From contig JALTLO010000193.1 of assembly GCA_027001995.1 (NCBI GenBank), positions 1-64,000 on the forward strand: DNA of 64,000 nt, given 5' to 3'. The notes below the pieces were generated by a model. That model worked only from the letters and a program-made list of their open reading frames with translations, ran no database searches and was not told where the DNA came from. The position numbers were made by a program, and so were the translations under genes. The DNA is from Planctomycetota bacterium. GTDB lineage: Bacteria; Planctomycetota; GCA-002687715; DRQF01. Positions 1 through 64,000 of this stretch are shown one piece after another; position 1 is the first letter of the stretch, and each line of letters opens with the position of its first letter.

Positions 1-355
1 TGGCGGCGAGGTCGCCGCTGTCTATTACTCACTCATCGCCTGCTGCGCAGCGGACGAAATCAATCCATTCGAGTACTTGAGAGATGTCTTGAAAAAGGCA
101 CCTAAAATGAGCGCCGATGAGGCCAGTGCTCTGACTCCTCGGAACTGGAAGGCGGCAAGAGACGCCGCCGCCACGACTCCTGACTCTGTCTGAAGGGCTG
201 AGTCGACTCACCGCCTCCCCCCAACAACTCATCAAATCGACGACTACTGGGCTAACAGGCAAGCTATAGGGTGGAAGCGATCCTTCCTCTTTTCGCAAGC
301 GGTGGCGTAATCAACACTGAGGGCAAACGAAAGGGGCGGACTATGGGTCGCTTAC
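1..355 (+). mobile_element. Right end of an IS66-family insertion sequence
   Basis: Contains the transposase C-terminus (2-193) and ends in ...GGGTCGCTTAC at 345-355. The reverse complement GTAAGCGACC matches the GTAAG-type terminus of IS66 elements. Confidence 0.8.
2..193 (+). CDS. IS66 family transposase (TnpC), C-terminal fragment cut by the window edge
   Basis: Not in the ORF track. Frame 2 reads GGEVAAVYYSLIACCAADEINPFEYLRDVLKKAPKMSADEASALTPRNWK...*, matching the IS66 C-terminal motif GG..AA..YSLI..C....NP..YL.DVL...L.P.NW. Confidence 0.85.
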   Translation, partial: GGEVAAVYYSLIACCAADEINPFEYLRDVLKKAPKMSADEASALTPRNWKAARDAAATTPDSV

Positions 356-454
356 GAAATACTCTTGGGCTTTGCCTTCTCGTGTTGCAAAATCAGCAAT
401 AATTGGCAAGATCTTCCGATAGTTGGAAACATCTTTCCTTGCGTGGAGAACAGC

Positions 455-1132
455 ATGAAACACATATCAATTCTTTTTACGGCTCTCGTCCTTAGCGCCT
501 GTGTGTCCCAAGACTACAAAGTCGGCTTGGATCGTGAAGTAAGCGTCGGTTCCCTCATGGTTCAGAAGACGGAGTTCGTCTACGGGCAAGGCAATTTCTT
601 CGACTCGCTGGTCTATAAGGGAAAAGAAGGTTCTACAATCTTCATTTCCCACCACCATGGCCTGAACGGCCTCATGTCGGAAGAGTACCGCTTCGACATG
701 AACCACTCTGATGTCATTCAGATCGGGTCCCTGCGCCTGCAGATCAAGAGTTTCACTCCGGAGACCATACGTTTCATCGTTCTTGAGACCACTGGTCCTG
801 CGAGGATTGACCACAACAATCCAACGTCACGCAGCAGCGGACAAATAGGTGATGAGATCACCTTGCTCGCTTCCGATGAAGACACCACCGCCGTCCCGCA
901 CTTGAGAGAATCCGACGAGAGTGACGGAGCCAGTGCCGTTCATCATGCTGAATCCCTCAATCACCATGCCGCTCCCAACCGGCCCATTGCGAAAGGTCAT
1001 GCAAGCCCCAGTAAAGTTGGCATCGAGGATCGTGAGCCCTGGCCCAGCTCCCTTCAAACTAAATGCCTTGGCCGGGAATACCAAACGCTCGACATAAGTT
1101 CCGGCCGCCACCTGCACTGTGCCCCCAGGTAG
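455..1132 (+). CDS. Putative lipoprotein; the part beyond ~790 is probably read-through into the antisense of the neighbouring gene
   Basis: GGAG RBS before ATG 455 and signal peptide with lipobox LSAC. The first ~112 aa look globular; the rest overlaps the opposite-strand beta-helix gene. Confidence 0.55.
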   Translation: MKHISILFTALVLSACVSQDYKVGLDREVSVGSLMVQKTEFVYGQGNFFDSLVYKGKEGSTIFISHHHGLNGLMSEEYRFDMNHSDVIQIGSLRLQIKSFTPETIRFIVLETTGPARIDHNNPTSRSSGQIGDEITLLASDEDTTAVPHLRESDESDGASAVHHAESLNHHAAPNRPIAKGHASPSKVGIEDREPWPSSLQTKCLGREYQTLDISSGRHLHCAPR

Positions 1133-1252
1133 CACCGCAAGGATCGCCGACTGAATGGTGGGATAAGCGGCGCTCGGCACATTAGGAGTGCTTTGGCCCC
1201 ATGCCATGGAGGGAGTCAGGCATATGAAACACAAGACTGCTAATTTGAGCAC
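827..1252 (-). pseudogene. Truncated secreted right-handed beta-helix (pectin-lyase-fold) protein
   Basis: Signal peptide followed by VPSAAYPTIQSAI...GTVQVAAGTYVE...GPGLTILDA...GFSMMNGTG...GGGVFI, the usual N-terminal cap of beta-helix proteins. It stops before any repeat region. Confidence 0.7.
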
Positions 1253-1567
1253 CTCAATTCCTCTCACCCAAAATATGACTACGAGAGGCCCCTCGCCCCT
1301 ACTACGGTAGAGTTGAACATACACTTGGCACCAACGATCCCGGAATAGTTTTCGAAAAATGAGCGACTGCAAGTGAAGGGACTCAGAGACTTAGAAGAGT
1401 GTTCCAGTCTTGTTTCGCACCTTCTTTCTCTTCTTTGTTCTTAAACACTGCGAAGACGTCGAAGGCATCGCCTCAGGGCCGAAATTGTACATGGGAGCCG
1501 TCCAAGTTGGCCCACGTGGGCCTCATTCGCCGGGGGTTCTCAAGTGTTTCTTGAGGTGGAATTGAAG

Positions 1568-1593
1568 AAGCCACCGGCTTTCCGGTGGCTTTT
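1568..1593. terminator. Rho-independent terminator hairpin
   Basis: AAGCCACCGG-CTTT-CCGGTGGCTT followed by Ts, just downstream of the 1622..2575 minus-strand gene. Confidence 0.7.
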
Positions 1594-1621
1594 GTGGTTG
1601 GGTTTGTGATGTTTGAGTCGT

Positions 1622-2575
1622 CTATTTGCTCACAGGTTTTTCTTTCGGTTCAGCCTTAGTTGTTTTAAGAAAAGCGTAGAGCTTGGCTTCTTTGGCTTCA
1701 GCTTTCTTGGTTTCCTTTTCCAAGGCGACCATTTCTTTGGTCGTTTTCTTGATGCGTTTGTGAGTTGGTACGCACTTGGCATGCACACGAAGATGAGCCT
1801 TGGCTGTTTTGAGGATCGTCTTGGCCTTATAAGTGTCGGCGTGAAGGCGATCGAGTTTGGCCAAGATATCGAAGTGCTTAGGAATCAGGCGAAGGATGTC
1901 CTTTTTCCAAGTTGATTTGATCACGGAGCGGAGCGATTTGAAAAGACGTCGGTTCGTAGTATTCCAACCCTTCATGTCGTAGATCATTTTGCCGGAAGCG
2001 TCCATGATCATGATGCGGGGCTGACTGCCATATTTCTTGCGGTCAACTGGGGACTCAATGTCATCGAGGCAAATGCGGTAACAGTTGAACAGGCGAGAAG
2101 CGATGCCAATGTCGGCGTCGGCCCACAGGCGCGACTCATAACTGTCTAACTGCTCATCATCTCCGTCTTCGGTGTAGAAAGAAACCAAAATTGGGCGACC
2201 AGCCTTGGCATCCTTATGAGCATACTTGCCGTCTGCGAGCAATTCGATTGCCACGGTCTCATTGTCGTACTTGGAATCTTTGCGTGGAAGCCGGGAGCCG
2301 ATCCAGTGCATCCGTGTGCGATACAAACTTTGAGGTCCCCAGGTTACGCCAGCCTTCCGTCGCAAGCCGCTACCGCCTGTGGTTCCGCCGCCAGCAGGCG
2401 CTGTGGTGATGCCAGGAACAGGAGCTGGCCTTGGACTTGGATTGGGGGCCGGAGACGGACTCCCAGAACCTGATCCACTATTCGTCGATGGATATGAGGC
2501 ACATTGGCTCGAAGCGGTGGGAAGCCACGCTAAGCAGGCCACGAGCATAAGACCGACAGATAAGACATGTTTCAT
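1622..2575 (-). CDS. Secreted hypothetical protein with Pro/Ser/Gly linker, possible thioredoxin-like core and Lys-rich coiled-coil C-terminus
   Basis: 317 aa ORF with signal peptide and AGGAG RBS. The fold is a guess from the pattern PILVSFY...PRIMIMDASGKMI. Confidence 0.6.
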   Translation of the reverse strand: MKHVLSVGLMLVACLAWLPTASSQCASYPSTNSGSGSGSPSPAPNPSPRPAPVPGITTAPAGGGTTGGSGLRRKAGVTWGPQSLYRTRMHWIGSRLPRKDSKYDNETVAIELLADGKYAHKDAKAGRPILVSFYTEDGDDEQLDSYESRLWADADIGIASRLFNCYRICLDDIESPVDRKKYGSQPRIMIMDASGKMIYDMKGWNTTNRRLFKSLRSVIKSTWKKDILRLIPKHFDILAKLDRLHADTYKAKTILKTAKAHLRVHAKCVPTHKRIKKTTKEMVALEKETKKAEAKEAKLYAFLKTTKAEPKEKPVSK

Positions 2576-2758
2576 GATTCAAAACTCCTTTTCGGACGGG
2601 TGGAGGTACTCACACCACCCCTCTTGGATTACGCACAGGTCGTTCGCCTCATCGTCAGGATTAAACTTCCATGGATTAAGAGTCAAGGAGCTTTCAAAAT
2701 GGCTGGGGGAATCGGGCATCTTTCTGTTGCGCTCTGACTAGAAGATACTCTATGGTTA

Positions 2759-3949
2759 ATGAAGCGTATTCTTGGGAAAGGAGTTTCATTGAAGATCATT
2801 AAACAAGAACTCGAGCTGATCGTCGTCTTATTCCTGCTGCTCATGCTGAATCCCCTGGGATTCGGCCAGCAAGGATCGGAACCCTGCAAGCTCTGCGACG
2901 ACTCCGGCTGGGTTTCCTGCAAATCAAAGGACCACCCTTCCCCCAAGAAATGTCGTCTCAAATCGAAACACATGTGCTCTTTGATTGTGAAGGCGAAGTG
3001 CTGCTATGGCGAAAACCAAGTCCCTTGCAACGCATGTCTGGACCAAAAGGCCCAGAAAAAGCATCGCGCTTTAGGAAAGAAGGCTCGGGCCTGGCGTAAG
3101 AAAAACCGGGAAGTGAGCCGCGATACGGGTGTTCGCTTCAGTCATGTCCAAATCGGAAACGTGATCTTTCATTGTTCGTTTCGCAATTGGCGCTTTCAGA
3201 AAATCGGCACCCTCAAGCAAGGTCCAGCCACCCACGTTTTCGCCCAGCGAGTGCAAACCATTGCCAAAGAGTTTGAGAGTGAATTGGGGGCAACCCTCAG
3301 GCAACCAATTGAATTGTTTCTTTGTGCTAGCTATGCAGAGATGCTGGCAACAGCCCGCATTTATGCCCCGTCCAAGACCAAAGCGACCTCTCCATTTCGC
3401 TCCGCATCCTTGGGTGTTCCCAGAGCATTCATTTTCCCTGCTGGGAAAGACACCTACGTCGATAAGGGTCTCCATTCCCACCTCGCCCACCAAGCAGCTC
3501 ATCTCCTGGTGCAGGCTTCCACCAAGAACTTGAGCAAGATCCCTCCCCCATGGCTGGACGTTGGCATCGCTCATTGGTTTGAGTTTCGGCATTTCAAAGG
3601 GAATTCAGGTTGCACAACATTTTGCTTGGGTCGGTATTATGCCGATCCCAAATGGGATCAACCGCGCAAGTGGGCCCGCGGATTGTCGAAGAGATTCAGG
3701 GGTAAGAATGTCATTTCCTTCGCTGCTCTCGAGAAGAAAGAGTTCCTCAAGTTTGATCATTTCGATCATGCCCTGTCTTGGTCTTTGGTCTCGTCGCTCT
3801 TGAGGCAACGCCCAGAGAAGTTCAAGAAGTTCTTCCAGGTTTGGTCCCAGACTCAAAACATCGGATTCGCTGTGCGAGAGGGGTTTGGTTTATCCATGGA
3901 AGAGTTCAACGCCCAGTGGCATAAGGACTGTAAAGCAGGAAAGCTCTGA
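2759..3949 (+). CDS. Secreted protein with Cys-rich N-terminus and degenerate gluzincin/peptidase-MA-like domain
   Basis: CxxC motifs (CKLC, CNAC), then HQAAH and PPWLDVGIA resembling HExxH...WLxEGxA. Exact start uncertain. Confidence 0.55.
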   Translation: MKRILGKGVSLKIIKQELELIVVLFLLLMLNPLGFGQQGSEPCKLCDDSGWVSCKSKDHPSPKKCRLKSKHMCSLIVKAKCCYGENQVPCNACLDQKAQKKHRALGKKARAWRKKNREVSRDTGVRFSHVQIGNVIFHCSFRNWRFQKIGTLKQGPATHVFAQRVQTIAKEFESELGATLRQPIELFLCASYAEMLATARIYAPSKTKATSPFRSASLGVPRAFIFPAGKDTYVDKGLHSHLAHQAAHLLVQASTKNLSKIPPPWLDVGIAHWFEFRHFKGNSGCTTFCLGRYYADPKWDQPRKWARGLSKRFRGKNVISFAALEKKEFLKFDHFDHALSWSLVSSLLRQRPEKFKKFFQVWSQTQNIGFAVREGFGLSMEEFNAQWHKDCKAGKL

Positions 3950-3992
3950 ATAGAGTTTGGCCTGACCCCACGCTCTGCATCGAGCAAAATTT

Positions 3993-4116
3993 AATCATAT
4001 ATGATTGAAAATTGCGACATTATGGGGAAAATCAATCAAATATGAGCTCATTTACTGAGAAAAGTCCTTGCCGAGCTTGTTCCGGCACCCAGCAAAGTCG
4101 ATACTATCATATGTGA
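3993..4116. promoter_or_regulatory. Three TCATATATGA-like palindromic operator candidates upstream of hipBA
   Basis: Perfect palindrome AATCATATATGATT at 3993-4006, with variants TCAAATATGA at 4036-4045 and TCATATGTGA at 4107-4116, in AT-rich DNA. Confidence 0.6.
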
Positions 4117-4160
4117 TCGCATTTGGTCATATTTCATCTCATTCAATCATGGGTGATAGC

Positions 4161-4496
4161 ATGAAGATCGACAAACTCAGTCCAATTCCCTTCGCCTTAG
4201 AGGAAATGGGCAAACGCCTCAGCCGGATTCGCAAGCAGCAAGGACATTCTCAAGAAGTCTTGGCGCAAGAGGCTGGCATTGGCGTTGCCACTCTCCGTCG
4301 AATGGAAGACGGACACGATGCTCAAATGAGCTCCTGGATCAAAATACTGGGGGCCTTAGACATGTCCTCCGCCGTCAACGCTTTCCTGCCAGAAACCTTC
4401 ATTTCGCCCATGGCTGAAGTCAAAGGAAAAGGAAAGAGAAAACAACAAACCCGCCCACGGTCCACAGGCAACACTTGGGGAGATGAAACCCCATGA
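4161..4496 (+). CDS. hipB: XRE-family HTH regulator, HipB-like antitoxin
   Basis: RIRKQQGHSQEVLAQEAGIGVATLRRMEDG helix-turn-helix, with an ATGA overlap onto hipA. Confidence 0.8.
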   Translation: MKIDKLSPIPFALEEMGKRLSRIRKQQGHSQEVLAQEAGIGVATLRRMEDGHDAQMSSWIKILGALDMSSAVNAFLPETFISPMAEVKGKGKRKQQTRPRSTGNTWGDETP

Positions 4497-5788
4497 CCAC
4501 GGCCACTGTCAATCTCTGGGGCACAACTATCGGTTACATTTCCATGGGGCCCCAGGAAAGATTCGCTCGCTTCGAATACGATCCAGCATTCGCCAGCCGC
4601 GGCATTCAGCTTGCGCCACTCAAAATGCCCGTGCAAAGTCATCGTGTCTTTCAATTTCCCGATCTACATCCTCGTGCCTTCCACGGTCTCCCGGGCCTCA
4701 TCGCCGACAGCCTTCCGGACCGCTACGGCAACCGCCTCATCGATGTGTGGTTAGCTCAAACTGGACGCAAGCCAGAAGAGTTCAATGCCGTCGATCGCTT
4801 ATGCTACACCGGCACAAGAGGCATGGGAGCTCTCGAATTTGAACCCGCCACAGAAGCTCCCCTCAATGACGATCGAAAATTAGAAGTAAAAGAACTCGTC
4901 GAACTCGCTTCCATGGCATTCGCGGACAAAGAAACTCTCGACACCAAACTGACAAGCGCCCAAGGTGCCCAAGCACTCCTCGACATCCTGAGTGTCGGCA
5001 CTTCCGCTGGAGGTGCCAGGGCCAAAGCCGTCATCGCCTTTGACCCGAAGACACGCCAAGTCCGTTCTGGCCAAATTGATCAGGGAGGAAACTACGAACA
5101 TTGGCTCATCAAGTTCGATGGTGTGGCCTTTAGCGGCGACTGGGGAGTGGCTGACCCAGCGGGGTATGGACTCTTAGAATACTCCTATTACTTGACCGCT
5201 CGAGATTGCGGAATCAACATCATGCCAAGCCAGATCTTCAGCGAAAATGGCCGCAATCATTTCATGACCCAGCGTTTCGATCGAGAGACCGGCGGCAAGA
5301 AGAAGTTTGTCCAGACATTCGCTGCTCTTGCCCATTTCGATTTCTGGGAAAGTGGACTCCACTCATACGAACAACTCTTCTTAACTATGAAACAACTCAG
5401 CTTGCCCCAATCAGACTTAGAAGAGCAATTTCGCCGAGTCCTTTTCAACATCGTCGGTTGCAATCAAGATGACCACGTCAAGAACTTCGCCTTCATGATG
5501 GATCGCCAAGGGGCTTGGCACTTGGCCCCGGCTTACGATCTATGCCACGCAGAAGGCAGTCACTTCACCAAGAACCACCAACTGAGCATCAACGGCAAGA
5601 CCAACGATTTCGTCCGGGCTGATATCAAACACTTAGCCGACTACATTGGGCTACCCCGTGGTCGCGACAAACTCATCTTGGATCAAGTCACCCTGTCGTT
5701 TTCGACATGGCATGAAAAAGCAAAACAGCTCAACATTCCTAAGGACATTCAAACTCACGTCACCAGAACTCTCAGGCTGAAACTATAG
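4493..5788 (+). CDS. hipA: HipA-family Ser/Thr kinase toxin
   Basis: HipA N-terminal motif LPGLIADSLPDRYG, Gly loop TSAGGARAK, WLIKFD, and catalytic region NQDDHVKNF...LAPAYD. Confidence 0.93.
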   Translation: MTTATVNLWGTTIGYISMGPQERFARFEYDPAFASRGIQLAPLKMPVQSHRVFQFPDLHPRAFHGLPGLIADSLPDRYGNRLIDVWLAQTGRKPEEFNAVDRLCYTGTRGMGALEFEPATEAPLNDDRKLEVKELVELASMAFADKETLDTKLTSAQGAQALLDILSVGTSAGGARAKAVIAFDPKTRQVRSGQIDQGGNYEHWLIKFDGVAFSGDWGVADPAGYGLLEYSYYLTARDCGINIMPSQIFSENGRNHFMTQRFDRETGGKKKFVQTFAALAHFDFWESGLHSYEQLFLTMKQLSLPQSDLEEQFRRVLFNIVGCNQDDHVKNFAFMMDRQGAWHLAPAYDLCHAEGSHFTKNHQLSINGKTNDFVRADIKHLADYIGLPRGRDKLILDQVTLSFSTWHEKAKQLNIPKDIQTHVTRTLRLKL

Positions 5789-5998
5789 CCTGGGTGAAAT
5801 CCGCAAGTCGACAACAAGACGGCCACTTCCCTCGGCCATATAGCAAGCACACTCCTATCTTATTCGCTAAACCGTGACTTTTGCTTCTCGAGAATTGACG
5901 CCGTTTGAGAGACCCCTTAAGGTCCCCCTGCCAGTCAGAAAAAGCGTGCTAAAACACGTCGTCTCTATCCTCCGATTCCAAAAAAAGGCGTCGCCAGA

Positions 5999-6766
5999 AT
6001 GTTGGAAACACCTTCCTCACGTCGCTACTTACTTTTCGTTCTCGTAGCCTGCTTCATTGGGCAAACGGCCATGGTCTATTTTGATGATAGTGGCCGTCAA
6101 AAACCGCCACTTTCAGATAGAGCTCAGATTGGTTGGCAGGTGTGGCACAAAAACAACTGTCAAAGTTGTCACCAAATATTTGGTTACGGCGGTTTTCTTG
6201 GGCCAGACTTAACCAACGCCATCGATCAGCTCACACCAGAACGATTACAGTCGATTCTGACTGTTGGCGCCAAACCTATGCCAGCATTCCATCTGTCCGA
6301 AAATGAAATTGACGGGGTCGCGGCACTCTTAGGTGAACTCAATGGACTCGGTGTTGGGCAACTGAGACTGAAGACGACTCCCCCAGCACCAGCATTGCTG
6401 GATCAGTTCATCGAAGACCTCAGTCAACAAGTACCCCTTTCCCCTTCTGCTCAGCTCGGCCGCAAGGTTTTCAAAGAAAAGAAATGTATCACCTGTCATT
6501 TACCGAATCTTCAGAACACAGCCCAAGGCCCTGATCTATGTCAAGCTTTGGAACGTCTCGGCAATGACGGCATCACGGCAACGATCAGAAACGGTCGCTT
6601 GGCCGCTGGCATGCCAGCCTTCGATCTCACCTCAACTGAAGAGCAAGGAATTTGTGCCTTCTTCGGTTGGCTCAAGGCGAACTCCAAAGGTCTTGCCGCA
6701 AACTTTAAGTCGGCCCAAGAAAGCGGAGATACAAGTCGTCTCCCTTGGTTTGAGTATTCCAAATGA
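5999..6766 (+). CDS. Membrane-anchored diheme c-type cytochrome, NorC-like N-terminal domain
   Basis: N-terminal TM helix; VWHKNNCQSCHQIFGYGGFLGPDLTN (NorC-like); second CITCH; each heme domain is followed by an MPAF axial-Met motif. Confidence 0.85.
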   Translation: MLETPSSRRYLLFVLVACFIGQTAMVYFDDSGRQKPPLSDRAQIGWQVWHKNNCQSCHQIFGYGGFLGPDLTNAIDQLTPERLQSILTVGAKPMPAFHLSENEIDGVAALLGELNGLGVGQLRLKTTPPAPALLDQFIEDLSQQVPLSPSAQLGRKVFKEKKCITCHLPNLQNTAQGPDLCQALERLGNDGITATIRNGRLAAGMPAFDLTSTEEQGICAFFGWLKANSKGLAANFKSAQESGDTSRLPWFEYSK

Positions 6767-8196
6767 ACAATGAACTAGCTGCCGGCCAAAGAATGATATT
6801 CGTTCTCATGCGCTGCGCCCTGGCATGCCTCATGATCGCCATTTTCGGTGGAGCCATTTCAGTGGTCTTCTACTTCAAGGATACGGCGAGCTTCCTCAAT
6901 AGCATGGGCATTGAATTCCAAAACTTAAGACCAGTCCACACCACTTTTGCCTCCTGCTGGATCTTCCTGGGGGGCATAACTTGTGTCTTCCACTATCTCT
7001 ACCACGCACATGGTGAAATGAGTCTCGGGGAAAGACAGCGTTTTCGCCTTCAGATGACCCTTTGGGGGCTTGCAGGCGCCGGAATCTTACTGACCTTGCC
7101 TTTCGGGATTTCTTCGGGCCGGGAGTACTTGGGCTTTCATCCGGTATTCTCCATGCTCATTGTGCTGGGGTGGTTGGCCTTCGCCCGCACCTATTTCGGG
7201 CGGGTCCGACGGGGGTTTTGGTCCCAACCGGTCTACGTTTACATGTGGGCCACGGGAATCGTTTTCTTTCTCTACACCTTCATCGAAGGCCATGCATATC
7301 TGATTCCCTCGATACGCAACAACCCCATCGCTGACCTGCAAATCCAATGGAAACACTGTGGCACTGTAGTGGCTTCCTTCAACATGTTGGTTTACGGTTC
7401 ATTGATGTATGTAGGAGAGCAGTTGAGTGGCGACAAGACATATGCCCGTTCACGAAAGGGTTTTGCCTTCATGGGCGTCGGACTGCTCAATAGTTTTACT
7501 AACTATGCCCACCACACTTATCACCTGCCCCAAGCTGACTTAATCAAATGGATCGCGTTCATCGTGAGCATGCTTGAAATTGTGATTCTCGCCAGCATCT
7601 TTTTGGACTTGAAACGATCCATAAAAGCCAAAACACCAACGGATCGATTCTTCGCCCCAACAGGATTCATGAGCATTGCGCGTTACTGGTCTTTCGGCCT
7701 GCTCGTAGTGGCCTTGCTCATTTCTGTGCCGCCCCTCAACTCTTTCATACACGGCACTCATGTGGTCATGGCTCACGCCATGGGAAGCGAAATCGGGATC
7801 GACTCCTTCATCATCTTCGCCGTCTTCACCTACATCCTGAGCTCCGTGTTCGAACGGTGTTGGGCCACCCAGAAGATTCTCGAGTCGCCTGAGTTTCGCA
7901 GCTTGGTCCGCGGGGCTCACTGGACTCTCGTGGCGCTATTTTCTTGGCTTGTGGTGAGTGGTTTGGCGGTGGCGGGTACCAGAGCTTTCGGCAAACCCGC
8001 ACCGGATTTGATCGCCCGAATGGGGCCAACGATGCTGGTGACCATCGCCGTCATACACGCCTACTACTTAACCCGCATCTTCTTGACCCTTTGGCCCCTT
8101 ACCAAAGCGCCTGGGCTCCGTCGTGAGCAGGAGTTGGATATTCTCCCGAAAGCCCACTACGAAGGCATCGCTTCTAAGAGCGACTCTCAAGCTTAG
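6763..8196 (+). CDS. Heme-copper oxidase superfamily subunit I, cNOR (NorB)-related, with variant active site
   Basis: Polytopic membrane protein with RPVH(59), GREY, AHH(250-251), SMLE and HGTHVVMAHAM(330-340); ATGA overlap with the cytochrome gene. Confidence 0.85.
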   Translation: MNNELAAGQRMIFVLMRCALACLMIAIFGGAISVVFYFKDTASFLNSMGIEFQNLRPVHTTFASCWIFLGGITCVFHYLYHAHGEMSLGERQRFRLQMTLWGLAGAGILLTLPFGISSGREYLGFHPVFSMLIVLGWLAFARTYFGRVRRGFWSQPVYVYMWATGIVFFLYTFIEGHAYLIPSIRNNPIADLQIQWKHCGTVVASFNMLVYGSLMYVGEQLSGDKTYARSRKGFAFMGVGLLNSFTNYAHHTYHLPQADLIKWIAFIVSMLEIVILASIFLDLKRSIKAKTPTDRFFAPTGFMSIARYWSFGLLVVALLISVPPLNSFIHGTHVVMAHAMGSEIGIDSFIIFAVFTYILSSVFERCWATQKILESPEFRSLVRGAHWTLVALFSWLVVSGLAVAGTRAFGKPAPDLIARMGPTMLVTIAVIHAYYLTRIFLTLWPLTKAPGLRREQELDILPKAHYEGIASKSDSQA

Positions 8197-8255
8197 GGTA
8201 TAAGTGTTCTGCTAGACTGAGTACTCTGTCTTGATCCAGCCGAATAGCGTAAGCG

Positions 8256-8299
8256 AAAAAAATGGGTGGGACACCTGCGAACAAGCCGTCCCACCCAAA
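8256..8299. terminator. Hairpin between convergent genes
   Basis: TGGGTGGGAC...GTCCCACCCA stem preceded by an A-run, which is a U-tract for the minus-strand RND operon. Confidence 0.65.
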
Positions 8300-8305
8300 T
8301 CAGTC

Positions 8306-11300
8306 TTAGGCCACTTCTGTTTCATCTTCTGCGAACCAACGATAAACCGTTGGCAACACAAGAAGAGTAAGGACCAATGAGCTAATCAGCCCACCAATGA
8401 CCACAGTGGCCAGAGGGCGCTGGACTTCAGCACCAGCACTGACAGCAAGAGCCATGGGCACAAAGCCGATGATGTCAGTCAAGGCTGTCATGAGCACAGG
8501 GCGCAAGCGCGTATGAGATGCTTCTCGGGAGGCATCCACAATACTCTTGCCAGCTTCTCGCTGTCGAACAATGTACGACACCAAAACCACCCCATTCATC
8601 ACAGCGATACCAAAGAGAGCAATAAAACCGACTCCTGCGGAAATCGAGAATGGATAGCCTCGAATCAAGAGGGCAGCGATGCCACCGGTCAATGCCAAAG
8701 GCACGTTGAGGAAGATCAAGAGCCCAAGTTTCAAAGAACCAAAAGTGGAATAGAGCAAGACGAAAATCAAGAGCAAGGCCAAGGGTACCAGCAAGGTCAG
8801 TCGCTTGGCTGCTTCTTCAAGATTCTCAAACTGTCCACCCCACTTCATCGTCCATCCAGGGGGGAGGTTAGCCTCTGCGTCAACACGCTTCTGAGCTTCA
8901 GCCACGGCGGAAGCAAGGTCTCGACCACGAACATTAGCCTCAACGGTAATTCGGCGATTGATGTTCTCACGGCTAATTTGCGCCGGCCCTGTTTCCAGGG
9001 TGATCTTCGCCAATTGAGCCAATGGGATACCAGAACCTCCACTTGATGCCGTCACCTTGAGGTCGCCAATGCGTTCCAAGTCGGCTCGCACGGAAGGATC
9101 GAAACGGGCTTGAAGCACGAAACGTTTTTGCCCCTCAATGACGGTCCCCAAAGGTCTGCCAGCAACAGTCTCAACGACATCCAGAACATCGCGCACGTTA
9201 ATTCCCAACCGCGCAATCGCCTTGCGGTCCAAGACGATACGCATCGTTGGAAGACCAACTGTCTGCTCAACTTTCACTTCTTCCATGCCTGGGACGGTTC
9301 GAACGATAGCCGCGACTTTGTCAGCCTCTTTCTTCATGTCATCGAGAGAACCAGAGCTGGCGAAGATCTTGAGAGCAACATCAGAACGAACACCACTGAT
9401 TAACTCTGCAACCCGAAGCTCGATCGGTTGAGAATAACTCAACATCACCCCAGGAACGGCATCCTTGAGTTTCGTATCAATAGCTTTGATGAGCTCTTCC
9501 TTGGTATCAAACCTCCAAGTATCCGGGTGGTTCAGAATCACATAGGTGTCACTGATTTCCACGCCCATGGGGTCGGTAGCAATTTCAGCTCGTCCTGTCC
9601 GTGAAACAACTGTCTTGACCTCAGGGAAGGACTTCACCACAGCTTCAGCCATGAGGCTAACTTCATTCGATTTCTCGAGCGAAACACTGGGGACACGCCA
9701 AATCTGCATGGCGATCGCCCCTTCATCTAAGTGAGGAATGAACTCAGCACCCAAGAAAGGTGTCACTGCCAAACTTGCCACAAAAAGACCAAAAGCAGCG
9801 AGTGCCGTGGTCTTTGGACGGCGAAGCACACCATTCAACATAGGGCTGTAGATGCGTTTGGCGACTCTAAAGAGAACTGGCTCTTTTTCGATGGGTTTCT
9901 TGAGAAAGAAAGTAGCCAGAACGGGCATCAGCGTCAGGGCACATAGGAGTGACCCCGCCATGGCAAAGACCACAGTAAGTGCCATCGGACCGAACATTTT
10001 CCCTTCAACCCCTCGCAGGGCCAAAATTGGAAGATAAACGATCATGATGATGCCAACTGCGAAAACACATGGCCTTCCTACTTCTTGGCAGGCGAGACGC
10101 ACTTTCTCGAGATGAGAAACTCCGGTTTCATCCTTGTGCTTTCGCAAGTATCGCACGATGTTCTCGACGATGACAACCGCCCCATCGACAATAATACCAA
10201 AGTCAACGGCGCCCAAGGACATGAGGTTGCCGGAGATACCAGCAAGTTTCATACAGATCAAAGCAAAGAGCATGGAGAAAGGAATCGCAGAGGCCACCAA
10301 GAGACCGCCGCGCAAACTACCGAGCAAGAGCAGCAGCACAACAATGACCAGAACACCTCCTTCGACGAGGTTCGTGGCCACAGTCTTGATGGTGCGGTCG
10401 ACGAGTTCGGTACGATTATAAAACGTATCGATTGTGACGCCTTCAGGAAGTGTCTTCTGCAATTCTTGAATCTTGTCATGGACATCAATGGAAACGGTTC
10501 GCGAGTTAGCCCCCATGAGCATCATGACAATGCCAATGACTGCCTCGCGATCACCATCACGGGTCACTGCACCTTGGCGAATCATCGGGGAAAATTCGGC
10601 CTTGCCTAAGTTGCTGACGTAAATCGCCGTGCCTTTGTCATCGTGCCCGACAACGACATTGGCCAAGTCTTCTAATGATCCCACCAGCCCTTCCCCGCGG
10701 ATGAGGTATTGCTCACCGGCATGGGCAATGTAGCCGCCGCCAACGTTTTGATTGTTCGTTTCAATCGCGGTAAAAACTTCACTCAATGAGAGGCCGTAGG
10801 CTGCCAAGCGGTCCGGATCAATGGTCACTTGATATGTCTTGAGCTCACCTCCAAAGGAGTTGACTTCGACAACCCCAGGCACAGAGCGCAACTGATAGTT
10901 AACATCCCAATCCAAAATTTGACGCAGTTGCATAGGCGTGTAGCCTTCACCACGCACCTCGAAACTATAAATCTCCCCTAAACCAGTAGAAATAGGCCCC
11001 ATCTCTGGGCTACCGTACGCTTCAGGAATGGCCCCCCTGGCTTCAATCAGTCTTTCGCCCACCAATTGGCGGGCCCAATAAATGTCCGTTCCTTCTTCAA
11101 AAACAACGGTCACAACGGAGAGACCAAACTTAGAAACAGAGCGCAGTTCTTCGATTCGCGGAAGACCACTCATGGCGGTCTCTACAGGAAAGGTGACGAA
11201 ACGTTCCATTTCCTGAGGTGCGAGGCCTGGGCTGTTGGTAAGAACTTGAACTTGGACATTCGTGACGTCTGGCACAGCGTCGATGGGAAGCTCTTGATAT

Positions 11301-11389
11301 GAGCGCACCCCGATCACCGCAAGCAGAAGCCACAAAACAATAACCAAGAAACGGTTATTGATTGAGAAGTTGATAATACTGTTAATCAT
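8306..11389 (-). CDS. czcA: CzcA/CusA-family heavy-metal efflux RND transporter
   Basis: LPIDAVPDVTNVQVQV, GNLMSLGAVDFGIIVDGAVVIVEN and RLRPVLMT motifs; 1027 aa. Confidence 0.92.
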   Translation of the reverse strand: MINSIINFSINNRFLVIVLWLLLAVIGVRSYQELPIDAVPDVTNVQVQVLTNSPGLAPQEMERFVTFPVETAMSGLPRIEELRSVSKFGLSVVTVVFEEGTDIYWARQLVGERLIEARGAIPEAYGSPEMGPISTGLGEIYSFEVRGEGYTPMQLRQILDWDVNYQLRSVPGVVEVNSFGGELKTYQVTIDPDRLAAYGLSLSEVFTAIETNNQNVGGGYIAHAGEQYLIRGEGLVGSLEDLANVVVGHDDKGTAIYVSNLGKAEFSPMIRQGAVTRDGDREAVIGIVMMLMGANSRTVSIDVHDKIQELQKTLPEGVTIDTFYNRTELVDRTIKTVATNLVEGGVLVIVVLLLLLGSLRGGLLVASAIPFSMLFALICMKLAGISGNLMSLGAVDFGIIVDGAVVIVENIVRYLRKHKDETGVSHLEKVRLACQEVGRPCVFAVGIIMIVYLPILALRGVEGKMFGPMALTVVFAMAGSLLCALTLMPVLATFFLKKPIEKEPVLFRVAKRIYSPMLNGVLRRPKTTALAAFGLFVASLAVTPFLGAEFIPHLDEGAIAMQIWRVPSVSLEKSNEVSLMAEAVVKSFPEVKTVVSRTGRAEIATDPMGVEISDTYVILNHPDTWRFDTKEELIKAIDTKLKDAVPGVMLSYSQPIELRVAELISGVRSDVALKIFASSGSLDDMKKEADKVAAIVRTVPGMEEVKVEQTVGLPTMRIVLDRKAIARLGINVRDVLDVVETVAGRPLGTVIEGQKRFVLQARFDPSVRADLERIGDLKVTASSGGSGIPLAQLAKITLETGPAQISRENINRRITVEANVRGRDLASAVAEAQKRVDAEANLPPGWTMKWGGQFENLEEAAKRLTLLVPLALLLIFVLLYSTFGSLKLGLLIFLNVPLALTGGIAALLIRGYPFSISAGVGFIALFGIAVMNGVVLVSYIVRQREAGKSIVDASREASHTRLRPVLMTALTDIIGFVPMALAVSAGAEVQRPLATVVIGGLISSLVLTLLVLPTVYRWFAEDETEVA

Positions 11390-11400
11390 GATGTGCCTTT

Positions 11401-12822
11401 CTAGTGACTGTGGCCTCCGCCGAGTTCACTTCGGCGGGCCATGGATTTCAGAAAGAATGTTCCCGTAACAGCGATTCTGTCGCCGGGATCAACACCACTC
11501 AGAATTTCAACCAATCCTCTTGCCCCTTTTTTCAAGACGACTTCTTTTCTTTCGAAGGTATGCTCGTCTTCTTGCACGAAGATAAAGTTCTCTTCTCCTT
11601 CATGCACAACAGCGGCTTCTGGCACGACAACGCGCCCCATCCGCGTATTGGTGACAAGTTCGACGGACCCAAACATACCTGGGCGAATCGGAAATTTCTC
11701 TGCCCAGCTATCAATGGGTTTGTTTTCAAGCTCGACACGGATGTCCACCGTCCGTGTTTGCTCTGAAACTGTGTAACCAACAAGAGTGACCGTACCGGGA
11801 AGACCGACATTGGGAATAGCGTCTAAGTTGACGATTGCCTTCTGTCCCGTACGCGCCGCTGTCAGATCTTTCTCGTAGATCGATGCCAATACCCACAAGC
11901 GAGAGAGATCATAAATCTCGAAAAGCACCATGTTGTTGTCGACGTATTCGTCCATGGTGATATCGCGTTTGACCACGATTCCATCTCGAGGTGCGCGAAT
12001 AACGAAACGACCGTAATGCTTGTTGGCTCCTGTTGAGAAGTCTTGAATCTCTTCGTCGCTCAGCTCAAGGACACGCAATCGATCCCGATCAGCGACTTCC
12101 TCAATACGAGCTTGGCGCAAAGCAACTTCAAGTTCCAAGATGCGGGTATCACGTTCCGACTTGAAAGCAGCCAATTGCCGTTCCTTATTCAAACGAGCCA
12201 TCTGGACAGCCTTCTCCGCATCGAGAAAGGGTCGCAGAGTCGAAATTCGCTTTTCTTGAAGCGCTTTTTCGCGCTCATAGATCTTCGTGGTAACAGCAAT
12301 CGCGCCGTTGAGTAGCTTATTGAGAGCTTCGGAACGGTGATCAAACAGCTCTTTCGCTTTCTGAAGGGTTTCTTCCGCGGCCTTTGTGGTGGCACGGCTT
12401 TTTAAGAATTCCCCCACCGTATTGCCGAGGGCAACACTGTCGAGCTCAACCAAGATTTCTCCGGTCTTGACGTGTTCACCTAGCCCTTTGTGTATCTTGC
12501 GAACAATGCCCCCAACCCGAGGATTGACATGAGAGAGGGTGTCTTCGTTGCGAGAAACCCGGGCAACAAGTCGCAGGACTTCTTCAATTTCACCAGCTTT
12601 GGCGATCACTGAAGTCACTTTGGCCGCTTTCAGTTGGTCATCATCTAGAACGATATCTTGGTGTTCACCCTCTTCACCATGTTCGTCATGGCCCCCATGA
12701 CCACCGTGTCCTTCTTCACCGCCTTTTTCTCCCTTGCCAGGGCCGCAAGCTGTCAGCGGGAAAAGCAAGGCACAAAGAAAGGTGAATAGAAGGGCCATTG
12801 AAATATGCTTGTGAATTCTCAT
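11401..12822 (-). CDS. czcB: RND membrane fusion protein, CzcB-like, with His-rich N-terminus
   Basis: Lipobox LTAC, GHGGHGGHDEH stretch, lipoyl-like halves, long coiled coil, RPGMFG and C-terminal GGHSH. Confidence 0.85.
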   Translation of the reverse strand: MRIHKHISMALLFTFLCALLFPLTACGPGKGEKGGEEGHGGHGGHDEHGEEGEHQDIVLDDDQLKAAKVTSVIAKAGEIEEVLRLVARVSRNEDTLSHVNPRVGGIVRKIHKGLGEHVKTGEILVELDSVALGNTVGEFLKSRATTKAAEETLQKAKELFDHRSEALNKLLNGAIAVTTKIYEREKALQEKRISTLRPFLDAEKAVQMARLNKERQLAAFKSERDTRILELEVALRQARIEEVADRDRLRVLELSDEEIQDFSTGANKHYGRFVIRAPRDGIVVKRDITMDEYVDNNMVLFEIYDLSRLWVLASIYEKDLTAARTGQKAIVNLDAIPNVGLPGTVTLVGYTVSEQTRTVDIRVELENKPIDSWAEKFPIRPGMFGSVELVTNTRMGRVVVPEAAVVHEGEENFIFVQEDEHTFERKEVVLKKGARGLVEILSGVDPGDRIAVTGTFFLKSMARRSELGGGHSH

Positions 12823-12824
12823 TG

Positions 12825-14225
12825 CTATTTTTCCTCCTCTTTGGAGCTCGGTTCTTGTTCGACGACGCTTCCGGCGACGGTCTCAACTAAGAGCTCTGCT
12901 TGCGCCATGCGAATTTGTGCGTCTAAGTATTTTCTGCGGGCGTCTAAGACTTGCCGCTGGGATGTCAGAATCTCAAAGAAGGTGACTTCTCTTTCTCGAA
13001 ACGCTTCATCGTTGAGCCTGAGGCTCTCAATGAGGCGCGGCATCAATTGCATCTCATAGGAGGTCACGTTGCGCTTCGCGTTCTCTAAGGTCGTGATCGC
13101 CTTATTCACTTCAGCTCGAAGCATATGAACCGCGGCTCTCACGTCTTGAGCAACCCTGGCTCTTTGGGCCATAGCAGTCTTGATGGCATAGGCATTGAAG
13201 TTCGAGAAAATAGGAAGAACAATATCAATAGCCGTTCCAACAGAAACCAGAGGCCATTGCTGAGCAATCTCCAAACGCAATGCCTCTTCAGATCTCTGAT
13301 AGAGGGCCAGAAGCGCCTGAAGATCAGGGCGTTGGGTCATGGCTTTCTCAGTCAGCATCTTTCGGTCGATAGCTGGAATGGTTCTCCTCTTGAACGGATC
13401 CTTCGTGGTTTTCAAGTTAAGTCCCGCTGTAGGGCGCAACCCAAGAAGTGCGTTGAGGGCTTGCCGCGCGAGAGCAAGCTCACCAACAAGTTTGATGCGA
13501 TCCTGCTCGAGAGAGGCCGCATCAATCTGTGCCAAGTTCGCCTGAATCGCTGTGGCGGCCCCATTGTCTCGAGCTTCCACAATGAATTGTGACGTGCGCT
13601 CAACAATATTTCTCAGACTCTTATTCTGCGCAAGACGAGCTTGAGCTCCTAAAACCTCCAAGAATTGTCTGCGAACAGCCCGAGAAAGCTGCCATTCTCC
13701 GGCGAGAATTTTCTGGCGGACTTCTTCGATCCTTGCTTCTGCACCGCCCTCCCGAGCGCTGATCTCCCCTGGTCTGGGGAGTGTCACGGAGATTCCTGAG
13801 CTTGCAATGATGTCCGCCGTCGTCGGAGCTATGCCATCCGCTACCTCGGCGGCCAAATAGTTGGCAAAATCGAACCCAAACCCAATGGTCGGGTCTGGAA
13901 GAAGCCCTGCCTCAACTAATTGAGCTTCGGCTATCCCAGCTTCAGCGCGAAGGGCCGCAAGAGTCGGGTTATGAGTGACGGCCCATGCTGCGGCCTCTTC
14001 TGCAGTGATGGCAGCATTCTTGGCTATCATGGCTGCCCCGTTTTCGGGCTGCCCTCCAGTTTCTGACCCTGGGGATGCTGCCGAGTTTAATTCAGCAAGT
14101 ATGGTCATAGGATCAAGGGGCTGTGCTTCATAGGAAACACAACCGCCCAGTAGTGTGACTCCAATGAGGAGCCATCTTAGTCGTGGACGCAGGCGCGGTT
14201 GGCGCATATCAAAGGACCCAATCAC
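12825..14225 (-). CDS. czcC: TolC-family outer membrane efflux protein, CzcC-like
   Basis: Lipobox LGGC, OEP-type repeats (NPTLAALRA...AGLLPDP; RPDLQA) and position in the operon. Confidence 0.85.
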   Translation of the reverse strand: MIGSFDMRQPRLRPRLRWLLIGVTLLGGCVSYEAQPLDPMTILAELNSAASPGSETGGQPENGAAMIAKNAAITAEEAAAWAVTHNPTLAALRAEAGIAEAQLVEAGLLPDPTIGFGFDFANYLAAEVADGIAPTTADIIASSGISVTLPRPGEISAREGGAEARIEEVRQKILAGEWQLSRAVRRQFLEVLGAQARLAQNKSLRNIVERTSQFIVEARDNGAATAIQANLAQIDAASLEQDRIKLVGELALARQALNALLGLRPTAGLNLKTTKDPFKRRTIPAIDRKMLTEKAMTQRPDLQALLALYQRSEEALRLEIAQQWPLVSVGTAIDIVLPIFSNFNAYAIKTAMAQRARVAQDVRAAVHMLRAEVNKAITTLENAKRNVTSYEMQLMPRLIESLRLNDEAFREREVTFFEILTSQRQVLDARRKYLDAQIRMAQAELLVETVAGSVVEQEPSSKEEEK

Positions 14226-14340
14226 GGGCTATCCTCCTCGTCGTTGAACGTTATGAATATCGGATTATGAACCTCTAAGACTGGGAACAGTCTGGTGTTC
14301 AGCTTTGCTGTGGGGATTCGCCAGAAACGGCGGACTATGA

Positions 14341-14784
14341 TTAGATCTGAAGCGAAGTGGTGAGGTTCTTTACCGAGACCGGTGCTGTAAGACTCATGGG
14401 CCTGTACGTCGCCCTAAGGACTCGGGGAGCTTCAAATCGCGGGATGCTTAGAAGTGGTTGGGCTGATGCCACGTTTTGATCGAATTCAAAATTCTTGGCA
14501 GTTAAGGCATCCCGGGTCGCTCGCAGTCGGGGACCAGACAGGACCAAGTCGGTGCAGTCACCACAGGATTTTGGTTGGCCAAGAATGAAAACTTGGTGAG
14601 CCGATGAAACCTGAGCTGCGAGATGAGATTCGGGATTGGAAGAGGCGCAACACGAGCCACGAGCACGCTCTACAGCGATCGAGCCATCGGCCTTGATGCA
14701 TAAAACCGAGCCTTTGCTCAGCATCATGACGTTGCTGAGCAGGAGTAATCCAAGGCATAGGAAATGTGTCATCTTCTTAATCAT
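14341..14784 (-). CDS. Small Cys-rich exported/membrane protein heading the czc-like operon
   Basis: N-terminal hydrophobic segment, VLCIKADG, CC and CGDC motifs. Confidence 0.65.
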   Translation of the reverse strand: MIKKMTHFLCLGLLLLSNVMMLSKGSVLCIKADGSIAVERARGSCCASSNPESHLAAQVSSAHQVFILGQPKSCGDCTDLVLSGPRLRATRDALTAKNFEFDQNVASAQPLLSIPRFEAPRVLRATYRPMSLTAPVSVKNLTTSLQI

Positions 14785-15053
14785 GGTCCGGTGGATAATT
14801 ACCTATTTTCCCAGGGTTTTCAAGCTAACCCTTTTCCCCATCGGCATTTTCCCCAACTCCTCCGCGCCATTCTCCTGAGAAATCTGACAGAAGATCAGGG
14901 CTTGTTGCATGTGCTTTCTCTATCAACGAGTTAGGAAAAGGAGCACTCCCCAAATACAGAGAATTCGTGGGAAATCTATGGAAGCGCCAACTCATGACTC
15001 CTGCTTTCTGTTGGGATATGTGATGGTGCTTCAAAGTCATGACAAGAAAGGAC

Positions 15054-15812
15054 TCACCTTTCGTCCATTTCCAGATGATCCGAGACTTTTCCAGAAGCAT
15101 GCGCGATGTGCAGCCCAACCAACCGTGCTACCAGAATCGTCAAATAGAGTTGGCCAACAATCGCCTCCGCACCAACAAGGAGTCTGGCAAACATAGTTGT
15201 TGGCACCACATCGCCTAGACCTAAGGTCGTCAAAGTCGCAAAGCTGAAATACAAATACTCAGCAAAAATTGGCGCCTCTTGCACTCCAACGCCCTCAGTA
15301 AAGACGATAAGTGGGCGGTCAGCCAGAGCGTGAACCGTCATAAAAGCGAAAGCAAAAAGAAGCCCGATCAGCACGTAGACACACCCGGCACCAAGAATTC
15401 TGTCGACGGTAACATCCCCTCCCTTCATCACATCCAACAAGAGGAGACCCGTGGTGAGTGAAATGACACAGAGGTTCAGGAGGCTCATGATCATGTTGAT
15501 CCAACCGTGACCATGGTCACTTGTTCGAAAACAAATAAGAGCTGTGATACTGGCGACAACAGCCGCAATGGCAAGCCCACTCACTACCCGCAAGTAGCGC
15601 GGTTGGGCAACGAGAGCCCGGACACCCCCGACAAAGACACCCCAGAACACGAGATTCCAAGCGATGAGGCCCTGGAGGCCATACCCCAAGATGGGATAGA
15701 TCAAACCCAGAGCACAGAGGGCCAAGAACAAGACAAGATAATGTCCTCCAACGTGAAGACCGGAGCGGGACTTGGCGCTGCTACGGACTTTGAATGTTTC
15801 GCCAGACTTCAT
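15054..15812 (-). CDS. Potassium channel family (Ion_trans_2) membrane protein
   Basis: Several TM helices then YLYFSFATLTTLGLGDVVP pore motif and EAIVGQLYLTILVARLVG; GGAGG RBS before ATG 15812. Confidence 0.85.
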   Translation of the reverse strand: MKSGETFKVRSSAKSRSGLHVGGHYLVLFLALCALGLIYPILGYGLQGLIAWNLVFWGVFVGGVRALVAQPRYLRVVSGLAIAAVVASITALICFRTSDHGHGWINMIMSLLNLCVISLTTGLLLLDVMKGGDVTVDRILGAGCVYVLIGLLFAFAFMTVHALADRPLIVFTEGVGVQEAPIFAEYLYFSFATLTTLGLGDVVPTTMFARLLVGAEAIVGQLYLTILVARLVGLHIAHASGKVSDHLEMDER

Positions 15813-16049
15813 GAACCTTACCTCCCAACGACTTCGACAAGCCTCCTCCTGTTCCTCATGACACTGAAAAAAGGGGCAATCGCTGTTCAAAACTAATACT
15901 TCATGGGATATGTAAACAGAAAAATCGGCTGGTGAGGTTGCTTTCATCCTCCCCAGCCGATTTTCAAATGGAACTCAACATCGGTCATACCCAATGGCGA
16001 TTGGATTAAAGTTGGGTTCCTTAGCTTTTGTCGATTAAAACGAAGCGAA

Positions 16050-16433
16050 CTACTTCGCCAACTTTTTCATCTTGTCGGCGTCACTCAGCGCCTTCCATTT
16101 TGGCAAACAATCTTCGCAACAGAAGCCAATCTTCTTGCCCATATGCATTGTTGTATAGGCGGTGCTAACAGGATCTCCCATAATGGGGCATTTCGTGTTC
16201 ACAATGCCAGCCTTGGTAAGAGCGGCAAGATCCGTAGAACCTTTTTCAGCCCCGTGATCATGTGCGTCACCATCGGAATGATCGTGACCGTCAGCATGAT
16301 CATGTCCATCTTCCGCACTGTGAGAATGCCCATCATCATGACCACCTTCATTGTGATCGTCTTTGTCGCCACAAGAAGCAAGCGCGAATAGAGCAACAAG
16401 CAAGACTGCCGTTGTTAAGAAAATTCGATTCAT
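16050..16433 (-). CDS. His-rich lipoprotein with YHS/TRASH-like domain
   Basis: Lipobox LASC, H/D-rich stretch, NTKCPIMG...KIGFCCEDC. Confidence 0.75.
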   Translation of the reverse strand: MNRIFLTTAVLLVALFALASCGDKDDHNEGGHDDGHSHSAEDGHDHADGHDHSDGDAHDHGAEKGSTDLAALTKAGIVNTKCPIMGDPVSTAYTTMHMGKKIGFCCEDCLPKWKALSDADKMKKLAK

Positions 16434-16452
16434 TTCAATCTCTCTCTTCATT

Positions 16453-17220
16453 TCAGGAAAAATAGTTCAGGCCATAAATGAGGGTTCCACCGAGATGCCC
16501 GGTGAGTCCCACTGACAAGGCGCTCAAGAAAAGTGTCGAACGATAAAATCTAACTAAGATCTTGTCGCCTCCAGAGCGCTGCCATTCAGCGAAGGCCACA
16601 CTCAACACCCCAAGGACGCTGGTCATAACACCCGCAAAACGATGTCGTTCAAAGACAATCAACAAGTCGCCACCTTGGTCATTTTGGTAAGCCACCGCAA
16701 AGCCCAAGGCCACTGCAATCACACTAGAGATTGCACCAACAATTACAAGTGGGCGAACGGCAACGCCGTAAGACTCTGTTTTCTTGAAGATTGCCCAAAC
16801 TTCCAGGAGCGCCGCGAGGATCAAGAAGGCGATAGGAAAATGAATGATCACCGGGTGAAACCGCCCAATGGACTTGATAATTCCCTCTGAATCTTTGTGA
16901 TTCCCATGATCGTGCTCTTCCTTCTCGCCGTCCTCCTGGCCATTGTGGTGCCCAGACTTTTCTGCTTCAGCTGGAGCAGCCTTTGGTAGGGCAGCTAGGT
17001 ATTTCTGGGGATTGGCCAAGAACTTCGATTTACATCTCTTGCAGCATACTCCAATGTTACGACCAAGATACTCGAAGACGACAGCATCATCCCCCAGCAC
17101 TTCATCAGGAGTCACAGGGCAATTTTCGTTGATCGGATTTTGGCCGAAAACCGATCCGGACATCAAGACAAGTAGGGCCCACAAGGCGAAGCAGCTCACC
17201 TTATGTCCCCGACTTGACAT
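16453..17220 (-). CDS. YHS-like domain, His-rich linker and DUF2231-like membrane domain
   Basis: NENCPVT...GVCCKRC...PQKY; GRFHPVIIHFPIA and TGHLGGTLIYG are typical of DUF2231. Confidence 0.78.
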   Translation of the reverse strand: MSSRGHKVSCFALWALLVLMSGSVFGQNPINENCPVTPDEVLGDDAVVFEYLGRNIGVCCKRCKSKFLANPQKYLAALPKAAPAEAEKSGHHNGQEDGEKEEHDHGNHKDSEGIIKSIGRFHPVIIHFPIAFLILAALLEVWAIFKKTESYGVAVRPLVIVGAISSVIAVALGFAVAYQNDQGGDLLIVFERHRFAGVMTSVLGVLSVAFAEWQRSGGDKILVRFYRSTLFLSALSVGLTGHLGGTLIYGLNYFS

Positions 17221-17233
17221 GACCTCGAACGGC

Positions 17234-17869
17234 CTAGTGATCATGACCACCATGGTCATGTCCCTTTTCCTTGCCCTTTTTGGTTTCTTTGGACTTCTTG
17301 TAGGCGGCCAGGTATTTCTTTGGGTTCTTGGCGAAATCGCCAGCACATCCATCGCAACAAATATTGATAATCTGATTGTTGTAGACAATGAAATTATCTG
17401 CTTGGATCTTTTCGTCGGCCATCACGATGCAATGAGTGTTGCCCAGATCAGTCAATTTTTTCTTGGATGTCAGACGAGCCAGGTGTTTATTTGGCTCCTT
17501 ACGGAACTTCTTGTCGCATCCACCACAACAGAAATGAACAACGTGTCCCTGGAAGGTCGTCGTGACGTTCTTCTTTGACTTCCCTTTCATGATTGGACAC
17601 TTGGGGTTCTTAATGTCGATATTCTTTGATGCGGGATACGCCTTGGCGTAGAAATCCTTGGGAGCGGCCTTCACCTTCTTCACGCAAGCCTTGCAGCAAA
17701 CGAAAATCTTTTCGCCGTTGTATTTGACGGCCAAGTTTTTCTTAACTGGTTTACCGCTAATGGGACACTTCTTGTTGCCAAAGAAAGGTGTTTCAACCTT
17801 CTGAGCCATACCACTCGAGCAAAAAAGAATGGCTGCACTTGCGACCAAAATCATGTTCAACATTTTCAT
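17234..17869 (-). CDS. Secreted protein with three tandem YHS/TRASH-like repeats and a His tail
   Basis: Three N..C[P/I]..-CC..C units and C-terminal GHDHGGHDH; AAGGA RBS before ATG 17869. Confidence 0.78.
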   Translation of the reverse strand: MKMLNMILVASAAILFCSSGMAQKVETPFFGNKKCPISGKPVKKNLAVKYNGEKIFVCCKACVKKVKAAPKDFYAKAYPASKNIDIKNPKCPIMKGKSKKNVTTTFQGHVVHFCCGGCDKKFRKEPNKHLARLTSKKKLTDLGNTHCIVMADEKIQADNFIVYNNQIINICCDGCAGDFAKNPKKYLAAYKKSKETKKGKEKGHDHGGHDH

Positions 17870-18008
17870 AATAGATCCTTTCCAAACAATTGATCTCACG
17901 ACTTCTTGAAGTGAGACTTCGTCGACATTCCGCCGACACAAGATCCACGCTGCCCACATGACAGCGTAGCATTCTTCAAACAGGACGAGCTTCAAAGAAG
18001 CAACATCG

Positions 18009-21000
18009 TTATTCTCCCGAACTCACAGCGGGATGATCTTGCCTTTTCTTCTTGTCTTTTCTCTTCTGAATCCGAATCTGCTTTCGAAGAGTCATCTCTT
18101 GAATCAAGCAGTAGAGAACCGGGACAACGAACATGGTCATCAACTCAATCGTCATACCGCCAACAGATGGAATAGCCATAGGAACCATGATGTCCGACCC
18201 TCGCCCCGTGGAGGTTAAGACAGGCAACAAAGCTAAGATCGTCGTGGCCGTTGTCATCAAACAAGGGCGAGCGCGGCGACCGCCCGCTTGAACAATCGCT
18301 TCGCGAACAGCCTCGATGGTCTCTGGCTTACGTTCGTCAAAGCTCTGCTTCAAGTAGGTTCCCATAACGACACCATCATCCGTCGCGATTCCAAAGAGGG
18401 CCAAGAAACCAACCCAAACTGCGACACTCAGATTGATGGGGCCCACTTGGAACAAAGTCCGCATGTTAGCGCCAAAGACCTCGAAATCCAGGAACCAAGG
18501 CTCTGCATAAAGCCACAGCATAATGAAACCGCCAGACCAAGCAACAAAGACTCCAGTAAAGATAAGCAAAGTCAAAGACACTTGGCGGAATTGCAAATAT
18601 AGCAGCAAGAAGATGGCGAAAAGCGCTAATGGCAAGACCACCATCATCTTCTTTTCTGATCGCACCTGATTCTCATAGGCACCTGCGAATGCAAAGCTTA
18701 CACCGGCAGGAACAATCAAGTCGCCACTGGCAATCTTGTCATTCAAGAAGGCCTGGCACTCCTCAACGACGTCCACCTCCGCATAACCCTTCTTCATGTC
18801 GAACAAGACATAACCGAGCAAAAAGGTGTCCTCACTCTTAATGACCTGAGGACCAGGCGTGTAGTGGATCTTCGTTAATTGTCCCAAGGGGATTTGCGCC
18901 CCAGAGCCAGTTGGCACTAAAATTTCTTTCAAACTCTCCCACTGGTCTCGGAGCTCTCGAGAATAGCGAACGCGAACAGGATAACGCTCTCGCCCTTCAA
19001 CCGTTGTTGTGATTCGGCGACCACCGACGGCAACTTCGATCACATCTTGAACCGTTCGTATGTGCACACCGTAGCGAGCAATTGCATCCCGATCGATTTC
19101 TATTTCAATGTAGGGTTTGCCCACAATACGATCAGCGAAAACGGCACTCGCTTCCACCGAAGGAATCTCCTTGAGAAGCTTCTCAATTTCAAGACCGACC
19201 TTCTCGATGGTCGCCAAGTCTGGGCCCTTCACTTTAATCCCCATGGGGGCCCGCATACCACTTTGAAGCATGACGATTCGAGCTTCAATTGGTCTGAGCT
19301 TAGGAGCCGAAGGTGTAGCTCCTGGCACTTTCGCCGCCTCTATAATGGCATTCCATATATCATCCGTTGACTTAATCTCTGGGCGCCATTGACGAAATAT
19401 CTTGCCGTTCTCATCCGGAACAAGCTCGCCATTGTCATCACGCAAGTATTCCTTCTTCTCTTCGTCGTAGGCAAAACGTAAGACTTGGCCGTCTTCATCA
19501 ATAGCGTACTCAGACTTGTAGCTGATGATGGTCTCGATCATGCCGATAGGAGCTGGATCCAAGGGACTCTCCACCCGACCAATCTTGCCAACGACTTCTT
19601 CGATTTCAGGAATAGCACGAATGGCCATGTCTTGCAGGCGCAAGATGTCATGAGCTTCGCCGATAGAAGCATGAGCCATCGTCGTCGGCATATACAGGAA
19701 GGAGCCTTCATCCAACTTGGGCATGAACTCCTTCCCAAACCCAGTGAATTTATGTTTGGCAGTAATCCAGAATTCTGTTTTTCGGACATCGTCTGCTGAT
19801 GCGATACCCGTCATCTCCACCACTTTCGGCACAAAACCAAAGGTCGCTTCGAATCCGCGCCATGTCACAAGCCCGAAAGCCACGAGAGCCGTGGGCATGG
19901 TCAAGAACAAGAGTTTATGGCGCAGGCACCAGCGCAGGATGGGCTCGTATACGAGCAAGAACAAACGGATCGAAAGTAAAATGCCCCCGATGATCCCGAC
20001 CACAAAGACGAGGTTCTCCATGTCCTTCTCTGGACCAAAAGGAGCCCAGTGTTCGGCGAGATAGATAGCAACCAAAGTGGCCACAGCGATACTTGAGAAC
20101 TTCAGAACAACAGAGACCAACTTGCTCGGCAAGAATGGTTCGGCCAGGCGCCACAATCCGATCACCAAAAGAATGGCCCCGGCCCACCACCAGGAAGCAA
20201 AGGCCAAGAATAGCCCAGAAACAATCAAAATGCCGCTCATGATCATGCGACCAACCCGACTCGGCTTCCCCTTGGCAATCAAGATATGGGCCAGAGGGGG
20301 AATAATCGTCAACGCCAAGACAACAGACGCAAAAAGAGCGAAAGTTTTGGTGTAGGCCAAAGGCTTGAAGAGCTTACCTTCCGCCGCCTCCATGGTGAAA
20401 ACTGGCAGGAAGCTAACGATCGTCGTGAGAACACTTGTCAGAACTGCGGAGCCCACTTCAGAAGACGCTCGAAAGACAACCTCCAATCGACTCTCGTCTG
20501 GCGGTGCTTCATCGAGATGCTTTAGTATGTTCTCGCAGATTACGATTCCCATGTCGACCATGGTTCCGATGGCAATAGCAATACCAGACAAGGCGACCAC
20601 ATTGGCATCAACCTTAAATTGACGCATGAGGATAAAGCAGGCGAGTACTGCAAGAGGAACAACACCCGAGATGAGCAAAGAGCTACGCAGATGCATCATC
20701 ATGACGAGCACAACAATGATCGTCACGAGAATTTCTTCCAACAGAGCTGTATTGAGAGTACCGAGGGTTTCATAGATCAGCCCAGACCGATCATAGAAAG
20801 GTACGATCGTGATCTGAGAGACCGTCCCATCGGGTAGCGTCTTCTTCGGTAAACCCGGTGAAATTTCCTTGATCTTTGCTTTAAGCTTCTTGATGGCCGC
20901 GAGAGGATTATCACCGTAGCGAACAACGACCACGCCTCCCACTGCTTCGGCACCCCCTTTATCGAGCACCCCACGACGTAGGGCTGGCCCCAACGTGACG

Positions 21001-21869
21001 CGAGCGACTTGGCGAATCGTGATAGGCACGTTGTCCGTCACCTTGACAACCACCTTCTCGAGATCTTTGACGTCCTGCACGAAACCAAGACCCCGAACCA
21101 CATATTCAGCTTTGTTGATCTCAATCGTTCGAGCACCAACATCGACGTTGGACATACGAATAGCACTGTAGATTTCGCCTAAACCAACGCCATAGGCTCG
21201 CATGGCATCTGGGTCGACGTCAATTTGATACTCTTTGACAAAGCCACCAATCGAGGCGACTTCTGAAACGCCGTCTACTCCTTGGAGGCCATAGCGCACA
21301 TACCAATCTTGGGCCGTGCGGAGTTCTTGGAGATCCCAACCCCCCGTTGGATTACCATGCTCGTCTCTTCCCTCTAGAGTATACCAATACACTTGACCCA
21401 GCGCCGTAGCGTCTGGCCCTAAGGCTGGCTTGACGCCTTCAGGCACGGTTCCCGCAGGTAGACTGTTGAGCTTCTCCAAAATTCTAGTTCGCGACCAATA
21501 GAATTCAACATCATCTTTGAAGACAACGTAGATGGTCGAGAAACCGAACATCGAATAACTACGAATAGTCTTGACGCCGGGAATTCCCAAGAGTGAAACT
21601 GTGAGAGGATAGGAGACTTGATCCTCAATATCTTGAGGAGAACGGCCCATCCATTCGGTGAATACAATTTGTTGGTTTTCGCCAATATCAGGAATTGCAT
21701 CTACAGGAACGGGGTCACGAGGCAAGTCGCCCACGGACCAGTCGAAAGGCGCATTGAGAACTCCCCAACCGATCACCATCAAGGTGACCAAAGCCACGAT
21801 CAGCTTGTTTTCCAAGCAGAAACGCATGACATTGTCGAGGAGGGAAGGATTGTGAGGAACGTCGCTCAT
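18009..21869 (-). CDS. cusA: CusA-family Cu/Ag efflux RND transporter, long form
   Basis: VPVDAIPDIGENQQIV, LGPDATALGQV, GIAIAIGTMVD, EFMPKLDEGSFLYMP and RPCLMT; 1286 aa. Confidence 0.92.
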   Translation of the reverse strand: MSDVPHNPSLLDNVMRFCLENKLIVALVTLMVIGWGVLNAPFDWSVGDLPRDPVPVDAIPDIGENQQIVFTEWMGRSPQDIEDQVSYPLTVSLLGIPGVKTIRSYSMFGFSTIYVVFKDDVEFYWSRTRILEKLNSLPAGTVPEGVKPALGPDATALGQVYWYTLEGRDEHGNPTGGWDLQELRTAQDWYVRYGLQGVDGVSEVASIGGFVKEYQIDVDPDAMRAYGVGLGEIYSAIRMSNVDVGARTIEINKAEYVVRGLGFVQDVKDLEKVVVKVTDNVPITIRQVARVTLGPALRRGVLDKGGAEAVGGVVVVRYGDNPLAAIKKLKAKIKEISPGLPKKTLPDGTVSQITIVPFYDRSGLIYETLGTLNTALLEEILVTIIVVLVMMMHLRSSLLISGVVPLAVLACFILMRQFKVDANVVALSGIAIAIGTMVDMGIVICENILKHLDEAPPDESRLEVVFRASSEVGSAVLTSVLTTIVSFLPVFTMEAAEGKLFKPLAYTKTFALFASVVLALTIIPPLAHILIAKGKPSRVGRMIMSGILIVSGLFLAFASWWWAGAILLVIGLWRLAEPFLPSKLVSVVLKFSSIAVATLVAIYLAEHWAPFGPEKDMENLVFVVGIIGGILLSIRLFLLVYEPILRWCLRHKLLFLTMPTALVAFGLVTWRGFEATFGFVPKVVEMTGIASADDVRKTEFWITAKHKFTGFGKEFMPKLDEGSFLYMPTTMAHASIGEAHDILRLQDMAIRAIPEIEEVVGKIGRVESPLDPAPIGMIETIISYKSEYAIDEDGQVLRFAYDEEKKEYLRDDNGELVPDENGKIFRQWRPEIKSTDDIWNAIIEAAKVPGATPSAPKLRPIEARIVMLQSGMRAPMGIKVKGPDLATIEKVGLEIEKLLKEIPSVEASAVFADRIVGKPYIEIEIDRDAIARYGVHIRTVQDVIEVAVGGRRITTTVEGRERYPVRVRYSRELRDQWESLKEILVPTGSGAQIPLGQLTKIHYTPGPQVIKSEDTFLLGYVLFDMKKGYAEVDVVEECQAFLNDKIASGDLIVPAGVSFAFAGAYENQVRSEKKMMVVLPLALFAIFLLLYLQFRQVSLTLLIFTGVFVAWSGGFIMLWLYAEPWFLDFEVFGANMRTLFQVGPINLSVAVWVGFLALFGIATDDGVVMGTYLKQSFDERKPETIEAVREAIVQAGGRRARPCLMTTATTILALLPVLTSTGRGSDIMVPMAIPSVGGMTIELMTMFVVPVLYCLIQEMTLRKQIRIQKRKDKKKRQDHPAVSSGE

Positions 21870-24346
21870 TTGCCTTCTCCCATGTGGGTGCTCTTGATCT
21901 CTCCACAGGAGAACATCGATGAGCCATAGAATGGATTTTCAACTTCATCGGACACTTGCAACCAAGTCCCGCCCTTGCCGCCATTGGCCATGGAGCAAAA
22001 CGCTGTGTGATAGGTAGTTTTCCCTGGGTGACCGAATGAGTTTTCCATCTCTAAGATTTTTGGGGCGATTTCATTAAACATTTTACGTGCAGACTTGATG
22101 TCACTGGCATGAGGCCCGTGGGCCGTTTTTGCAAGTAAAGCCTGACTCAGATTGTCCCAGTTCCCGGGTACTTTCAGATCCTGAGGAAAACTCTTAACCG
22201 CGGTGTTTATCGCTGTCATCGCCGTTTTCGCAGCCTCAAGATCGTCACTTGAAAGCGCTTTATGAAGCTGAAAGTAAGCCCCGTAAATGGGAGCTGTCGC
22301 TGCAAGAAAATCTCGCCCAACAGACACTTTCATCCCATTCGAATCCGCCTTTCCCGCGTCCGACTTATCCTTGGATTTCATCACTGGCTTGCCATCTGCC
22401 CCGGCGAACTCTTCTCGAATTTCGCCGCAAGTAAACATCGATGAGCCATAGAAAGGATTCTCTACACTTTCGGCCAATTGCAACCAGGACGCCCCTTTCC
22501 CTTGAGCAGCCATTGGACAAAAAGCCTCGCGATGAACCGCTTTTCCGCGGTGTCCAAAGGATCGTTCGACGGCGAGGATAGACTTGGAAACCACTTCAAA
22601 GATTCCGCGAACACTGGCAATCTTCTGAGCGTGTTTCAGGTGTTCTGTGGCCCGCACGATTTCAGCCGACAGCGCATTCCAACGTTCATGAGCTTGAGCG
22701 TTGGCCAAAGTGACCGCGAGATTCTTCGCCTCCTTCGTCATCATCGACATGGCCATTTTGGCAGCCTCAACATCATCCTTTGTGAGAGCGACCTGAGCCT
22801 CGAAGTATCCTTGATAAACACGCTCAAGAGCCTCAAGAAACTCTGGGGTCGTTTCCATTCGACTGGCGTCCGCCTCTTCCGTCATACTCATCATGCTTGG
22901 TTTAGCTAAGATCTGGAGGGCACTGTCAATCTTAAAGTTGCCATTGGTGACAACCATTTCACCCTCTTTCAAACCATCGTAAATGAGATACCAATCCCCA
23001 GCCCGAGGCCCCACAACCACTTCTCGCCCTTCAAAAGTCGGGCGTTCCGTATCTGGACGTTGCACATAAACAACACCTCGCTTGCCAGTCAGAAGAACAG
23101 CTGTACTAGGAACCACAATGGGTGGTTGTAAGTCGGTCTTGGCAGCGGAGAAGCCGAGGGACGTAGCGGGAACAAGAACCATCTTGCAAATATCACAAAT
23201 GCCTTCTTCGTCCTTGACCACTTCATGGTGCATAGGACAAATCCATTTCTTAGCCATATCTGGCTCAAGGACTTGGCCGCCTTCAGCTATCTTGCTTCGT
23301 AGTACGGCACGAACGAACATGCCTGGTTTGAGCTTAAGATCCTTGTTGGCAACATTGACACGGATCTTCTTGGTCCTGGTCTTCTCATCCAAGTATGGCG
23401 GGACGAAACTGATCCAGCCGTCAAACTTTTCTCCCGGATGTGCCTCGGTTTCGATCTGAACTTTCTGGCCGTAGCGAATCCAAGGGAAGTCCATCTCGTA
23501 GGCATCCAGCTCCAGCCAAACAACAGAAAGATCTGCCACGGTGTAGATCGGTGAGCCAACCTTCACATACATTCCTTCCACTGCTTTCTTGTGAATTACA
23601 ACGCCAGACAAGGGGGCATTGATTTGGATGTGGGTTTGAACTTCACCCCTTTCCTCAATCGCAGCGATTTGTTCCGATGTGAGTCCCCAAAGCCGTAGCT
23701 TTTCCCTCTCCGACTCCAAATGCTTCTTAGCGCTATTCTTCAGGAATTCGCTTTTTTCATTCGCCGTTTCCTCTAAGCTCTTCCTCGCCTCAAGAAGGGA
23801 CTCTTGGGCCTCCAAGAGCTGAGGTGAATAGAGCAGAACCATGTGATCACCCTTCTCCACCCTGGTTCCGGTATAGTCGACAAAAAGACGATCCAGTCGC
23901 CCAGGGATCCAAGCGGACAATGACTTAACCCGGGTCTCGTCGTAAACGACCTTTCCCACCATCCGAATCGTTGATTCCACGAACCTGCGTTCGACTCGGC
24001 TTGTCTGAACTTGTGCCAGCGCCATATCTGACTTGGACATGACTAAGGCCCGGGGCCCAGCGTCGTCACCAGAGCTTTTCAGTTCAATCAGATCCATGCC
24101 ACAGATGGGGCAAGCACCGGGTTCTGGCATCTTGATTTGAGGGTGCATGGAGCAAGTCCAAATGACACCAGCAGCCGCATTGGAGCTAACAGGGGCTCCC
24201 TTAGCGGAGGACTCCGCCGGGGCACGCCCAGAAGAACCGACCTCGTAGGCCACGTAGATCAAGAGAATAGTAACCAGAATGCGCGTCCAATTGGCACCAA
24301 CCAAGTAGGCCAGGACTTTCTTCGCTGTGAGTTTCTTGTCGGTCAT
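21866..24346 (-). CDS. cusB: CusB-like membrane fusion protein with two heavy-metal-binding domains and two DUF3347-like domains
   Basis: WTCSMHP..CPICGMDL, WICPMH..CDICKM, LKPGMF, and two FC[P/S]MA..KG..WLQ...ENPFYGSSMF.CG repeats. Confidence 0.88.
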   Translation of the reverse strand: MTDKKLTAKKVLAYLVGANWTRILVTILLIYVAYEVGSSGRAPAESSAKGAPVSSNAAAGVIWTCSMHPQIKMPEPGACPICGMDLIELKSSGDDAGPRALVMSKSDMALAQVQTSRVERRFVESTIRMVGKVVYDETRVKSLSAWIPGRLDRLFVDYTGTRVEKGDHMVLLYSPQLLEAQESLLEARKSLEETANEKSEFLKNSAKKHLESEREKLRLWGLTSEQIAAIEERGEVQTHIQINAPLSGVVIHKKAVEGMYVKVGSPIYTVADLSVVWLELDAYEMDFPWIRYGQKVQIETEAHPGEKFDGWISFVPPYLDEKTRTKKIRVNVANKDLKLKPGMFVRAVLRSKIAEGGQVLEPDMAKKWICPMHHEVVKDEEGICDICKMVLVPATSLGFSAAKTDLQPPIVVPSTAVLLTGKRGVVYVQRPDTERPTFEGREVVVGPRAGDWYLIYDGLKEGEMVVTNGNFKIDSALQILAKPSMMSMTEEADASRMETTPEFLEALERVYQGYFEAQVALTKDDVEAAKMAMSMMTKEAKNLAVTLANAQAHERWNALSAEIVRATEHLKHAQKIASVRGIFEVVSKSILAVERSFGHRGKAVHREAFCPMAAQGKGASWLQLAESVENPFYGSSMFTCGEIREEFAGADGKPVMKSKDKSDAGKADSNGMKVSVGRDFLAATAPIYGAYFQLHKALSSDDLEAAKTAMTAINTAVKSFPQDLKVPGNWDNLSQALLAKTAHGPHASDIKSARKMFNEIAPKILEMENSFGHPGKTTYHTAFCSMANGGKGGTWLQVSDEVENPFYGSSMFSCGEIKSTHMGEGK

Positions 24347-25740
24347 TTGATGACTCCTCCGCAGAGCGCTTTGAGCGCGGCCAAGGCTTGTTCGTAATTT
24401 GCGCGGGCTCGTTCTGACGATTTTTCAAACGCAAGAAGGACCCGCTGGCTGTCAATAAGATCAGTAAATGAAGCTGTTCCCGCCCGGTAGGCGACTTCGG
24501 TCACCTCTAAAGCCTGCCTGGCTCTGGGCAGTAGGCTATCGCGGTAAAGGGCGACTTGCCTGAATGCATCGTCCAGTTTGTAGGCTTGCAGGTCTAAAGA
24601 GGCGAAGAGATCGTTCTCTTTTTGCGCCAAGGCTGCCACCGCCGCTGCCCGCGAAGCCAAGGCTTCCTGTTCCGCTGCGTCATATTTGCGCGTTTGAATG
24701 GGGATGTTGAATGACAAAGTGAAGAGCAAAGGGTCATCGCCGCTCCCTGCAACTCCTCCCATGGTGGCGTTATCGGTGGCAATATAATTGGCCCCCAAGG
24801 TGAGATCCGGCCAGCGATCAAGATTGGCCAGTTCAGCACGCTTCGCATGCTTTTCCGCCTCCTCTCGCAAAGCCGCCAATTCAGGATTCATTCGTAGTAA
24901 GTTCTCTTTGAGTGGCCCAATGTTATAGACACGATCCGCTTCGCTGATCTTCGCTGGCCAAGGAAGAAGCATACTTCCTGGCCAATTCATCGCTGCTCGA
25001 ATTCGAGAGCTGAGGGGCTGCCGGAATTTCTGCAAGGTCTCAATTTCGTTTTCGACCTTCCCGATTTCAACTTGCAGCCGAATCAGGTCGTCTTGGCCAC
25101 CACCCCCCTGAATCTTACGCTGGGCAACTGGCTCCAGGCGCTTGAGCAAGACAAGATTCTCTTGGGTGATGCGAACTGCTTGGGCCAAATAGGCGTACTC
25201 AAAGAAGGCACTACGGATTTCGAGTTCCACCGCCAGTTGCTTGGAAATGACCACAGCCCAGAGGCGATTAGCTTCCTGCATTTGGACTTCGCCGCGGGTT
25301 TCAAGCTTGCCAAACCAAGGGAATGTTTGGGAAAGACCAAAAGTGTTTTCCTGAGGCCCTGTCCTGGTTTGAACACTCTCAACAAATTGGCCAAAAGTAA
25401 ATCGGGGGTCAGGCAGTGCTGTCACCTGAGTGATTCTTTCCATGGCCGCTCTCCATTTCTCGAATGCAGAATGGACGCCGGCATTCATGGTGAGGCCGTA
25501 CTTGGTGTAGTCCCCCAAGGTCGCTGAGTCGAGAGAGGGAACTTGGATTCCTGAAGTTTCCTCCGTTGCGCTTTCATCCGCTTGCTGATCGCCTTTCATT
25601 TCCCCTGGCTCAAAGAGCTGACTTCGGCGGTCATCAATGGCGCGGCGAACATGGTCAGACCGACACGCACCGAGTGCGCTCAGGAGAAGGGCCACCAAGA
25701 AAAGGGGCCGGAATTTGTTTATCTTTACGTCTCGATTCAT
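24343..25740 (-). CDS. cusC: TolC-family outer membrane efflux protein, CusC-like
   Basis: Lipobox LGAC, LPDP..SQTFPWFGKL, and AYRAGTASFTDLIDSQR. Confidence 0.85.
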   Translation of the reverse strand: MNRDVKINKFRPLFLVALLLSALGACRSDHVRRAIDDRRSQLFEPGEMKGDQQADESATEETSGIQVPSLDSATLGDYTKYGLTMNAGVHSAFEKWRAAMERITQVTALPDPRFTFGQFVESVQTRTGPQENTFGLSQTFPWFGKLETRGEVQMQEANRLWAVVISKQLAVELEIRSAFFEYAYLAQAVRITQENLVLLKRLEPVAQRKIQGGGGQDDLIRLQVEIGKVENEIETLQKFRQPLSSRIRAAMNWPGSMLLPWPAKISEADRVYNIGPLKENLLRMNPELAALREEAEKHAKRAELANLDRWPDLTLGANYIATDNATMGGVAGSGDDPLLFTLSFNIPIQTRKYDAAEQEALASRAAAVAALAQKENDLFASLDLQAYKLDDAFRQVALYRDSLLPRARQALEVTEVAYRAGTASFTDLIDSQRVLLAFEKSSERARANYEQALAALKALCGGVIK

Positions 25741-25914
25741 CAGGAGTCCTCTGAGGCCGAAACCCTTAGGTTTGTGTCGGTCCAATCAACGTGCTCACAA
25801 GGCAACACTGGATGTCAATATGCGGGGAACCTTCTGTGTCAATACAGAAGTCAAGGGGGAACTCCTCTTTCCCCAAAGCCTTGGGTCTAGACGGAGTATC
25901 TCTGGCAAACGTTC

Positions 25915-26316
25915 TTAGGTTCGGAGAATGCAGTGAAGCGCGAGGCGCTCATTGTGGGTGAGATCAACACCCATGGGGTCGTTGCCCCCAGGGAAGGTTC
26001 GCGTTTCGAAGGAAGACGTAAGAAAACCGCCTTCAATTACGGATGAGCGAGAGGCGAGAGCCAGGATGTTGGCGAGAAGCCGATTTCCATCCAATTGCTG
26101 CTTAACAGGCAATTGAGGGACTTCTTCAGGGGTGTCAGCACAACAGCAACGGGGAGATTTCGGACTGCAACACTTTTCGCTACAGGCGGGGGCGGTGGTC
26201 GATTCTCTTGCACAGTCTGCCTGGCCACCCAAGGGGCCATGGGCCATCATCAGCAAGGGCTGAAGTGCCAAAAGCAAAGCTAAGATTGTGCAAAAATTCC
26301 GCATTCCGTGCCTCAT
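25915..26316 (-). CDS. Small Cys-rich exported/membrane protein heading the cus-like operon
   Basis: Hydrophobic N-terminus, CSEKCC..CCC cluster and C-terminal LHCILRT. Confidence 0.65.
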   Translation of the reverse strand: MRHGMRNFCTILALLLALQPLLMMAHGPLGGQADCARESTTAPACSEKCCSPKSPRCCCADTPEEVPQLPVKQQLDGNRLLANILALASRSSVIEGGFLTSSFETRTFPGGNDPMGVDLTHNERLALHCILRT

Positions 26317-26536
26317 GATAAGTCAAAGTAGCGGAGTTTCCGGCTTCGATCAAGCAGCAAACCCGCCCTCGTCCTCATGAGAACAGTAGTCAAACAAAGA
26401 TTATTCACCGTTTTCTTCCCGAACACGATTTATGTCGGTCCTGTCAGTACCCCAAGTAAGCACGAAAACCTCCAGGTCCAGTACGACTTGGAGGTTCCAT
26501 GTTCAAATGAGGCTGTTTCCGCCTCAGCGATGCCTA

Positions 26537-26866
26537 TCAGTGGCGGCGATAGTAGTGTCTTCCGTAGGAGCGATGGCCGCCATAGCCATAATTGTAGTGC
26601 CTACGGCGGTAATAACCACCATAGCCGTGCCGTCGATAGCCGTGACCACCATAGTAGGACCGATAGTGGCCTCCATAGCCATAGTGGCCCCCGTCATAAT
26701 AAACGTCGTGGCCTCCATAGTAGCCCCCATGCCCTCCATAGTAGCCACCATGACCTCCGTAATGGCCCCCAATGCTAATGTCGAAATGTTGGGCGCTTGC
26801 AGTTGGCGCTGCAGACGCCAGGAAGAGCGCGACAATAGCAGCGGTGAAAAGTGTTGTCTTTTTCAT
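26537..26866 (-). CDS. Secreted Gly/His/Tyr/Arg-rich low-complexity protein
   Basis: AGGAG RBS, signal peptide ending ASA, then GGHGGYY-type repeats. Confidence 0.75.
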   Translation of the reverse strand: MKKTTLFTAAIVALFLASAAPTASAQHFDISIGGHYGGHGGYYGGHGGYYGGHDVYYDGGHYGYGGHYRSYYGGHGYRRHGYGGYYRRRHYNYGYGGHRSYGRHYYRRH

Positions 26867-26924
26867 GATTGGATCTCCTATTTGAAAATCGGCTACTCAC
26901 AGGTTGTTCAGCCGATATGGAAGA

Positions 26925-26940
26925 AGCACACAACATGCCA
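26925..26940 (-). promoter_or_regulatory. Putative sigma-54 (-24/-12) promoter
   Basis: Minus strand TGGCATGTTGTGTGCT has the correct GG-N10-GC spacing, about 60 bp upstream of the Gly/His-rich gene. Confidence 0.5.
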
Positions 26941-27099
26941 ACGAGGGGAAATCGCCATAAACCTATGGTCTTATTAGACTTGCTTTTAAGCCATGAATCG
27001 TTGATGATGACAAAGTGCCCACTATTGGGGACAGTGTGATATCCTTTCGAGGACATCGTTTTGCGGCAATCGATCTCATTTCTTGCTAAGGAGCCAAGA

Positions 27100-27588
27100 A
27101 TGCAGGAACCCCAGGCAGATCCATGGTCACCTCCAGGGTTCGACTGTAATAAGTGCGGTCAGTGTTGTCGTAATTTTGGCCCCGAGATTGGGGTTCGCTT
27201 TTTACCCACAGATGTGGCACGAGTTGCCAAAGGCTTGTCGCTGACCAAGGCTGAGTTCTACCGCAAGTATTTGACAATCCGGGGGGAGAAGATCGAGGAC
27301 CACGACTTCTATTACTTCGCGATGGAATCCAAAAATTCGGACTGCCCCTTCGTACTTGAAGACGACACCTGCGGAATCCACGATTTCAAACCAGAGCAAT
27401 GCATTCGTGGCCCTTACGGTATTCTCTATCCAACGGCAGTTTCCAAAGACTACGATTGCGCCAAGGATCTCATCGTCCCCGACACCTGGGATACCCGCCA
27501 AGACGATCAAACCTACGTCTGCGACTTGCTCTTCATCTCTCCGACTGCAGCCCTTCGATTCATCTTAGAAGAGCCCCAATCTCGATAA
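27100..27588 (+). CDS. YkgJ-family cysteine cluster protein (CxxCxxCC)
   Basis: FDCNKCGQCC...CPFV...CGIHDFKPEQC; AAGGAG RBS. Confidence 0.85.
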   Translation: MQEPQADPWSPPGFDCNKCGQCCRNFGPEIGVRFLPTDVARVAKGLSLTKAEFYRKYLTIRGEKIEDHDFYYFAMESKNSDCPFVLEDDTCGIHDFKPEQCIRGPYGILYPTAVSKDYDCAKDLIVPDTWDTRQDDQTYVCDLLFISPTAALRFILEEPQSR

Positions 27589-27622
27589 TTATCTCCTAGG
27601 ATCGGCAACAAATTGCGCCGGT

Positions 27623-30046
27623 CTAAGGCCCCACACGTACTTCGCCATGATCGCCACCCAAGTATATTCGGTTCAATGTCCCGTAGCTCAAGGCATAGAA
27701 ATCAGTACTTGCAGAGATGACCTGGGGAGACCAAACCGTTGCGAAACCAGACATGTCAATGATCGTCCCGTTCGCGCCAACGATGAGTCGGTACTTATGA
27801 TTGAAGAGAGAAGCGTCCATGGCCCCCTCAACGGCATAGAGATTCTCAGTTGTGCCCGATGTTTGCTGACTCCAAGTGACACCGGCATCAACTGTGCGAA
27901 GTATGGTGCCGTTGTCGCCCACCGCCGTCCCTTCCTGGCTGCCCGCGAAGAAATAAACGTCATGAAGATCGACTGTCGTCCCAGAGGTTTGGGCCACCCA
28001 ATTGAGACCTCCATCAACGGTTCGAAGGATCGTCCCGTTATTGCCTACTGCCCAACCACGATTCAGATTGACGAAGCGAACCGCATTGAGGTTTTCCGTT
28101 GAACCAGAATTGAGCACGTTCCAGTTGAACGTATTAACGCTCCGAAGAATCGTCCCATTATCCCCCACAGCGAAGTACCGAACGACATTGGTCGTCAAGT
28201 TCGGGTCTTTCCCAAAGGCCACGTCATTGAGGTTTTCTGTGGTGTTGCTCACTTGAGCTACCCACTGATGATTGTTTGCCGCCTCTGCCACCAAAATAGT
28301 TCCGCCAGCCCCAACGACGAGGGCGCCCAATGAGGGCTCACCAATAACAGCATTAAGATCGGCTGTCGTCCCGGACGGCCGCTGGGTCCAAAAACCATTA
28401 TTAAAAGAAAGTGAGCTTCTCTCCCAGATCTGGCCACCGTCGCAAACAGCCCAACCAAAATCCGCACCAAAGAACTTCAAGTCGCGGACAATCTCCGTCG
28501 TAGGAATGCCGATGGTTGGCCATGCTTCAATTTCATTGTCAATAATGGTGACAACGACATCCTCGGAAGAAATCGTAGCCCCAGGGGAAACGCCAACCAA
28601 AGAAACACGAAACGTCTCATCTTCTTCAACAATCGCGTCATCCAAGATATTGATGGAAATTGTCTTAATCCCAGCCTCTCCGCTCGCCCAAGAAATCGTA
28701 CCAGTTCCGATGTAAGCAAAATCGATGCCTTCCTGAGCCGTCTCAGCGGTCACCACGAAGTCAACATCCACCGCCAAATCCGCGCCGTTGAAACGCCCAA
28801 TGCCGACATTCACCGTACTCGCGTTTTCATTCACCTCCTGGTGAGACAAAGCGAAGGCGATGTCCCCAAGACTCGGTGCACTCACATCACTGATATTGAT
28901 CCGAAACGTATTCCCCGTGTTGGAGGGGACAACATCTCCTGTAGGATTCACCAATTCCAATTCAATGGTCTCAGGGGGCTCAACTACGCCATCTTCCAGA
29001 ATAGAAAAAACCACAGACTTGGGCCCAACTTCCCCATCAGCCCATGTCACTGTTTCACCTAGAGAAGGAACATAGTTGGCTGAGTACAAGAAATCCGTTG
29101 GGGCAAACGCTGTACCAAGCCCCGTATCACGCACGTCCACAGTAGCAACGCCACCACTCCCCCCAGAGCGCACAAGGGTAACTGTGACATCATCACCCTC
29201 CATGACGTTGCCTATGGCTGAAAGAAACTTGATTTCACCTCCGACATCGTCATCAATGATCTCCAAGAAGTACGTTTTCCGAGTTCCAATTGCAGCCCCT
29301 CCCGTCGTCACGAAAATCTCAAGAACAACTTGCTCGCTCCCTTCCTTGAGGGTGTCGTCAAAGATCGACAGGTTGAGGAATTTGTCAGCGTCGTCCAGGG
29401 CCGCCCATGTGATAATCTGATTCATCACCGTGAAATCTGCCCCTTCAACAGCAAAACCACCAACAACAAGAACCTCGGCAGTCACGGAATCCAGGGCCCC
29501 AGCCGTGCGCGTAATCGGAATTCCAAGTGTCCCGGAAGTTTCGTCGACTATGCCGATTCCTTGGCCAAATTGAATGGCCCCTTGCGGAGGAGCATCGCTA
29601 TCAAGAATCTCCAAAGTGAGTCGAGTTTCATCACCCAAAGAGAGTCCAGGGGTGATGTTCGAAAGCTTCAACTCAATGGTCTCCGTCCCTTCAACAATGG
29701 CGTCGTCGAGCACGGTTCCAAGAACGAGCTGCTGGGTGGCGGAACCATCCGGAAACGTGACGAAATGGGTGGGGCCACCGTTCAGAGTGAAGTCCACACC
29801 TGGCAGGGCTGTGCCATCAACCACATCCACGCGCACCAAAGCAGTGCCGCGAGTTCCTTGACGCATGACATGGACAACAATATCCGAACTCCCAGAATCT
29901 TCCGGCAGAGCAAATTGGCTCGCTTGCACAAAAGAGGTGTTTCCAGAAATCGTGGTATTTGAGCCTGATGATCCGGAGCATCCCGTGAGCGCAAATGAGA
30001 TGACACAAGCAAACGCCACTTGGGCACAAAAGTGGAAGAGTTTCAT
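27623..30046 (-). CDS. Lipoprotein with four Calx-beta repeats and a C-terminal YCF48/BNR-like propeller
   Basis: Lipobox LTGC; repeated DD.IVE..E...L.L and ILDxD motifs; repeated AVGDNGTILRT.D.G..W..QTSGTT. Confidence 0.85.
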   Translation of the reverse strand: MKLFHFCAQVAFACVISFALTGCSGSSGSNTTISGNTSFVQASQFALPEDSGSSDIVVHVMRQGTRGTALVRVDVVDGTALPGVDFTLNGGPTHFVTFPDGSATQQLVLGTVLDDAIVEGTETIELKLSNITPGLSLGDETRLTLEILDSDAPPQGAIQFGQGIGIVDETSGTLGIPITRTAGALDSVTAEVLVVGGFAVEGADFTVMNQIITWAALDDADKFLNLSIFDDTLKEGSEQVVLEIFVTTGGAAIGTRKTYFLEIIDDDVGGEIKFLSAIGNVMEGDDVTVTLVRSGGSGGVATVDVRDTGLGTAFAPTDFLYSANYVPSLGETVTWADGEVGPKSVVFSILEDGVVEPPETIELELVNPTGDVVPSNTGNTFRINISDVSAPSLGDIAFALSHQEVNENASTVNVGIGRFNGADLAVDVDFVVTAETAQEGIDFAYIGTGTISWASGEAGIKTISINILDDAIVEEDETFRVSLVGVSPGATISSEDVVVTIIDNEIEAWPTIGIPTTEIVRDLKFFGADFGWAVCDGGQIWERSSLSFNNGFWTQRPSGTTADLNAVIGEPSLGALVVGAGGTILVAEAANNHQWVAQVSNTTENLNDVAFGKDPNLTTNVVRYFAVGDNGTILRSVNTFNWNVLNSGSTENLNAVRFVNLNRGWAVGNNGTILRTVDGGLNWVAQTSGTTVDLHDVYFFAGSQEGTAVGDNGTILRTVDAGVTWSQQTSGTTENLYAVEGAMDASLFNHKYRLIVGANGTIIDMSGFATVWSPQVISASTDFYALSYGTLNRIYLGGDHGEVRVGP

Positions 30047-30268
30047 AGATTTCCCCTGCTATACGGCTGACCCGGATCTCATAGACCGTCCAAGAACAAC
30101 TTCCGATGACGCTGCAGTCGACTGGGCACTATGGCCATGGTCCAATCTGACGCAATGTTAGGCACCAGAATGTGAAGTTATTGCTGAACACACCCTGAGT
30201 TCACTTCTCTCGGGGCCAAGGTACTCTTCATTTGCCCTTAACTGCAAGAAAATCTCTTTTGCCAACCA

Positions 30269-30285
30269 TGGCATAGAACATGCCA
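30269..30285. promoter_or_regulatory. Palindromic sigma-54-like motif
   Basis: TGGCATAGAACATGCCA gives GG-N10-GC on both strands; the minus-strand reading points toward the Calx-beta gene. Confidence 0.35.
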
Positions 30286-30367
30286 CCGAAATGCTCCCCT
30301 GCGCCCCGGATCGTGCAGATAAAACACGGCACAAGCAATGATCAAATGAGAAGACAGCAAGGACATC

Positions 30368-30404
30368 AAAAAACGGGCCCTGCGGTGAGATCGCAGAGCC
30401 CGTT
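30368..30404 (-). terminator. Rho-independent terminator
   Basis: A-run then AACGGGCCCTGCG...CGCAGAGCCCGTT stem, just downstream of the 30430 stop. Confidence 0.65.
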
Positions 30405-30429
30405 GCACTCAGTGAGTTGTGTACTTGGC

Positions 30430-32925
30430 TTAGAGAAGCGCGGAGATGCGCAAACGAACCATGTTCGTGATCCCCAGGCTCAATGGAGCAGAAGGATCAA
30501 TCACAATTCCTTGCAACTGAACATCGACTTCAAAGTTAAGCCCCAATGGGAAAGTTTCAGTCCAAGGAGTTCCCGTCGATCCCATGAGTCCTGCACAGAC
30601 ACTCGTCATCGAGTTATCTGTCAGCAAGAACAAACTCGGGTTCAATGGATCTGCCTCGCAGGGAGGGAAAGCCATCTTGCCGATACCAGCAGGGAAAGTG
30701 AAGGCCAGGGAAGGCGCTGGAGGAAGAGATGCACCCCAAACAATGAACTGAGACGAAAAGGCGTTGGTTGATGGTTGAAGCATGGAGAAGCTCAACGACT
30801 GACCAAAACCAAGGCCAACGGTCCGAGTTGGGCCACCGTTTGAGCCGTTGATCAAAAGGACTTGCTCTGGAGCGTTGTTGGCTCCTACGCCCACGGTACC
30901 CGCAGCGATTGTCTCAGAGAAATCGAGACAAGTGCTGACACGGATATTGTCTAAGCCTGCTTCAACAATCTCTTGATTACCGACATCGCTCACCAACAAA
31001 CGGAATTGGACCGTTGAGTTTGGTGTGACGAAATCGGAAACCCGAATATCACGAGCAGACCAACCACCCAGGCTCGAAGTGATGTTCTCAACTTGAACCC
31101 AAGCGCCACCATTGCTGATCTCAATTTGCATCGAATCGCTACCGCTCTTCGAATACCACAGATCAAAGGAAATACGAGCTTCAGTCAGTTCGAACATGTC
31201 ATAGACAGGGGAAGTCAAAATGGTCGTGCCATTATCGACATCGGAGTTAGATCCATTGGGATCGTTGTCCGTCAACCAGCATTGACCACTGCCATCGGAA
31301 TCTGAAGGAGGATCAAGGCGGTCATTGTTAACAGGAATCCCACGGTCCCACTGGCCATCTGTAGCATTTCCGGAGACGGTGAAACCCATGTTGGTTTCAG
31401 CGTTATCAGAAGAAAGGACTGCTGGCATTGTTGCGGAGACAGCACTATGGAAAGCAGCCGGGGCACCTTCCGGGTCTGTCAGTGCTGCGCCACCACCCAA
31501 AGGTGCGATAGACACGTACCAATCAAGGGTAGAGCCACAGGGCAATGCTGGGAAAGAGCCTTCAAAATCACCACCACCCAAATCAGTCATCGCAGATGGC
31601 GTGAAACCACCACCATTGACACTGACAAAAATTTGAGCTGTGGAAGCATCTGGAGCGCCACCCAAGTTGGATGTACCAACAACAACCGTGGTGGAACCAT
31701 CATCTGCGATCGATGTAGGCAAGCCATTTGGATAGTTGAAAGTAAACGCTGCAGGAGCAAACGAAACAGTCAAAGTTGGCTGAGCCCCTGGTTTGAATAG
31801 ATGCAAAGTGGCATCCCCAGCGGCAACGTCGGTAGTGAAGCGGAAGTTGTAAAGAGTACCCCACCGAAGAGCGTTGGCATTCGGGTTTGTGGCGAAGTCA
31901 TCTGTCGTCCAAGTGACGGTTCCGCCACTCACAGATGTCGCCCAGTCGGTACCAGAGAATGGCTCACCGCTGTGATAATCAACATCGTGAAAACCAATGT
32001 TGGTGATTGTTGCGCCAGGAGCAGTTGGCACTTCAAATTTGAATGCGCTGCGATCGGAAGTCTGGTTGTGAATGGCATACTCATAAGTAAAAGTGCCATT
32101 ACCGTTGTCGGTCAAAAGAAGACCGACGTTAAAGCGACCATCGCCGACGATGTCGTAAGACTTGATCTGAACGTTTGGATCAGCAGCCTGCCATGCGTAG
32201 ATGGCTGGCTCTCCCCGCTGAGTAGAACCAGTCAGCGACAAATTGTAATTGCTACCAGATGAGAGTGTGAAATTTCCGGGACGCCAAGAAGCGCTGTTGG
32301 CTGAGTTACCGTCGGAAGAATCATCGTGAGCTACGTATTGAGCTTCAATGAAATACTGAGCCCCAGCGATGCCCAAGTCTGCACTCTTGATTTGCAGGCG
32401 TTTGTAGATGCTGTTGCCCGTGACACCATCACCCGTGTAAGGCCACAGGTAGAAACCAGAAGCCGCATTGACTTCGAACTTGGGGCCCAAACCACCTTGG
32501 GAACCATTGAGGCTTGATCCATAGGGATCAGAGCAACCAACACCCAAGCTTGTTGTGGGAGTTGTCTGGCAGGTACTGCAAAGACCACCATTCAGCGCCA
32601 AGAAACCATGCTTCAACCAAGACTGTCCGATTTGAACAAAACGGTTGTTGTAGAGGCGGTATGCATTCTGACCAATCACCGGGTGAAGATTGGTGTTATC
32701 GATCCAGTCGAGAGGCGTATCACCAATGTTGCACGAAGTCGTGCCACAGGAGAATGCGTCGATAGATCCGACAGCAGAGTAGTTTGTAGTACCAACGATG
32801 TCGCCAACGATAACGTCAGCTCCCGTAGTTGTGCCGCCATCCCACTGGGCGTTTGCAGACGGTGTCGACATAGCGACAAGCATCATGCACACGAGCAACG
32901 AGGGCAGTACCGCGAGATTCTTCAT
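30430..32925 (-). CDS. Large secreted multidomain protein of a planctomycete-associated family
   Basis: Signal peptide; DVIVGD..GTTSCNIG..HPVIGQN..QIGQSWLKHGF..GCSDPY domain, followed by beta-sandwich/MAM-like regions. Confidence 0.75.
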   Translation of the reverse strand: MKNLAVLPSLLVCMMLVAMSTPSANAQWDGGTTTGADVIVGDIVGTTNYSAVGSIDAFSCGTTSCNIGDTPLDWIDNTNLHPVIGQNAYRLYNNRFVQIGQSWLKHGFLALNGGLCSTCQTTPTTSLGVGCSDPYGSSLNGSQGGLGPKFEVNAASGFYLWPYTGDGVTGNSIYKRLQIKSADLGIAGAQYFIEAQYVAHDDSSDGNSANSASWRPGNFTLSSGSNYNLSLTGSTQRGEPAIYAWQAADPNVQIKSYDIVGDGRFNVGLLLTDNGNGTFTYEYAIHNQTSDRSAFKFEVPTAPGATITNIGFHDVDYHSGEPFSGTDWATSVSGGTVTWTTDDFATNPNANALRWGTLYNFRFTTDVAAGDATLHLFKPGAQPTLTVSFAPAAFTFNYPNGLPTSIADDGSTTVVVGTSNLGGAPDASTAQIFVSVNGGGFTPSAMTDLGGGDFEGSFPALPCGSTLDWYVSIAPLGGGAALTDPEGAPAAFHSAVSATMPAVLSSDNAETNMGFTVSGNATDGQWDRGIPVNNDRLDPPSDSDGSGQCWLTDNDPNGSNSDVDNGTTILTSPVYDMFELTEARISFDLWYSKSGSDSMQIEISNGGAWVQVENITSSLGGWSARDIRVSDFVTPNSTVQFRLLVSDVGNQEIVEAGLDNIRVSTCLDFSETIAAGTVGVGANNAPEQVLLINGSNGGPTRTVGLGFGQSLSFSMLQPSTNAFSSQFIVWGASLPPAPSLAFTFPAGIGKMAFPPCEADPLNPSLFLLTDNSMTSVCAGLMGSTGTPWTETFPLGLNFEVDVQLQGIVIDPSAPLSLGITNMVRLRISALL

Positions 32926-33159
32926 GAATGCGGGCTCCAAGATCAATTTTTGAATAGCAAATGGCAAATGTTGAATTAGGAGTATTTCTACCCGATTCAG
33001 AGCATTTCTGGGAGTAATTTGTTGATTCTATGAAAGAAATTGATGAGGAATTTCCACCGATAAGCCAAATAAGTCCCTAAACCCACTCTATTCGCGACCT
33101 TGAGACCGCCTCAAACTGGAGAGCGCCAAGAAGATGAAAGATAAACGGAAATCACCTCG

Positions 33160-34161
33160 CTATTTGGCGCTAACCCGTCCGCGGTATTTGACTTCAAACA
33201 TGTGGTACCCCGGCTCATCGATACCTATCTGGATAACCCCGCGGATTTCTTTATCCCCTACTTTGGGCGTGATCGACACGGCGACGCGGGAACTTTTCCC
33301 TTCTTGGATGACTTCAGACTTGAGGGAGACACGAGGGTCCTTGCAAAAGACCGTGGCGACTCGCATCCCCGTCCCTCGTTTCTTGGTCACGACAATCTCG
33401 CCTGTCCAAGTTTCGCCCACTTTCATCGTCGGGAGACGCAAAACCTGAGGGCTCACCTCAGTCGCGGTGACAACCCGACCCATGACCCGAAATCCCCGAA
33501 AACGAAATGGTGCGTAGTCAGTTTCAATTCGAACAATGCCTTCAAAATCACCGGTGGAGAGCTTTCCACCTAAGGACACGTCCAAATGCCAACCATGAAC
33601 GCCGTCTTTGTTCTTGAAGGGAGTCTTCTTGACTTTGATTTGGCCATCGCTGGGATCAAAAAGGACATCAACCAGCTCCAGTTGAGTCCCAGGACGAATC
33701 ATGACCGAAACTCGCTTTGTCGTAGTTGAACCGTTCTCAACCTCGCCGAAGTCCAACACCAAACCCTTGAGGCTCAACCACCAGATCGGCTGGATAAACC
33801 CGGTCATCGGAAGTTTTGCCTGAGGAGTGTAAGGGTCATCGGAATGAATGATGACGAATTTCTTCACCTCTCCCACACCACGTTTGGCAATCAAATGGAG
33901 ATTCAGATTAACGGTCTCTTTGGGCTGAATGACCATTTTATCGAGAGTGGCTTCAATGCAGCCACAGGTGAGCTCTATTTTCTTGACGTGAACAGCCCTG
34001 GTCCCGGCATTTGTCACTTGGATAACTTTGGAAGCGTCCTGGGTCTGGTCTCGTTTACCGAAATCCCAGCCAGTTTCGCTAAACTTGAGGAATGACTGGG
34101 CAGTAACTGCCGACAGGCAAACAAGCAGAAAGAGAATTGAAGTCAGGGCGGTTTTCATCAT
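33160..34161 (-). CDS. DUF1573 domain (Ig-like) secreted protein
   Basis: WDFG...VTNAG...TCGC...IQPKET...SDDP pattern with repeated Ig-like units. Confidence 0.8.
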   Translation of the reverse strand: MMKTALTSILFLLVCLSAVTAQSFLKFSETGWDFGKRDQTQDASKVIQVTNAGTRAVHVKKIELTCGCIEATLDKMVIQPKETVNLNLHLIAKRGVGEVKKFVIIHSDDPYTPQAKLPMTGFIQPIWWLSLKGLVLDFGEVENGSTTTKRVSVMIRPGTQLELVDVLFDPSDGQIKVKKTPFKNKDGVHGWHLDVSLGGKLSTGDFEGIVRIETDYAPFRFRGFRVMGRVVTATEVSPQVLRLPTMKVGETWTGEIVVTKKRGTGMRVATVFCKDPRVSLKSEVIQEGKSSRVAVSITPKVGDKEIRGVIQIGIDEPGYHMFEVKYRGRVSAK

Positions 34162-34252
34162 GGTTATAGCTCTCGGTCAAGATACGTTCAGCTTAGTCGA
34201 TTCGCGAGCAGGGCCAAAATCTTCCCTTTTCTTTGCTGGACAAGCTGGGTTT

Positions 34253-35077
34253 TCATGCCCACCACACATGATCTTGAGAATCGGACCGCCTAGCCAAACT
34301 CAGAGCCCCCCAATGGGCCTGACGCCATGGGTCTTGCAGGACCAAATGGGGGAAGTCCTGAGACAAACGCTCTGTGAAGGCTGTTCGTACAACGGAGGAA
34401 TGCAGGATAAGGCCCCCTTCAGTCACCAGCGGCCCAGGATCCGGAGCCAATTCGACCAAAAGCCTGACCAAATGACTGGCACAGCTACGTAAAAGGTCAA
34501 TAGCGCCCTCATGGCCAGCTCTCGCCATGGATTCGACCCAAGGCCCAATTTCGAAATCTGTCAATGAACGATCAAGTTGCCGGCCGAACGCCATTTTCGC
34601 TTGCTGAGCCAGCCAACGCCCAGACCCAGGGTCGCCCCCAGGGCAGCCAAAACCACCGGCACGAATAAGACCACCCGTGGCCCTTCGTCCCGCAGCGATA
34701 GCCCCCGTACCAGCAATAAGCACAGAAACGGGCCCGCTCTCAACTGCCGCTTCCAACACTGATTCAGCGTCACTACACACAAAAACATCGCAAAAGAATC
34801 GACGAGACAAAGAGTCGATCATGGTTTCCCGCAAGTCTGGCCGCCCAGCCCCGGCAATGCCACAGGCAATGCGACGAAGAGATATGGGGCCCAAACGTTT
34901 GAGAAGGCCCTCGATCGTCGATTCAATAACCATCAAACTGTGATCAATCCCCATGCGAATAGGATTCGCCGATTGGGGAATCTCAAAAGTCGTAACGGCT
35001 ATATCATGCTGATAAGCGTGGGCACGAACACGACTTCCTCCGGCGTCTACAACAACATCGATTTTCTGTGTACTCAT
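34253..35077 (-). CDS. BadF/BadG/BcrA/BcrD ATPase family, N-acetylglucosamine-kinase-like
   Basis: VDAGGS, GIAGAG, SDA, LIAGTGAIA and RAGGFG..GDPGSG motifs. Confidence 0.8.
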   Translation of the reverse strand: MSTQKIDVVVDAGGSRVRAHAYQHDIAVTTFEIPQSANPIRMGIDHSLMVIESTIEGLLKRLGPISLRRIACGIAGAGRPDLRETMIDSLSRRFFCDVFVCSDAESVLEAAVESGPVSVLIAGTGAIAAGRRATGGLIRAGGFGCPGGDPGSGRWLAQQAKMAFGRQLDRSLTDFEIGPWVESMARAGHEGAIDLLRSCASHLVRLLVELAPDPGPLVTEGGLILHSSVVRTAFTERLSQDFPHLVLQDPWRQAHWGALSLARRSDSQDHVWWA

Positions 35078-35811
35078 AGGGCAGCGCTCATGATTTGTTG
35101 AGCCACAAAGTCCTCATCATAGTCTGTTGCTTCCACAGTCAGGTGAGATTTGGCATAGAATGTTTCCCGAGCCGCCATCATCTCGCGCAATTTGGCCTTT
35201 GTGGTGGGGGCCCCTCTCCTGCCTGACGTCGGTTGCTTAACCATGATTCCTTCCCAGTGACGATCAATATCAACCTTGACCCAAACGGTAAAACAACTGG
35301 ACAACAACCTCTCCCACGTTTGTCGACGATGAAAAAGAAGAGCACCGGTCACCATAATACTGTCGCCATCTCGAATCAGATAGTCTTCCAAGACTTGGGC
35401 TTCTAACTGCCTGAGCCTCTCCCCCGTGACTTGGGGCGATGGAAAACCATGGGGACTTTCGACTTTGTCAATGAGACGGCGTTCCAATTCCACCAAAGGT
35501 CTCTCCAAAGCCAAGGCTAGTTTCCTGCCGATCTTGCCATGAAAATCTTGATCCATTCCCACCAAAGCGATGCGACGACCCCGGCGGTCTTCCAAAGGCA
35601 GATCACAAAGGTCTGCCAAACCGATTCTCAGGGCCCGGGAGATCCCTGCCAGCTTAATAATACTTGGGTTTGCCCGCCCGGCTTCCGTTTCCGTCATATA
35701 GCGTCGAGAAAGCTCTGAACGCTCTGCCAGTTCAGACAAACTAAACCCTCGGCGTTCTCGATGACGCCGAATCCGTTTGCCAAGCTCAGAAAGAAACCAT
35801 TTCTCGTTCAT
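35074..35811 (-). CDS. boxR: BoxR/BzdR-like regulator (XRE HTH plus shikimate-kinase-like domain)
   Basis: N-terminal HTH (LSELAERSELSRRY..E.GRANPS), C-terminal shikimate-kinase-like domain, divergent from boxC. Confidence 0.8.
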   Translation of the reverse strand: MNEKWFLSELGKRIRRHRERRGFSLSELAERSELSRRYMTETEAGRANPSIIKLAGISRALRIGLADLCDLPLEDRRGRRIALVGMDQDFHGKIGRKLALALERPLVELERRLIDKVESPHGFPSPQVTGERLRQLEAQVLEDYLIRDGDSIMVTGALLFHRRQTWERLLSSCFTVWVKVDIDRHWEGIMVKQPTSGRRGAPTTKAKLREMMAARETFYAKSHLTVEATDYDEDFVAQQIMSAAL

Positions 35812-35868
35812 GTGGGCACTATACTGCCCACATGTTCTTGTTCAACCATTTTTTGAGCAATATCATGC
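35809..35868. promoter_or_regulatory. Two GCA-N6-TGC operator candidates between boxR and boxC
   Basis: Perfect inverted repeat CATGTGGGCA-CTATAC-TGCCCACATG at 35809-35834 and GCA-ATATCA-TGC at 35857-35868. Confidence 0.6.
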
Positions 35869-35933
35869 CCACCCAACGGCCACAAGAAAGAGCAAGCGCT
35901 CCCCTGGCCTCGAACCAGACAAAGGAAATGAAC

Positions 35934-37577
35934 ATGCCAGAATCGATCAACTTCGAGACCGAACCGTCGAAGTACCGCCATTGGCACCTCACAGTTGATG
36001 GTGACCGAGCTCGCTTAGACCTGAATGTCCAAGAGTCAGAAGGCCTGCGCGACGACTACGTGCTGAAAATGAACTCATATGACTTGGGAGTCGACATTGA
36101 ATTGGCAGACGCCCTCCAGCGCCTCCGCTTCGAGCATCCTCAAGTCAAAGTCGTCATCTTAGGCGGTGTGATGGACCGCATTTTCTGCGCCGGAGCCAAT
36201 ATCCAAATGCTCCGCAGCTCGACCCATGCCTTCAAAGTGAACTTCTGCAAATTCACCAACGAAACTCGTCTCTACATTGAAGACGCCAGCGAAAACAGCG
36301 ACATGCGTTTCCTATGCGCCCTCCATGGGACTGCATCAGGTGGAGGTTATGAGCTAGCCATGGCGGCGGACAAGATTCTTCTTGTTGACGACCGTTCCAG
36401 CGCTGTTTCCTTCCCAGAGACCCCCCTCTTGGGTGTGCTTCCTGGAACTGGTGGCCTCACCCGCTTGGTCGATAAGAGAAAAGTGCGCCGAGACCGTGCA
36501 GACATTTTCTCTACCATCGCAGAAGGCATCAAAGGCAAGCGCGCAGTGGAATGGAACTTAGTGGACGCATTAGCGCCACTTTCGACATTCGACGAAAAAG
36601 TCAAAGAATTTGCCGACACTATGGCAACTGAATTGCCAGAGAAAAGCGACCGCGTTGGCATTGCCCTCAAGCCGATTACGCCCACGGCCAATGGCGAGAA
36701 TCTGTCCTACAAATACGTCGACGTCGCCATTCAAAATGATGGTCGAGTTGCAGCGATCACGATGACCTTGCCAGAGAATGCCACCCAGCCAGAAACTGGC
36801 GATGCTGCCCGTGAGTTGGGGTCTGACTGGTGGGTGCTTCAACTGTTCCGCGAGCTCGATGATGCCCTTCTTCGCCTCCGAGTTAACCGCGACTTGGTGG
36901 GTGTCATCACTTTGCACACCCGAGGTTCTGTCGCTGACGCCCTCACAATGGACGACACCCTGGAGGCCCTCAAGGACCACTGGTTTGTGAATGAAGTGCG
37001 CCACCAGATCAAACGTGTCCTTAAACGCCTGGACCTCACGGCCAAGAGTCTCTTTGCCATTGCAGACGAAGGATCTTGCTTTGCAGGCACCTTCTTAGAG
37101 ATCTTGCTTTCCGCTGATCGCAGCTACGTCCTGAACGATCCAGACTTCCCAGTCAGCCTGGGTGTGAGCCAACTCAACGGCGGCCTCTACCCCATGTCAA
37201 ATGGCATCACACGGTTAGAAACACGCTTCCTCGGCACCCCAGATCAAGTAGGACGAATCCTGGAAGCCGCCGGAAGTTTCGATGCAGAAACAGCAGACGA
37301 ATTAGGCTTGGCAACCAGCGCCCCAGACGAAATTGACTGGGAAGATGAGTTACGTGTAGCCATCGAAGAACGCACCTGCTTCTCCCCAGATGCTCTAACA
37401 GGCATGGAGGCCAACCTTCGATTCGCTGGTCCAGAAACAATGGAAACCAAGATTTTCGGGCGCTTGAGCGCTTGGCAAAATTGGATTTTCCAACGTCCCA
37501 ATGCCGTAGGTGAACGCGGAGCGCTCACCTGCTATGGCACACCCAACCGCCCCGAGTACAACTACCAAAGGACTTGA
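35934..37577 (+). CDS. boxC: 2,3-epoxybenzoyl-CoA dihydrolase (benzoyl-CoA-dihydrodiol lyase)
   Basis: KMNSYDLGVDIELADALQRLRFEHP, HAFKVNFCKFTNETR and ETKIFGRLSAWQNWIFQRPNAVG. Confidence 0.95.
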   Translation: MPESINFETEPSKYRHWHLTVDGDRARLDLNVQESEGLRDDYVLKMNSYDLGVDIELADALQRLRFEHPQVKVVILGGVMDRIFCAGANIQMLRSSTHAFKVNFCKFTNETRLYIEDASENSDMRFLCALHGTASGGGYELAMAADKILLVDDRSSAVSFPETPLLGVLPGTGGLTRLVDKRKVRRDRADIFSTIAEGIKGKRAVEWNLVDALAPLSTFDEKVKEFADTMATELPEKSDRVGIALKPITPTANGENLSYKYVDVAIQNDGRVAAITMTLPENATQPETGDAARELGSDWWVLQLFRELDDALLRLRVNRDLVGVITLHTRGSVADALTMDDTLEALKDHWFVNEVRHQIKRVLKRLDLTAKSLFAIADEGSCFAGTFLEILLSADRSYVLNDPDFPVSLGVSQLNGGLYPMSNGITRLETRFLGTPDQVGRILEAAGSFDAETADELGLATSAPDEIDWEDELRVAIEERTCFSPDALTGMEANLRFAGPETMETKIFGRLSAWQNWIFQRPNAVGERGALTCYGTPNRPEYNYQRT

Positions 37578-37582
37578 TCATC

Positions 37583-38995
37583 ATGGGAATCAACTACAGC
37601 GAAAAAATCCCCAACAACGTCGATATCTCCTCCGACAGGCGACTTCAACGGGCGTTGGAAAAATGGCAACCCGCATACTTGGACTGGTGGGCAGAAATGG
37701 GCCCAACAGATTTCAATACCAACGAGATCTACCTCCGCACCGCCATCAGCGTCGACCGGGATGGTTGGGCTGACTTCGGCCACGTGAAAATGCCTGACTA
37801 CCGTTGGGGTATTTTCCTGACACCTACGGACAAAGACAAAAAGATCGGTTTCGGTGATCACGAAGGTGAAGACGTCTGGCAAGAAGTTCCTGGAGAGCAC
37901 CGCAACAACTTGCGCCGCCTGATCGTGACCCAGGCCGATACGGAGCCTGCATCTGTTGAGCAACAAAGACTCTTGGGCCACACCGCTCCAAGCCTTTACG
38001 ACATGCGCAACCTCTTCCAAGTCAATGTCGAAGAAGGTCGTCACCTTTGGGCTATGGTCTACTTGCTGCATTCATACTTTGGCAAGGATGGCCGGGAAGA
38101 AGCGGAAGAGCTCTTGGAAAGGCGCAGTGGCAATGCCGACCACCCTCGTATCCTTTCCACCTTCAATGACCCAGTAGAAGACTGGCTATCCTTCTTCTGC
38201 TTCACGACTTTCACCGATCGTGATGGCAAGTATCAGCTCTTGGCTCTGGCGGAAAGTGGCTTCGATCCTTTGGCTCGCACCTGTCGCTTCATGTTGACCG
38301 AAGAGGCCCATCACATGTTTGTCGGCCAAACCGGAGTCAACCGTGTCATCAAGCGTACTTGCGAGGTCATGATCGAAAACCCACAAAAGGACGTCAAGGA
38401 GTACGGTGCCATTCCTCTGGAAATCATCCAGAAGTACATCAATCGCTGGGCTTCTTCTTCTGTTGACCTCTTCGGATCAGAAGTTTCGAGCAATGCCGCC
38501 ACCTTCTTCGCCGCTGGCCTCAAAGGCCGTGCCTATGAAGAAAAGAATTATAGCGAACATGGTGCTCTCGATCAGGGTTACAACATCGAAGAATGGGATG
38601 GCAACCGACTGAGCAAGAATGAAGTTCCTCTGCGAAACGCCATGAACGAAGTACTGCGCAGCGACTACCACGCCGACAACGTCAAGCAGACTGTTTTGTG
38701 GAACAAAACGACCTCCAGCTTTGGTATCGATTTTGAGTTCACCATTCCTCACCGCCGCTTCAACCGACGCATCGGCATGTACGCAGAAGGCTTCTTCACC
38801 CCAGAAGGCGACCCCATCTCGGAAGAAGAATTCAACCAGAATAAGGGCAAATGGTTGCCAACCGAAGAGGACGAAGCTTTCGTCAAGAGCCTTATGGTTA
38901 AGTGTCACGAACCAGGCAAGTTTGCCGGCTGGATCGCTGCACCATCCAAAGGTATCAACGACCAAAGTGTCGACTTCGACTACGTTCGTCTTTGA
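37583..38995 (+). CDS. boxB: Benzoyl-CoA 2,3-epoxidase subunit B (diiron)
   Basis: KIPNNV..RRLQRALE.WQP, DTEPASVEQQR, and diiron motifs EEGRH and EEAHH. Confidence 0.95.
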   Translation: MGINYSEKIPNNVDISSDRRLQRALEKWQPAYLDWWAEMGPTDFNTNEIYLRTAISVDRDGWADFGHVKMPDYRWGIFLTPTDKDKKIGFGDHEGEDVWQEVPGEHRNNLRRLIVTQADTEPASVEQQRLLGHTAPSLYDMRNLFQVNVEEGRHLWAMVYLLHSYFGKDGREEAEELLERRSGNADHPRILSTFNDPVEDWLSFFCFTTFTDRDGKYQLLALAESGFDPLARTCRFMLTEEAHHMFVGQTGVNRVIKRTCEVMIENPQKDVKEYGAIPLEIIQKYINRWASSSVDLFGSEVSSNAATFFAAGLKGRAYEEKNYSEHGALDQGYNIEEWDGNRLSKNEVPLRNAMNEVLRSDYHADNVKQTVLWNKTTSSFGIDFEFTIPHRRFNRRIGMYAEGFFTPEGDPISEEEFNQNKGKWLPTEEDEAFVKSLMVKCHEPGKFAGWIAAPSKGINDQSVDFDYVRL

Positions 38996-39049
38996 TCGAT
39001 TGCTGCAGGACTGAATCAAGTATTCAGCAGTGATCAAAAAAAACAGAAG

Positions 39050-39106
39050 AAACCTCTCTTGCTTGTGACGCCCAAAAATGGCCGAATGAGCAGAGAGGTT
39101 TTTTTT
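39050..39106 (+). terminator. Probable terminator after boxB
   Basis: AAACCTCTCTTGCT...AGCAGAGAGGTTT stem with a large loop, followed by a T-run. Confidence 0.5.
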
Positions 39107-39119
39107 GTGAGGTTCGTCC

Positions 39120-40103
39120 ATGATCCACCGGCTCAGTTTCTTTCTTTTACTTTGGGTATCAACAACCCAATTGCCCGCGCAATCGGAGAATGTTGGCTTC
39201 CAGCCCTTTGTCCGCTCGATTCAGTCCACGGAAAAATCTCTTGAGATAGTCCATCTCAAAGTGAAGTTGCAACGCATCGTAGCCCTGAAAACAGAGAAAT
39301 CGGATGCCAACAAAGGAGAGAAGATTTGGGCTACAACTCTCAAGAAAAGACAAAGGATTGATAGTCGCTTCAAGAAACTCGCCAAGAAACTACCGCGTAT
39401 TTCATCTATCAAGCCAACGGACGCCCCCGAACTCGCTGTGCGACTCTTGTCATCGTGGGTCAAAAGAAGCGACGCTGTCACGATCAGAAAACTAGTGGAC
39501 AAAGACTTGCCAGAATTCCGAAAAATACTCTCTCGCCAGATCTCCGGCAAGAAACGTCGCGACTTTTTGCACGTTGTTTGCAGCCGCCAATCTCAAGTGC
39601 CGGGGGTCAGCGATTTGGATGTTCTCATTGAAGTGATTCTGTGGGAAGACTTCTTCTTCCCACCGGCGAAGCCAAAAACGAATCACCTTGACACGGTTTC
39701 CATCGACTTGATCTTGCTCTTCACAGATCGGGGTGCAGATGGCATTTCTCAATCTGGTGAAAAATACTACGTCGCCAGTCGATTCTTGGCCGACGGCTTC
39801 CGAGACGACCTGAAAGACAAGAGCAATCAAGTGCGCCACTTTTGTTGGGCTTGGCGTATGTTCATGAAATCAAGAAATCCCGCGGCCATTAGATCGCTGC
39901 TCTATTTCAAAGAAATTCGAGACTCCAAAACGCGGAAGCTACCCATGAACAAAGCCGACCTTCGACTCAACAAGTGCGCGGGCCTAATCGCCAAGACGGT
40001 AAAAAACAACGGTGACCCCATGAGCATCATCGGCACCGCTGCCGTCATGCGCAAGGTCTTAGGAAAAGACACGCTGGTCAAACCTTCTTCGAAGAAAGAT
40101 TGA
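39120..40103 (+). CDS. Secreted hypothetical protein
   Basis: 327 aa ORF with GAGG RBS and signal peptide; no family recognised. Confidence 0.6.
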   Translation: MIHRLSFFLLLWVSTTQLPAQSENVGFQPFVRSIQSTEKSLEIVHLKVKLQRIVALKTEKSDANKGEKIWATTLKKRQRIDSRFKKLAKKLPRISSIKPTDAPELAVRLLSSWVKRSDAVTIRKLVDKDLPEFRKILSRQISGKKRRDFLHVVCSRQSQVPGVSDLDVLIEVILWEDFFFPPAKPKTNHLDTVSIDLILLFTDRGADGISQSGEKYYVASRFLADGFRDDLKDKSNQVRHFCWAWRMFMKSRNPAAIRSLLYFKEIRDSKTRKLPMNKADLRLNKCAGLIAKTVKNNGDPMSIIGTAAVMRKVLGKDTLVKPSSKKD

Positions 40104-40159
40104 AAGACCCCCTTTAGCAAGCCGTCGAGCATCCCCATGCTCGACCTCCTGCAACAGCA

Positions 40160-40192
40160 AAGAAGGCCCGCGATGTGATCGCGGGCCTTCTT
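40160..40192. terminator. Bidirectional terminator hairpin
   Basis: GAAGGCCCGCGAT-GTG-ATCGCGGGCCTTC between convergent genes. Confidence 0.7.
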
Positions 40193-40256
40193 CGTTTTGC
40201 CATGAATGAACAAGTGGCCACTTGTTCATTATTTCAATTCGTTCTTTTTCTTACCA

Positions 40257-40529
40257 GGAGCATGGGCATCCTTGCCCGTTCTTTTCTTTCTTCTTCTGAA
40301 CCATAGATTAAATAGCCAAGAACGGGCACGGATGCCCGTGGTCCCGGAAGAGCCGGGGTTAGGATCAGGAAGCGAAGAACGGGTTGGAATGCTCATACTC
40401 CAAGGAATGAATTTCCGAGGATGCTCCCTTTTCTTGGGACCATGGGCATCCTTGCCCGTTTCTTTGCCTCCCTACCTCGGGCTTGGAGCTACTGGCAATC
40501 GATGAACGGCCGAGACGTCCGTAGCCCCC
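40257..40529. repeat. Cluster of REP-like palindromic repeats
   Basis: GGAGCATGGGCATCCTTGCCCGTT at 40257-40280, inverted copy at 40321-40345, degenerate inverted copy at 40378-40401, direct copy at 40436-40460 and a diverged inverted copy at ~40505-40528. Confidence 0.75.
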
Positions 40530-40551
40530 CCAAGGGAATATTCATTTCTTG

Positions 40552-41253
40552 CTACTTCAATTCGGTCTTCTTCTTGACTTCTGCACGACGGTGGGCACGT
40601 CTTCCGCGAGATCCTCGGCGCCTGGCTCCATGGCGACGACGCTGTTCGCCATTTCCTTTGGCTTCACCGCGCTTCTTCATGCGCTCAGCACGAGCTGCTT
40701 TTCTTTCGGCCCTATCTAATTTGCCATCCCCATTCGTGTCAGCTTTCTTTTTCATTTCTTCCCGACGCTTCTTGAATGTTTCGCGGATGGCGGCGCGCTC
40801 AGACTTATCTAACTTGCCGTCACCATTGGTGTCAGCCTTCTTCGTGAATGCTTTTCGGCGTGTCTTCATTTCTGCGCGACGCTTCTTGAAGTTCTCTCGT
40901 AACGCAGACTTTTCGTTCTCGTCAAGTGTCCCGTCACCATTGGTGTCGAACTGTTTCTTCAGTTGAGCGCGGCGGCCACGGTTGCCGCTGCGTCTCCTGC
41001 GAGATCGACGACGTTTGGCCCGTGGGCGCCGTCTCTCTTCGCCATTCTCTTTGGCTTCGCCGCGTTTCTTCTTGCGCTCCGCAAGTGCCGTTTTTCTTTC
41101 AGCCTTGTCAAGTTTGCCATCACCATTCTTGTCAAACTTCTTAAGAATCTTGGCACTTCGTTCTGCGCGTTTGCTACCTGGCTTCTCTGTCTGTGCCGAC
41201 AAACTCATTGTCGCCAAGCAAAGTACCGCAATAGTCCATGTCATCAGTTTCAT
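40552..41253 (-). CDS. Secreted EF-hand repeat protein with Arg/Lys-rich linkers
   Basis: Signal peptide and four D[K/T]NGDG[K/T]LD..E loops. Confidence 0.85.
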   Translation of the reverse strand: MKLMTWTIAVLCLATMSLSAQTEKPGSKRAERSAKILKKFDKNGDGKLDKAERKTALAERKKKRGEAKENGEERRRPRAKRRRSRRRRSGNRGRRAQLKKQFDTNGDGTLDENEKSALRENFKKRRAEMKTRRKAFTKKADTNGDGKLDKSERAAIRETFKKRREEMKKKADTNGDGKLDRAERKAARAERMKKRGEAKGNGEQRRRHGARRRGSRGRRAHRRAEVKKKTELK

Positions 41254-41397
41254 TCTTTACTCCGCGTGTTCTGGGTGAATTATCAATCAAATAACAAACC
41301 CCAGTGGAGAGGAGATGTTCTTCTAATTCTCAAATTCCTTCAGAGAAGCTGATCTAACCGCACCTTTTCCTCCGAAGGATTGAGAATCCAAAGAAGG

Positions 41398-44358
41398 CTA
41401 CTTCTTCTTCTTTTTTTTCTTCTTCTTGTCTTTGTCTAGCTTCTTGAGTTCCTTCTCCCGTTCCAGGACGCCGGTGCCTTCAGTGACCCATTTCTTGGCT
41501 TTGTCGCCTTTGAGGTAGTGACCAAACCACTCACGGATGCGCCAGTGGTAGTCAACCTGATTCGACTTCTTTCTCAGCCCATGGTTCTCGCCATCATAAA
41601 CCAACATCACCAGTTGCTTCTCGGCCAAACGCGCGGCGTTGTACATTTCGATTCCTTGATGCCAGTCAACAGCTCCATCTTTATTGCCAAAGGCAATGAG
41701 GAGGGGTGTGTTCAAAGAGTCCATGCCGAAGATAGGAGAGTTGGCAATGTACGTGTCAACGTCGCGCCAAAACGGCTTGTCCATCCGACCCTGACTCTCG
41801 TGAAAAATACGTGCGTTCGTACCGCCAGAGTTCCAATAGATATTGGTCGACATGCTCATCATGTTCGTCAAAGGTGCCCCGGCGATGCCCGCAGCAAAGA
41901 CATCGGAATGAGAAACAATGAAGGCCGTTTGATAAGCGCCCCAGCTATGTCCAATAAGCCCAATTCGCTTGGCGTCAATAAATCCTTTGGCAACCACGGA
42001 CTTGACGGCGGGCACCACACAAGCCAAAGCAGATAACCCTGGGTTCTGCGCCCGGTAAACAATGTCAGGTTGAAAGACGAAATAGCCTTGGGTGGTGAAA
42101 ACCGTGGGGTTGTAAGCACTTCTCTCCGAGGGTGCACTGTAGCCGTGCACCATTTGTGATCGTTTCTCATAAATGTAGACAATCATCGGATACTTCTTCC
42201 CCACTTGGTAATCAGCAGGATAGAAGAGCGCTCCTTGAAGTTCCTCCCCGTGGTCGTTGCGGTAGCTGAGCAATTCTGACCTACCCCAGGCAAAATCGGA
42301 TTGCTGCGGATTGGTCTTTGTCATTTGGGTGGGGTTCGCGAAGTTTTGGTCAGTGACAAAAATGTCTGGCGAATCGTCGAAGGCCTGGGAAGCATAAGCA
42401 TAGACCTCAGCATCTTGAGCCTTGGCAAGACTGGACGTTCGTTTGTCTTGCAAGAGAAGAGCATCCACAGATCCATCTGGGTTCAGACGCGCGAACCCCG
42501 TTTGCTTAGAAGTCTCGCCATAGACTGAAAGATAGATCGACTCATTGGCGTCCAGAAAGTCCTCTTCCCGGTCCAAGTCAAGAAGCCGGTAGCGCAGGCC
42601 ACGACTCTTGCCATCAGTCAACTGTTTGGCCACGCCGTCGCGAAGAGAAACTTGGACAATGTCAAACTTGTCATAAAGATAAACGAATCTTGAGTCTTGG
42701 GACCACCCCCCCAAGCCATAAGGCCGATTCTCATCGGTCAGGACTCCGCTTTCATCGTTGATCATTTTGCCCGGCAATTCGAGCACCTGGTGTTGATTAT
42801 TCTCAACATGATAGAGGCACCATTTGCCATCCTTGACGTAGGCAATATGGTTGCCGTCAGGACTGCCGCCGAAAACCATCTTGTGGTGACTCAGAATCTC
42901 CTGTCGCTTTCCCGACCTCGTATTGACGACGAAAACGTCGAGAAGTTGAGGGCCGAACATGGCTTCTTTCTCGTAGTGATCCGTGTCCCGAGCCAAAGCC
43001 ATGTGACCCGAATCAAAGACAGTAACGGAATCAGCAACCTCATCGCCGAGTCGTACAAAGGACTTGTTGTCTAACCAAAACGCGCAAAGATAGTTTTTGT
43101 TCCGGTCTCGCGCGATGGTCTTCTTCTGCCGAGGGACAATGTTGGTGTCCTTGGCATGCCAAACATCGACACCTGCATGTTCATCAAGAGAATCGCGAAG
43201 CGCCTTGGGCTCTTCTTCCTTCTTCTTGTCTTTCTTATCGCTCTTTGATTCTTCCTTCTTGGAATCCGACTCTTTTGTTGTCGGTTTACTTGCCGAAGAG
43301 TTCTTCGAAGTCGGCGTTTTAGTCTTCTTGCCCTTAGAATCCGATTTCTTCTTGTCGCCAGTCTTTTCGTCTTCGTCTTTTTCTGCTGGTTCGTTTTCCC
43401 AATCGGCGATGGAGAAAAACACCGCATCACCGTGCTTCTGCCACTGTATGCCCCGGGCTGTCACAACGCGCATACCCTTTGGAAACTCTTTGAGATCCCG
43501 ATGGTCAAAAGTCGTCTTCTGCCCATGACCTGTGCCCAAGTCTTTCCAAACAACCAAGACATGGCTCGGGTCTTCGTCTTCATCTTCGTTATGTTTGGTT
43601 TCGCGCAGGAATGCCACATCACGACCATCCTCACGCCAACTGAGAGAATGATAGTTGGCGTTCTTCGAATCAAGATGCTTGAGTGAGCCAGTCGTTGCGT
43701 TGTAAAGAATCACACCGTTGCCAACATCATCATGAGAATCCAAAGTCATGGCGAGAAGGGAGGTTTCGTCGGACCAGGCATAGGCACTCACATTGCCAAA
43801 AGTCATCTCATCGCCATTCGACAAAGAGCGAACAACAAGATCAGCACCGCCTTCTTCTCCTTTAGGCAAGTAGCGACGAAGAGCGATGAATTTTCCGTCT
43901 TCACTAAAAGCAAAGCCGGTTACATCTTCCATTTCATAAGTGTCATCACTGGTGAGATCTCGCAGAGCAAATGAAGTGTGCGCCGATTTCTTGGCCTTCT
44001 TCAGTTTCTCCTTTTCTTTCTCCGACTTGCCGATCAAGTAGGCCAACCAGCGGTTGTCGTGAGAGAACTGGCGGCGTTCGCCAAAGGCAATGGTCTCGGT
44101 TTCTTTGCTTCCGAGCTTCCTGAGGCGCATCTCGTTTTCGCCATTGGTACGGCGAATGCCGTAAGCCAGCCAGGATCCGTCTCGCGACAAGGTGCTACCC
44201 CGAAGCGATTCCCAAGTCCCATAGTCTTTGGCCTCTAAGCTCTTCAGAGTCTTAGGCTCAGTCGGTTTGCTTTCTTGGGCTTGCGAAAATGGCAGGAAGA
44301 AGAACAAGAACATCAAGAGGGCTGGGGTAGATAGGAAACTGTTCACTGGAAGCTCCAA
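41398..44358 (-). CDS. S9-family (prolyl oligopeptidase-like) serine peptidase, secreted
   Basis: Propeller N-terminus; GHSWG nucleophile, DGAV Asp and ENHG His; poly-Lys tail. Start uncertain. Confidence 0.9.
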   Translation of the reverse strand: MELPVNSFLSTPALLMFLFFFLPFSQAQESKPTEPKTLKSLEAKDYGTWESLRGSTLSRDGSWLAYGIRRTNGENEMRLRKLGSKETETIAFGERRQFSHDNRWLAYLIGKSEKEKEKLKKAKKSAHTSFALRDLTSDDTYEMEDVTGFAFSEDGKFIALRRYLPKGEEGGADLVVRSLSNGDEMTFGNVSAYAWSDETSLLAMTLDSHDDVGNGVILYNATTGSLKHLDSKNANYHSLSWREDGRDVAFLRETKHNEDEDEDPSHVLVVWKDLGTGHGQKTTFDHRDLKEFPKGMRVVTARGIQWQKHGDAVFFSIADWENEPAEKDEDEKTGDKKKSDSKGKKTKTPTSKNSSASKPTTKESDSKKEESKSDKKDKKKEEEPKALRDSLDEHAGVDVWHAKDTNIVPRQKKTIARDRNKNYLCAFWLDNKSFVRLGDEVADSVTVFDSGHMALARDTDHYEKEAMFGPQLLDVFVVNTRSGKRQEILSHHKMVFGGSPDGNHIAYVKDGKWCLYHVENNQHQVLELPGKMINDESGVLTDENRPYGLGGWSQDSRFVYLYDKFDIVQVSLRDGVAKQLTDGKSRGLRYRLLDLDREEDFLDANESIYLSVYGETSKQTGFARLNPDGSVDALLLQDKRTSSLAKAQDAEVYAYASQAFDDSPDIFVTDQNFANPTQMTKTNPQQSDFAWGRSELLSYRNDHGEELQGALFYPADYQVGKKYPMIVYIYEKRSQMVHGYSAPSERSAYNPTVFTTQGYFVFQPDIVYRAQNPGLSALACVVPAVKSVVAKGFIDAKRIGLIGHSWGAYQTAFIVSHSDVFAAGIAGAPLTNMMSMSTNIYWNSGGTNARIFHESQGRMDKPFWRDVDTYIANSPIFGMDSLNTPLLIAFGNKDGAVDWHQGIEMYNAARLAEKQLVMLVYDGENHGLRKKSNQVDYHWRIREWFGHYLKGDKAKKWVTEGTGVLEREKELKKLDKDKKKKKKKKK

Positions 44359-44710
44359 GAACTCAATTACGGACTCATGATTTCGTGTTTGGTCAATTGC
44401 CGCGCATCATAAAGAGGGCCACCAAGGTTGTCGAGACCAAGGATTAAGGCCTAAGAATCACTTGATGCGGCACATCGACGAAAGCTCTACGCACGGCGAT
44501 GGCACTTCTTTGCCGTCAAAATAAGATTTGTGCCATGAGGCAATATCATTCATCGCCCGAGGAGAATCAGGGATTTGAGACATGATCTGCCCCCACGCTT
44601 CCCATTCGGACCTTCGATAAAAGCAGATCAAGCCCACCGAAAAAATAGGCTGAGTTTAGCCGTTCTCCCTACTGGCGCACTTTCATTTGGACTACTGCCA
44701 GAGCGAATGT

Positions 44711-45847
44711 TCAACGGTTGATAATCGATCCCAGCGGTTGCACTTCGATCTTATCGCTCAACTGGTACGGACGCTCTCCTGGATACACCACGATAAGTTT
44801 GTCCAAGGCGAGATCTTCCATTGCAATCTTCATGGACCGAGTCTTGGTGGGGGCATCTCCAAACTTGAATTCGAACCCAACTCGTTTTCCCTTGTCAAAA
44901 ACAAGCAGGTCCAATTCTGCATGAGAATGAACCGCCCAGAAGTATGCTTCCCGGGGTTGGATAGCATGCAAGACCTCTTCCAAGGCAAACCCTTCCCAAG
45001 ACGCCCCACACTTAGGGTGGCTCAAGATCTGCCGATGAGACTCAATACCAAGCAAGGCGTGCAGTAAGCCAGAATCTCGGACATAGACCTTTGGCGCTTT
45101 CACCTGCCGCTTCTTCAAATTCTCATGCCAAGGTTGGAGTTGCCGAAGCATGAAAGCTCCGGCCAAAATATCTAGATAGCGCCGTGTCGTATGATCGCTC
45201 ACCCCCAAGGAACGACCGACTTCGGACGCATTGAGTGTCTGACCGTGATAGTGAGCAATCATCGTCCAGAACCTCCGCAGCGTCGGGGCCGCCAAATTAA
45301 ACCCCATTTGCGGAATATCTCTTTCGAGAAAGGTCTGCACAAAGTTCATTCGCCAAGCAAGACTATCACCATTTGTCCGACCCAAGAAAGACCGAGGGTA
45401 GTGCCCCCTCTGCCAGAGCTTTTGCTTTTGCTCAGCTCCAACTTCCTCCAAATTGAATCCCGACATTTCAACCTGCTCGACTCGCCCAGCCAAAGATTCA
45501 GAACTTTGCCTCAACAGCTCCGGCGAGGCACTGCCTAAGACAAGAAATCGGGCGCGCGTTGGCTTGCGATCAGCAAGCACTCGCAAACAGGGAAACAACT
45601 CAGGACAGCGTTGAATCTCATCAAGTACAACAAGACCTTGCAATGGGCCCAGCGCCGTCATTGGTTCTTGTAGTGCTGTGAGATCAGCCGGATTCTCCAG
45701 ATCGAAATAGGTAGTTCTTGTTCGCAATGATGCAAAACTGTTTGCAATTGTGGTCTTGCCGCATTGGCGTGGCCCGGCCAGCAGGACAACAGGAGACCGC
45801 TTGAGCGCCCTGCTGATGCGCTCTGTGAGGGCTTTGCGTTCAATCAT
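44711..45847 (-). CDS. AAA_14 ATPase with DUF4143 and a C-terminal PD-(D/E)xK-like domain
   Basis: GPRQCGKTT, LDEIQ, LGSAS, KAPKVYVRDSG and ELDLLV..GFEFK. Confidence 0.9.
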   Translation of the reverse strand: MIERKALTERISRALKRSPVVLLAGPRQCGKTTIANSFASLRTRTTYFDLENPADLTALQEPMTALGPLQGLVVLDEIQRCPELFPCLRVLADRKPTRARFLVLGSASPELLRQSSESLAGRVEQVEMSGFNLEEVGAEQKQKLWQRGHYPRSFLGRTNGDSLAWRMNFVQTFLERDIPQMGFNLAAPTLRRFWTMIAHYHGQTLNASEVGRSLGVSDHTTRRYLDILAGAFMLRQLQPWHENLKKRQVKAPKVYVRDSGLLHALLGIESHRQILSHPKCGASWEGFALEEVLHAIQPREAYFWAVHSHAELDLLVFDKGKRVGFEFKFGDAPTKTRSMKIAMEDLALDKLIVVYPGERPYQLSDKIEVQPLGSIINR

Positions 45848-46047
45848 AGATCGATCATAGATTATGAAATCTCGAACTTCAACTACGAATATTCATTATT
45901 CCAAACCATACTACTCGATCAGATTTACCAGAATTCAAGACCGCCGCACCCACGTCCATAGCGAGAAAATACAGGGGCGAATCCACCCTCGTTTCAACGC
46001 AATAGACGGGTCATCATCGCGCTCTCGAATGGGGGAGGCTGGGAATG

Positions 46048-46392
46048 TTAAGAACGTGGGCCGTGCTTGGCTTCCCAGCGAGCGACCCAGGCTTCCCAGG
46101 AGTTGCCGGTGGCGGTGTCTTTGCCTGAGAAGATCAGACCATCAATGTCGGCTACGCTCAATTTGCGAGCTTGGGAGTCTTCGGAAGGTGGGTAGAGCGA
46201 GACGAAGGGCTCTGCTACTTGGAGATCGCGATTGAAGACGAACCCTTGGACTTTTTCGCCGTCTTTGAGCATCAAGGTCACATCACCTCGATAGTCGAAA
46301 GCCTCATCCAAGGCACGATGGAGATCAACTTCAGTCTCGATTTTTGGTTCCCAACCCTCAAGGCTTTTTGGCGTTTCTTCAGACATGGTCAT
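46048..46392 (-). CDS. Small conserved hypothetical protein downstream of hpnH
   Basis: AFDYRGDVTL..G..V.GFVF..FSGKDTA.G.SWEAW; starts 14 bp after the hpnH stop. Confidence 0.7.
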   Translation of the reverse strand: MTMSEETPKSLEGWEPKIETEVDLHRALDEAFDYRGDVTLMLKDGEKVQGFVFNRDLQVAEPFVSLYPPSEDSQARKLSVADIDGLIFSGKDTATGNSWEAWVARWEAKHGPRS

Positions 46393-46406
46393 TCTCGATA
46401 ACGGCT

Positions 46407-47420
46407 CTACTTAGAAACCATAGCTTTGATTGTGCGAAAGAGTCCTGCAGGCGATGAGAAGGTGTCGTCAACTGCTGCAGGTTCATAGCCACTGTGAACC
46501 ATGCAATTCTCGCATTTTTCGTTGTTCTCATGACCATAGCCATCCCAGTTGGTCTCGTTCATCAGTTGATCAAAGGAGTCAGCGTAACCCTCTTGGAGCA
46601 AGTAACAGGGCTTCTGCCAACCGAAGGTGTTGAAGGTCGGGTTGCCCCATGGTTTGCAGTTGTATTCGATATTGCCCTGAAGAAATTCTAAGAACATGGG
46701 AGAGTGATTGAACTCCCAACCCTTGCGTGGGTTTTCGATGATTTTCTTGAACAAAGCCTTGGTGCGCTTTCTGCCCAAAAAATGTCCCTGATCGGGGGCT
46801 TTGTCATAGCTATAGCCCGGCGAGAGCATCATGCCCTCAACCCCCAATGCCGTCATCTCGTCGAAGAAATTGCGTACCTTCTCTGGATTGGCGGCATCGA
46901 AAAGTGTCGTGTTGGTTGTGACTCGAAAGCCCATCTTGACCGCCAAACGAATGGCCGATTCAGCCTTTTCAAATGTTCCTTCGCGGCAGACGGCGAAATC
47001 ATGATCATCTTTGGAGCCGTCCATGTGAACGCTGAAGGAAAGGTATTTACTGGGTTCGTAATCCCCAGCTTTGAGCTTCTCCTCCAGGAGAATGGCATTG
47101 GTACACAAGTAGATGTATTTCTTGCGTTTCACGAGCCCCCGTACAATTTCTGGCATTTGGGGGTGCATCAGGGGCTCCCCACCAGGAATCGAGACAATAG
47201 GAGCACCACATTCTTCAACGGCGGCGAAACACTGCTCTGGGGTCAGGTCGCGCTTCAAGATGTGAGGAGGATACTGAATCTTGCCACAACCGGCACAGGA
47301 GAGGTTGCAACGAAACAACGGCTCCAGCATGAGAACAAGCGGATATCGTTTTCGGCGCAGTAGCTTCTGCTTCAAAATATAGCTGCTAACTGTCCAGGCT
47401 TGTGAAATAGGCACAGGCAT
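46407..47420 (-). CDS. hpnH: Adenosyl-hopene transferase HpnH (radical SAM, hopanoid biosynthesis)
   Basis: YPLVLMLEPLFRCNLSCAGCGKIQYP, SIPGGEPL and CENCMVHSGYE; true start ATG 47420 after GGAG. Confidence 0.93.
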   Translation of the reverse strand: MPVPISQAWTVSSYILKQKLLRRKRYPLVLMLEPLFRCNLSCAGCGKIQYPPHILKRDLTPEQCFAAVEECGAPIVSIPGGEPLMHPQMPEIVRGLVKRKKYIYLCTNAILLEEKLKAGDYEPSKYLSFSVHMDGSKDDHDFAVCREGTFEKAESAIRLAVKMGFRVTTNTTLFDAANPEKVRNFFDEMTALGVEGMMLSPGYSYDKAPDQGHFLGRKRTKALFKKIIENPRKGWEFNHSPMFLEFLQGNIEYNCKPWGNPTFNTFGWQKPCYLLQEGYADSFDQLMNETNWDGYGHENNEKCENCMVHSGYEPAAVDDTFSSPAGLFRTIKAMVSK

Positions 47421-47562
47421 GCAAAATCTCCCTTGGATGACATGGTAAGTGCCCTTTGGCCCAGCACAAGGTGAGGGCAGAAGGAATCCCAAGTGCCCAT
47501 GGTTGCCAGACTCGCCCCAACCCCCTACCGTGCAACAAGAACCACGATTCAGGAGAACCATC

Positions 47563-49041
47563 GTGTCCAAACTCAGCTTTAGCAATTCGACCAGTGCCGC
47601 CCTCAAAGGGGCCTCGATCCAAGTTTTTGCCGCCCCCCAGGCCTTTTTCGCCAAAGGTTGGCTGACCAAAGTGGATGGCGCCAAACTCCCTGCCAATGTC
47701 CTCGCAGCGGCCAAGTCCGCCAAAGCAGGCAGCAGTGCCACAATAATCAACTCTCTCATCAGCAACGACGGCAAGACCCGCTGCGTCATCTGTGTTTTGC
47801 CCGACAAAGTAAGCCGCCACAATAGCCCCAGCCGTGGAGATGCCATCCGATCGGCCATGGGATCTGCTGGAATCGCTGGAGAAAAAGCCGTCGCCATCGT
47901 CTTGGGCTTAGATGACATCGAACACTATTTGGCTGCGGCCAATAGTGTGGCGACGAAGCTCCCTATCTTCACTCGCAAAAACGGCAAGAAGATCGTCGCG
48001 GGAGGGGCAAAAATCGCCGCCTGCGCCCAAGACGGCAAGTGCTTTTCGGCCTCGAAAGTGGTCAAAGAGACAGTGGCAGCCAGCAGATGGGCGGCCATGG
48101 CAGTCGATACCCACCCAGAAGAGATGACCACAGCCATCTTTGCCCGAGAAGCCAAAAAGTTAGTCAAAGGCTTAGCCCATGTACGGGTCAGCGAAATCGT
48201 CGGGCCAGAATTGCTCAAGAAAAAACTAGGAGGCATTCACGGCGTTGGGCGGGCCGCTCCCGTTGCGCCTCGCTTACTTATCATGAAGTACCAACCCAAA
48301 GGGGCCAAGAGGACTTGGGCCTTGGTAGGCAAAGGAGTCATCTACGACACCGGTGGACTGAGCCTCAAGATCGGCGGTGGCATGTGCTCGATGAAGGGTG
48401 ACATGGGAGGCGGCGCCGCCACAACGGGAGCATTCAGGGCCCTGGCTGCTTCTGGTTTCAAAGACAACGTCATCGCCCTCATCCCCTTGGCCGAAAATTC
48501 CATCGGGCCCAAGTCCTATCGCAACGACGACATCTTGACCATGCACTCAGGCAAGACCTGTGAAATCAATAACACTGATGCCGAAGGTCGATTGCTCCTG
48601 GCAGATGCCGTTAGCTATGCCGCCAGGACCTTTAAGCCTGACATCGTCGTCGATGCTGCGACTCTCACCGGCGCTCAATTGATCGCCACAGGCCTCCGCC
48701 ATGCAGCCATCGTCAGCAACCGAGAAGGCGTTGAAAGCAAAGCCTTGCAAGTGGGCCGAGAAAGTGGTGACCTCACCCATGCCCTCCCTTTCGCGCCAGA
48801 ATTCTATCAAGCGGAATTCGCCAGCAAATGTGCTGATATGCGCAACTCAGTTGCCAATCGCGCCAATGCTCAGTCCAGTTGTGCCGCTCAATTCATCTAC
48901 GCCCACATCGAAGACTTGGACCCGGCTTGGTTGCACATTGATTTGGCTGGCCCGGCTTGGCGAGAAGGAAGAGGCACTGGCTACGGCGTTGCTTTGATGT
49001 CTCAGTTGCTCAGAAACCTAAAGCCCGGTGATCTGAAATAG
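47563..49041 (+). CDS. M17 leucyl aminopeptidase family, NPEPL1-like
   Basis: GKGVIYDTGG, MKGDMGG and NTDAEGRL; AGGAG RBS before GTG 47563. Confidence 0.9.
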   Translation: MSKLSFSNSTSAALKGASIQVFAAPQAFFAKGWLTKVDGAKLPANVLAAAKSAKAGSSATIINSLISNDGKTRCVICVLPDKVSRHNSPSRGDAIRSAMGSAGIAGEKAVAIVLGLDDIEHYLAAANSVATKLPIFTRKNGKKIVAGGAKIAACAQDGKCFSASKVVKETVAASRWAAMAVDTHPEEMTTAIFAREAKKLVKGLAHVRVSEIVGPELLKKKLGGIHGVGRAAPVAPRLLIMKYQPKGAKRTWALVGKGVIYDTGGLSLKIGGGMCSMKGDMGGGAATTGAFRALAASGFKDNVIALIPLAENSIGPKSYRNDDILTMHSGKTCEINNTDAEGRLLLADAVSYAARTFKPDIVVDAATLTGAQLIATGLRHAAIVSNREGVESKALQVGRESGDLTHALPFAPEFYQAEFASKCADMRNSVANRANAQSSCAAQFIYAHIEDLDPAWLHIDLAGPAWREGRGTGYGVALMSQLLRNLKPGDLK

Positions 49042-49058
49042 GCCTTCGCCAAAGATCG

Positions 49059-49097
49059 TTCCAGGCATGGTGTCAGTTCTTGGTGCCATGCCTGGAA
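49059..49097. terminator. Hairpin between convergent genes
   Basis: TTCCAGGCATGG...CCATGCCTGGAA inverted repeat. Confidence 0.6.
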
Positions 49098-49104
49098 TCA
49101 TCGT

Positions 49105-49569
49105 CTATTTCTTCGCCATCTTACAGATGTGATCGAAATGCTTCTTCGACACTGGCTGAACGGAAAGGCGTGACCCTTTGGCGGTCAATGCCAAACCGTC
49201 AAGCTTCTCTTCCGCCTTCAACTCCACCAAAGTAAGGGGTCGGTCAAAGATCTCTTTCAACTTGATATCGACCATATACCAACGGGGGCTGTCTTGGGTC
49301 GCTTTAGGATCGTAATGGCTATCTTCGGCATCAAACTGTGTGTGGTCCGGGTAGCCTTCTTTGACGATTTCAACGACGCCAACAATGGCCATAGGTTTCA
49401 CCCGGCTATGATAGAAGAAAGCCAAGTCGCCTTTCTTCATCTCGTCCCGCATGATGTTTCGGGCCTGATAGTTACGCACACCATCCCAAAAAGTGGTTTT
49501 TCCCTTTTCTTTGAGCATAGCCTCGATGGGATAGACATTCGGCTCAGACTTAAACAACCAATACTTCAT
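49105..49569 (-). CDS. EVE domain protein
   Basis: YWLFKSEP, WDGVRNYQARN, FFYHS and SRLSVQPV. Confidence 0.93.
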   Translation of the reverse strand: MKYWLFKSEPNVYPIEAMLKEKGKTTFWDGVRNYQARNIMRDEMKKGDLAFFYHSRVKPMAIVGVVEIVKEGYPDHTQFDAEDSHYDPKATQDSPRWYMVDIKLKEIFDRPLTLVELKAEEKLDGLALTAKGSRLSVQPVSKKHFDHICKMAKK

Positions 49570-50138
49570 GAATTAGCCCTGCCGAGAAACTCACCTGTGC
49601 GGGTATCAACCCGAGCGATATGCCCTTGGGAGATATGCTCTGGGACTTGCACCACATGGCCCGTTTCCAGAGTCGCTGGCTTTTGGCGAGCAGTCGCTGA
49701 ATTTCCTTTGACGCTGGGAGCGCACTCGGTGATTTCTAGCTCAACGATCTGAGGGAGCTCCATGCCGATGATCTCTTCGTTGTAGACCATCGATTTGAGA
49801 CCTTCCATTTCTTCTTTCAAGAAGTTGATTTCCCATTCTAAGTCTTCAGCCTGGAGAGAAAACTGCTCGTAGTTTTCTGAGTCCATGAAGTGATAGGCAT
49901 CTTGATCCTTGTAAAGGAAGCTGATGGCACGCTTATCGAAATCAGGCACGCCAAATGTCTCGCCACCACGAAACGACTTGTCGCTCTTTTGTTTCGTCTT
50001 CAGGTTGCGCAAACGCACTTTGTGAATCGTGGCACCGCCCCGAGCCTGAGGGCTCGATACAGTCAATTTCTCCACCATGCAGGGTGCCCCATCAAAATCG
50101 ATGATCAGGCCCTTTTTGAGATCGCTCGTCGTATACAT
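49566..50138 (-). CDS. yeiP: Elongation factor P-like protein (EfpL/YeiP type)
   Basis: EF-P fold motifs (FMDSENYEQ, KPATLETG..VQVP, VDTRTGEF) with loop SPQARGGAT instead of PGKG. Confidence 0.8.
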   Translation of the reverse strand: MYTTSDLKKGLIIDFDGAPCMVEKLTVSSPQARGGATIHKVRLRNLKTKQKSDKSFRGGETFGVPDFDKRAISFLYKDQDAYHFMDSENYEQFSLQAEDLEWEINFLKEEMEGLKSMVYNEEIIGMELPQIVELEITECAPSVKGNSATARQKPATLETGHVVQVPEHISQGHIARVDTRTGEFLGRANS

Positions 50139-50411
50139 GTCGTTTCTCCGATTGGGCAAGATTGTGCCAAGTCGCAGACGGAAGTCCAACCTCGAAAAAC
50201 GAGCGATAGCCCGACTTATTCATGAGATCGTGATCGTTGTGTGAGAAAATACCCCGCAGAGAACGATTGGTACTGCAATTCCGATTCGTTCTCTTCGAAA
50301 CACAATACAGCCAGTGAGCGCCGCGAGGTCGTGAATAATTCGGGTTAAGACCAATTCTGAGGCCGAATCACAGTTCTGCTCAAGTCATCCAGTGTATTTC
50401 CAGCCAGAGAA

Positions 50412-51716
50412 TCACCAAATCGACAAGAGCCAAGTGGGAGGTGTCCAATCGAAATTGACTCGTAAGAATCGCAGCAAGGTTTGCGGATACTCTGGCCCAA
50501 CGGAACCAGAAACTGCTCCCTGCACCATACCTTCGTGCATCGAATAAAAAGCTAGAGCAATTCCAAGAACCAGAACCCACCGTCGGCATCGAAGTAAAGT
50601 AGCCGCCGCCAGGATGCAAAGAGCCGGGATCATGGGTGCCAGGTAACGCAACTGAAACCCCATACCATTCAAGCCAATGGCAGACATGAATAAAAAGAAA
50701 GACCCGCCCCACAGTAAAGGAATGCTCATCCAAGGCTCTCTAAGATTTCGACGGGCACAGCCCAATGCGAAAACCAACACGGGTGACACAAGAAACAAAG
50801 CTACAACGTAGTATAGGGGAGTCCGATCAAGCATCTGGGCGATGAAGGGAAAATTCTCCACCATCCAAGGGGTGGGCGCAGAAAGACGCAAGAATGATCC
50901 GTCAACGCGGGCACAAAACACCATCCAAGAAAAAACCGGCAAGACCGCACAGGTCCAATAGGCCCCTCGTGCCCAGGGTGCCGATTCCACAGAAGAAGAC
51001 TTCCAAGTGAGAAAGATCGCTGGAGCAATCAGGCATGCGGGAAGTTTCGTTAGACATGCAAGCCCCAAAACCAACCCGGCCAAGATATGGCGAAGCAGAG
51101 ATCCTTTTGCCGCCGCCCAGGATGCCGCCAGCACGCTGGCCACCACAGTGCATTGGAGCATGGAGTCAATCCACAAACGCTCAGCTACGACCCAAGAGGT
51201 CGCTTCTGTTGCCAAGAGAAAGGCGCCAAGCAATCCGACACCATTTCCTCCCCAGCGCCGCCCCAAGAACCCCGTAAAAATCACGGCCAAGACATGGAAG
51301 AATGCAGAAACCAAGACACCATTCGAAGCACCAAAGAACTCTTCTGACAGAGACAACGCCAAAGGGAAAGCAAATGGGTGATGGAAGATCGGTCGATCGT
51401 AGATGGATACGTCAAAACGAGGAGAGCGCACACCAGATTGATCTAAAGGGTAGTAGAGCAATTCCACGGAGGACGGGAGCTCATCGGGCAAATGAGGCCC
51501 CAAGATTCTTGCCAAGAAAGCACTTGCAGCCTCCCCTTCAAGTGGCCCTTGCAAGTCGTAACGCATGGGAGACTCTTTGAGACGAAGAGCTAAGTAGGAG
51601 TAAACCATTTCATCGGGTTCGTTGTGGACGATCTTCAAGCTACGGCAGTGAACGGCAAAAATCACCACTGCCAGCAAAGACAAACCGAAAAGAAAATGGC
51701 CTTGAGTTAACTTCAC
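50412..51716 (-). CDS. GT-C membrane glycosyltransferase (ArnT/PMT_2, GT39-like)
   Basis: PDE..Y, HHP, W.D, LACLTK and RYLAP motifs with multiple TM helices. Confidence 0.75.
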   Translation of the reverse strand: MKLTQGHFLFGLSLLAVVIFAVHCRSLKIVHNEPDEMVYSYLALRLKESPMRYDLQGPLEGEAASAFLARILGPHLPDELPSSVELLYYPLDQSGVRSPRFDVSIYDRPIFHHPFAFPLALSLSEEFFGASNGVLVSAFFHVLAVIFTGFLGRRWGGNGVGLLGAFLLATEATSWVVAERLWIDSMLQCTVVASVLAASWAAAKGSLLRHILAGLVLGLACLTKLPACLIAPAIFLTWKSSSVESAPWARGAYWTCAVLPVFSWMVFCARVDGSFLRLSAPTPWMVENFPFIAQMLDRTPLYYVVALFLVSPVLVFALGCARRNLREPWMSIPLLWGGSFFLFMSAIGLNGMGFQLRYLAPMIPALCILAAATLLRCRRWVLVLGIALAFYSMHEGMVQGAVSGSVGPEYPQTLLRFLRVNFDWTPPTWLLSIW

Positions 51717-51901
51717 AGCCTAGGGGCGTCCATAGTCAAGATTCCTCCGAGGATCGACACGCTTCTATCCATTTCAGCAATCTATCCTACCTTTATTGGA
51801 GATAACAACTTAGGCAACTCGGGAAGCGCCCTTGCCGATGCCACCAGAAAATCAAAGTCTATTTACTCATGTAAAGATATCAAAAAGCCCGAAAACGAGA
51901 T

Positions 51902-52795
51902 ATGGACACCAGGATCGATCAGAAGCTATCCTTAGACGAAATCAAAGAACGTTTGGAGGCTCTTCCCACATTGCCTGCCATCGTCATGGCTTTGTCCACC
52001 CTCGATCCTATGTCCCCAGACTTCCCTCGCAAGATCCGCGACTTGGTCAGCCAAGAGCCAGCCATGTGCACCCGCGTTCTCCAAAGGGTCAATTCAGCCC
52101 GGTTTGCACCAGTGCAAGACGTGGTTTCCGTGCGGGAAGGTTTGACGCGATTGGGGGCGGATGAAGTCGCGAAGTTGCTCACCTCACTATCGGTCGTGCA
52201 AGTTTTCGTTCCCTATACCGAATCCCAGAAGAACCTCTGGCGTCATGCCCTCCAATGTGCCATCGCCGCCCGGGCCATCGCCAACGCGAGCTGTTTGCCT
52301 GTGCCACCGGAAGAAGCAGCGACTTGCGGCCTCCTCCACGACCTGGGACGATTCGTCATGCTGCAATTCGACCCCAAGGACTTAAGTCGAATCGAAGAAT
52401 CTGGGTGGAATGACGTCCACAACTTAGTGGCAACAGAACGCGATATTTGCGGATTCGACCACGCCCACCTGGGAACCATTGCGGCAAAACACTGGGGCCT
52501 TCCCCAAAAGATCATCGATGTCATAGCCTGGCATCACACCTATGACACCATCGATGCTCCCCAATCAGTCGTCCAATTGACCCGCGTCATCCAGGTCGCC
52601 GACTCCCTCAGCGTATGCCTCATGAACGGGAAATGCGATCAAGGTCTCAGCCCAGATTGCTTAGCAGAATACCTCGAAAAATCTTGCAACAACCCTGACT
52701 GGCACAACCGCCCCCTCTCCGGCGCCAAACTCGCCACCCTCGTCGACAAGGTCAAACACGAATCCGAAGAGCAATTCAAAACTCTCGGCCTCTAA
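51902..52795 (+). CDS. Stand-alone HDOD domain protein
   Basis: LPTLP..VNSA..LG..LWRHA..GLLHDLG..DHA..W.LP..HH. Confidence 0.9.
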   Translation: MDTRIDQKLSLDEIKERLEALPTLPAIVMALSTLDPMSPDFPRKIRDLVSQEPAMCTRVLQRVNSARFAPVQDVVSVREGLTRLGADEVAKLLTSLSVVQVFVPYTESQKNLWRHALQCAIAARAIANASCLPVPPEEAATCGLLHDLGRFVMLQFDPKDLSRIEESGWNDVHNLVATERDICGFDHAHLGTIAAKHWGLPQKIIDVIAWHHTYDTIDAPQSVVQLTRVIQVADSLSVCLMNGKCDQGLSPDCLAEYLEKSCNNPDWHNRPLSGAKLATLVDKVKHESEEQFKTLGL

Positions 52796-52823
52796 CCTTC
52801 AATAGAGCGATTTGGAGCAAAAT

Positions 52824-53393
52824 TTAGGCTATTTGCGCCCATTCAGCGGCAAGAATTGCGAAGCAGGTTTCGTCGGTCCATTCATGCCATTCTTCGTCCC
52901 ACCAACACGCGATCTCAAGACCCTCGCGGCGAAAGTTCAATCGTTCGAAGAGTCCCATGGAGGGCTCATTGCGTGGGTCAACCCGGGCTGTGATGCGGTT
53001 GAGCCCAATTGCGAAAAGATGAGTGAACAACAGCTTGCAGGATCGAGTTGCCAAACCGCGACCATGCCAAGCTGGGTTGAGTACGATGCCGATTTCCATT
53101 TGCTTGCCAGGATCAAAGGCCCCCGTGCCCATGTCGCCAACGATGTGCTTCTGGCCATGTTCATCCTGCACTTCGATCACAAGCTGGAATGGCTCCGCTT
53201 GCATGCCTGGGGCCCGCCCCACTTGTTCATGAGCGAGCTCAACAACTTCGGCACTCGTCTTCGGCCTCCACCCCTGATAACGAGCCACTTCTGGCATGGT
53301 CCGGCAGCGTTGAACAATCGGCGCATCTTCAGGCCCCATGGGGCGGAGGCAAAGCTCATTGTCCATCAACATGAAAGTATGCGCCATGGTCAA
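52824..53393 (-). CDS. RimJ/RimL-family GNAT N-acetyltransferase
   Basis: VARYQGW, EIG, WHGRGLA, RITARVDPRN..S and FRREG. Confidence 0.88.
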   Translation of the reverse strand: MTMAHTFMLMDNELCLRPMGPEDAPIVQRCRTMPEVARYQGWRPKTSAEVVELAHEQVGRAPGMQAEPFQLVIEVQDEHGQKHIVGDMGTGAFDPGKQMEIGIVLNPAWHGRGLATRSCKLLFTHLFAIGLNRITARVDPRNEPSMGLFERLNFRREGLEIACWWDEEWHEWTDETCFAILAAEWAQIA

Positions 53394-53402
53394 GATGCCG
53401 TT

Positions 53403-54701
53403 CTACGTCGAATAAAACCGCTCTAAAACCCGGACCATCATGGGGTGATCGGCGCTGCCGCCCATCTCGCGGCAGGAGTGCATCGACAACATGGGGTTGC
53501 CCACATCCACAGCTTGCACTCCTAAGCGGGTGGTGGTGAGAGGACCAATGGTTGAACCACAGCCCAAATCACTACGCATGACAAAATTCTGGCATGGGAC
53601 TTCCAAGTCAGAACAAAGTTTGGCGAACTGAGCGGCACTCTCGGCCTGGGTTGCATAGCGGGCATTGGCATTGGTCTTGATCACTGGGCCACCATTGATC
53701 AAAGGCATGTGATTCGGATCATGCTTGTCGGCGTAGTTGGGGTGAACAGCGTGGGCCATGTCGGCGGAGATCACCGTGGTGTTGGCTTTAGCTCGACACC
53801 AAAAGTCTTCGCGGCCATCAGCGCTGAAAGACAAGCGACGCATGATGTCCTCGAGAAAAGATCCGGCGGCACCTTGAGCCGAAGACGAGCCAACTTCTTC
53901 GTGATCCCAAAGCGCTAACATGCGTGTTGCTTTGGCCTCATCTTTGGCACCGGCAATAAGAGAAACAAGACCTGCGTGACAGCTCGACAAATTGTCGAGC
54001 CTGGGAGCAAAAATGAACTCCTGATTCATGCCACCGAAGGAGGGTTTCTCAAGAACGTGAAACATCAGCTCAAATGAGGCGATGTCGTTTTTGCTCTTGA
54101 TGCCGAGCTGGTCTGCCAGCCAATCGGCGAAATCCTCCGTCGAAGTGGCCAACCCCACCACGGGCGCCATGTGCTTTTGAGCGTTGAGCTTAAGCCCAGC
54201 GCTATTCACTTCCCGGTTGAGATGGATTGCCAACTGAGGAACACGCCCTAAGGGTTCATTCACTTGCAACAAGCGAGACTCAAGAGTGCCCCCCTGGTTG
54301 ACCAAGACCCGACCAGAAAGGCCCAAGTCGCGATCCGTCCAAGTTGCCAATAAAACGCCGCCATAGATTTCGACGCCCACTTGGCGATAGCCATTCTTGT
54401 CATAGCCACCTTGGGGTTTCACTCTCAGGTTAGGGCTATCTGTGTGGGCCCCCACAATGCGAAACCCATTCTCAGAAAGATCACCATCGCCTTGAATGAA
54501 AGCAACGATGGAAGAGTCGTTTCGTTTGACAAAATAGCGACCGTTAGCTTCTGTCTTCCAACTGTCTTTTTCGGCCAACTCTGAGAAACCAGCAGCCTCA
54601 AGGCGACTTGCGGTTTCGGCTACGGCATGAAATGGGCTGGGAGCAGCTTCGATGTAGTTGAGCATGTCCTGGCAACAGCCCTGGGCGTCACTTAGACCCA
54701 T
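53403..54701 (-). CDS. M18 family (aspartyl) aminopeptidase
   Basis: SPFHAV, GAHTDSP, RLDNL, DHEEVGS, SADMAHAVHPNY and LSMHS. Start is 54701 or 54665. Confidence 0.92.
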   Translation of the reverse strand: MGLSDAQGCCQDMLNYIEAAPSPFHAVAETASRLEAAGFSELAEKDSWKTEANGRYFVKRNDSSIVAFIQGDGDLSENGFRIVGAHTDSPNLRVKPQGGYDKNGYRQVGVEIYGGVLLATWTDRDLGLSGRVLVNQGGTLESRLLQVNEPLGRVPQLAIHLNREVNSAGLKLNAQKHMAPVVGLATSTEDFADWLADQLGIKSKNDIASFELMFHVLEKPSFGGMNQEFIFAPRLDNLSSCHAGLVSLIAGAKDEAKATRMLALWDHEEVGSSSAQGAAGSFLEDIMRRLSFSADGREDFWCRAKANTTVISADMAHAVHPNYADKHDPNHMPLINGGPVIKTNANARYATQAESAAQFAKLCSDLEVPCQNFVMRSDLGCGSTIGPLTTTRLGVQAVDVGNPMLSMHSCREMGGSADHPMMVRVLERFYST

Positions 54702-55978
54702 CCGCGAATCTCCATAGCCCGTGCCACACGACGAACGGCCACAACATAGGCGGCAATACGCATGTTCACTTCGCAACCTTTGTGTTCATGATAAACAGCA
54801 TGAAAAGCCTTCGTCATCTTGTCGTCTAGACGCTGCTGCACTTCTTCCAAAGTCCAATAATAGTTGGCTCCGTTCTGAACCTGTTCAAAATAGGAAACGG
54901 TCACACCGCCGGCGTTCGCCAAGAAATCGGGAATAACAAAGACGTTCTTGCCGCACAGAATACTATCGCCTTCTGGTGTGGTTGGTCCATTCGCCAGTTC
55001 GCAGCAAATCTTGGCTTTGATGCGCGGGGCATTTTCTTTGGTGATGACGTTTTCCAAGGCCGAAGGAAAAATGACATCGACCTCCAATTCCAACAGGTCG
55101 CCATTAGAAATAGCTTCACTGCCGGGAAACCCAATAACAGACCCCGTGGTCATCTTGTGTTTGATGACTTCCTGGGGATCAAGGCCCACCCTGTTGTAGA
55201 TGCCGCCTTTAGAATCAGAAACAGCCACCAAGGTGTTTCCCTCTCCTAAGAGTTCTTTCATCAGCAGACCGGCATTTTGGCCAGCGTTTCCGAATCCTTG
55301 GATGGCGTAGGAAAGATTACCTGTCTCCATACCCAAACATTTCGTCGCTTCTCGAACGCAGAAAATGCCACCTCTGGCGGTGGCATCACCACGCCCGAGA
55401 GATCCGCCCACTTCCACTGGCTTTCCCGTAAAAGCTCCAGGCTCGTTGAAGCCTTTTTGCCAATAGTACTCATCCATCATCCAGGCCATGATTTGCGGAT
55501 TGGTGTAGACATCTGGAGCGGGGACATCTTTGTCGATACCGATGATACGCCCAACTTGCTTAACATATTGGCGACTGAGACGTTCGAGTTCGTTGGCAGA
55601 AAGTTCCTTGGGGTTGCAGATCACACCGCCCTTGCCGCCGCCTAAGGGAATGTCAACAACCGCTGTCTTCCAGGTCATCCATGCGCCCAAAGCGCGAACC
55701 GTGTCAATGGTCTCGTCAGGATGAAAGCGAATGCCACCTTTTGTTGGGCCACGGGCATCGTTGTATTGCACGCGAAACCCCTTAAAAACCTTAACCGTCC
55801 CATCGTCCATCTTAACTGGCAGGCTCACATGAAGCTCCCGCAGGGGCTCCATCAAGGCGGCTAAAGTACCCTCGGAAAGATTAAGAATCTTGTTGGCCTC
55901 TCGCAGCTGGGCTTGAGCAATCTTGAAAGGATTTTCTTGGTGGGCCGAAATAGCTGCCTGGTCATCTTTTTGGTTCAT
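54692..55978 (-). CDS. gdhA: Glu/Leu/Phe/Val dehydrogenase (glutamate dehydrogenase)
   Basis: GPTKGGIRFHP, GGGKGG, DVPAPDV, GFGNAG and NAGGVTVSYFE. Confidence 0.92.
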   Translation of the reverse strand: MNQKDDQAAISAHQENPFKIAQAQLREANKILNLSEGTLAALMEPLRELHVSLPVKMDDGTVKVFKGFRVQYNDARGPTKGGIRFHPDETIDTVRALGAWMTWKTAVVDIPLGGGKGGVICNPKELSANELERLSRQYVKQVGRIIGIDKDVPAPDVYTNPQIMAWMMDEYYWQKGFNEPGAFTGKPVEVGGSLGRGDATARGGIFCVREATKCLGMETGNLSYAIQGFGNAGQNAGLLMKELLGEGNTLVAVSDSKGGIYNRVGLDPQEVIKHKMTTGSVIGFPGSEAISNGDLLELEVDVIFPSALENVITKENAPRIKAKICCELANGPTTPEGDSILCGKNVFVIPDFLANAGGVTVSYFEQVQNGANYYWTLEEVQQRLDDKMTKAFHAVYHEHKGCEVNMRIAAYVVAVRRVARAMEIRGWV

Positions 55979-56170
55979 CGATCGAGTCTCCCTCGGATAC
56001 TTCATGTGAATAGCTCTTTTTTCACGGTTATGACCAAATCTGTCAACCGGGCAGAGCAATCAATGCCAGATTTACTGGGGGTGAGACAAGATTCTTGCCG
56101 TCAAAGAAGTCTCTTCGTTTCTTTATTCGGAATGACCTATGTTAAGTTGGACAAGCGAAAGGAATGGACC

Positions 56171-57319
56171 ATGTCTCGATCAAAACACACCCGTCCGGTG
56201 ACCGCAGTCGATGGCCGCGCCGCCAACGTCATACTCCTCCTCTTGGTAGTGGGCCTTGCCGGTTTCATCCTCTCCGAGCGCATTTGGCCCAAGAAACACC
56301 CTGGCCTCCGCCCCGTAACTCCTCGTGGGGAGTTGGCAGACTGGGAGAAATCGACCATCCAGGTGTTTGACCATGCGGCCCCCAGCGTGGTGGGCGTAAC
56401 CACCTCTCGCTTGGTGAGGCGCCGTATCGACTTCGCTCGCACCCGAGTGGAAACCATCCCCCAAGGGGCGGGCACAGGATTCATCTGGGACGATCTTGGA
56501 CATATCATCACCAACTACCATGTGGTCAAGGGTGGACAGAGTTTTGTCGTCAGCTTTCAGGGCATGCCAAAACCAGTACCAGCGAGAATCGTGGGACTGG
56601 CCGAAGAATACGATTTGGCCGTGCTCAAAGTCGATATGGATATGGAAGACCTCAGCCCCCTGCCTTTGGGAACAAGCCACGATTTGCGGGCTGGCCAAGC
56701 AGTCCTGGCTATCGGCAGCCCCTTTGGCCTCGACCATACTTTGACGACTGGCGTGGTTTCAGCCTTAGGACGACAACTGCAAACAACGGGGCAACGCATC
56801 ATTGAAGATGTCATTCAAACGGATGCAGCGATCAATCCGGGCAACTCCGGTGGCCCTCTCTTAGACAGCGCAGGACGGCTCATTGGCGTCAATACAGCCA
56901 TTGCCTCTGAGACAAAATCCAACGCAGGCGTTGGCTTCGCTATTCCTGTGGACACAGTCAATTGGGTAGTGGCCTCATTGATCAAGCAGGGCAAGATCAC
57001 GCGACCAACCTTAGGGATCAAAGCTCTGGGAACTCGCCACCAATACATCTCCAAGTTCCAGCTCAAGCCGGGGATTCTCGTATTAGAAGCTATGAGTGGG
57101 GGTCCGGCAGCGGCCGCTGGACTTCGAGGAGGCGGCCAAAACGAGCTGGCCGGGGACATCATTACCAAGGTTGATGGCCGACGCATTCGCAACATCCCGG
57201 ACTTACGAGCTATCTTGGAGACCAAAAGAGAAGGACAGCAGGTGGAAGTCGAATTCATCCGCGATGGCCGCGGCGCCAAGACTCAGGTGACCTTGGCTCC
57301 TCCCAACTCTGACGGCTGA
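56171..57319 (+). CDS. HtrA/DegP-family S1C serine protease with one PDZ domain
   Basis: TM anchor, TNYHV, DLAVLKV, IQTDAAINPGNSGGPL and a PDZ domain. Confidence 0.93.
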   Translation: MSRSKHTRPVTAVDGRAANVILLLLVVGLAGFILSERIWPKKHPGLRPVTPRGELADWEKSTIQVFDHAAPSVVGVTTSRLVRRRIDFARTRVETIPQGAGTGFIWDDLGHIITNYHVVKGGQSFVVSFQGMPKPVPARIVGLAEEYDLAVLKVDMDMEDLSPLPLGTSHDLRAGQAVLAIGSPFGLDHTLTTGVVSALGRQLQTTGQRIIEDVIQTDAAINPGNSGGPLLDSAGRLIGVNTAIASETKSNAGVGFAIPVDTVNWVVASLIKQGKITRPTLGIKALGTRHQYISKFQLKPGILVLEAMSGGPAAAAGLRGGGQNELAGDIITKVDGRRIRNIPDLRAILETKREGQQVEVEFIRDGRGAKTQVTLAPPNSDG

Positions 57320-57330
57320 CGTGCAAACAG

Positions 57331-57361
57331 AAAAAGCCCGGAGGGAATCCCTCGGGCTATT
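57331..57361. terminator. Bidirectional terminator hairpin
   Basis: AAAAAGCCCGGAGGG-AAT-CCCTCGGGCT between the convergent protease and rpmB genes. Confidence 0.65.
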
Positions 57362-57383
57362 CTTGTTTGAATTCAGAAGATAC

Positions 57384-57668
57384 TTACTTGGATTTGGCCT
57401 TAGGGGCCTTCACCAAACCAGCTTTCTTCAAAACGCTATACGCACCATCCCGGTTGATGGTTTTCAACGCACGAGTTGTGAGACGTACGGTCACCCAGCG
57501 ATCAAGCTCGGGGACGTAAATCCGTTTCTTCTGAAGATTTGGCTTAAAGACACGGAAGCTGATTCCTGTCGTCTTCAAACCCACACCGCCGTCACGCTTT
57601 GATTTACCGCGACGACTAATACGCTTGCCCGTTTTGGGGCCCGCTCCAGTTATTTGACACTTGGCCAT
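57384..57668 (-). CDS. rpmB: 50S ribosomal protein L28
   Basis: [25 protein letters not shown]. Confidence 0.95.
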
Positions 57669-57837
57669 GACTTTGCCTCTTTAGTCGGAAATACCGATGG
57701 GCGCGGATCATAGCAAGGAGCAAACTCCCTTCAAGGAGTATCATGAAAAGCGCTAAGTCTTGACACAACAACGTGTTAGCCAGCAATATTCGAGAAAATC
57801 TGAAATGTCGTGGCAACAGGATAGCCTCACTTGACCA

Positions 57838-59241
57838 ATGGACAGCCCTCAAGACACCATTTCCCTCGACGGGATCACACAGATTTTGACAAATCCCAGG
57901 GCCCGCTTGCACTTTGTTGGCATCGCCGGGGCGGGCATGAGTGCCTTAGCGGACTACCGCCTTCAGGGTGAAGGGCGGGTTTCAGGGAGCGACCGATTCT
58001 TCGACCAAGGCACATTCCAAGAAGAAAAAACCAGATTTCAAAAGGCCGGCGCCACCATTTTGCCCCAAGATGGCCGCGGACTGGACGACGTCGATCTCAT
58101 CATCGCCAGCACCGCTGTTGAGGCTCAAATCCCTGATCTGCTGGCAGCCAAGAAACTTGGCATCCCCGTGGCCCACCGGGCCCAACTCTTGGCAGCTCAT
58201 GTGGCAAGCCGCCCCACAGTGGCCATCGCCGGCACCAGCGGAAAATCAACGGTAGTGGCCATGACCTTCGCAGCCTTGGCCGGGGCAGGCGTTGATCCCG
58301 GCACAATTACGGGGGGCGAGCTCCTGGAACTCCAAGGAGGCCTTTGGCGCGGTAACGGTTTCTGCGGCACGGGCCCCCTCGTCGTGGAAGCAGACGAAAG
58401 CGATCGGAGTCTCATACGGTATAGCCCCCAAGTGGCCATGGTTCTAAATCTGCACCGAGATCATGGAGCCTTAGAAGCCATGCTGCCCGTTTTCGCCCAA
58501 TTCTGTGGTCAATCCACTCGAGATGTGATTGTGGCTGAAGACGAGAATTTGGCTTCCTTACGTCCAGGGGCTCTGGTCTTCGGAGTAGGTCCGCAGGCCA
58601 ATTTCCGTGCCACCCACATCACCAGCGACTTAGAAGGCAGCAGCTTTGAAGTTGAGGGCATCTCAGTGCGCGTTCCCATGCCCGGACACCACAACATGCT
58701 CAATGCTGTCGCCGCTATGGCAGCGGGAAAGGTTCTGGGAGTTGATCTCGAACTGGCAGCCCAAGGGATTTCCCAATTCCGCGGGGTTTCCCGACGCTTT
58801 CAGCTCTTGGGCTCAAAAAGTGGAATCGAGGTCATCGACGACTTTGCCCACAACCCCTCCAAGATCCACGCTGCTATGACCGCCGCCAAGAGCCGAGGCA
58901 AAAGGCTCTTCGCTGTATTTCAGCCCCACGGCTTTGGACCAACGAAATACATGCGTCATGACTACGCTGACGCCGCCCAGGCGGTTTTGGGGCCTGATGA
59001 CCAAATGATGCTCCTGGAGATCTTCTACGCCGGGGGCACGGTAACGAAAGACATCTCATCTGGGGATCTTTGTCAGGACTTCTTGGATCGTGGGGTCAAT
59101 GCCTCCTTTTTTCGCCAGCGATCCCACCTGATAGCAGCTCTGGTAAATGCTACCTTAGAGGGCGACACCATCGTCGTCATGGGGGCCAGAGATCCAAGTC
59201 TGGCAGCCTTCGCCCAAGACATTTTCGCAGCGCTTCCTTAG
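57838..59241 (+). CDS. murC: UDP-N-acetylmuramate--L-alanine ligase-like Mur ligase
   Basis: HFVGIAGAGMSALA, GTSGKST, EADESD, GVSRRF, DDFAHNP and FQPH. Confidence 0.85.
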   Translation: MDSPQDTISLDGITQILTNPRARLHFVGIAGAGMSALADYRLQGEGRVSGSDRFFDQGTFQEEKTRFQKAGATILPQDGRGLDDVDLIIASTAVEAQIPDLLAAKKLGIPVAHRAQLLAAHVASRPTVAIAGTSGKSTVVAMTFAALAGAGVDPGTITGGELLELQGGLWRGNGFCGTGPLVVEADESDRSLIRYSPQVAMVLNLHRDHGALEAMLPVFAQFCGQSTRDVIVAEDENLASLRPGALVFGVGPQANFRATHITSDLEGSSFEVEGISVRVPMPGHHNMLNAVAAMAAGKVLGVDLELAAQGISQFRGVSRRFQLLGSKSGIEVIDDFAHNPSKIHAAMTAAKSRGKRLFAVFQPHGFGPTKYMRHDYADAAQAVLGPDDQMMLLEIFYAGGTVTKDISSGDLCQDFLDRGVNASFFRQRSHLIAALVNATLEGDTIVVMGARDPSLAAFAQDIFAALP

Positions 59242-59312
59242 AAGCGAGTCCAATGTGTGTCCTGCGGCCCCATGCAAGCAGAATTTTTCGGCTATCAAAG
59301 GAAGCCAGCCCC

Positions 59313-59984
59313 ATGTCAGATAAATTGCTCAAAACTGTTGAATTGGAAACCGGCGACAATCCCACCTGCGCCGTAATTTGGCTCCATGGCTTAGGGGCTA
59401 GCGGCCACGATTTCCCTCCTATCGTGCCCTATCTCAAAATCGACGACAAAACCCCCTGTCGCTTCGTCTTTCCCCATGCCCCGGAGATTCCTGTTTCCAT
59501 CAATATGGGCATGGTCATGCCGGCCTGGTATGACATCAATGATCTCGATTTAGACAATCGAGCCGACGAAGGTGGCGTCCGGGCCTCTGAAGCTCATGTG
59601 AAAGCCCTGATCGCTCGGGAAGTCGAACGAGGCATCCCCACGTCTAAAATTATCTTGGCAGGATTCTCACAAGGTGGAGTCGTCGCCACCCACACCGCCT
59701 TACGCTTTGATCAAAAACTCGCCGGACTTGTGGCTCTATCCACCTACTTGGTTTGCGGTTCCAGCTTTGAAGCCGAAAGAACCCCTATCAATCAGGATAT
59801 CCCCATCTTCCAAGGACATGGCAAGCAAGACCCCATGGTGCCCTTCGCCCAAGGCCAGAAGCTCTGTTCCGCCATGAAGAATGCCGGATACCAAGTCGAT
59901 TTCCAGTCCTATAACATGCAACACGAAGTAGTCATGGAAGAAATCGCAGCGGTTGGTAACTTTATCAATAGCTGTTTAGACTAG
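59313..59984 (+). CDS. Phospholipase/carboxylesterase (alpha/beta hydrolase)
   Basis: WLHGLG, MPAWYDI, GFSQG, HG..D..VP and M.H.V. Confidence 0.9.
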   Translation: MSDKLLKTVELETGDNPTCAVIWLHGLGASGHDFPPIVPYLKIDDKTPCRFVFPHAPEIPVSINMGMVMPAWYDINDLDLDNRADEGGVRASEAHVKALIAREVERGIPTSKIILAGFSQGGVVATHTALRFDQKLAGLVALSTYLVCGSSFEAERTPINQDIPIFQGHGKQDPMVPFAQGQKLCSAMKNAGYQVDFQSYNMQHEVVMEEIAAVGNFINSCLD

Positions 59985-60047
59985 GAGTGGGCCTGAGCTC
60001 ACCTGTCCGCTGGCGAAAAACTGTTCCTCTTCCGAAGAAAGAACCTC

Positions 60048-60614
60048 ATGGTAAGCGACGACAATCTCATCTGGATCGACCTGGAGATGACTGGGTTAGA
60101 GATCGACCAACGCACTATTATTGAGATCGCTACGATTGTCACCAATGGGGACTTAGAGGTTATTGCCGAAGGCCCAGACTTGGTCATCCACCAACCGGAT
60201 GCCTATTTGGACGCCATGGATGCTTGGAACACAGATCACCACGGTAAGTCCGGCCTGACTCAAGCGGTCAAAGACTCCAAGATCGACATGGCTGATGCGG
60301 AAGAACAAACTCTCAACTTCCTCAAGAAGTATGTACGCAAAGGCATTTCCCCTTTGTGTGGTAACAGTGTCCACAATGACCGTGTCTTCCTCGACAAATT
60401 CATGCCGAAGATCTCTGATTTCGTGCACTACCGCAATATCGACGTCAGCACGATCAAGGAACTCTCCAAGCGCTGGTACGGCGAACAAGTCATGCCTCCT
60501 AAGAAAGGGGCTCACCGTGCCTTGGAGGACATCGTGGAATCCATCGAAGAACTCCGCCACTACCGCGCCACAGTCTTCAAAAAAACCATTGATCAAAAGC
60601 ACACCCAGGACTGA
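60048..60614 (+). CDS. orn: Oligoribonuclease
   Basis: LIWIDLEMTGL, LCGNSV..DR.FL, YRNIDVSTIKEL and HRALEDI.ESI.EL. Confidence 0.95.
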   Translation: MVSDDNLIWIDLEMTGLEIDQRTIIEIATIVTNGDLEVIAEGPDLVIHQPDAYLDAMDAWNTDHHGKSGLTQAVKDSKIDMADAEEQTLNFLKKYVRKGISPLCGNSVHNDRVFLDKFMPKISDFVHYRNIDVSTIKELSKRWYGEQVMPPKKGAHRALEDIVESIEELRHYRATVFKKTIDQKHTQD

Positions 60615-61873
60615 TGACTGAGGCCGCTGATTTCGACATCGTTGTTGTGGGGGCTGGAGCTGCTGGCCTCTTGGCTGCCACAGAAGCCGGAAACCGAGGC
60701 GCCAAGACCCTTCTCTTAGAAAAGAACCACAAAGCCGGTGTCAAGATCTTGGCCAGTGGCGGTAGCCGCTGCAACGTCACCTCTACTCTTCCCATCAAAG
60801 AATTGGGTCAGTGGTTTGGCAAAGCAGGGGGCCGTTTTCTCAAATACGGCCTTCATGAGTTCGGTCCCGACGATACGCGAGCCCTCCTTGCCGAAGAAGG
60901 AGTTGAGACCGCCACCTTCCCCTTAGAAAAGGTCTTCCCTGTCAGTGGTCGTGCCCGCGATGTCCTCGACGCCTTCCTTGCTCGTTTGGCACGAAGCCCG
61001 GCGGAGTTAGCTCTATCAGAAGGGCTCCAAGAAATTGAGCGCTGCGACTCCGGATTCTTGCTGACCACTCCCCGACGCAAGATTGTGGCTACCCGAGTCA
61101 TCATCACTTGCGGCGGAGTTTCCTTTCCCAAAACCGGCACGACCGGAGATGGCTACCCCTGGCTGAGAAAATTAGGTCACAAAATCGTCAACCCCCGGCC
61201 AGCGTTGGTGCCTTTGGTTTGCCAAGATGAGTGGATTCGCGACCTCACGGGCATCGCCATAGAAGATGTGGTCTTATCGGCCATCGGGGAAGGGGGCAAA
61301 GCCCTCTTCAGTCGCAGACGCCCACTTCTTTTTACTCACCGAGGGCTCTCTGGCCCTGGCCCCATGGACCTCTCCAAGCACTTAGAAAATCAAAACTCTA
61401 AGCGGCAATTGCAAATAGACTGGCTTCCAAAACGAAGACTCGATGAGCTCAACATTCTGTTTCGTGAAGCTGCCAAGAAACGGCAGCTCATAGCGAATGT
61501 GATCCCAGGAAGTTTCCCCAAGAGGTTCGTGACGGCTCTCATGGCGCAAGCCCAGATCCCAGAAGACCGAGCTTCTTCTGACCTCACCAAAGCCGAAAGA
61601 TCAGCCTTGGTTTCAACCCTCAAGATGCAACGCATCCTCCCCCACGGGACGGAAGGGTTCGCCAAAGCGGAAGTGACCGCTGGGGGCGTTGAGCTCAGTG
61701 AAGTGTCGCCCAAGACCATGGAATCCAAGATTGTCCCAGGATTACACATCGCTGGGGAAATCCTTGACTTGGACGGTCCTATCGGTGGTTTCAACTTTCA
61801 ATCAGCTTTTAGCACGGGAGTCGTGGCAGGTCGGGCCGCTGCTGCTATGGTAGTCAGGAAGGCAGAAGATTAA
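60614..61873 (+). CDS. HI0933/YhiN(BaiN)-family NAD(P)/FAD-dependent oxidoreductase
   Basis: GAGAAG, KILASGGSRCNVT, LFTHRGLSGP, VTAGGV and GGFNFQ. Confidence 0.92.
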   Translation: MTEAADFDIVVVGAGAAGLLAATEAGNRGAKTLLLEKNHKAGVKILASGGSRCNVTSTLPIKELGQWFGKAGGRFLKYGLHEFGPDDTRALLAEEGVETATFPLEKVFPVSGRARDVLDAFLARLARSPAELALSEGLQEIERCDSGFLLTTPRRKIVATRVIITCGGVSFPKTGTTGDGYPWLRKLGHKIVNPRPALVPLVCQDEWIRDLTGIAIEDVVLSAIGEGGKALFSRRRPLLFTHRGLSGPGPMDLSKHLENQNSKRQLQIDWLPKRRLDELNILFREAAKKRQLIANVIPGSFPKRFVTALMAQAQIPEDRASSDLTKAERSALVSTLKMQRILPHGTEGFAKAEVTAGGVELSEVSPKTMESKIVPGLHIAGEILDLDGPIGGFNFQSAFSTGVVAGRAAAAMVVRKAED

Positions 61874-61948
61874 GTGTCCTGCACGGTGGACGCTCGACCC
61901 CACGCCTTTAAGATAGCAATCAAGATCTAAACGATCGGGAGTCTGGGG

Positions 61949-63640
61949 ATGAGATTACTAAGGTGGATCTGGAAGGTCACACGGCAAGTAGCCGAAAACG
62001 ACTTGCAGAATCACGCTGCCGAGATGGCTTACTTCGCCATGATGGCTGTCTTCCCGTTTTTTCTCCTCTTAACCACGGCCGTCGCCTTCTTACCCATCCC
62101 AGATCTCTTCGGTGAGACTATGATCTTGCTGCAGAAGATCGCACCTGAAGAAGTCATTCGCCTATTAGAAGAAACCATCTTCGAAGTCACCACCATCAAG
62201 AAAACCAACTTGCTGAGTGCCACTTTGATTGTCTGCGTATGGATGAGCTCAGGCGCTATGAGTTCAACAACACGAGGGCTCAACAAGGCCTTCGGCCTCA
62301 AAGACCCACGACACTATGCTCGTTTCTTCGGCCTCAGCCTGCTCATGACATTTATGTTGGGTATGCTCTTAGTCATTGGCATTGTTGTCATTCTCTTAGG
62401 TCCACGCATTGAAGAGTTCGTCTTCAACTATGTCAACTTGGGGGGCATCGGCGAAAGCGCGTTCAAGATCGTGCGCAACCTCATTCCCCTCTTCTTTCTC
62501 TTCGTGGTTCATGCCGGTATCTATTGGCTCTGCCCTGCCATGAAGAAGAAATTTCGTATTTTCTCCCCAGGCACCCTATTTTCAGTCACCTCATGGATTG
62601 TGGTTTCGGTGGGATTCAAGCTCTACCTTGACCAAGTCAATAACTACGACAAGCTCTATGGCAGCTTGGGTGCCGTCATTCTCTGCTTGGTTTGGTTCTA
62701 TATGATGAGCTTCGTGCTCTTGATCGGTGGTCAGATCGACGCCGTGCTCCACCCGGAATACAAAGCAAACCTCAGCGACGCGACGGTGGCCCCGAAAGAA
62801 CCCCTGCCCTGGAAACTGGTGGCAATCAGCGTGGCGATCCTCATTTTAGTCCCCTTGGGTATTAGTAAGTTCTTAACCCCTGCGAGTTTCACTCCCATCG
62901 CCCAAGACGTTGGTGGAGAGATTTCAGATTTGCTGCGAAGAAGTTTGAGAAGCGGGAGCCAACACTATAACCAGTCGAAGCTAACAGCATTCCTTAAGAA
63001 CCACGTTGATGAAAACGGCTTGGTTGAGTTTGCTGCCGTTGCTCAAGACATAGAAACCTTGGATAGCTACATCGCTGACATCGCCAAGGTCAAAATTGAG
63101 ACCCTCACTCCTTCTGACCTACAAGCGCTCTTGATCAACCTCTACAACGCTTCAGCCCTTCGCTTGGTTGCCGTCCAAGAAAAAGGACTGCGATCGATTC
63201 GCGATATCGAAGATGCCTACGACCAAAACGTCGCAACCTTGGCTGGCCACGAAGTATCTCTCCATGACATTCGCGACCGCATTTTGCGCGTCCACTTCGG
63301 TGATGACCCGAGACAACTGTGCGCCCTTTCCAATATGAGCCTGACCGCACCCAAACTTCAGCGCTACGCTTTAGAAGGAATGACCATCGATCAGCAGCTC
63401 AACGACATCTGCCGCGAACTACTTCACCCGCCCTTCACCACGGTGAAAGGAAATACGATTACTTTGCCTTGGGTCTTTGTGAAGTTTCGCCCGAGTTTCG
63501 AAGGGGCCGCGAAAGACAAGAAATTAGAAACCTTCATTCGGCCCTTCGTGAACGAAGAATGCGCTCAAGTCATAGACAGCGACGAAGGTGCAATACTTGA
63601 GTTTCGACCAGCCAATCATCACCTCAACCGAAGGCCATAG
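61949..63640 (+). CDS. YihY/virulence factor BrkB family membrane protein fused to a DUF547-like domain
   Basis: N-half has AAEMAYF..FPF, LN.A, PG and Y..LYGSLGAVI..L.W.Y. C-half has FLKNHVDENGLV, INLYNA and DPR. Confidence 0.8.
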   Translation: MRLLRWIWKVTRQVAENDLQNHAAEMAYFAMMAVFPFFLLLTTAVAFLPIPDLFGETMILLQKIAPEEVIRLLEETIFEVTTIKKTNLLSATLIVCVWMSSGAMSSTTRGLNKAFGLKDPRHYARFFGLSLLMTFMLGMLLVIGIVVILLGPRIEEFVFNYVNLGGIGESAFKIVRNLIPLFFLFVVHAGIYWLCPAMKKKFRIFSPGTLFSVTSWIVVSVGFKLYLDQVNNYDKLYGSLGAVILCLVWFYMMSFVLLIGGQIDAVLHPEYKANLSDATVAPKEPLPWKLVAISVAILILVPLGISKFLTPASFTPIAQDVGGEISDLLRRSLRSGSQHYNQSKLTAFLKNHVDENGLVEFAAVAQDIETLDSYIADIAKVKIETLTPSDLQALLINLYNASALRLVAVQEKGLRSIRDIEDAYDQNVATLAGHEVSLHDIRDRILRVHFGDDPRQLCALSNMSLTAPKLQRYALEGMTIDQQLNDICRELLHPPFTTVKGNTITLPWVFVKFRPSFEGAAKDKKLETFIRPFVNEECAQVIDSDEGAILEFRPANHHLNRRP

Positions 63641-63646
63641 ATACAA

Positions 63647-64000
63647 TTAAAGCCGATACCCGCCGGCAATGTCCAAATTGACACCCGTCACATAACCATC
63701 AAAATCCAGAAGATAGTGCAGTGCATCTTCGATGTCAGACAAACGGCCAGCTCGCCCCAGAGGAATCTCAGCGGGAATGTTTTCCGGTAGATCGACTGAG
63801 TTGTCCAAATGGCCCGGTGAAATCATGTTGACTCGAATACCCTTGGGCGCCAAGGTTTCGGCATAGGTCTTCGTCAGAATATAAAGCCCTGTCTTGCTCA
63901 CTTGGTAGGCCGTGGCATTTTGATGGGGTCGGATAGACTCCAAGCCGGCATAACCAACACTCAGGATCTGCCCGCCAGAATCAGGGCATTGAGCAACAAA
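63647..64000 (-). CDS. SDR family oxidoreductase, C-terminal part (runs off the window)
   Basis: YQVSK catalytic motif, IRVNMISPG, IPLGRAG and YVTG..L.IAGG. Confidence 0.88.
   Translation of the reverse strand, partial: FVAQCPDSGGQILSVGYAGLESIRPHQNATAYQVSKTGLYILTKTYAETLAPKGIRVNMISPGHLDNSVDLPENIPAEIPLGRAGRLSDIEDALHYLLDFDGYVTGVNLDIAGGYRL

Follow-up and report, generated by a model that had tools for sequence, protein, structure and literature searches.

The window, a stretch of 64,000 nucleotides from a Planctomycetota bacterium, carries an intact gene for a diheme NorC-like cytochrome c and an intact gene for a heme-copper subunit I (Table 1). The start of the latter and the stop of the former share four nucleotides (ATGA, 6763-6766). 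With both reading frames, this overlap and two CxxCH motifs in place, the translationally coupled pair of a diheme cytochrome c and a NorB-like subunit proposed in a preliminary description is confirmed. The partner cytochrome gene is present at 80 of 81 loci of relatives. No FNR/DNR-like box was found upstream of the pair at up to 2 mismatches, nor a sigma-70 site on the + strand, and a domain search revealed no signalling domain attached to the subunits. An assembly artefact was ruled out, as a contig of run X1, which may be the source run, covers the pair with zero differences; sequence pieces from a second study also match it, supporting the assembly.

Table 1. Features of the gene pair (positions in the window).
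Feature	Position	Strand	Basis or remark
Subunit II, membrane-anchored diheme cytochrome c, 255 aa	5999..6766	+	ORF, motifs, domain match
Heme c motif 1, C54-x-x-C57-H58, candidate distal ligand Met94	6158..6172	+	invariant in alignment A3
Heme c motif 2, C163-x-x-C166-H167, candidate distal ligand Met205	6485..6499	+	alignments
Subunit I, heme-copper superfamily, N2O red family, Lys-type, 477 aa	6763..8196	+	ORF, COX1 match, profile search
His59, first low-spin heme b ligand	6937..6939	+	346/347; equals cNOR H53 / cbb3 H78
Arg120-Glu121	7120..7125	+	with Asp191, equivalents of cNOR Channel 1 Arg134/Glu135/Asp198
Asp191	7333-7335	+	cNOR Asp198 equivalent, periplasmic Channel 1
Rebuilt helix VI segment W196-N207	7348..7383	+	profile alignments, family counts
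His250-His251, two remaining non-heme metal ligands, helix VII	7510..7515	+	346 and 347 of 347
Glu272, equals Glu280 of P. aeruginosa cNOR, SxLE motif	7576..7578	+	347/347 Lys-type
His338 (proximal ligand, active-site heme)-Ala-Met340 (for second low-spin heme His)	7774..7782	+	346 and 345 of 347

The cytochrome consists of an N-terminal NorC-like domain and a second, CcoP-like c-heme domain. Its family profile finds NorC (3o0r_C, E 2.9e-12) as top PDB match, so that the pair has the NorC-type subunit expected of a cNOR. Heme c motif 1 also occurs in 73 of 73 Bacteroidota-type partner cytochromes, which are monoheme, motif 2 being missing from them. For subunit I, a PDB search with the single sequence gave no match, and one with the family profile did. 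Its AlphaFold2 model (pLDDT 94) is tied between cNOR (4xyd_A, Z 39.8, rmsd 2.5, 422 aligned residues) and cbb3 oxidase (8smr_E, Z 39.2).

Residues of subunit I were mapped onto cNOR (L208) and cbb3 (L097) by hhalign profile alignments and counted over 484 aligned sequences, of which 3 without core residues were dropped and 365 remained after 90% clustering. Among these, 347 are of the Lys-type, and a sister subtype (His197/Asp200) is sampled by 18. The cNOR residues listed as kept in the preliminary description (H59, R120/E121, H250/H251, E272 and H338) all map as stated, as does H330 to a further named cNOR residue. Met340 aligns with the low-spin His of both cNOR and cbb3, upholding its earlier assignment as low-spin heme ligand, and the reported loss of both catalytic Glu is also borne out: a gap of one residue stands opposite the FeB-ligand Glu, and Asn207 takes the place of the second. 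By contrast, the earlier equation of the FeB His with Cys199, next to His198, was off by one in register. Both profile alignments, anchored at D191, W196 and V203, place Gly200 opposite cNOR H186 and cbb3 H225. Position 199 is Tyr in 158, Cys in 123 and Thr in 37 of the 347 Lys-type sequences, and His stands at position 198 in only 5. Since both positions vary, neither Cys199 nor His198 is an essential ligand of the family, and we rejected both as family metal ligands. Judged from these alignments, the newcomer that is conserved among Lys-type sequences is Lys197 (346/347), and Gly200 is found in all 347. It had also been considered that an unconserved HAM motif would mark a decaying gene. However, Met340 is kept in 345 of 347 Lys-type sequences and both Glu272 and Asn207 in 347 of 347; this conservation, together with intact frames in close relatives, rules out decay.

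The near-invariant novelties of the family are Lys197, Asn207, Glu272 and Glu175, and a polar cluster (K197, N207, Y211, N243, N247, S269 and E272) reaches 97% conservation or more among Lys-type sequences. Common to the whole family are a low-spin heme with His/Met ligation and the absence of the helix VI His. An active-site Tyr is missing both at residue 204, the A/B position, where Gly/Ala stands, and at the cbb3 position, where 243 is Asn and 244 Leu/Ser; the cbb3 proton-channel positions are apolar. In the sister subtype, Lys197/Gly200/Glu272 are exchanged for His197/Asp200/Ala272: Glu272 occurs in none of the 18 sequences, which have Ala/Gly instead, and His338 and Met340 occur in all of them. 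This compensating swap suggests that a metal site has been kept. Our literature search found no paper on a Lys-for-His heme-copper site, and the corrected, alignment-based map (Gly200, Lys197 and two subtypes) is the contribution of the present analysis.

Subunit I almost certainly belongs to the N2O red family of Murali et al. 2024 (PMC11214002). In a quick tree with SH-aLRT supports, from which nNOR, gNOR, sNOR and bNOR were left out, it falls into one 42-row clade (support 98) with KAF0182170.1, entered as N2Ored in Dataset S4; none of the other 10 N2Ored references was among the 30 proteins looked up. Dataset S6 lists one A, one C, one eNOR and one N2Ored enzyme for SZUA-318, and we found four subunit I genes in that genome: A-type, cbb3, eNOR and a Lys-type relative that clusters with our protein (support 96). 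One mismatch was met, a genome (J028) that has a relative (L028/L107) and is given as N2Ored 0 in Dataset S6. The family groups with cNOR, qNOR and NOD (support 93); nine cNORs form their own clade (99), joined to qNOR/NOD (100) and apart from it, and eNOR rows branch far away. The branch near cNOR within the C-family and the lack of an active-site Tyr are as described for N2O red. Tree and genome tallies thus place the protein, as had earlier been considered, in the clade near cNOR whose members have been put forward as alternative N2O reductases, and the lost FeB His, missing Tyr and separate clade agree with the earlier verdict that it is neither a standard cNOR nor an O2 reductase, for want of a His-Tyr cofactor. 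As the family has already been described (PMC11214002, whose Table 1 counts 293 GTDB entries for it), no new clade is claimed here. We found relatives on at least 579 stretches in a species-level genome scan and none among the best 15 of 232 plasmid rows; they are commonly annotated as norB or cbb3 subunit I. The available sections of PMC10390337, PMC13464753, PMC9239227 and PMC7734407 hold nothing on the family.

Comparison with known systems sets these likenesses apart. The protein shares with the N2O red family its clade, containing KAF0182170.1 and the SZUA-318 copy, its phyla, its lack of an active-site Tyr and its position between the C-family and cNOR. However, KAF0182170.1 is of the His197/Asp200 subtype, whereas our protein has Lys197/Gly200/Glu272 and a diheme partner (29% identity over 304 columns); active-site residues of the family are not specified in the main text of PMC11214002. 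With cNOR (P. aeruginosa 3O0R, Roseobacter denitrificans 4XYD) the pair shares the order of cytochrome c and subunit I genes, the NorC-like first domain, the fold (Z 37.8 and 39.8, respectively) and residues H59, H250/H251, H338, R120/E121/D191 and E272. It differs in the replacement of the FeB His (Gly200), the deletion of the FeB Glu, the exchange of the second Glu (Asn207) and of the low-spin His (Met340), the change of NorC Tyr73 to Phe66, the additional c heme, the identity of only 17-18% and the lack of norQ/norD among scanned neighbours. It therefore departs from cNOR in all of the following: 1) FeB bound by three His and one Glu; 2) a bis-His low-spin heme b; and 3) monophyly with cNOR. 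Like cbb3 CcoN (3MK7, 8SMR; Z 38.7-39.2), it has a c-type partner, D-x3-Q-W before the helix VI His position and V-G after it, but it lacks the helix VI His of CuB, the cross-linking Tyr and the proton-channel residues at aligned positions, and has Glu272 and a His/Met heme instead. The three CuB His and cross-linked His-Tyr of A, B and C oxygen reductases are accordingly not found. A His/Met low-spin heme is also described for nNOR, and an active-site His-to-Asp change, as at position 200 of the sister subtype, for gNOR (PMC11214002). These enzymes, like eNOR, sNOR and bNOR, descend from the B-family and have a subunit II of cupredoxin fold, whereas our protein is paired with a cytochrome c and lies on the C/cNOR branch; the likeness is therefore convergent. 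The putative NO dismutase NOD is another member of the NOR branch with an altered non-heme metal site, and is a neighbour or co-resident of the family in several carriers. In this qNOR-type single chain, a helix VII His is replaced by Asn and the SxLE Glu by Gln, and it is thought not to accept external electrons; in our protein, which lies in a separate clade, both His and the Glu are kept, and a dedicated cytochrome serves for electron input.

The source genome (92% complete) encodes NarGHI, a NapA-like enzyme, a canonical qNOR, a NOD-like enzyme and A- and C-type oxidases. Neither the TIGR04246 profile nor tblastn with two NosZ proteins found NosZ in it, and none was detected in three related carriers. 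The PF18764 profile had no match in any control genome, so its negative result alone shows nothing. NirK and NirS were not found in the source genome; a multicopper gene near the NOD-like gene scored far under the NirK cut-off and was rejected. An octaheme HAO-like cytochrome adjoins the NapA-like gene. No recurring N-cycle neighbour was seen around the 80 closest genome loci. Among 85 of the 153 nearest neighbours, scanned with crude ORF calling in GC-rich loci, there was neither a conserved accessory gene beyond the cytochrome nor NorQ/NorD. Genes near 80 Bacteroidota-type loci include Rrf2 (52), RIC (11), NOD-like (11), NirK (7) and NosZ (2), and NosZ lies near the pair at 2 of 160 loci. 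A class-wide co-occurrence sample held only 3 carriers among 18 genomes.

We tentatively propose, at somewhat under even chances, that the pair is a two-subunit NorCB-like oxidoreductase with a rebuilt site, which scavenges NO at low oxygen by converting it to N2O. The substrate, NO or N2O, is a matter of inference, and it is to NO as physiological substrate that this estimate applies. From the alignments, the complex has c-type hemes, a low-spin heme b with His and Met as ligands and an active-site heme bound by His, and it keeps two of the three non-heme metal His and the periplasmic proton-entry residues of cNOR (Channel 1 Arg134/Glu135/Asp198 in PMC3431322), with neither a cbb3 proton channel nor a cross-linkable Tyr. 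Electrons would pass from cytochrome c through heme c and the His/Met heme b to the active-site heme. Protons would come from the periplasm, so that no charge would be separated. A second metal, most likely Fe, may be held by His250, His251 and the carboxylate of Glu272, and Lys197 may fill the space left by the His-to-Gly200 change, as ligand or proton donor. NO is favoured by the cNOR-like architecture and predicted fold, by the grouping with cNOR/qNOR/NOD, and by the Bacteroidota-type copies lying among Rrf2, RIC, NirK and NOD-like genes and rarely near NosZ. Two metagenome-assembled genomes (G084 and G085), which may miss genes, point the same way: they carry NirK, lack NosZ and a flavodiiron-type domain, and have only two A-family oxidases and the N2O red member as heme-copper enzymes. 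NO reduction is, moreover, supported by several active-site designs, including the His-to-Asp site of gNOR and the His/Met heme of nNOR (PMC11214002). Against NO stand the loss of the FeB His and of the two Glu of helix VI, Glu211 being reported as critical in cNOR (PMC3431322), and the source genome's qNOR and NOD-like enzyme, which make a third NO sink redundant. So does the lack of a recurring N-cycle neighbour, and 25 of 50 carrier genomes, of unstated completeness, have none of NosZ, NirK, NirS, cNOR, qNOR and NOD (eNOR not covered across all 50). Cloacibacterium CB-01, with a 'cNor', has only minor NO reductase activity (PMC11168931); as Dataset S6 gives C. normanense cNOR 0, qNOR 0 and N2Ored 1, this 'cNor' gene may belong to the N2O red family.

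The function implied by the family name, a non-NosZ nitrous oxide reductase (N2O + 2e- + 2H+ -> N2 + H2O) as proposed in PMC11214002, is in our estimate unlikely, though a serious contender. A His/Met heme would suit a high-potential acceptor and the His-to-Gly change would open room for linear N2O. At the CuZ site of NosZ a Lys protonates the departing oxygen, and Lys197 could do so here. We know of no heme/non-heme-iron enzyme that reduces N2O. The nitrate reductases and qNOR of the source genome fit N2O reduction, as do the lack of detected NosZ in it and in three related carriers and the lack of full-length NosZ in 38 of the 50 carrier genomes; however, the other 12 have it, as do 7 of 8 matched Flavobacterium carriers, and its rarity near the pair also speaks against. 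Also in favour of N2O, all six Chryseobacterium carriers among 30 of 40 rows of Dataset S8 have napAB, nirK and qNOR without nosZ, versus 3 of 24 non-carriers with napAB and nirK. Chryseobacterium daecheongense, C. hispalense and C. limigenitum are examples of nosZ-less carriers. On the same side, the 'cnorB' of Cloacibacterium normanense, whose genome has no nitrate or nitrite reductase, is suppressed at high oxygen (PMC11879220). The genomic evidence on N2O-reducing activity is thus split, and we found no published assay of the family. Flexibacter canadensis is now named Solitalea canadensis. The latter has nosZ and nosD in Dataset S8 of Murali et al. 2024, and two papers on F. canadensis are the only support cited for the N2O label in PMC11214002. 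The label is therefore on weaker ground than the name implies, and NosZ in this organism and in the Flavobacterium carriers argues for NO.

Scavenging of O2 or peroxide without a His-Tyr cofactor, in which the four electrons would be drawn from the c hemes, heme b and active-site heme, seems improbable. It could shield O2-sensitive neighbours or clear O2 from the NOD-like enzyme, consistent with a fold equally near cbb3 and with NOD-like genes at 11 of 80 Bacteroidota-type loci, in 4 of 50 carriers and in the source genome. However, no Tyr is available at 204 or 243/244, the CuB His is gone, cbb3 channel positions are apolar, Tyr loss is treated as excluding O2 reduction (PMC11214002), and the source genome already has A- and C-type oxidases. 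We give similarly small credence to another nitrogen species (nitrite, hydroxylamine or an S-nitroso compound) handled at the heme with Lys197/Asn207/Glu272 as acid-base groups and possibly no second metal. The conserved polar cluster would suit such chemistry, as would the gap at nitrite between the nitrate reductases and two NO-handling enzymes of the source genome, but the octaheme cytochrome could fill that gap, and Chryseobacterium and most Flavobacterium carriers seen have nirK. Least probable is a non-catalytic descendant serving as gas-binding buffer, sensor or electron conduit. The lost His, conserved in nearly all heme-copper families, the missing NorQ/NorD among the 85 neighbours scanned and the minor activity of CB-01 would agree with this. 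Catalysis, however, better fits the compensating changes of the sister subtype and the strict conservation, over 347 sequences, of the two His, the carboxylate, Lys197 and the residues for proton entry; nor is a signalling domain attached.

If NO is reduced, as we prefer, the helix VI His and Glu are dispensable for a working heme-copper site. Were the family instead a copper-free N2O reductase on an NO-reductase scaffold, with Lys for a metal-binding His, which we consider doubtful, aerobic marine Planctomycetota, Gemmatimonadota and nosZ-less Bacteroidota would consume N2O unseen by nosZ surveys. This hidden greenhouse-gas sink would be mis-counted as N2O-producing norB, and the Lys197/Gly200/Glu272 and His197/Asp200 subtypes would be two solutions of one site. 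Because of the common annotation as norB or cbb3 subunit I, inventories of N2O sources and sinks score the family as a producer without evidence. The gene studied here belongs to an uncultured organism; it adds a further member to the family, and other members are better suited to testing. The present analysis also adds that NosZ occurs in the strain from which the N2O label derives and that cultured nosZ-less carriers exist: the six Chryseobacterium carriers make the NO/N2O question testable.

The preliminary description had proposed an overlapping gene pair for a cytochrome c and a NorB-like subunit. This was borne out by two plus-strand open reading frames, coupled by an ATGA overlap, with the motifs and matches listed in the table. 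No NCBIfam model reached its cut-off with the 477-aa subunit I (P0001, whose residue numbering is used throughout). The pair is flanked by a HipA/HTH pair on one side and by an oppositely oriented cluster, heavy-metal-efflux-like in a reading of its translation, on the other. The unconserved HTH/HipA neighbours, together with carriage of the family by 4 of 41 related genomes, suggest a patchy or mobile setting. Planctomycetota supply the nearest named relatives, and the best-matching public run (X1) is a hydrothermal vent metagenome, possibly the origin of this DNA.

Features in the window and elsewhere in the host genome (G000; C, contig; L, locus)
Feature	Position	Strand	Remarks
Cytochrome ORF	5999-6766	+	255 aa; two CxxCH motifs; matches cytochrome c families
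Subunit I ORF	6763-8196	+	477 aa; matches COX1
HTH antitoxin-like gene and HipA-like kinase	4068-5788		Immediately upstream of the pair; not kept near relatives
Two RND-type efflux gene sets	8306-21869	-	Accompanied by small proteins of His-rich and YHS-like kinds; judged from translations alone, apparently an island for metal resistance
NOD-like qNOR paralogue	G000:C197:77971-80355 (L089:637-3021)		Divergent Rrf2 gene upstream
Divergent C-family (cbb3-like) subunit I	G000:C49:43553-45055 (L087)		Unusual helix VI motif; long tree branch; shares an operon with c-type cytochromes
NapA-like molybdoenzyme, tetraheme and octaheme HAO/HDH-like cytochromes, DsrO/DsrP-like subunits	L214:4111-11727 (G000:C19)		Candidate nitrate-to-nitrite-and-beyond module
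Molybdopterin oxidoreductase frame	G000:C197:63067-64335		One in-frame TGA; possibly a selenocysteine formate dehydrogenase

Judged from sequence, the pair encodes a genuine, conserved, putative enzyme of an already named family. This is the cNOR-related 'N2O red' (N2Ored) family of Murali et al. 2024, for which the available part of that paper gives 293 GTDB entries and says that it 'might serve' to reduce N2O in a way insensitive to sulfide and acetylene (PMC11214002); the accessible part of the 2021 preprint makes the same proposal. A link to such a clade had been raised as a possibility at the outset, and the tree (79 rows, quick search, SH-aLRT support, no bootstrap) upheld it. All 42 family rows formed a single clade (SH-aLRT 98) that holds both P0001 and P0257 (KAF0182170.1), a His-type member listed as N2O red reference by Murali et al. 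P0001 paired with the copy from genome SZUA-318 (96), and the sister of the family was cNOR+qNOR+NOD, at a weaker support of 93. Dataset S6, as available, gives SZUA-318 one each of A, C, eNOR and N2Ored (PMC11214002); we found exactly these four subunit I genes, the fourth being a Lys-type relative. Another genome, J028, carries a family member and is entered there with N2Ored 0.

Profile-profile alignments of the family to nine cNORs and to four cbb3 subunits both placed the helix VI metal His at Gly200, with D191, W196 and V203 in register, and an HMM alignment to solved cbb3 chains concurred. The FeB Glu of cNOR fell in a gap and the second Glu on Asn207, confirming the suspected loss of both catalytic helix VI Glu. 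From 484 aligned relatives, 3 were dropped for want of core residues, and the 365 left at 90% identity divided into 347 Lys-type (Lys197/Gly200/Glu272) and 18 His-type (His197/Asp200, without Glu272) sequences. Among the Lys-type, G200, N207, E272, E175 and H251 occur in all 347, K197, H250 and H338 in 346, and M340 in 345; position 199 is Tyr in 158, Cys in 123 and Thr in 37, and His198 appears in 5. H197 is present in 16 of the His-type, and D200, Ala/Gly272 and M340 in all 18. This conservation across both subtypes indicates that the His/Met heme, with Met340 as the ligand originally proposed, and the lost helix VI His characterise the family as a whole. The same does not hold for Cys199 and His198, which vary; their earlier assignment, as replacement of the FeB His and its neighbour, had to be abandoned. 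In an ideal-helix projection no more than 60 degrees separate residue 200 from 197, 204 and 207, against 160 degrees for 198 and 100 degrees for 199. The swap of K197/G200/E272 for H197/D200/A272 suggests that the metal site may need two His, one carboxylate and a nitrogen group at 197. Where cbb3 has its Tyr and its channel region, the aligned positions are occupied by Asn, Leu/Ser or apolar residues. R120, E121 and D191 are counterparts of cNOR periplasmic Channel 1 residues, as described in the accessible part of PMC3431322.

The His-type also lacks Asn243 and Asn247 (P0216, P0218, P0225, P0229-P0231, P0233, P0244, P0257 and others). Its sources by name are Proteobacteria, Acidobacteriota and Opitutales; though filed in the same family, it may differ in chemistry. 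Four members of about 790-825 aa (P0143, P0152, P0177, P0179) are probably fusions with another domain.

An AlphaFold2 model of subunit I, built on a 142-sequence alignment, had a mean pLDDT of 94. cNOR and cbb3 structures tied as its best matches (4xyd_A, VIA Z 39.8, rmsd 2.5, 422 aligned; 8smr_E, 39.2; 3mk7_A, 38.7; 3o0r_B, 37.8). The profile of the partner cytochrome matched NorC best. Among the closest relatives, 80 of 81 loci have such a partner, and 74 of these 80 partners are diheme; in Bacteroidota-type cases it is monoheme (73/73). NorC Tyr73 corresponds to Phe66 in the window's subclade and mostly to Tyr in Bacteroidota-type partners.

Five subunit I genes were found in the host genome: A-family, divergent C-type, canonical qNOR, NOD-like and the window family member. 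The NOD-like enzyme has helix VII His->Asn and Glu->Gln, changes described for NOD in the available part of PMC3413370. NarGHI scored above their cut-offs, a NapA-like enzyme adjoining an octaheme cytochrome scored below, and RIC is encoded; neither NosZ, NirK nor NirS was found in this 92% complete genome.

The enzyme would work like a NorCB complex, but judged on the ligands that define cNOR it falls outside that group. We infer that cytochrome c would supply electrons, that protons would come from the periplasm in a non-electrogenic reduction, and that a small molecule would be reduced at the heme and rebuilt non-heme site. NO scavenging is our tentatively preferred function. Solitalea canadensis is the renamed Flexibacter canadensis. 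The N2O label rests, in the available text, on two cited Flexibacter canadensis papers (PMC11214002). Against it, S. canadensis has N2Ored 1 in S6 yet nosZ and nosD in S8, and nosZ is present in 7 of 8 Flavobacterium carriers matched between these datasets; for 6 of the 8, the cNOR count in S8 exceeds that in S6 by one, as though N2O red members had been tallied there as cNOR. In its favour, 6/6 Chryseobacterium carriers seen in S8 have napAB, nirK and qNOR without nosZ, compared with napAB+nirK in 3 of 24 non-carriers. N2O reduction is the second-ranked function and appears doubtful. Cloacibacterium normanense, a listed N2O red reference organism, has cNOR and qNOR 0 in S6; its 'cnorB', a candidate family member, is reported to be suppressed at high oxygen (PMC11879220, as available). 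The 'cNor' of Cloacibacterium CB-01, likewise a candidate member, has minor NO reductase activity in the accessible part of PMC11168931. A reaction with O2 or peroxide and the use of another nitrogen species are each improbable, and a non-catalytic protein is the least probable reading of all. Our literature search, which covered papers outside subscription, found no biochemical study of the family.

Co-occurrence was surveyed in 50 carrier genomes, mostly Planctomycetota and Gemmatimonadota with completeness not given, representing 50 of the 80 loci that had been retained out of at least 579; as kin are not independent, the counts are descriptive. Full-length NosZ occurred in 12, NirK above cut-off in 10 (and near full length in 2 more), NirS in 2, qNOR in 7, cNOR in 5 and NOD-like genes in 4, and 25 had none of these six (eNOR not being searched across all). 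Four Nir-positive carriers without c/qNOR or NOD were inspected across the whole genome: eNOR is present in two of them, and in the other two (G084, G085) the family is accompanied by A-type oxidases alone. A fifth carrier, with a sub-cut-off NirK-like gene, resembles the latter two. No recurring neighbour other than the cytochrome was seen around the 80 closest genome loci. Among 80 of 555 Bacteroidota-type metagenome loci (taxon inferred from named close matches; 46 of at least 10 kb), we found Rrf2 at 52, RIC at 11, NOD-like genes at 11 (9 show the motifs, the other 2 are truncated), NirK at 7 and NosZ at 2. In most of these loci (L118-L187) the pair has an Rrf2 gene downstream, together with a QueD-like gene that was counted in 47 loci. 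The NOD-like type found in the host genome stands head-to-head with the pair in several (e.g. L126, L134, L187). A Bacteroidota C-family variant with helix VI motif YYMHQGVG and a diheme CcoO-like partner (L133, L134, L139, L187) has both the pair and globin/CRP-like genes in its vicinity.
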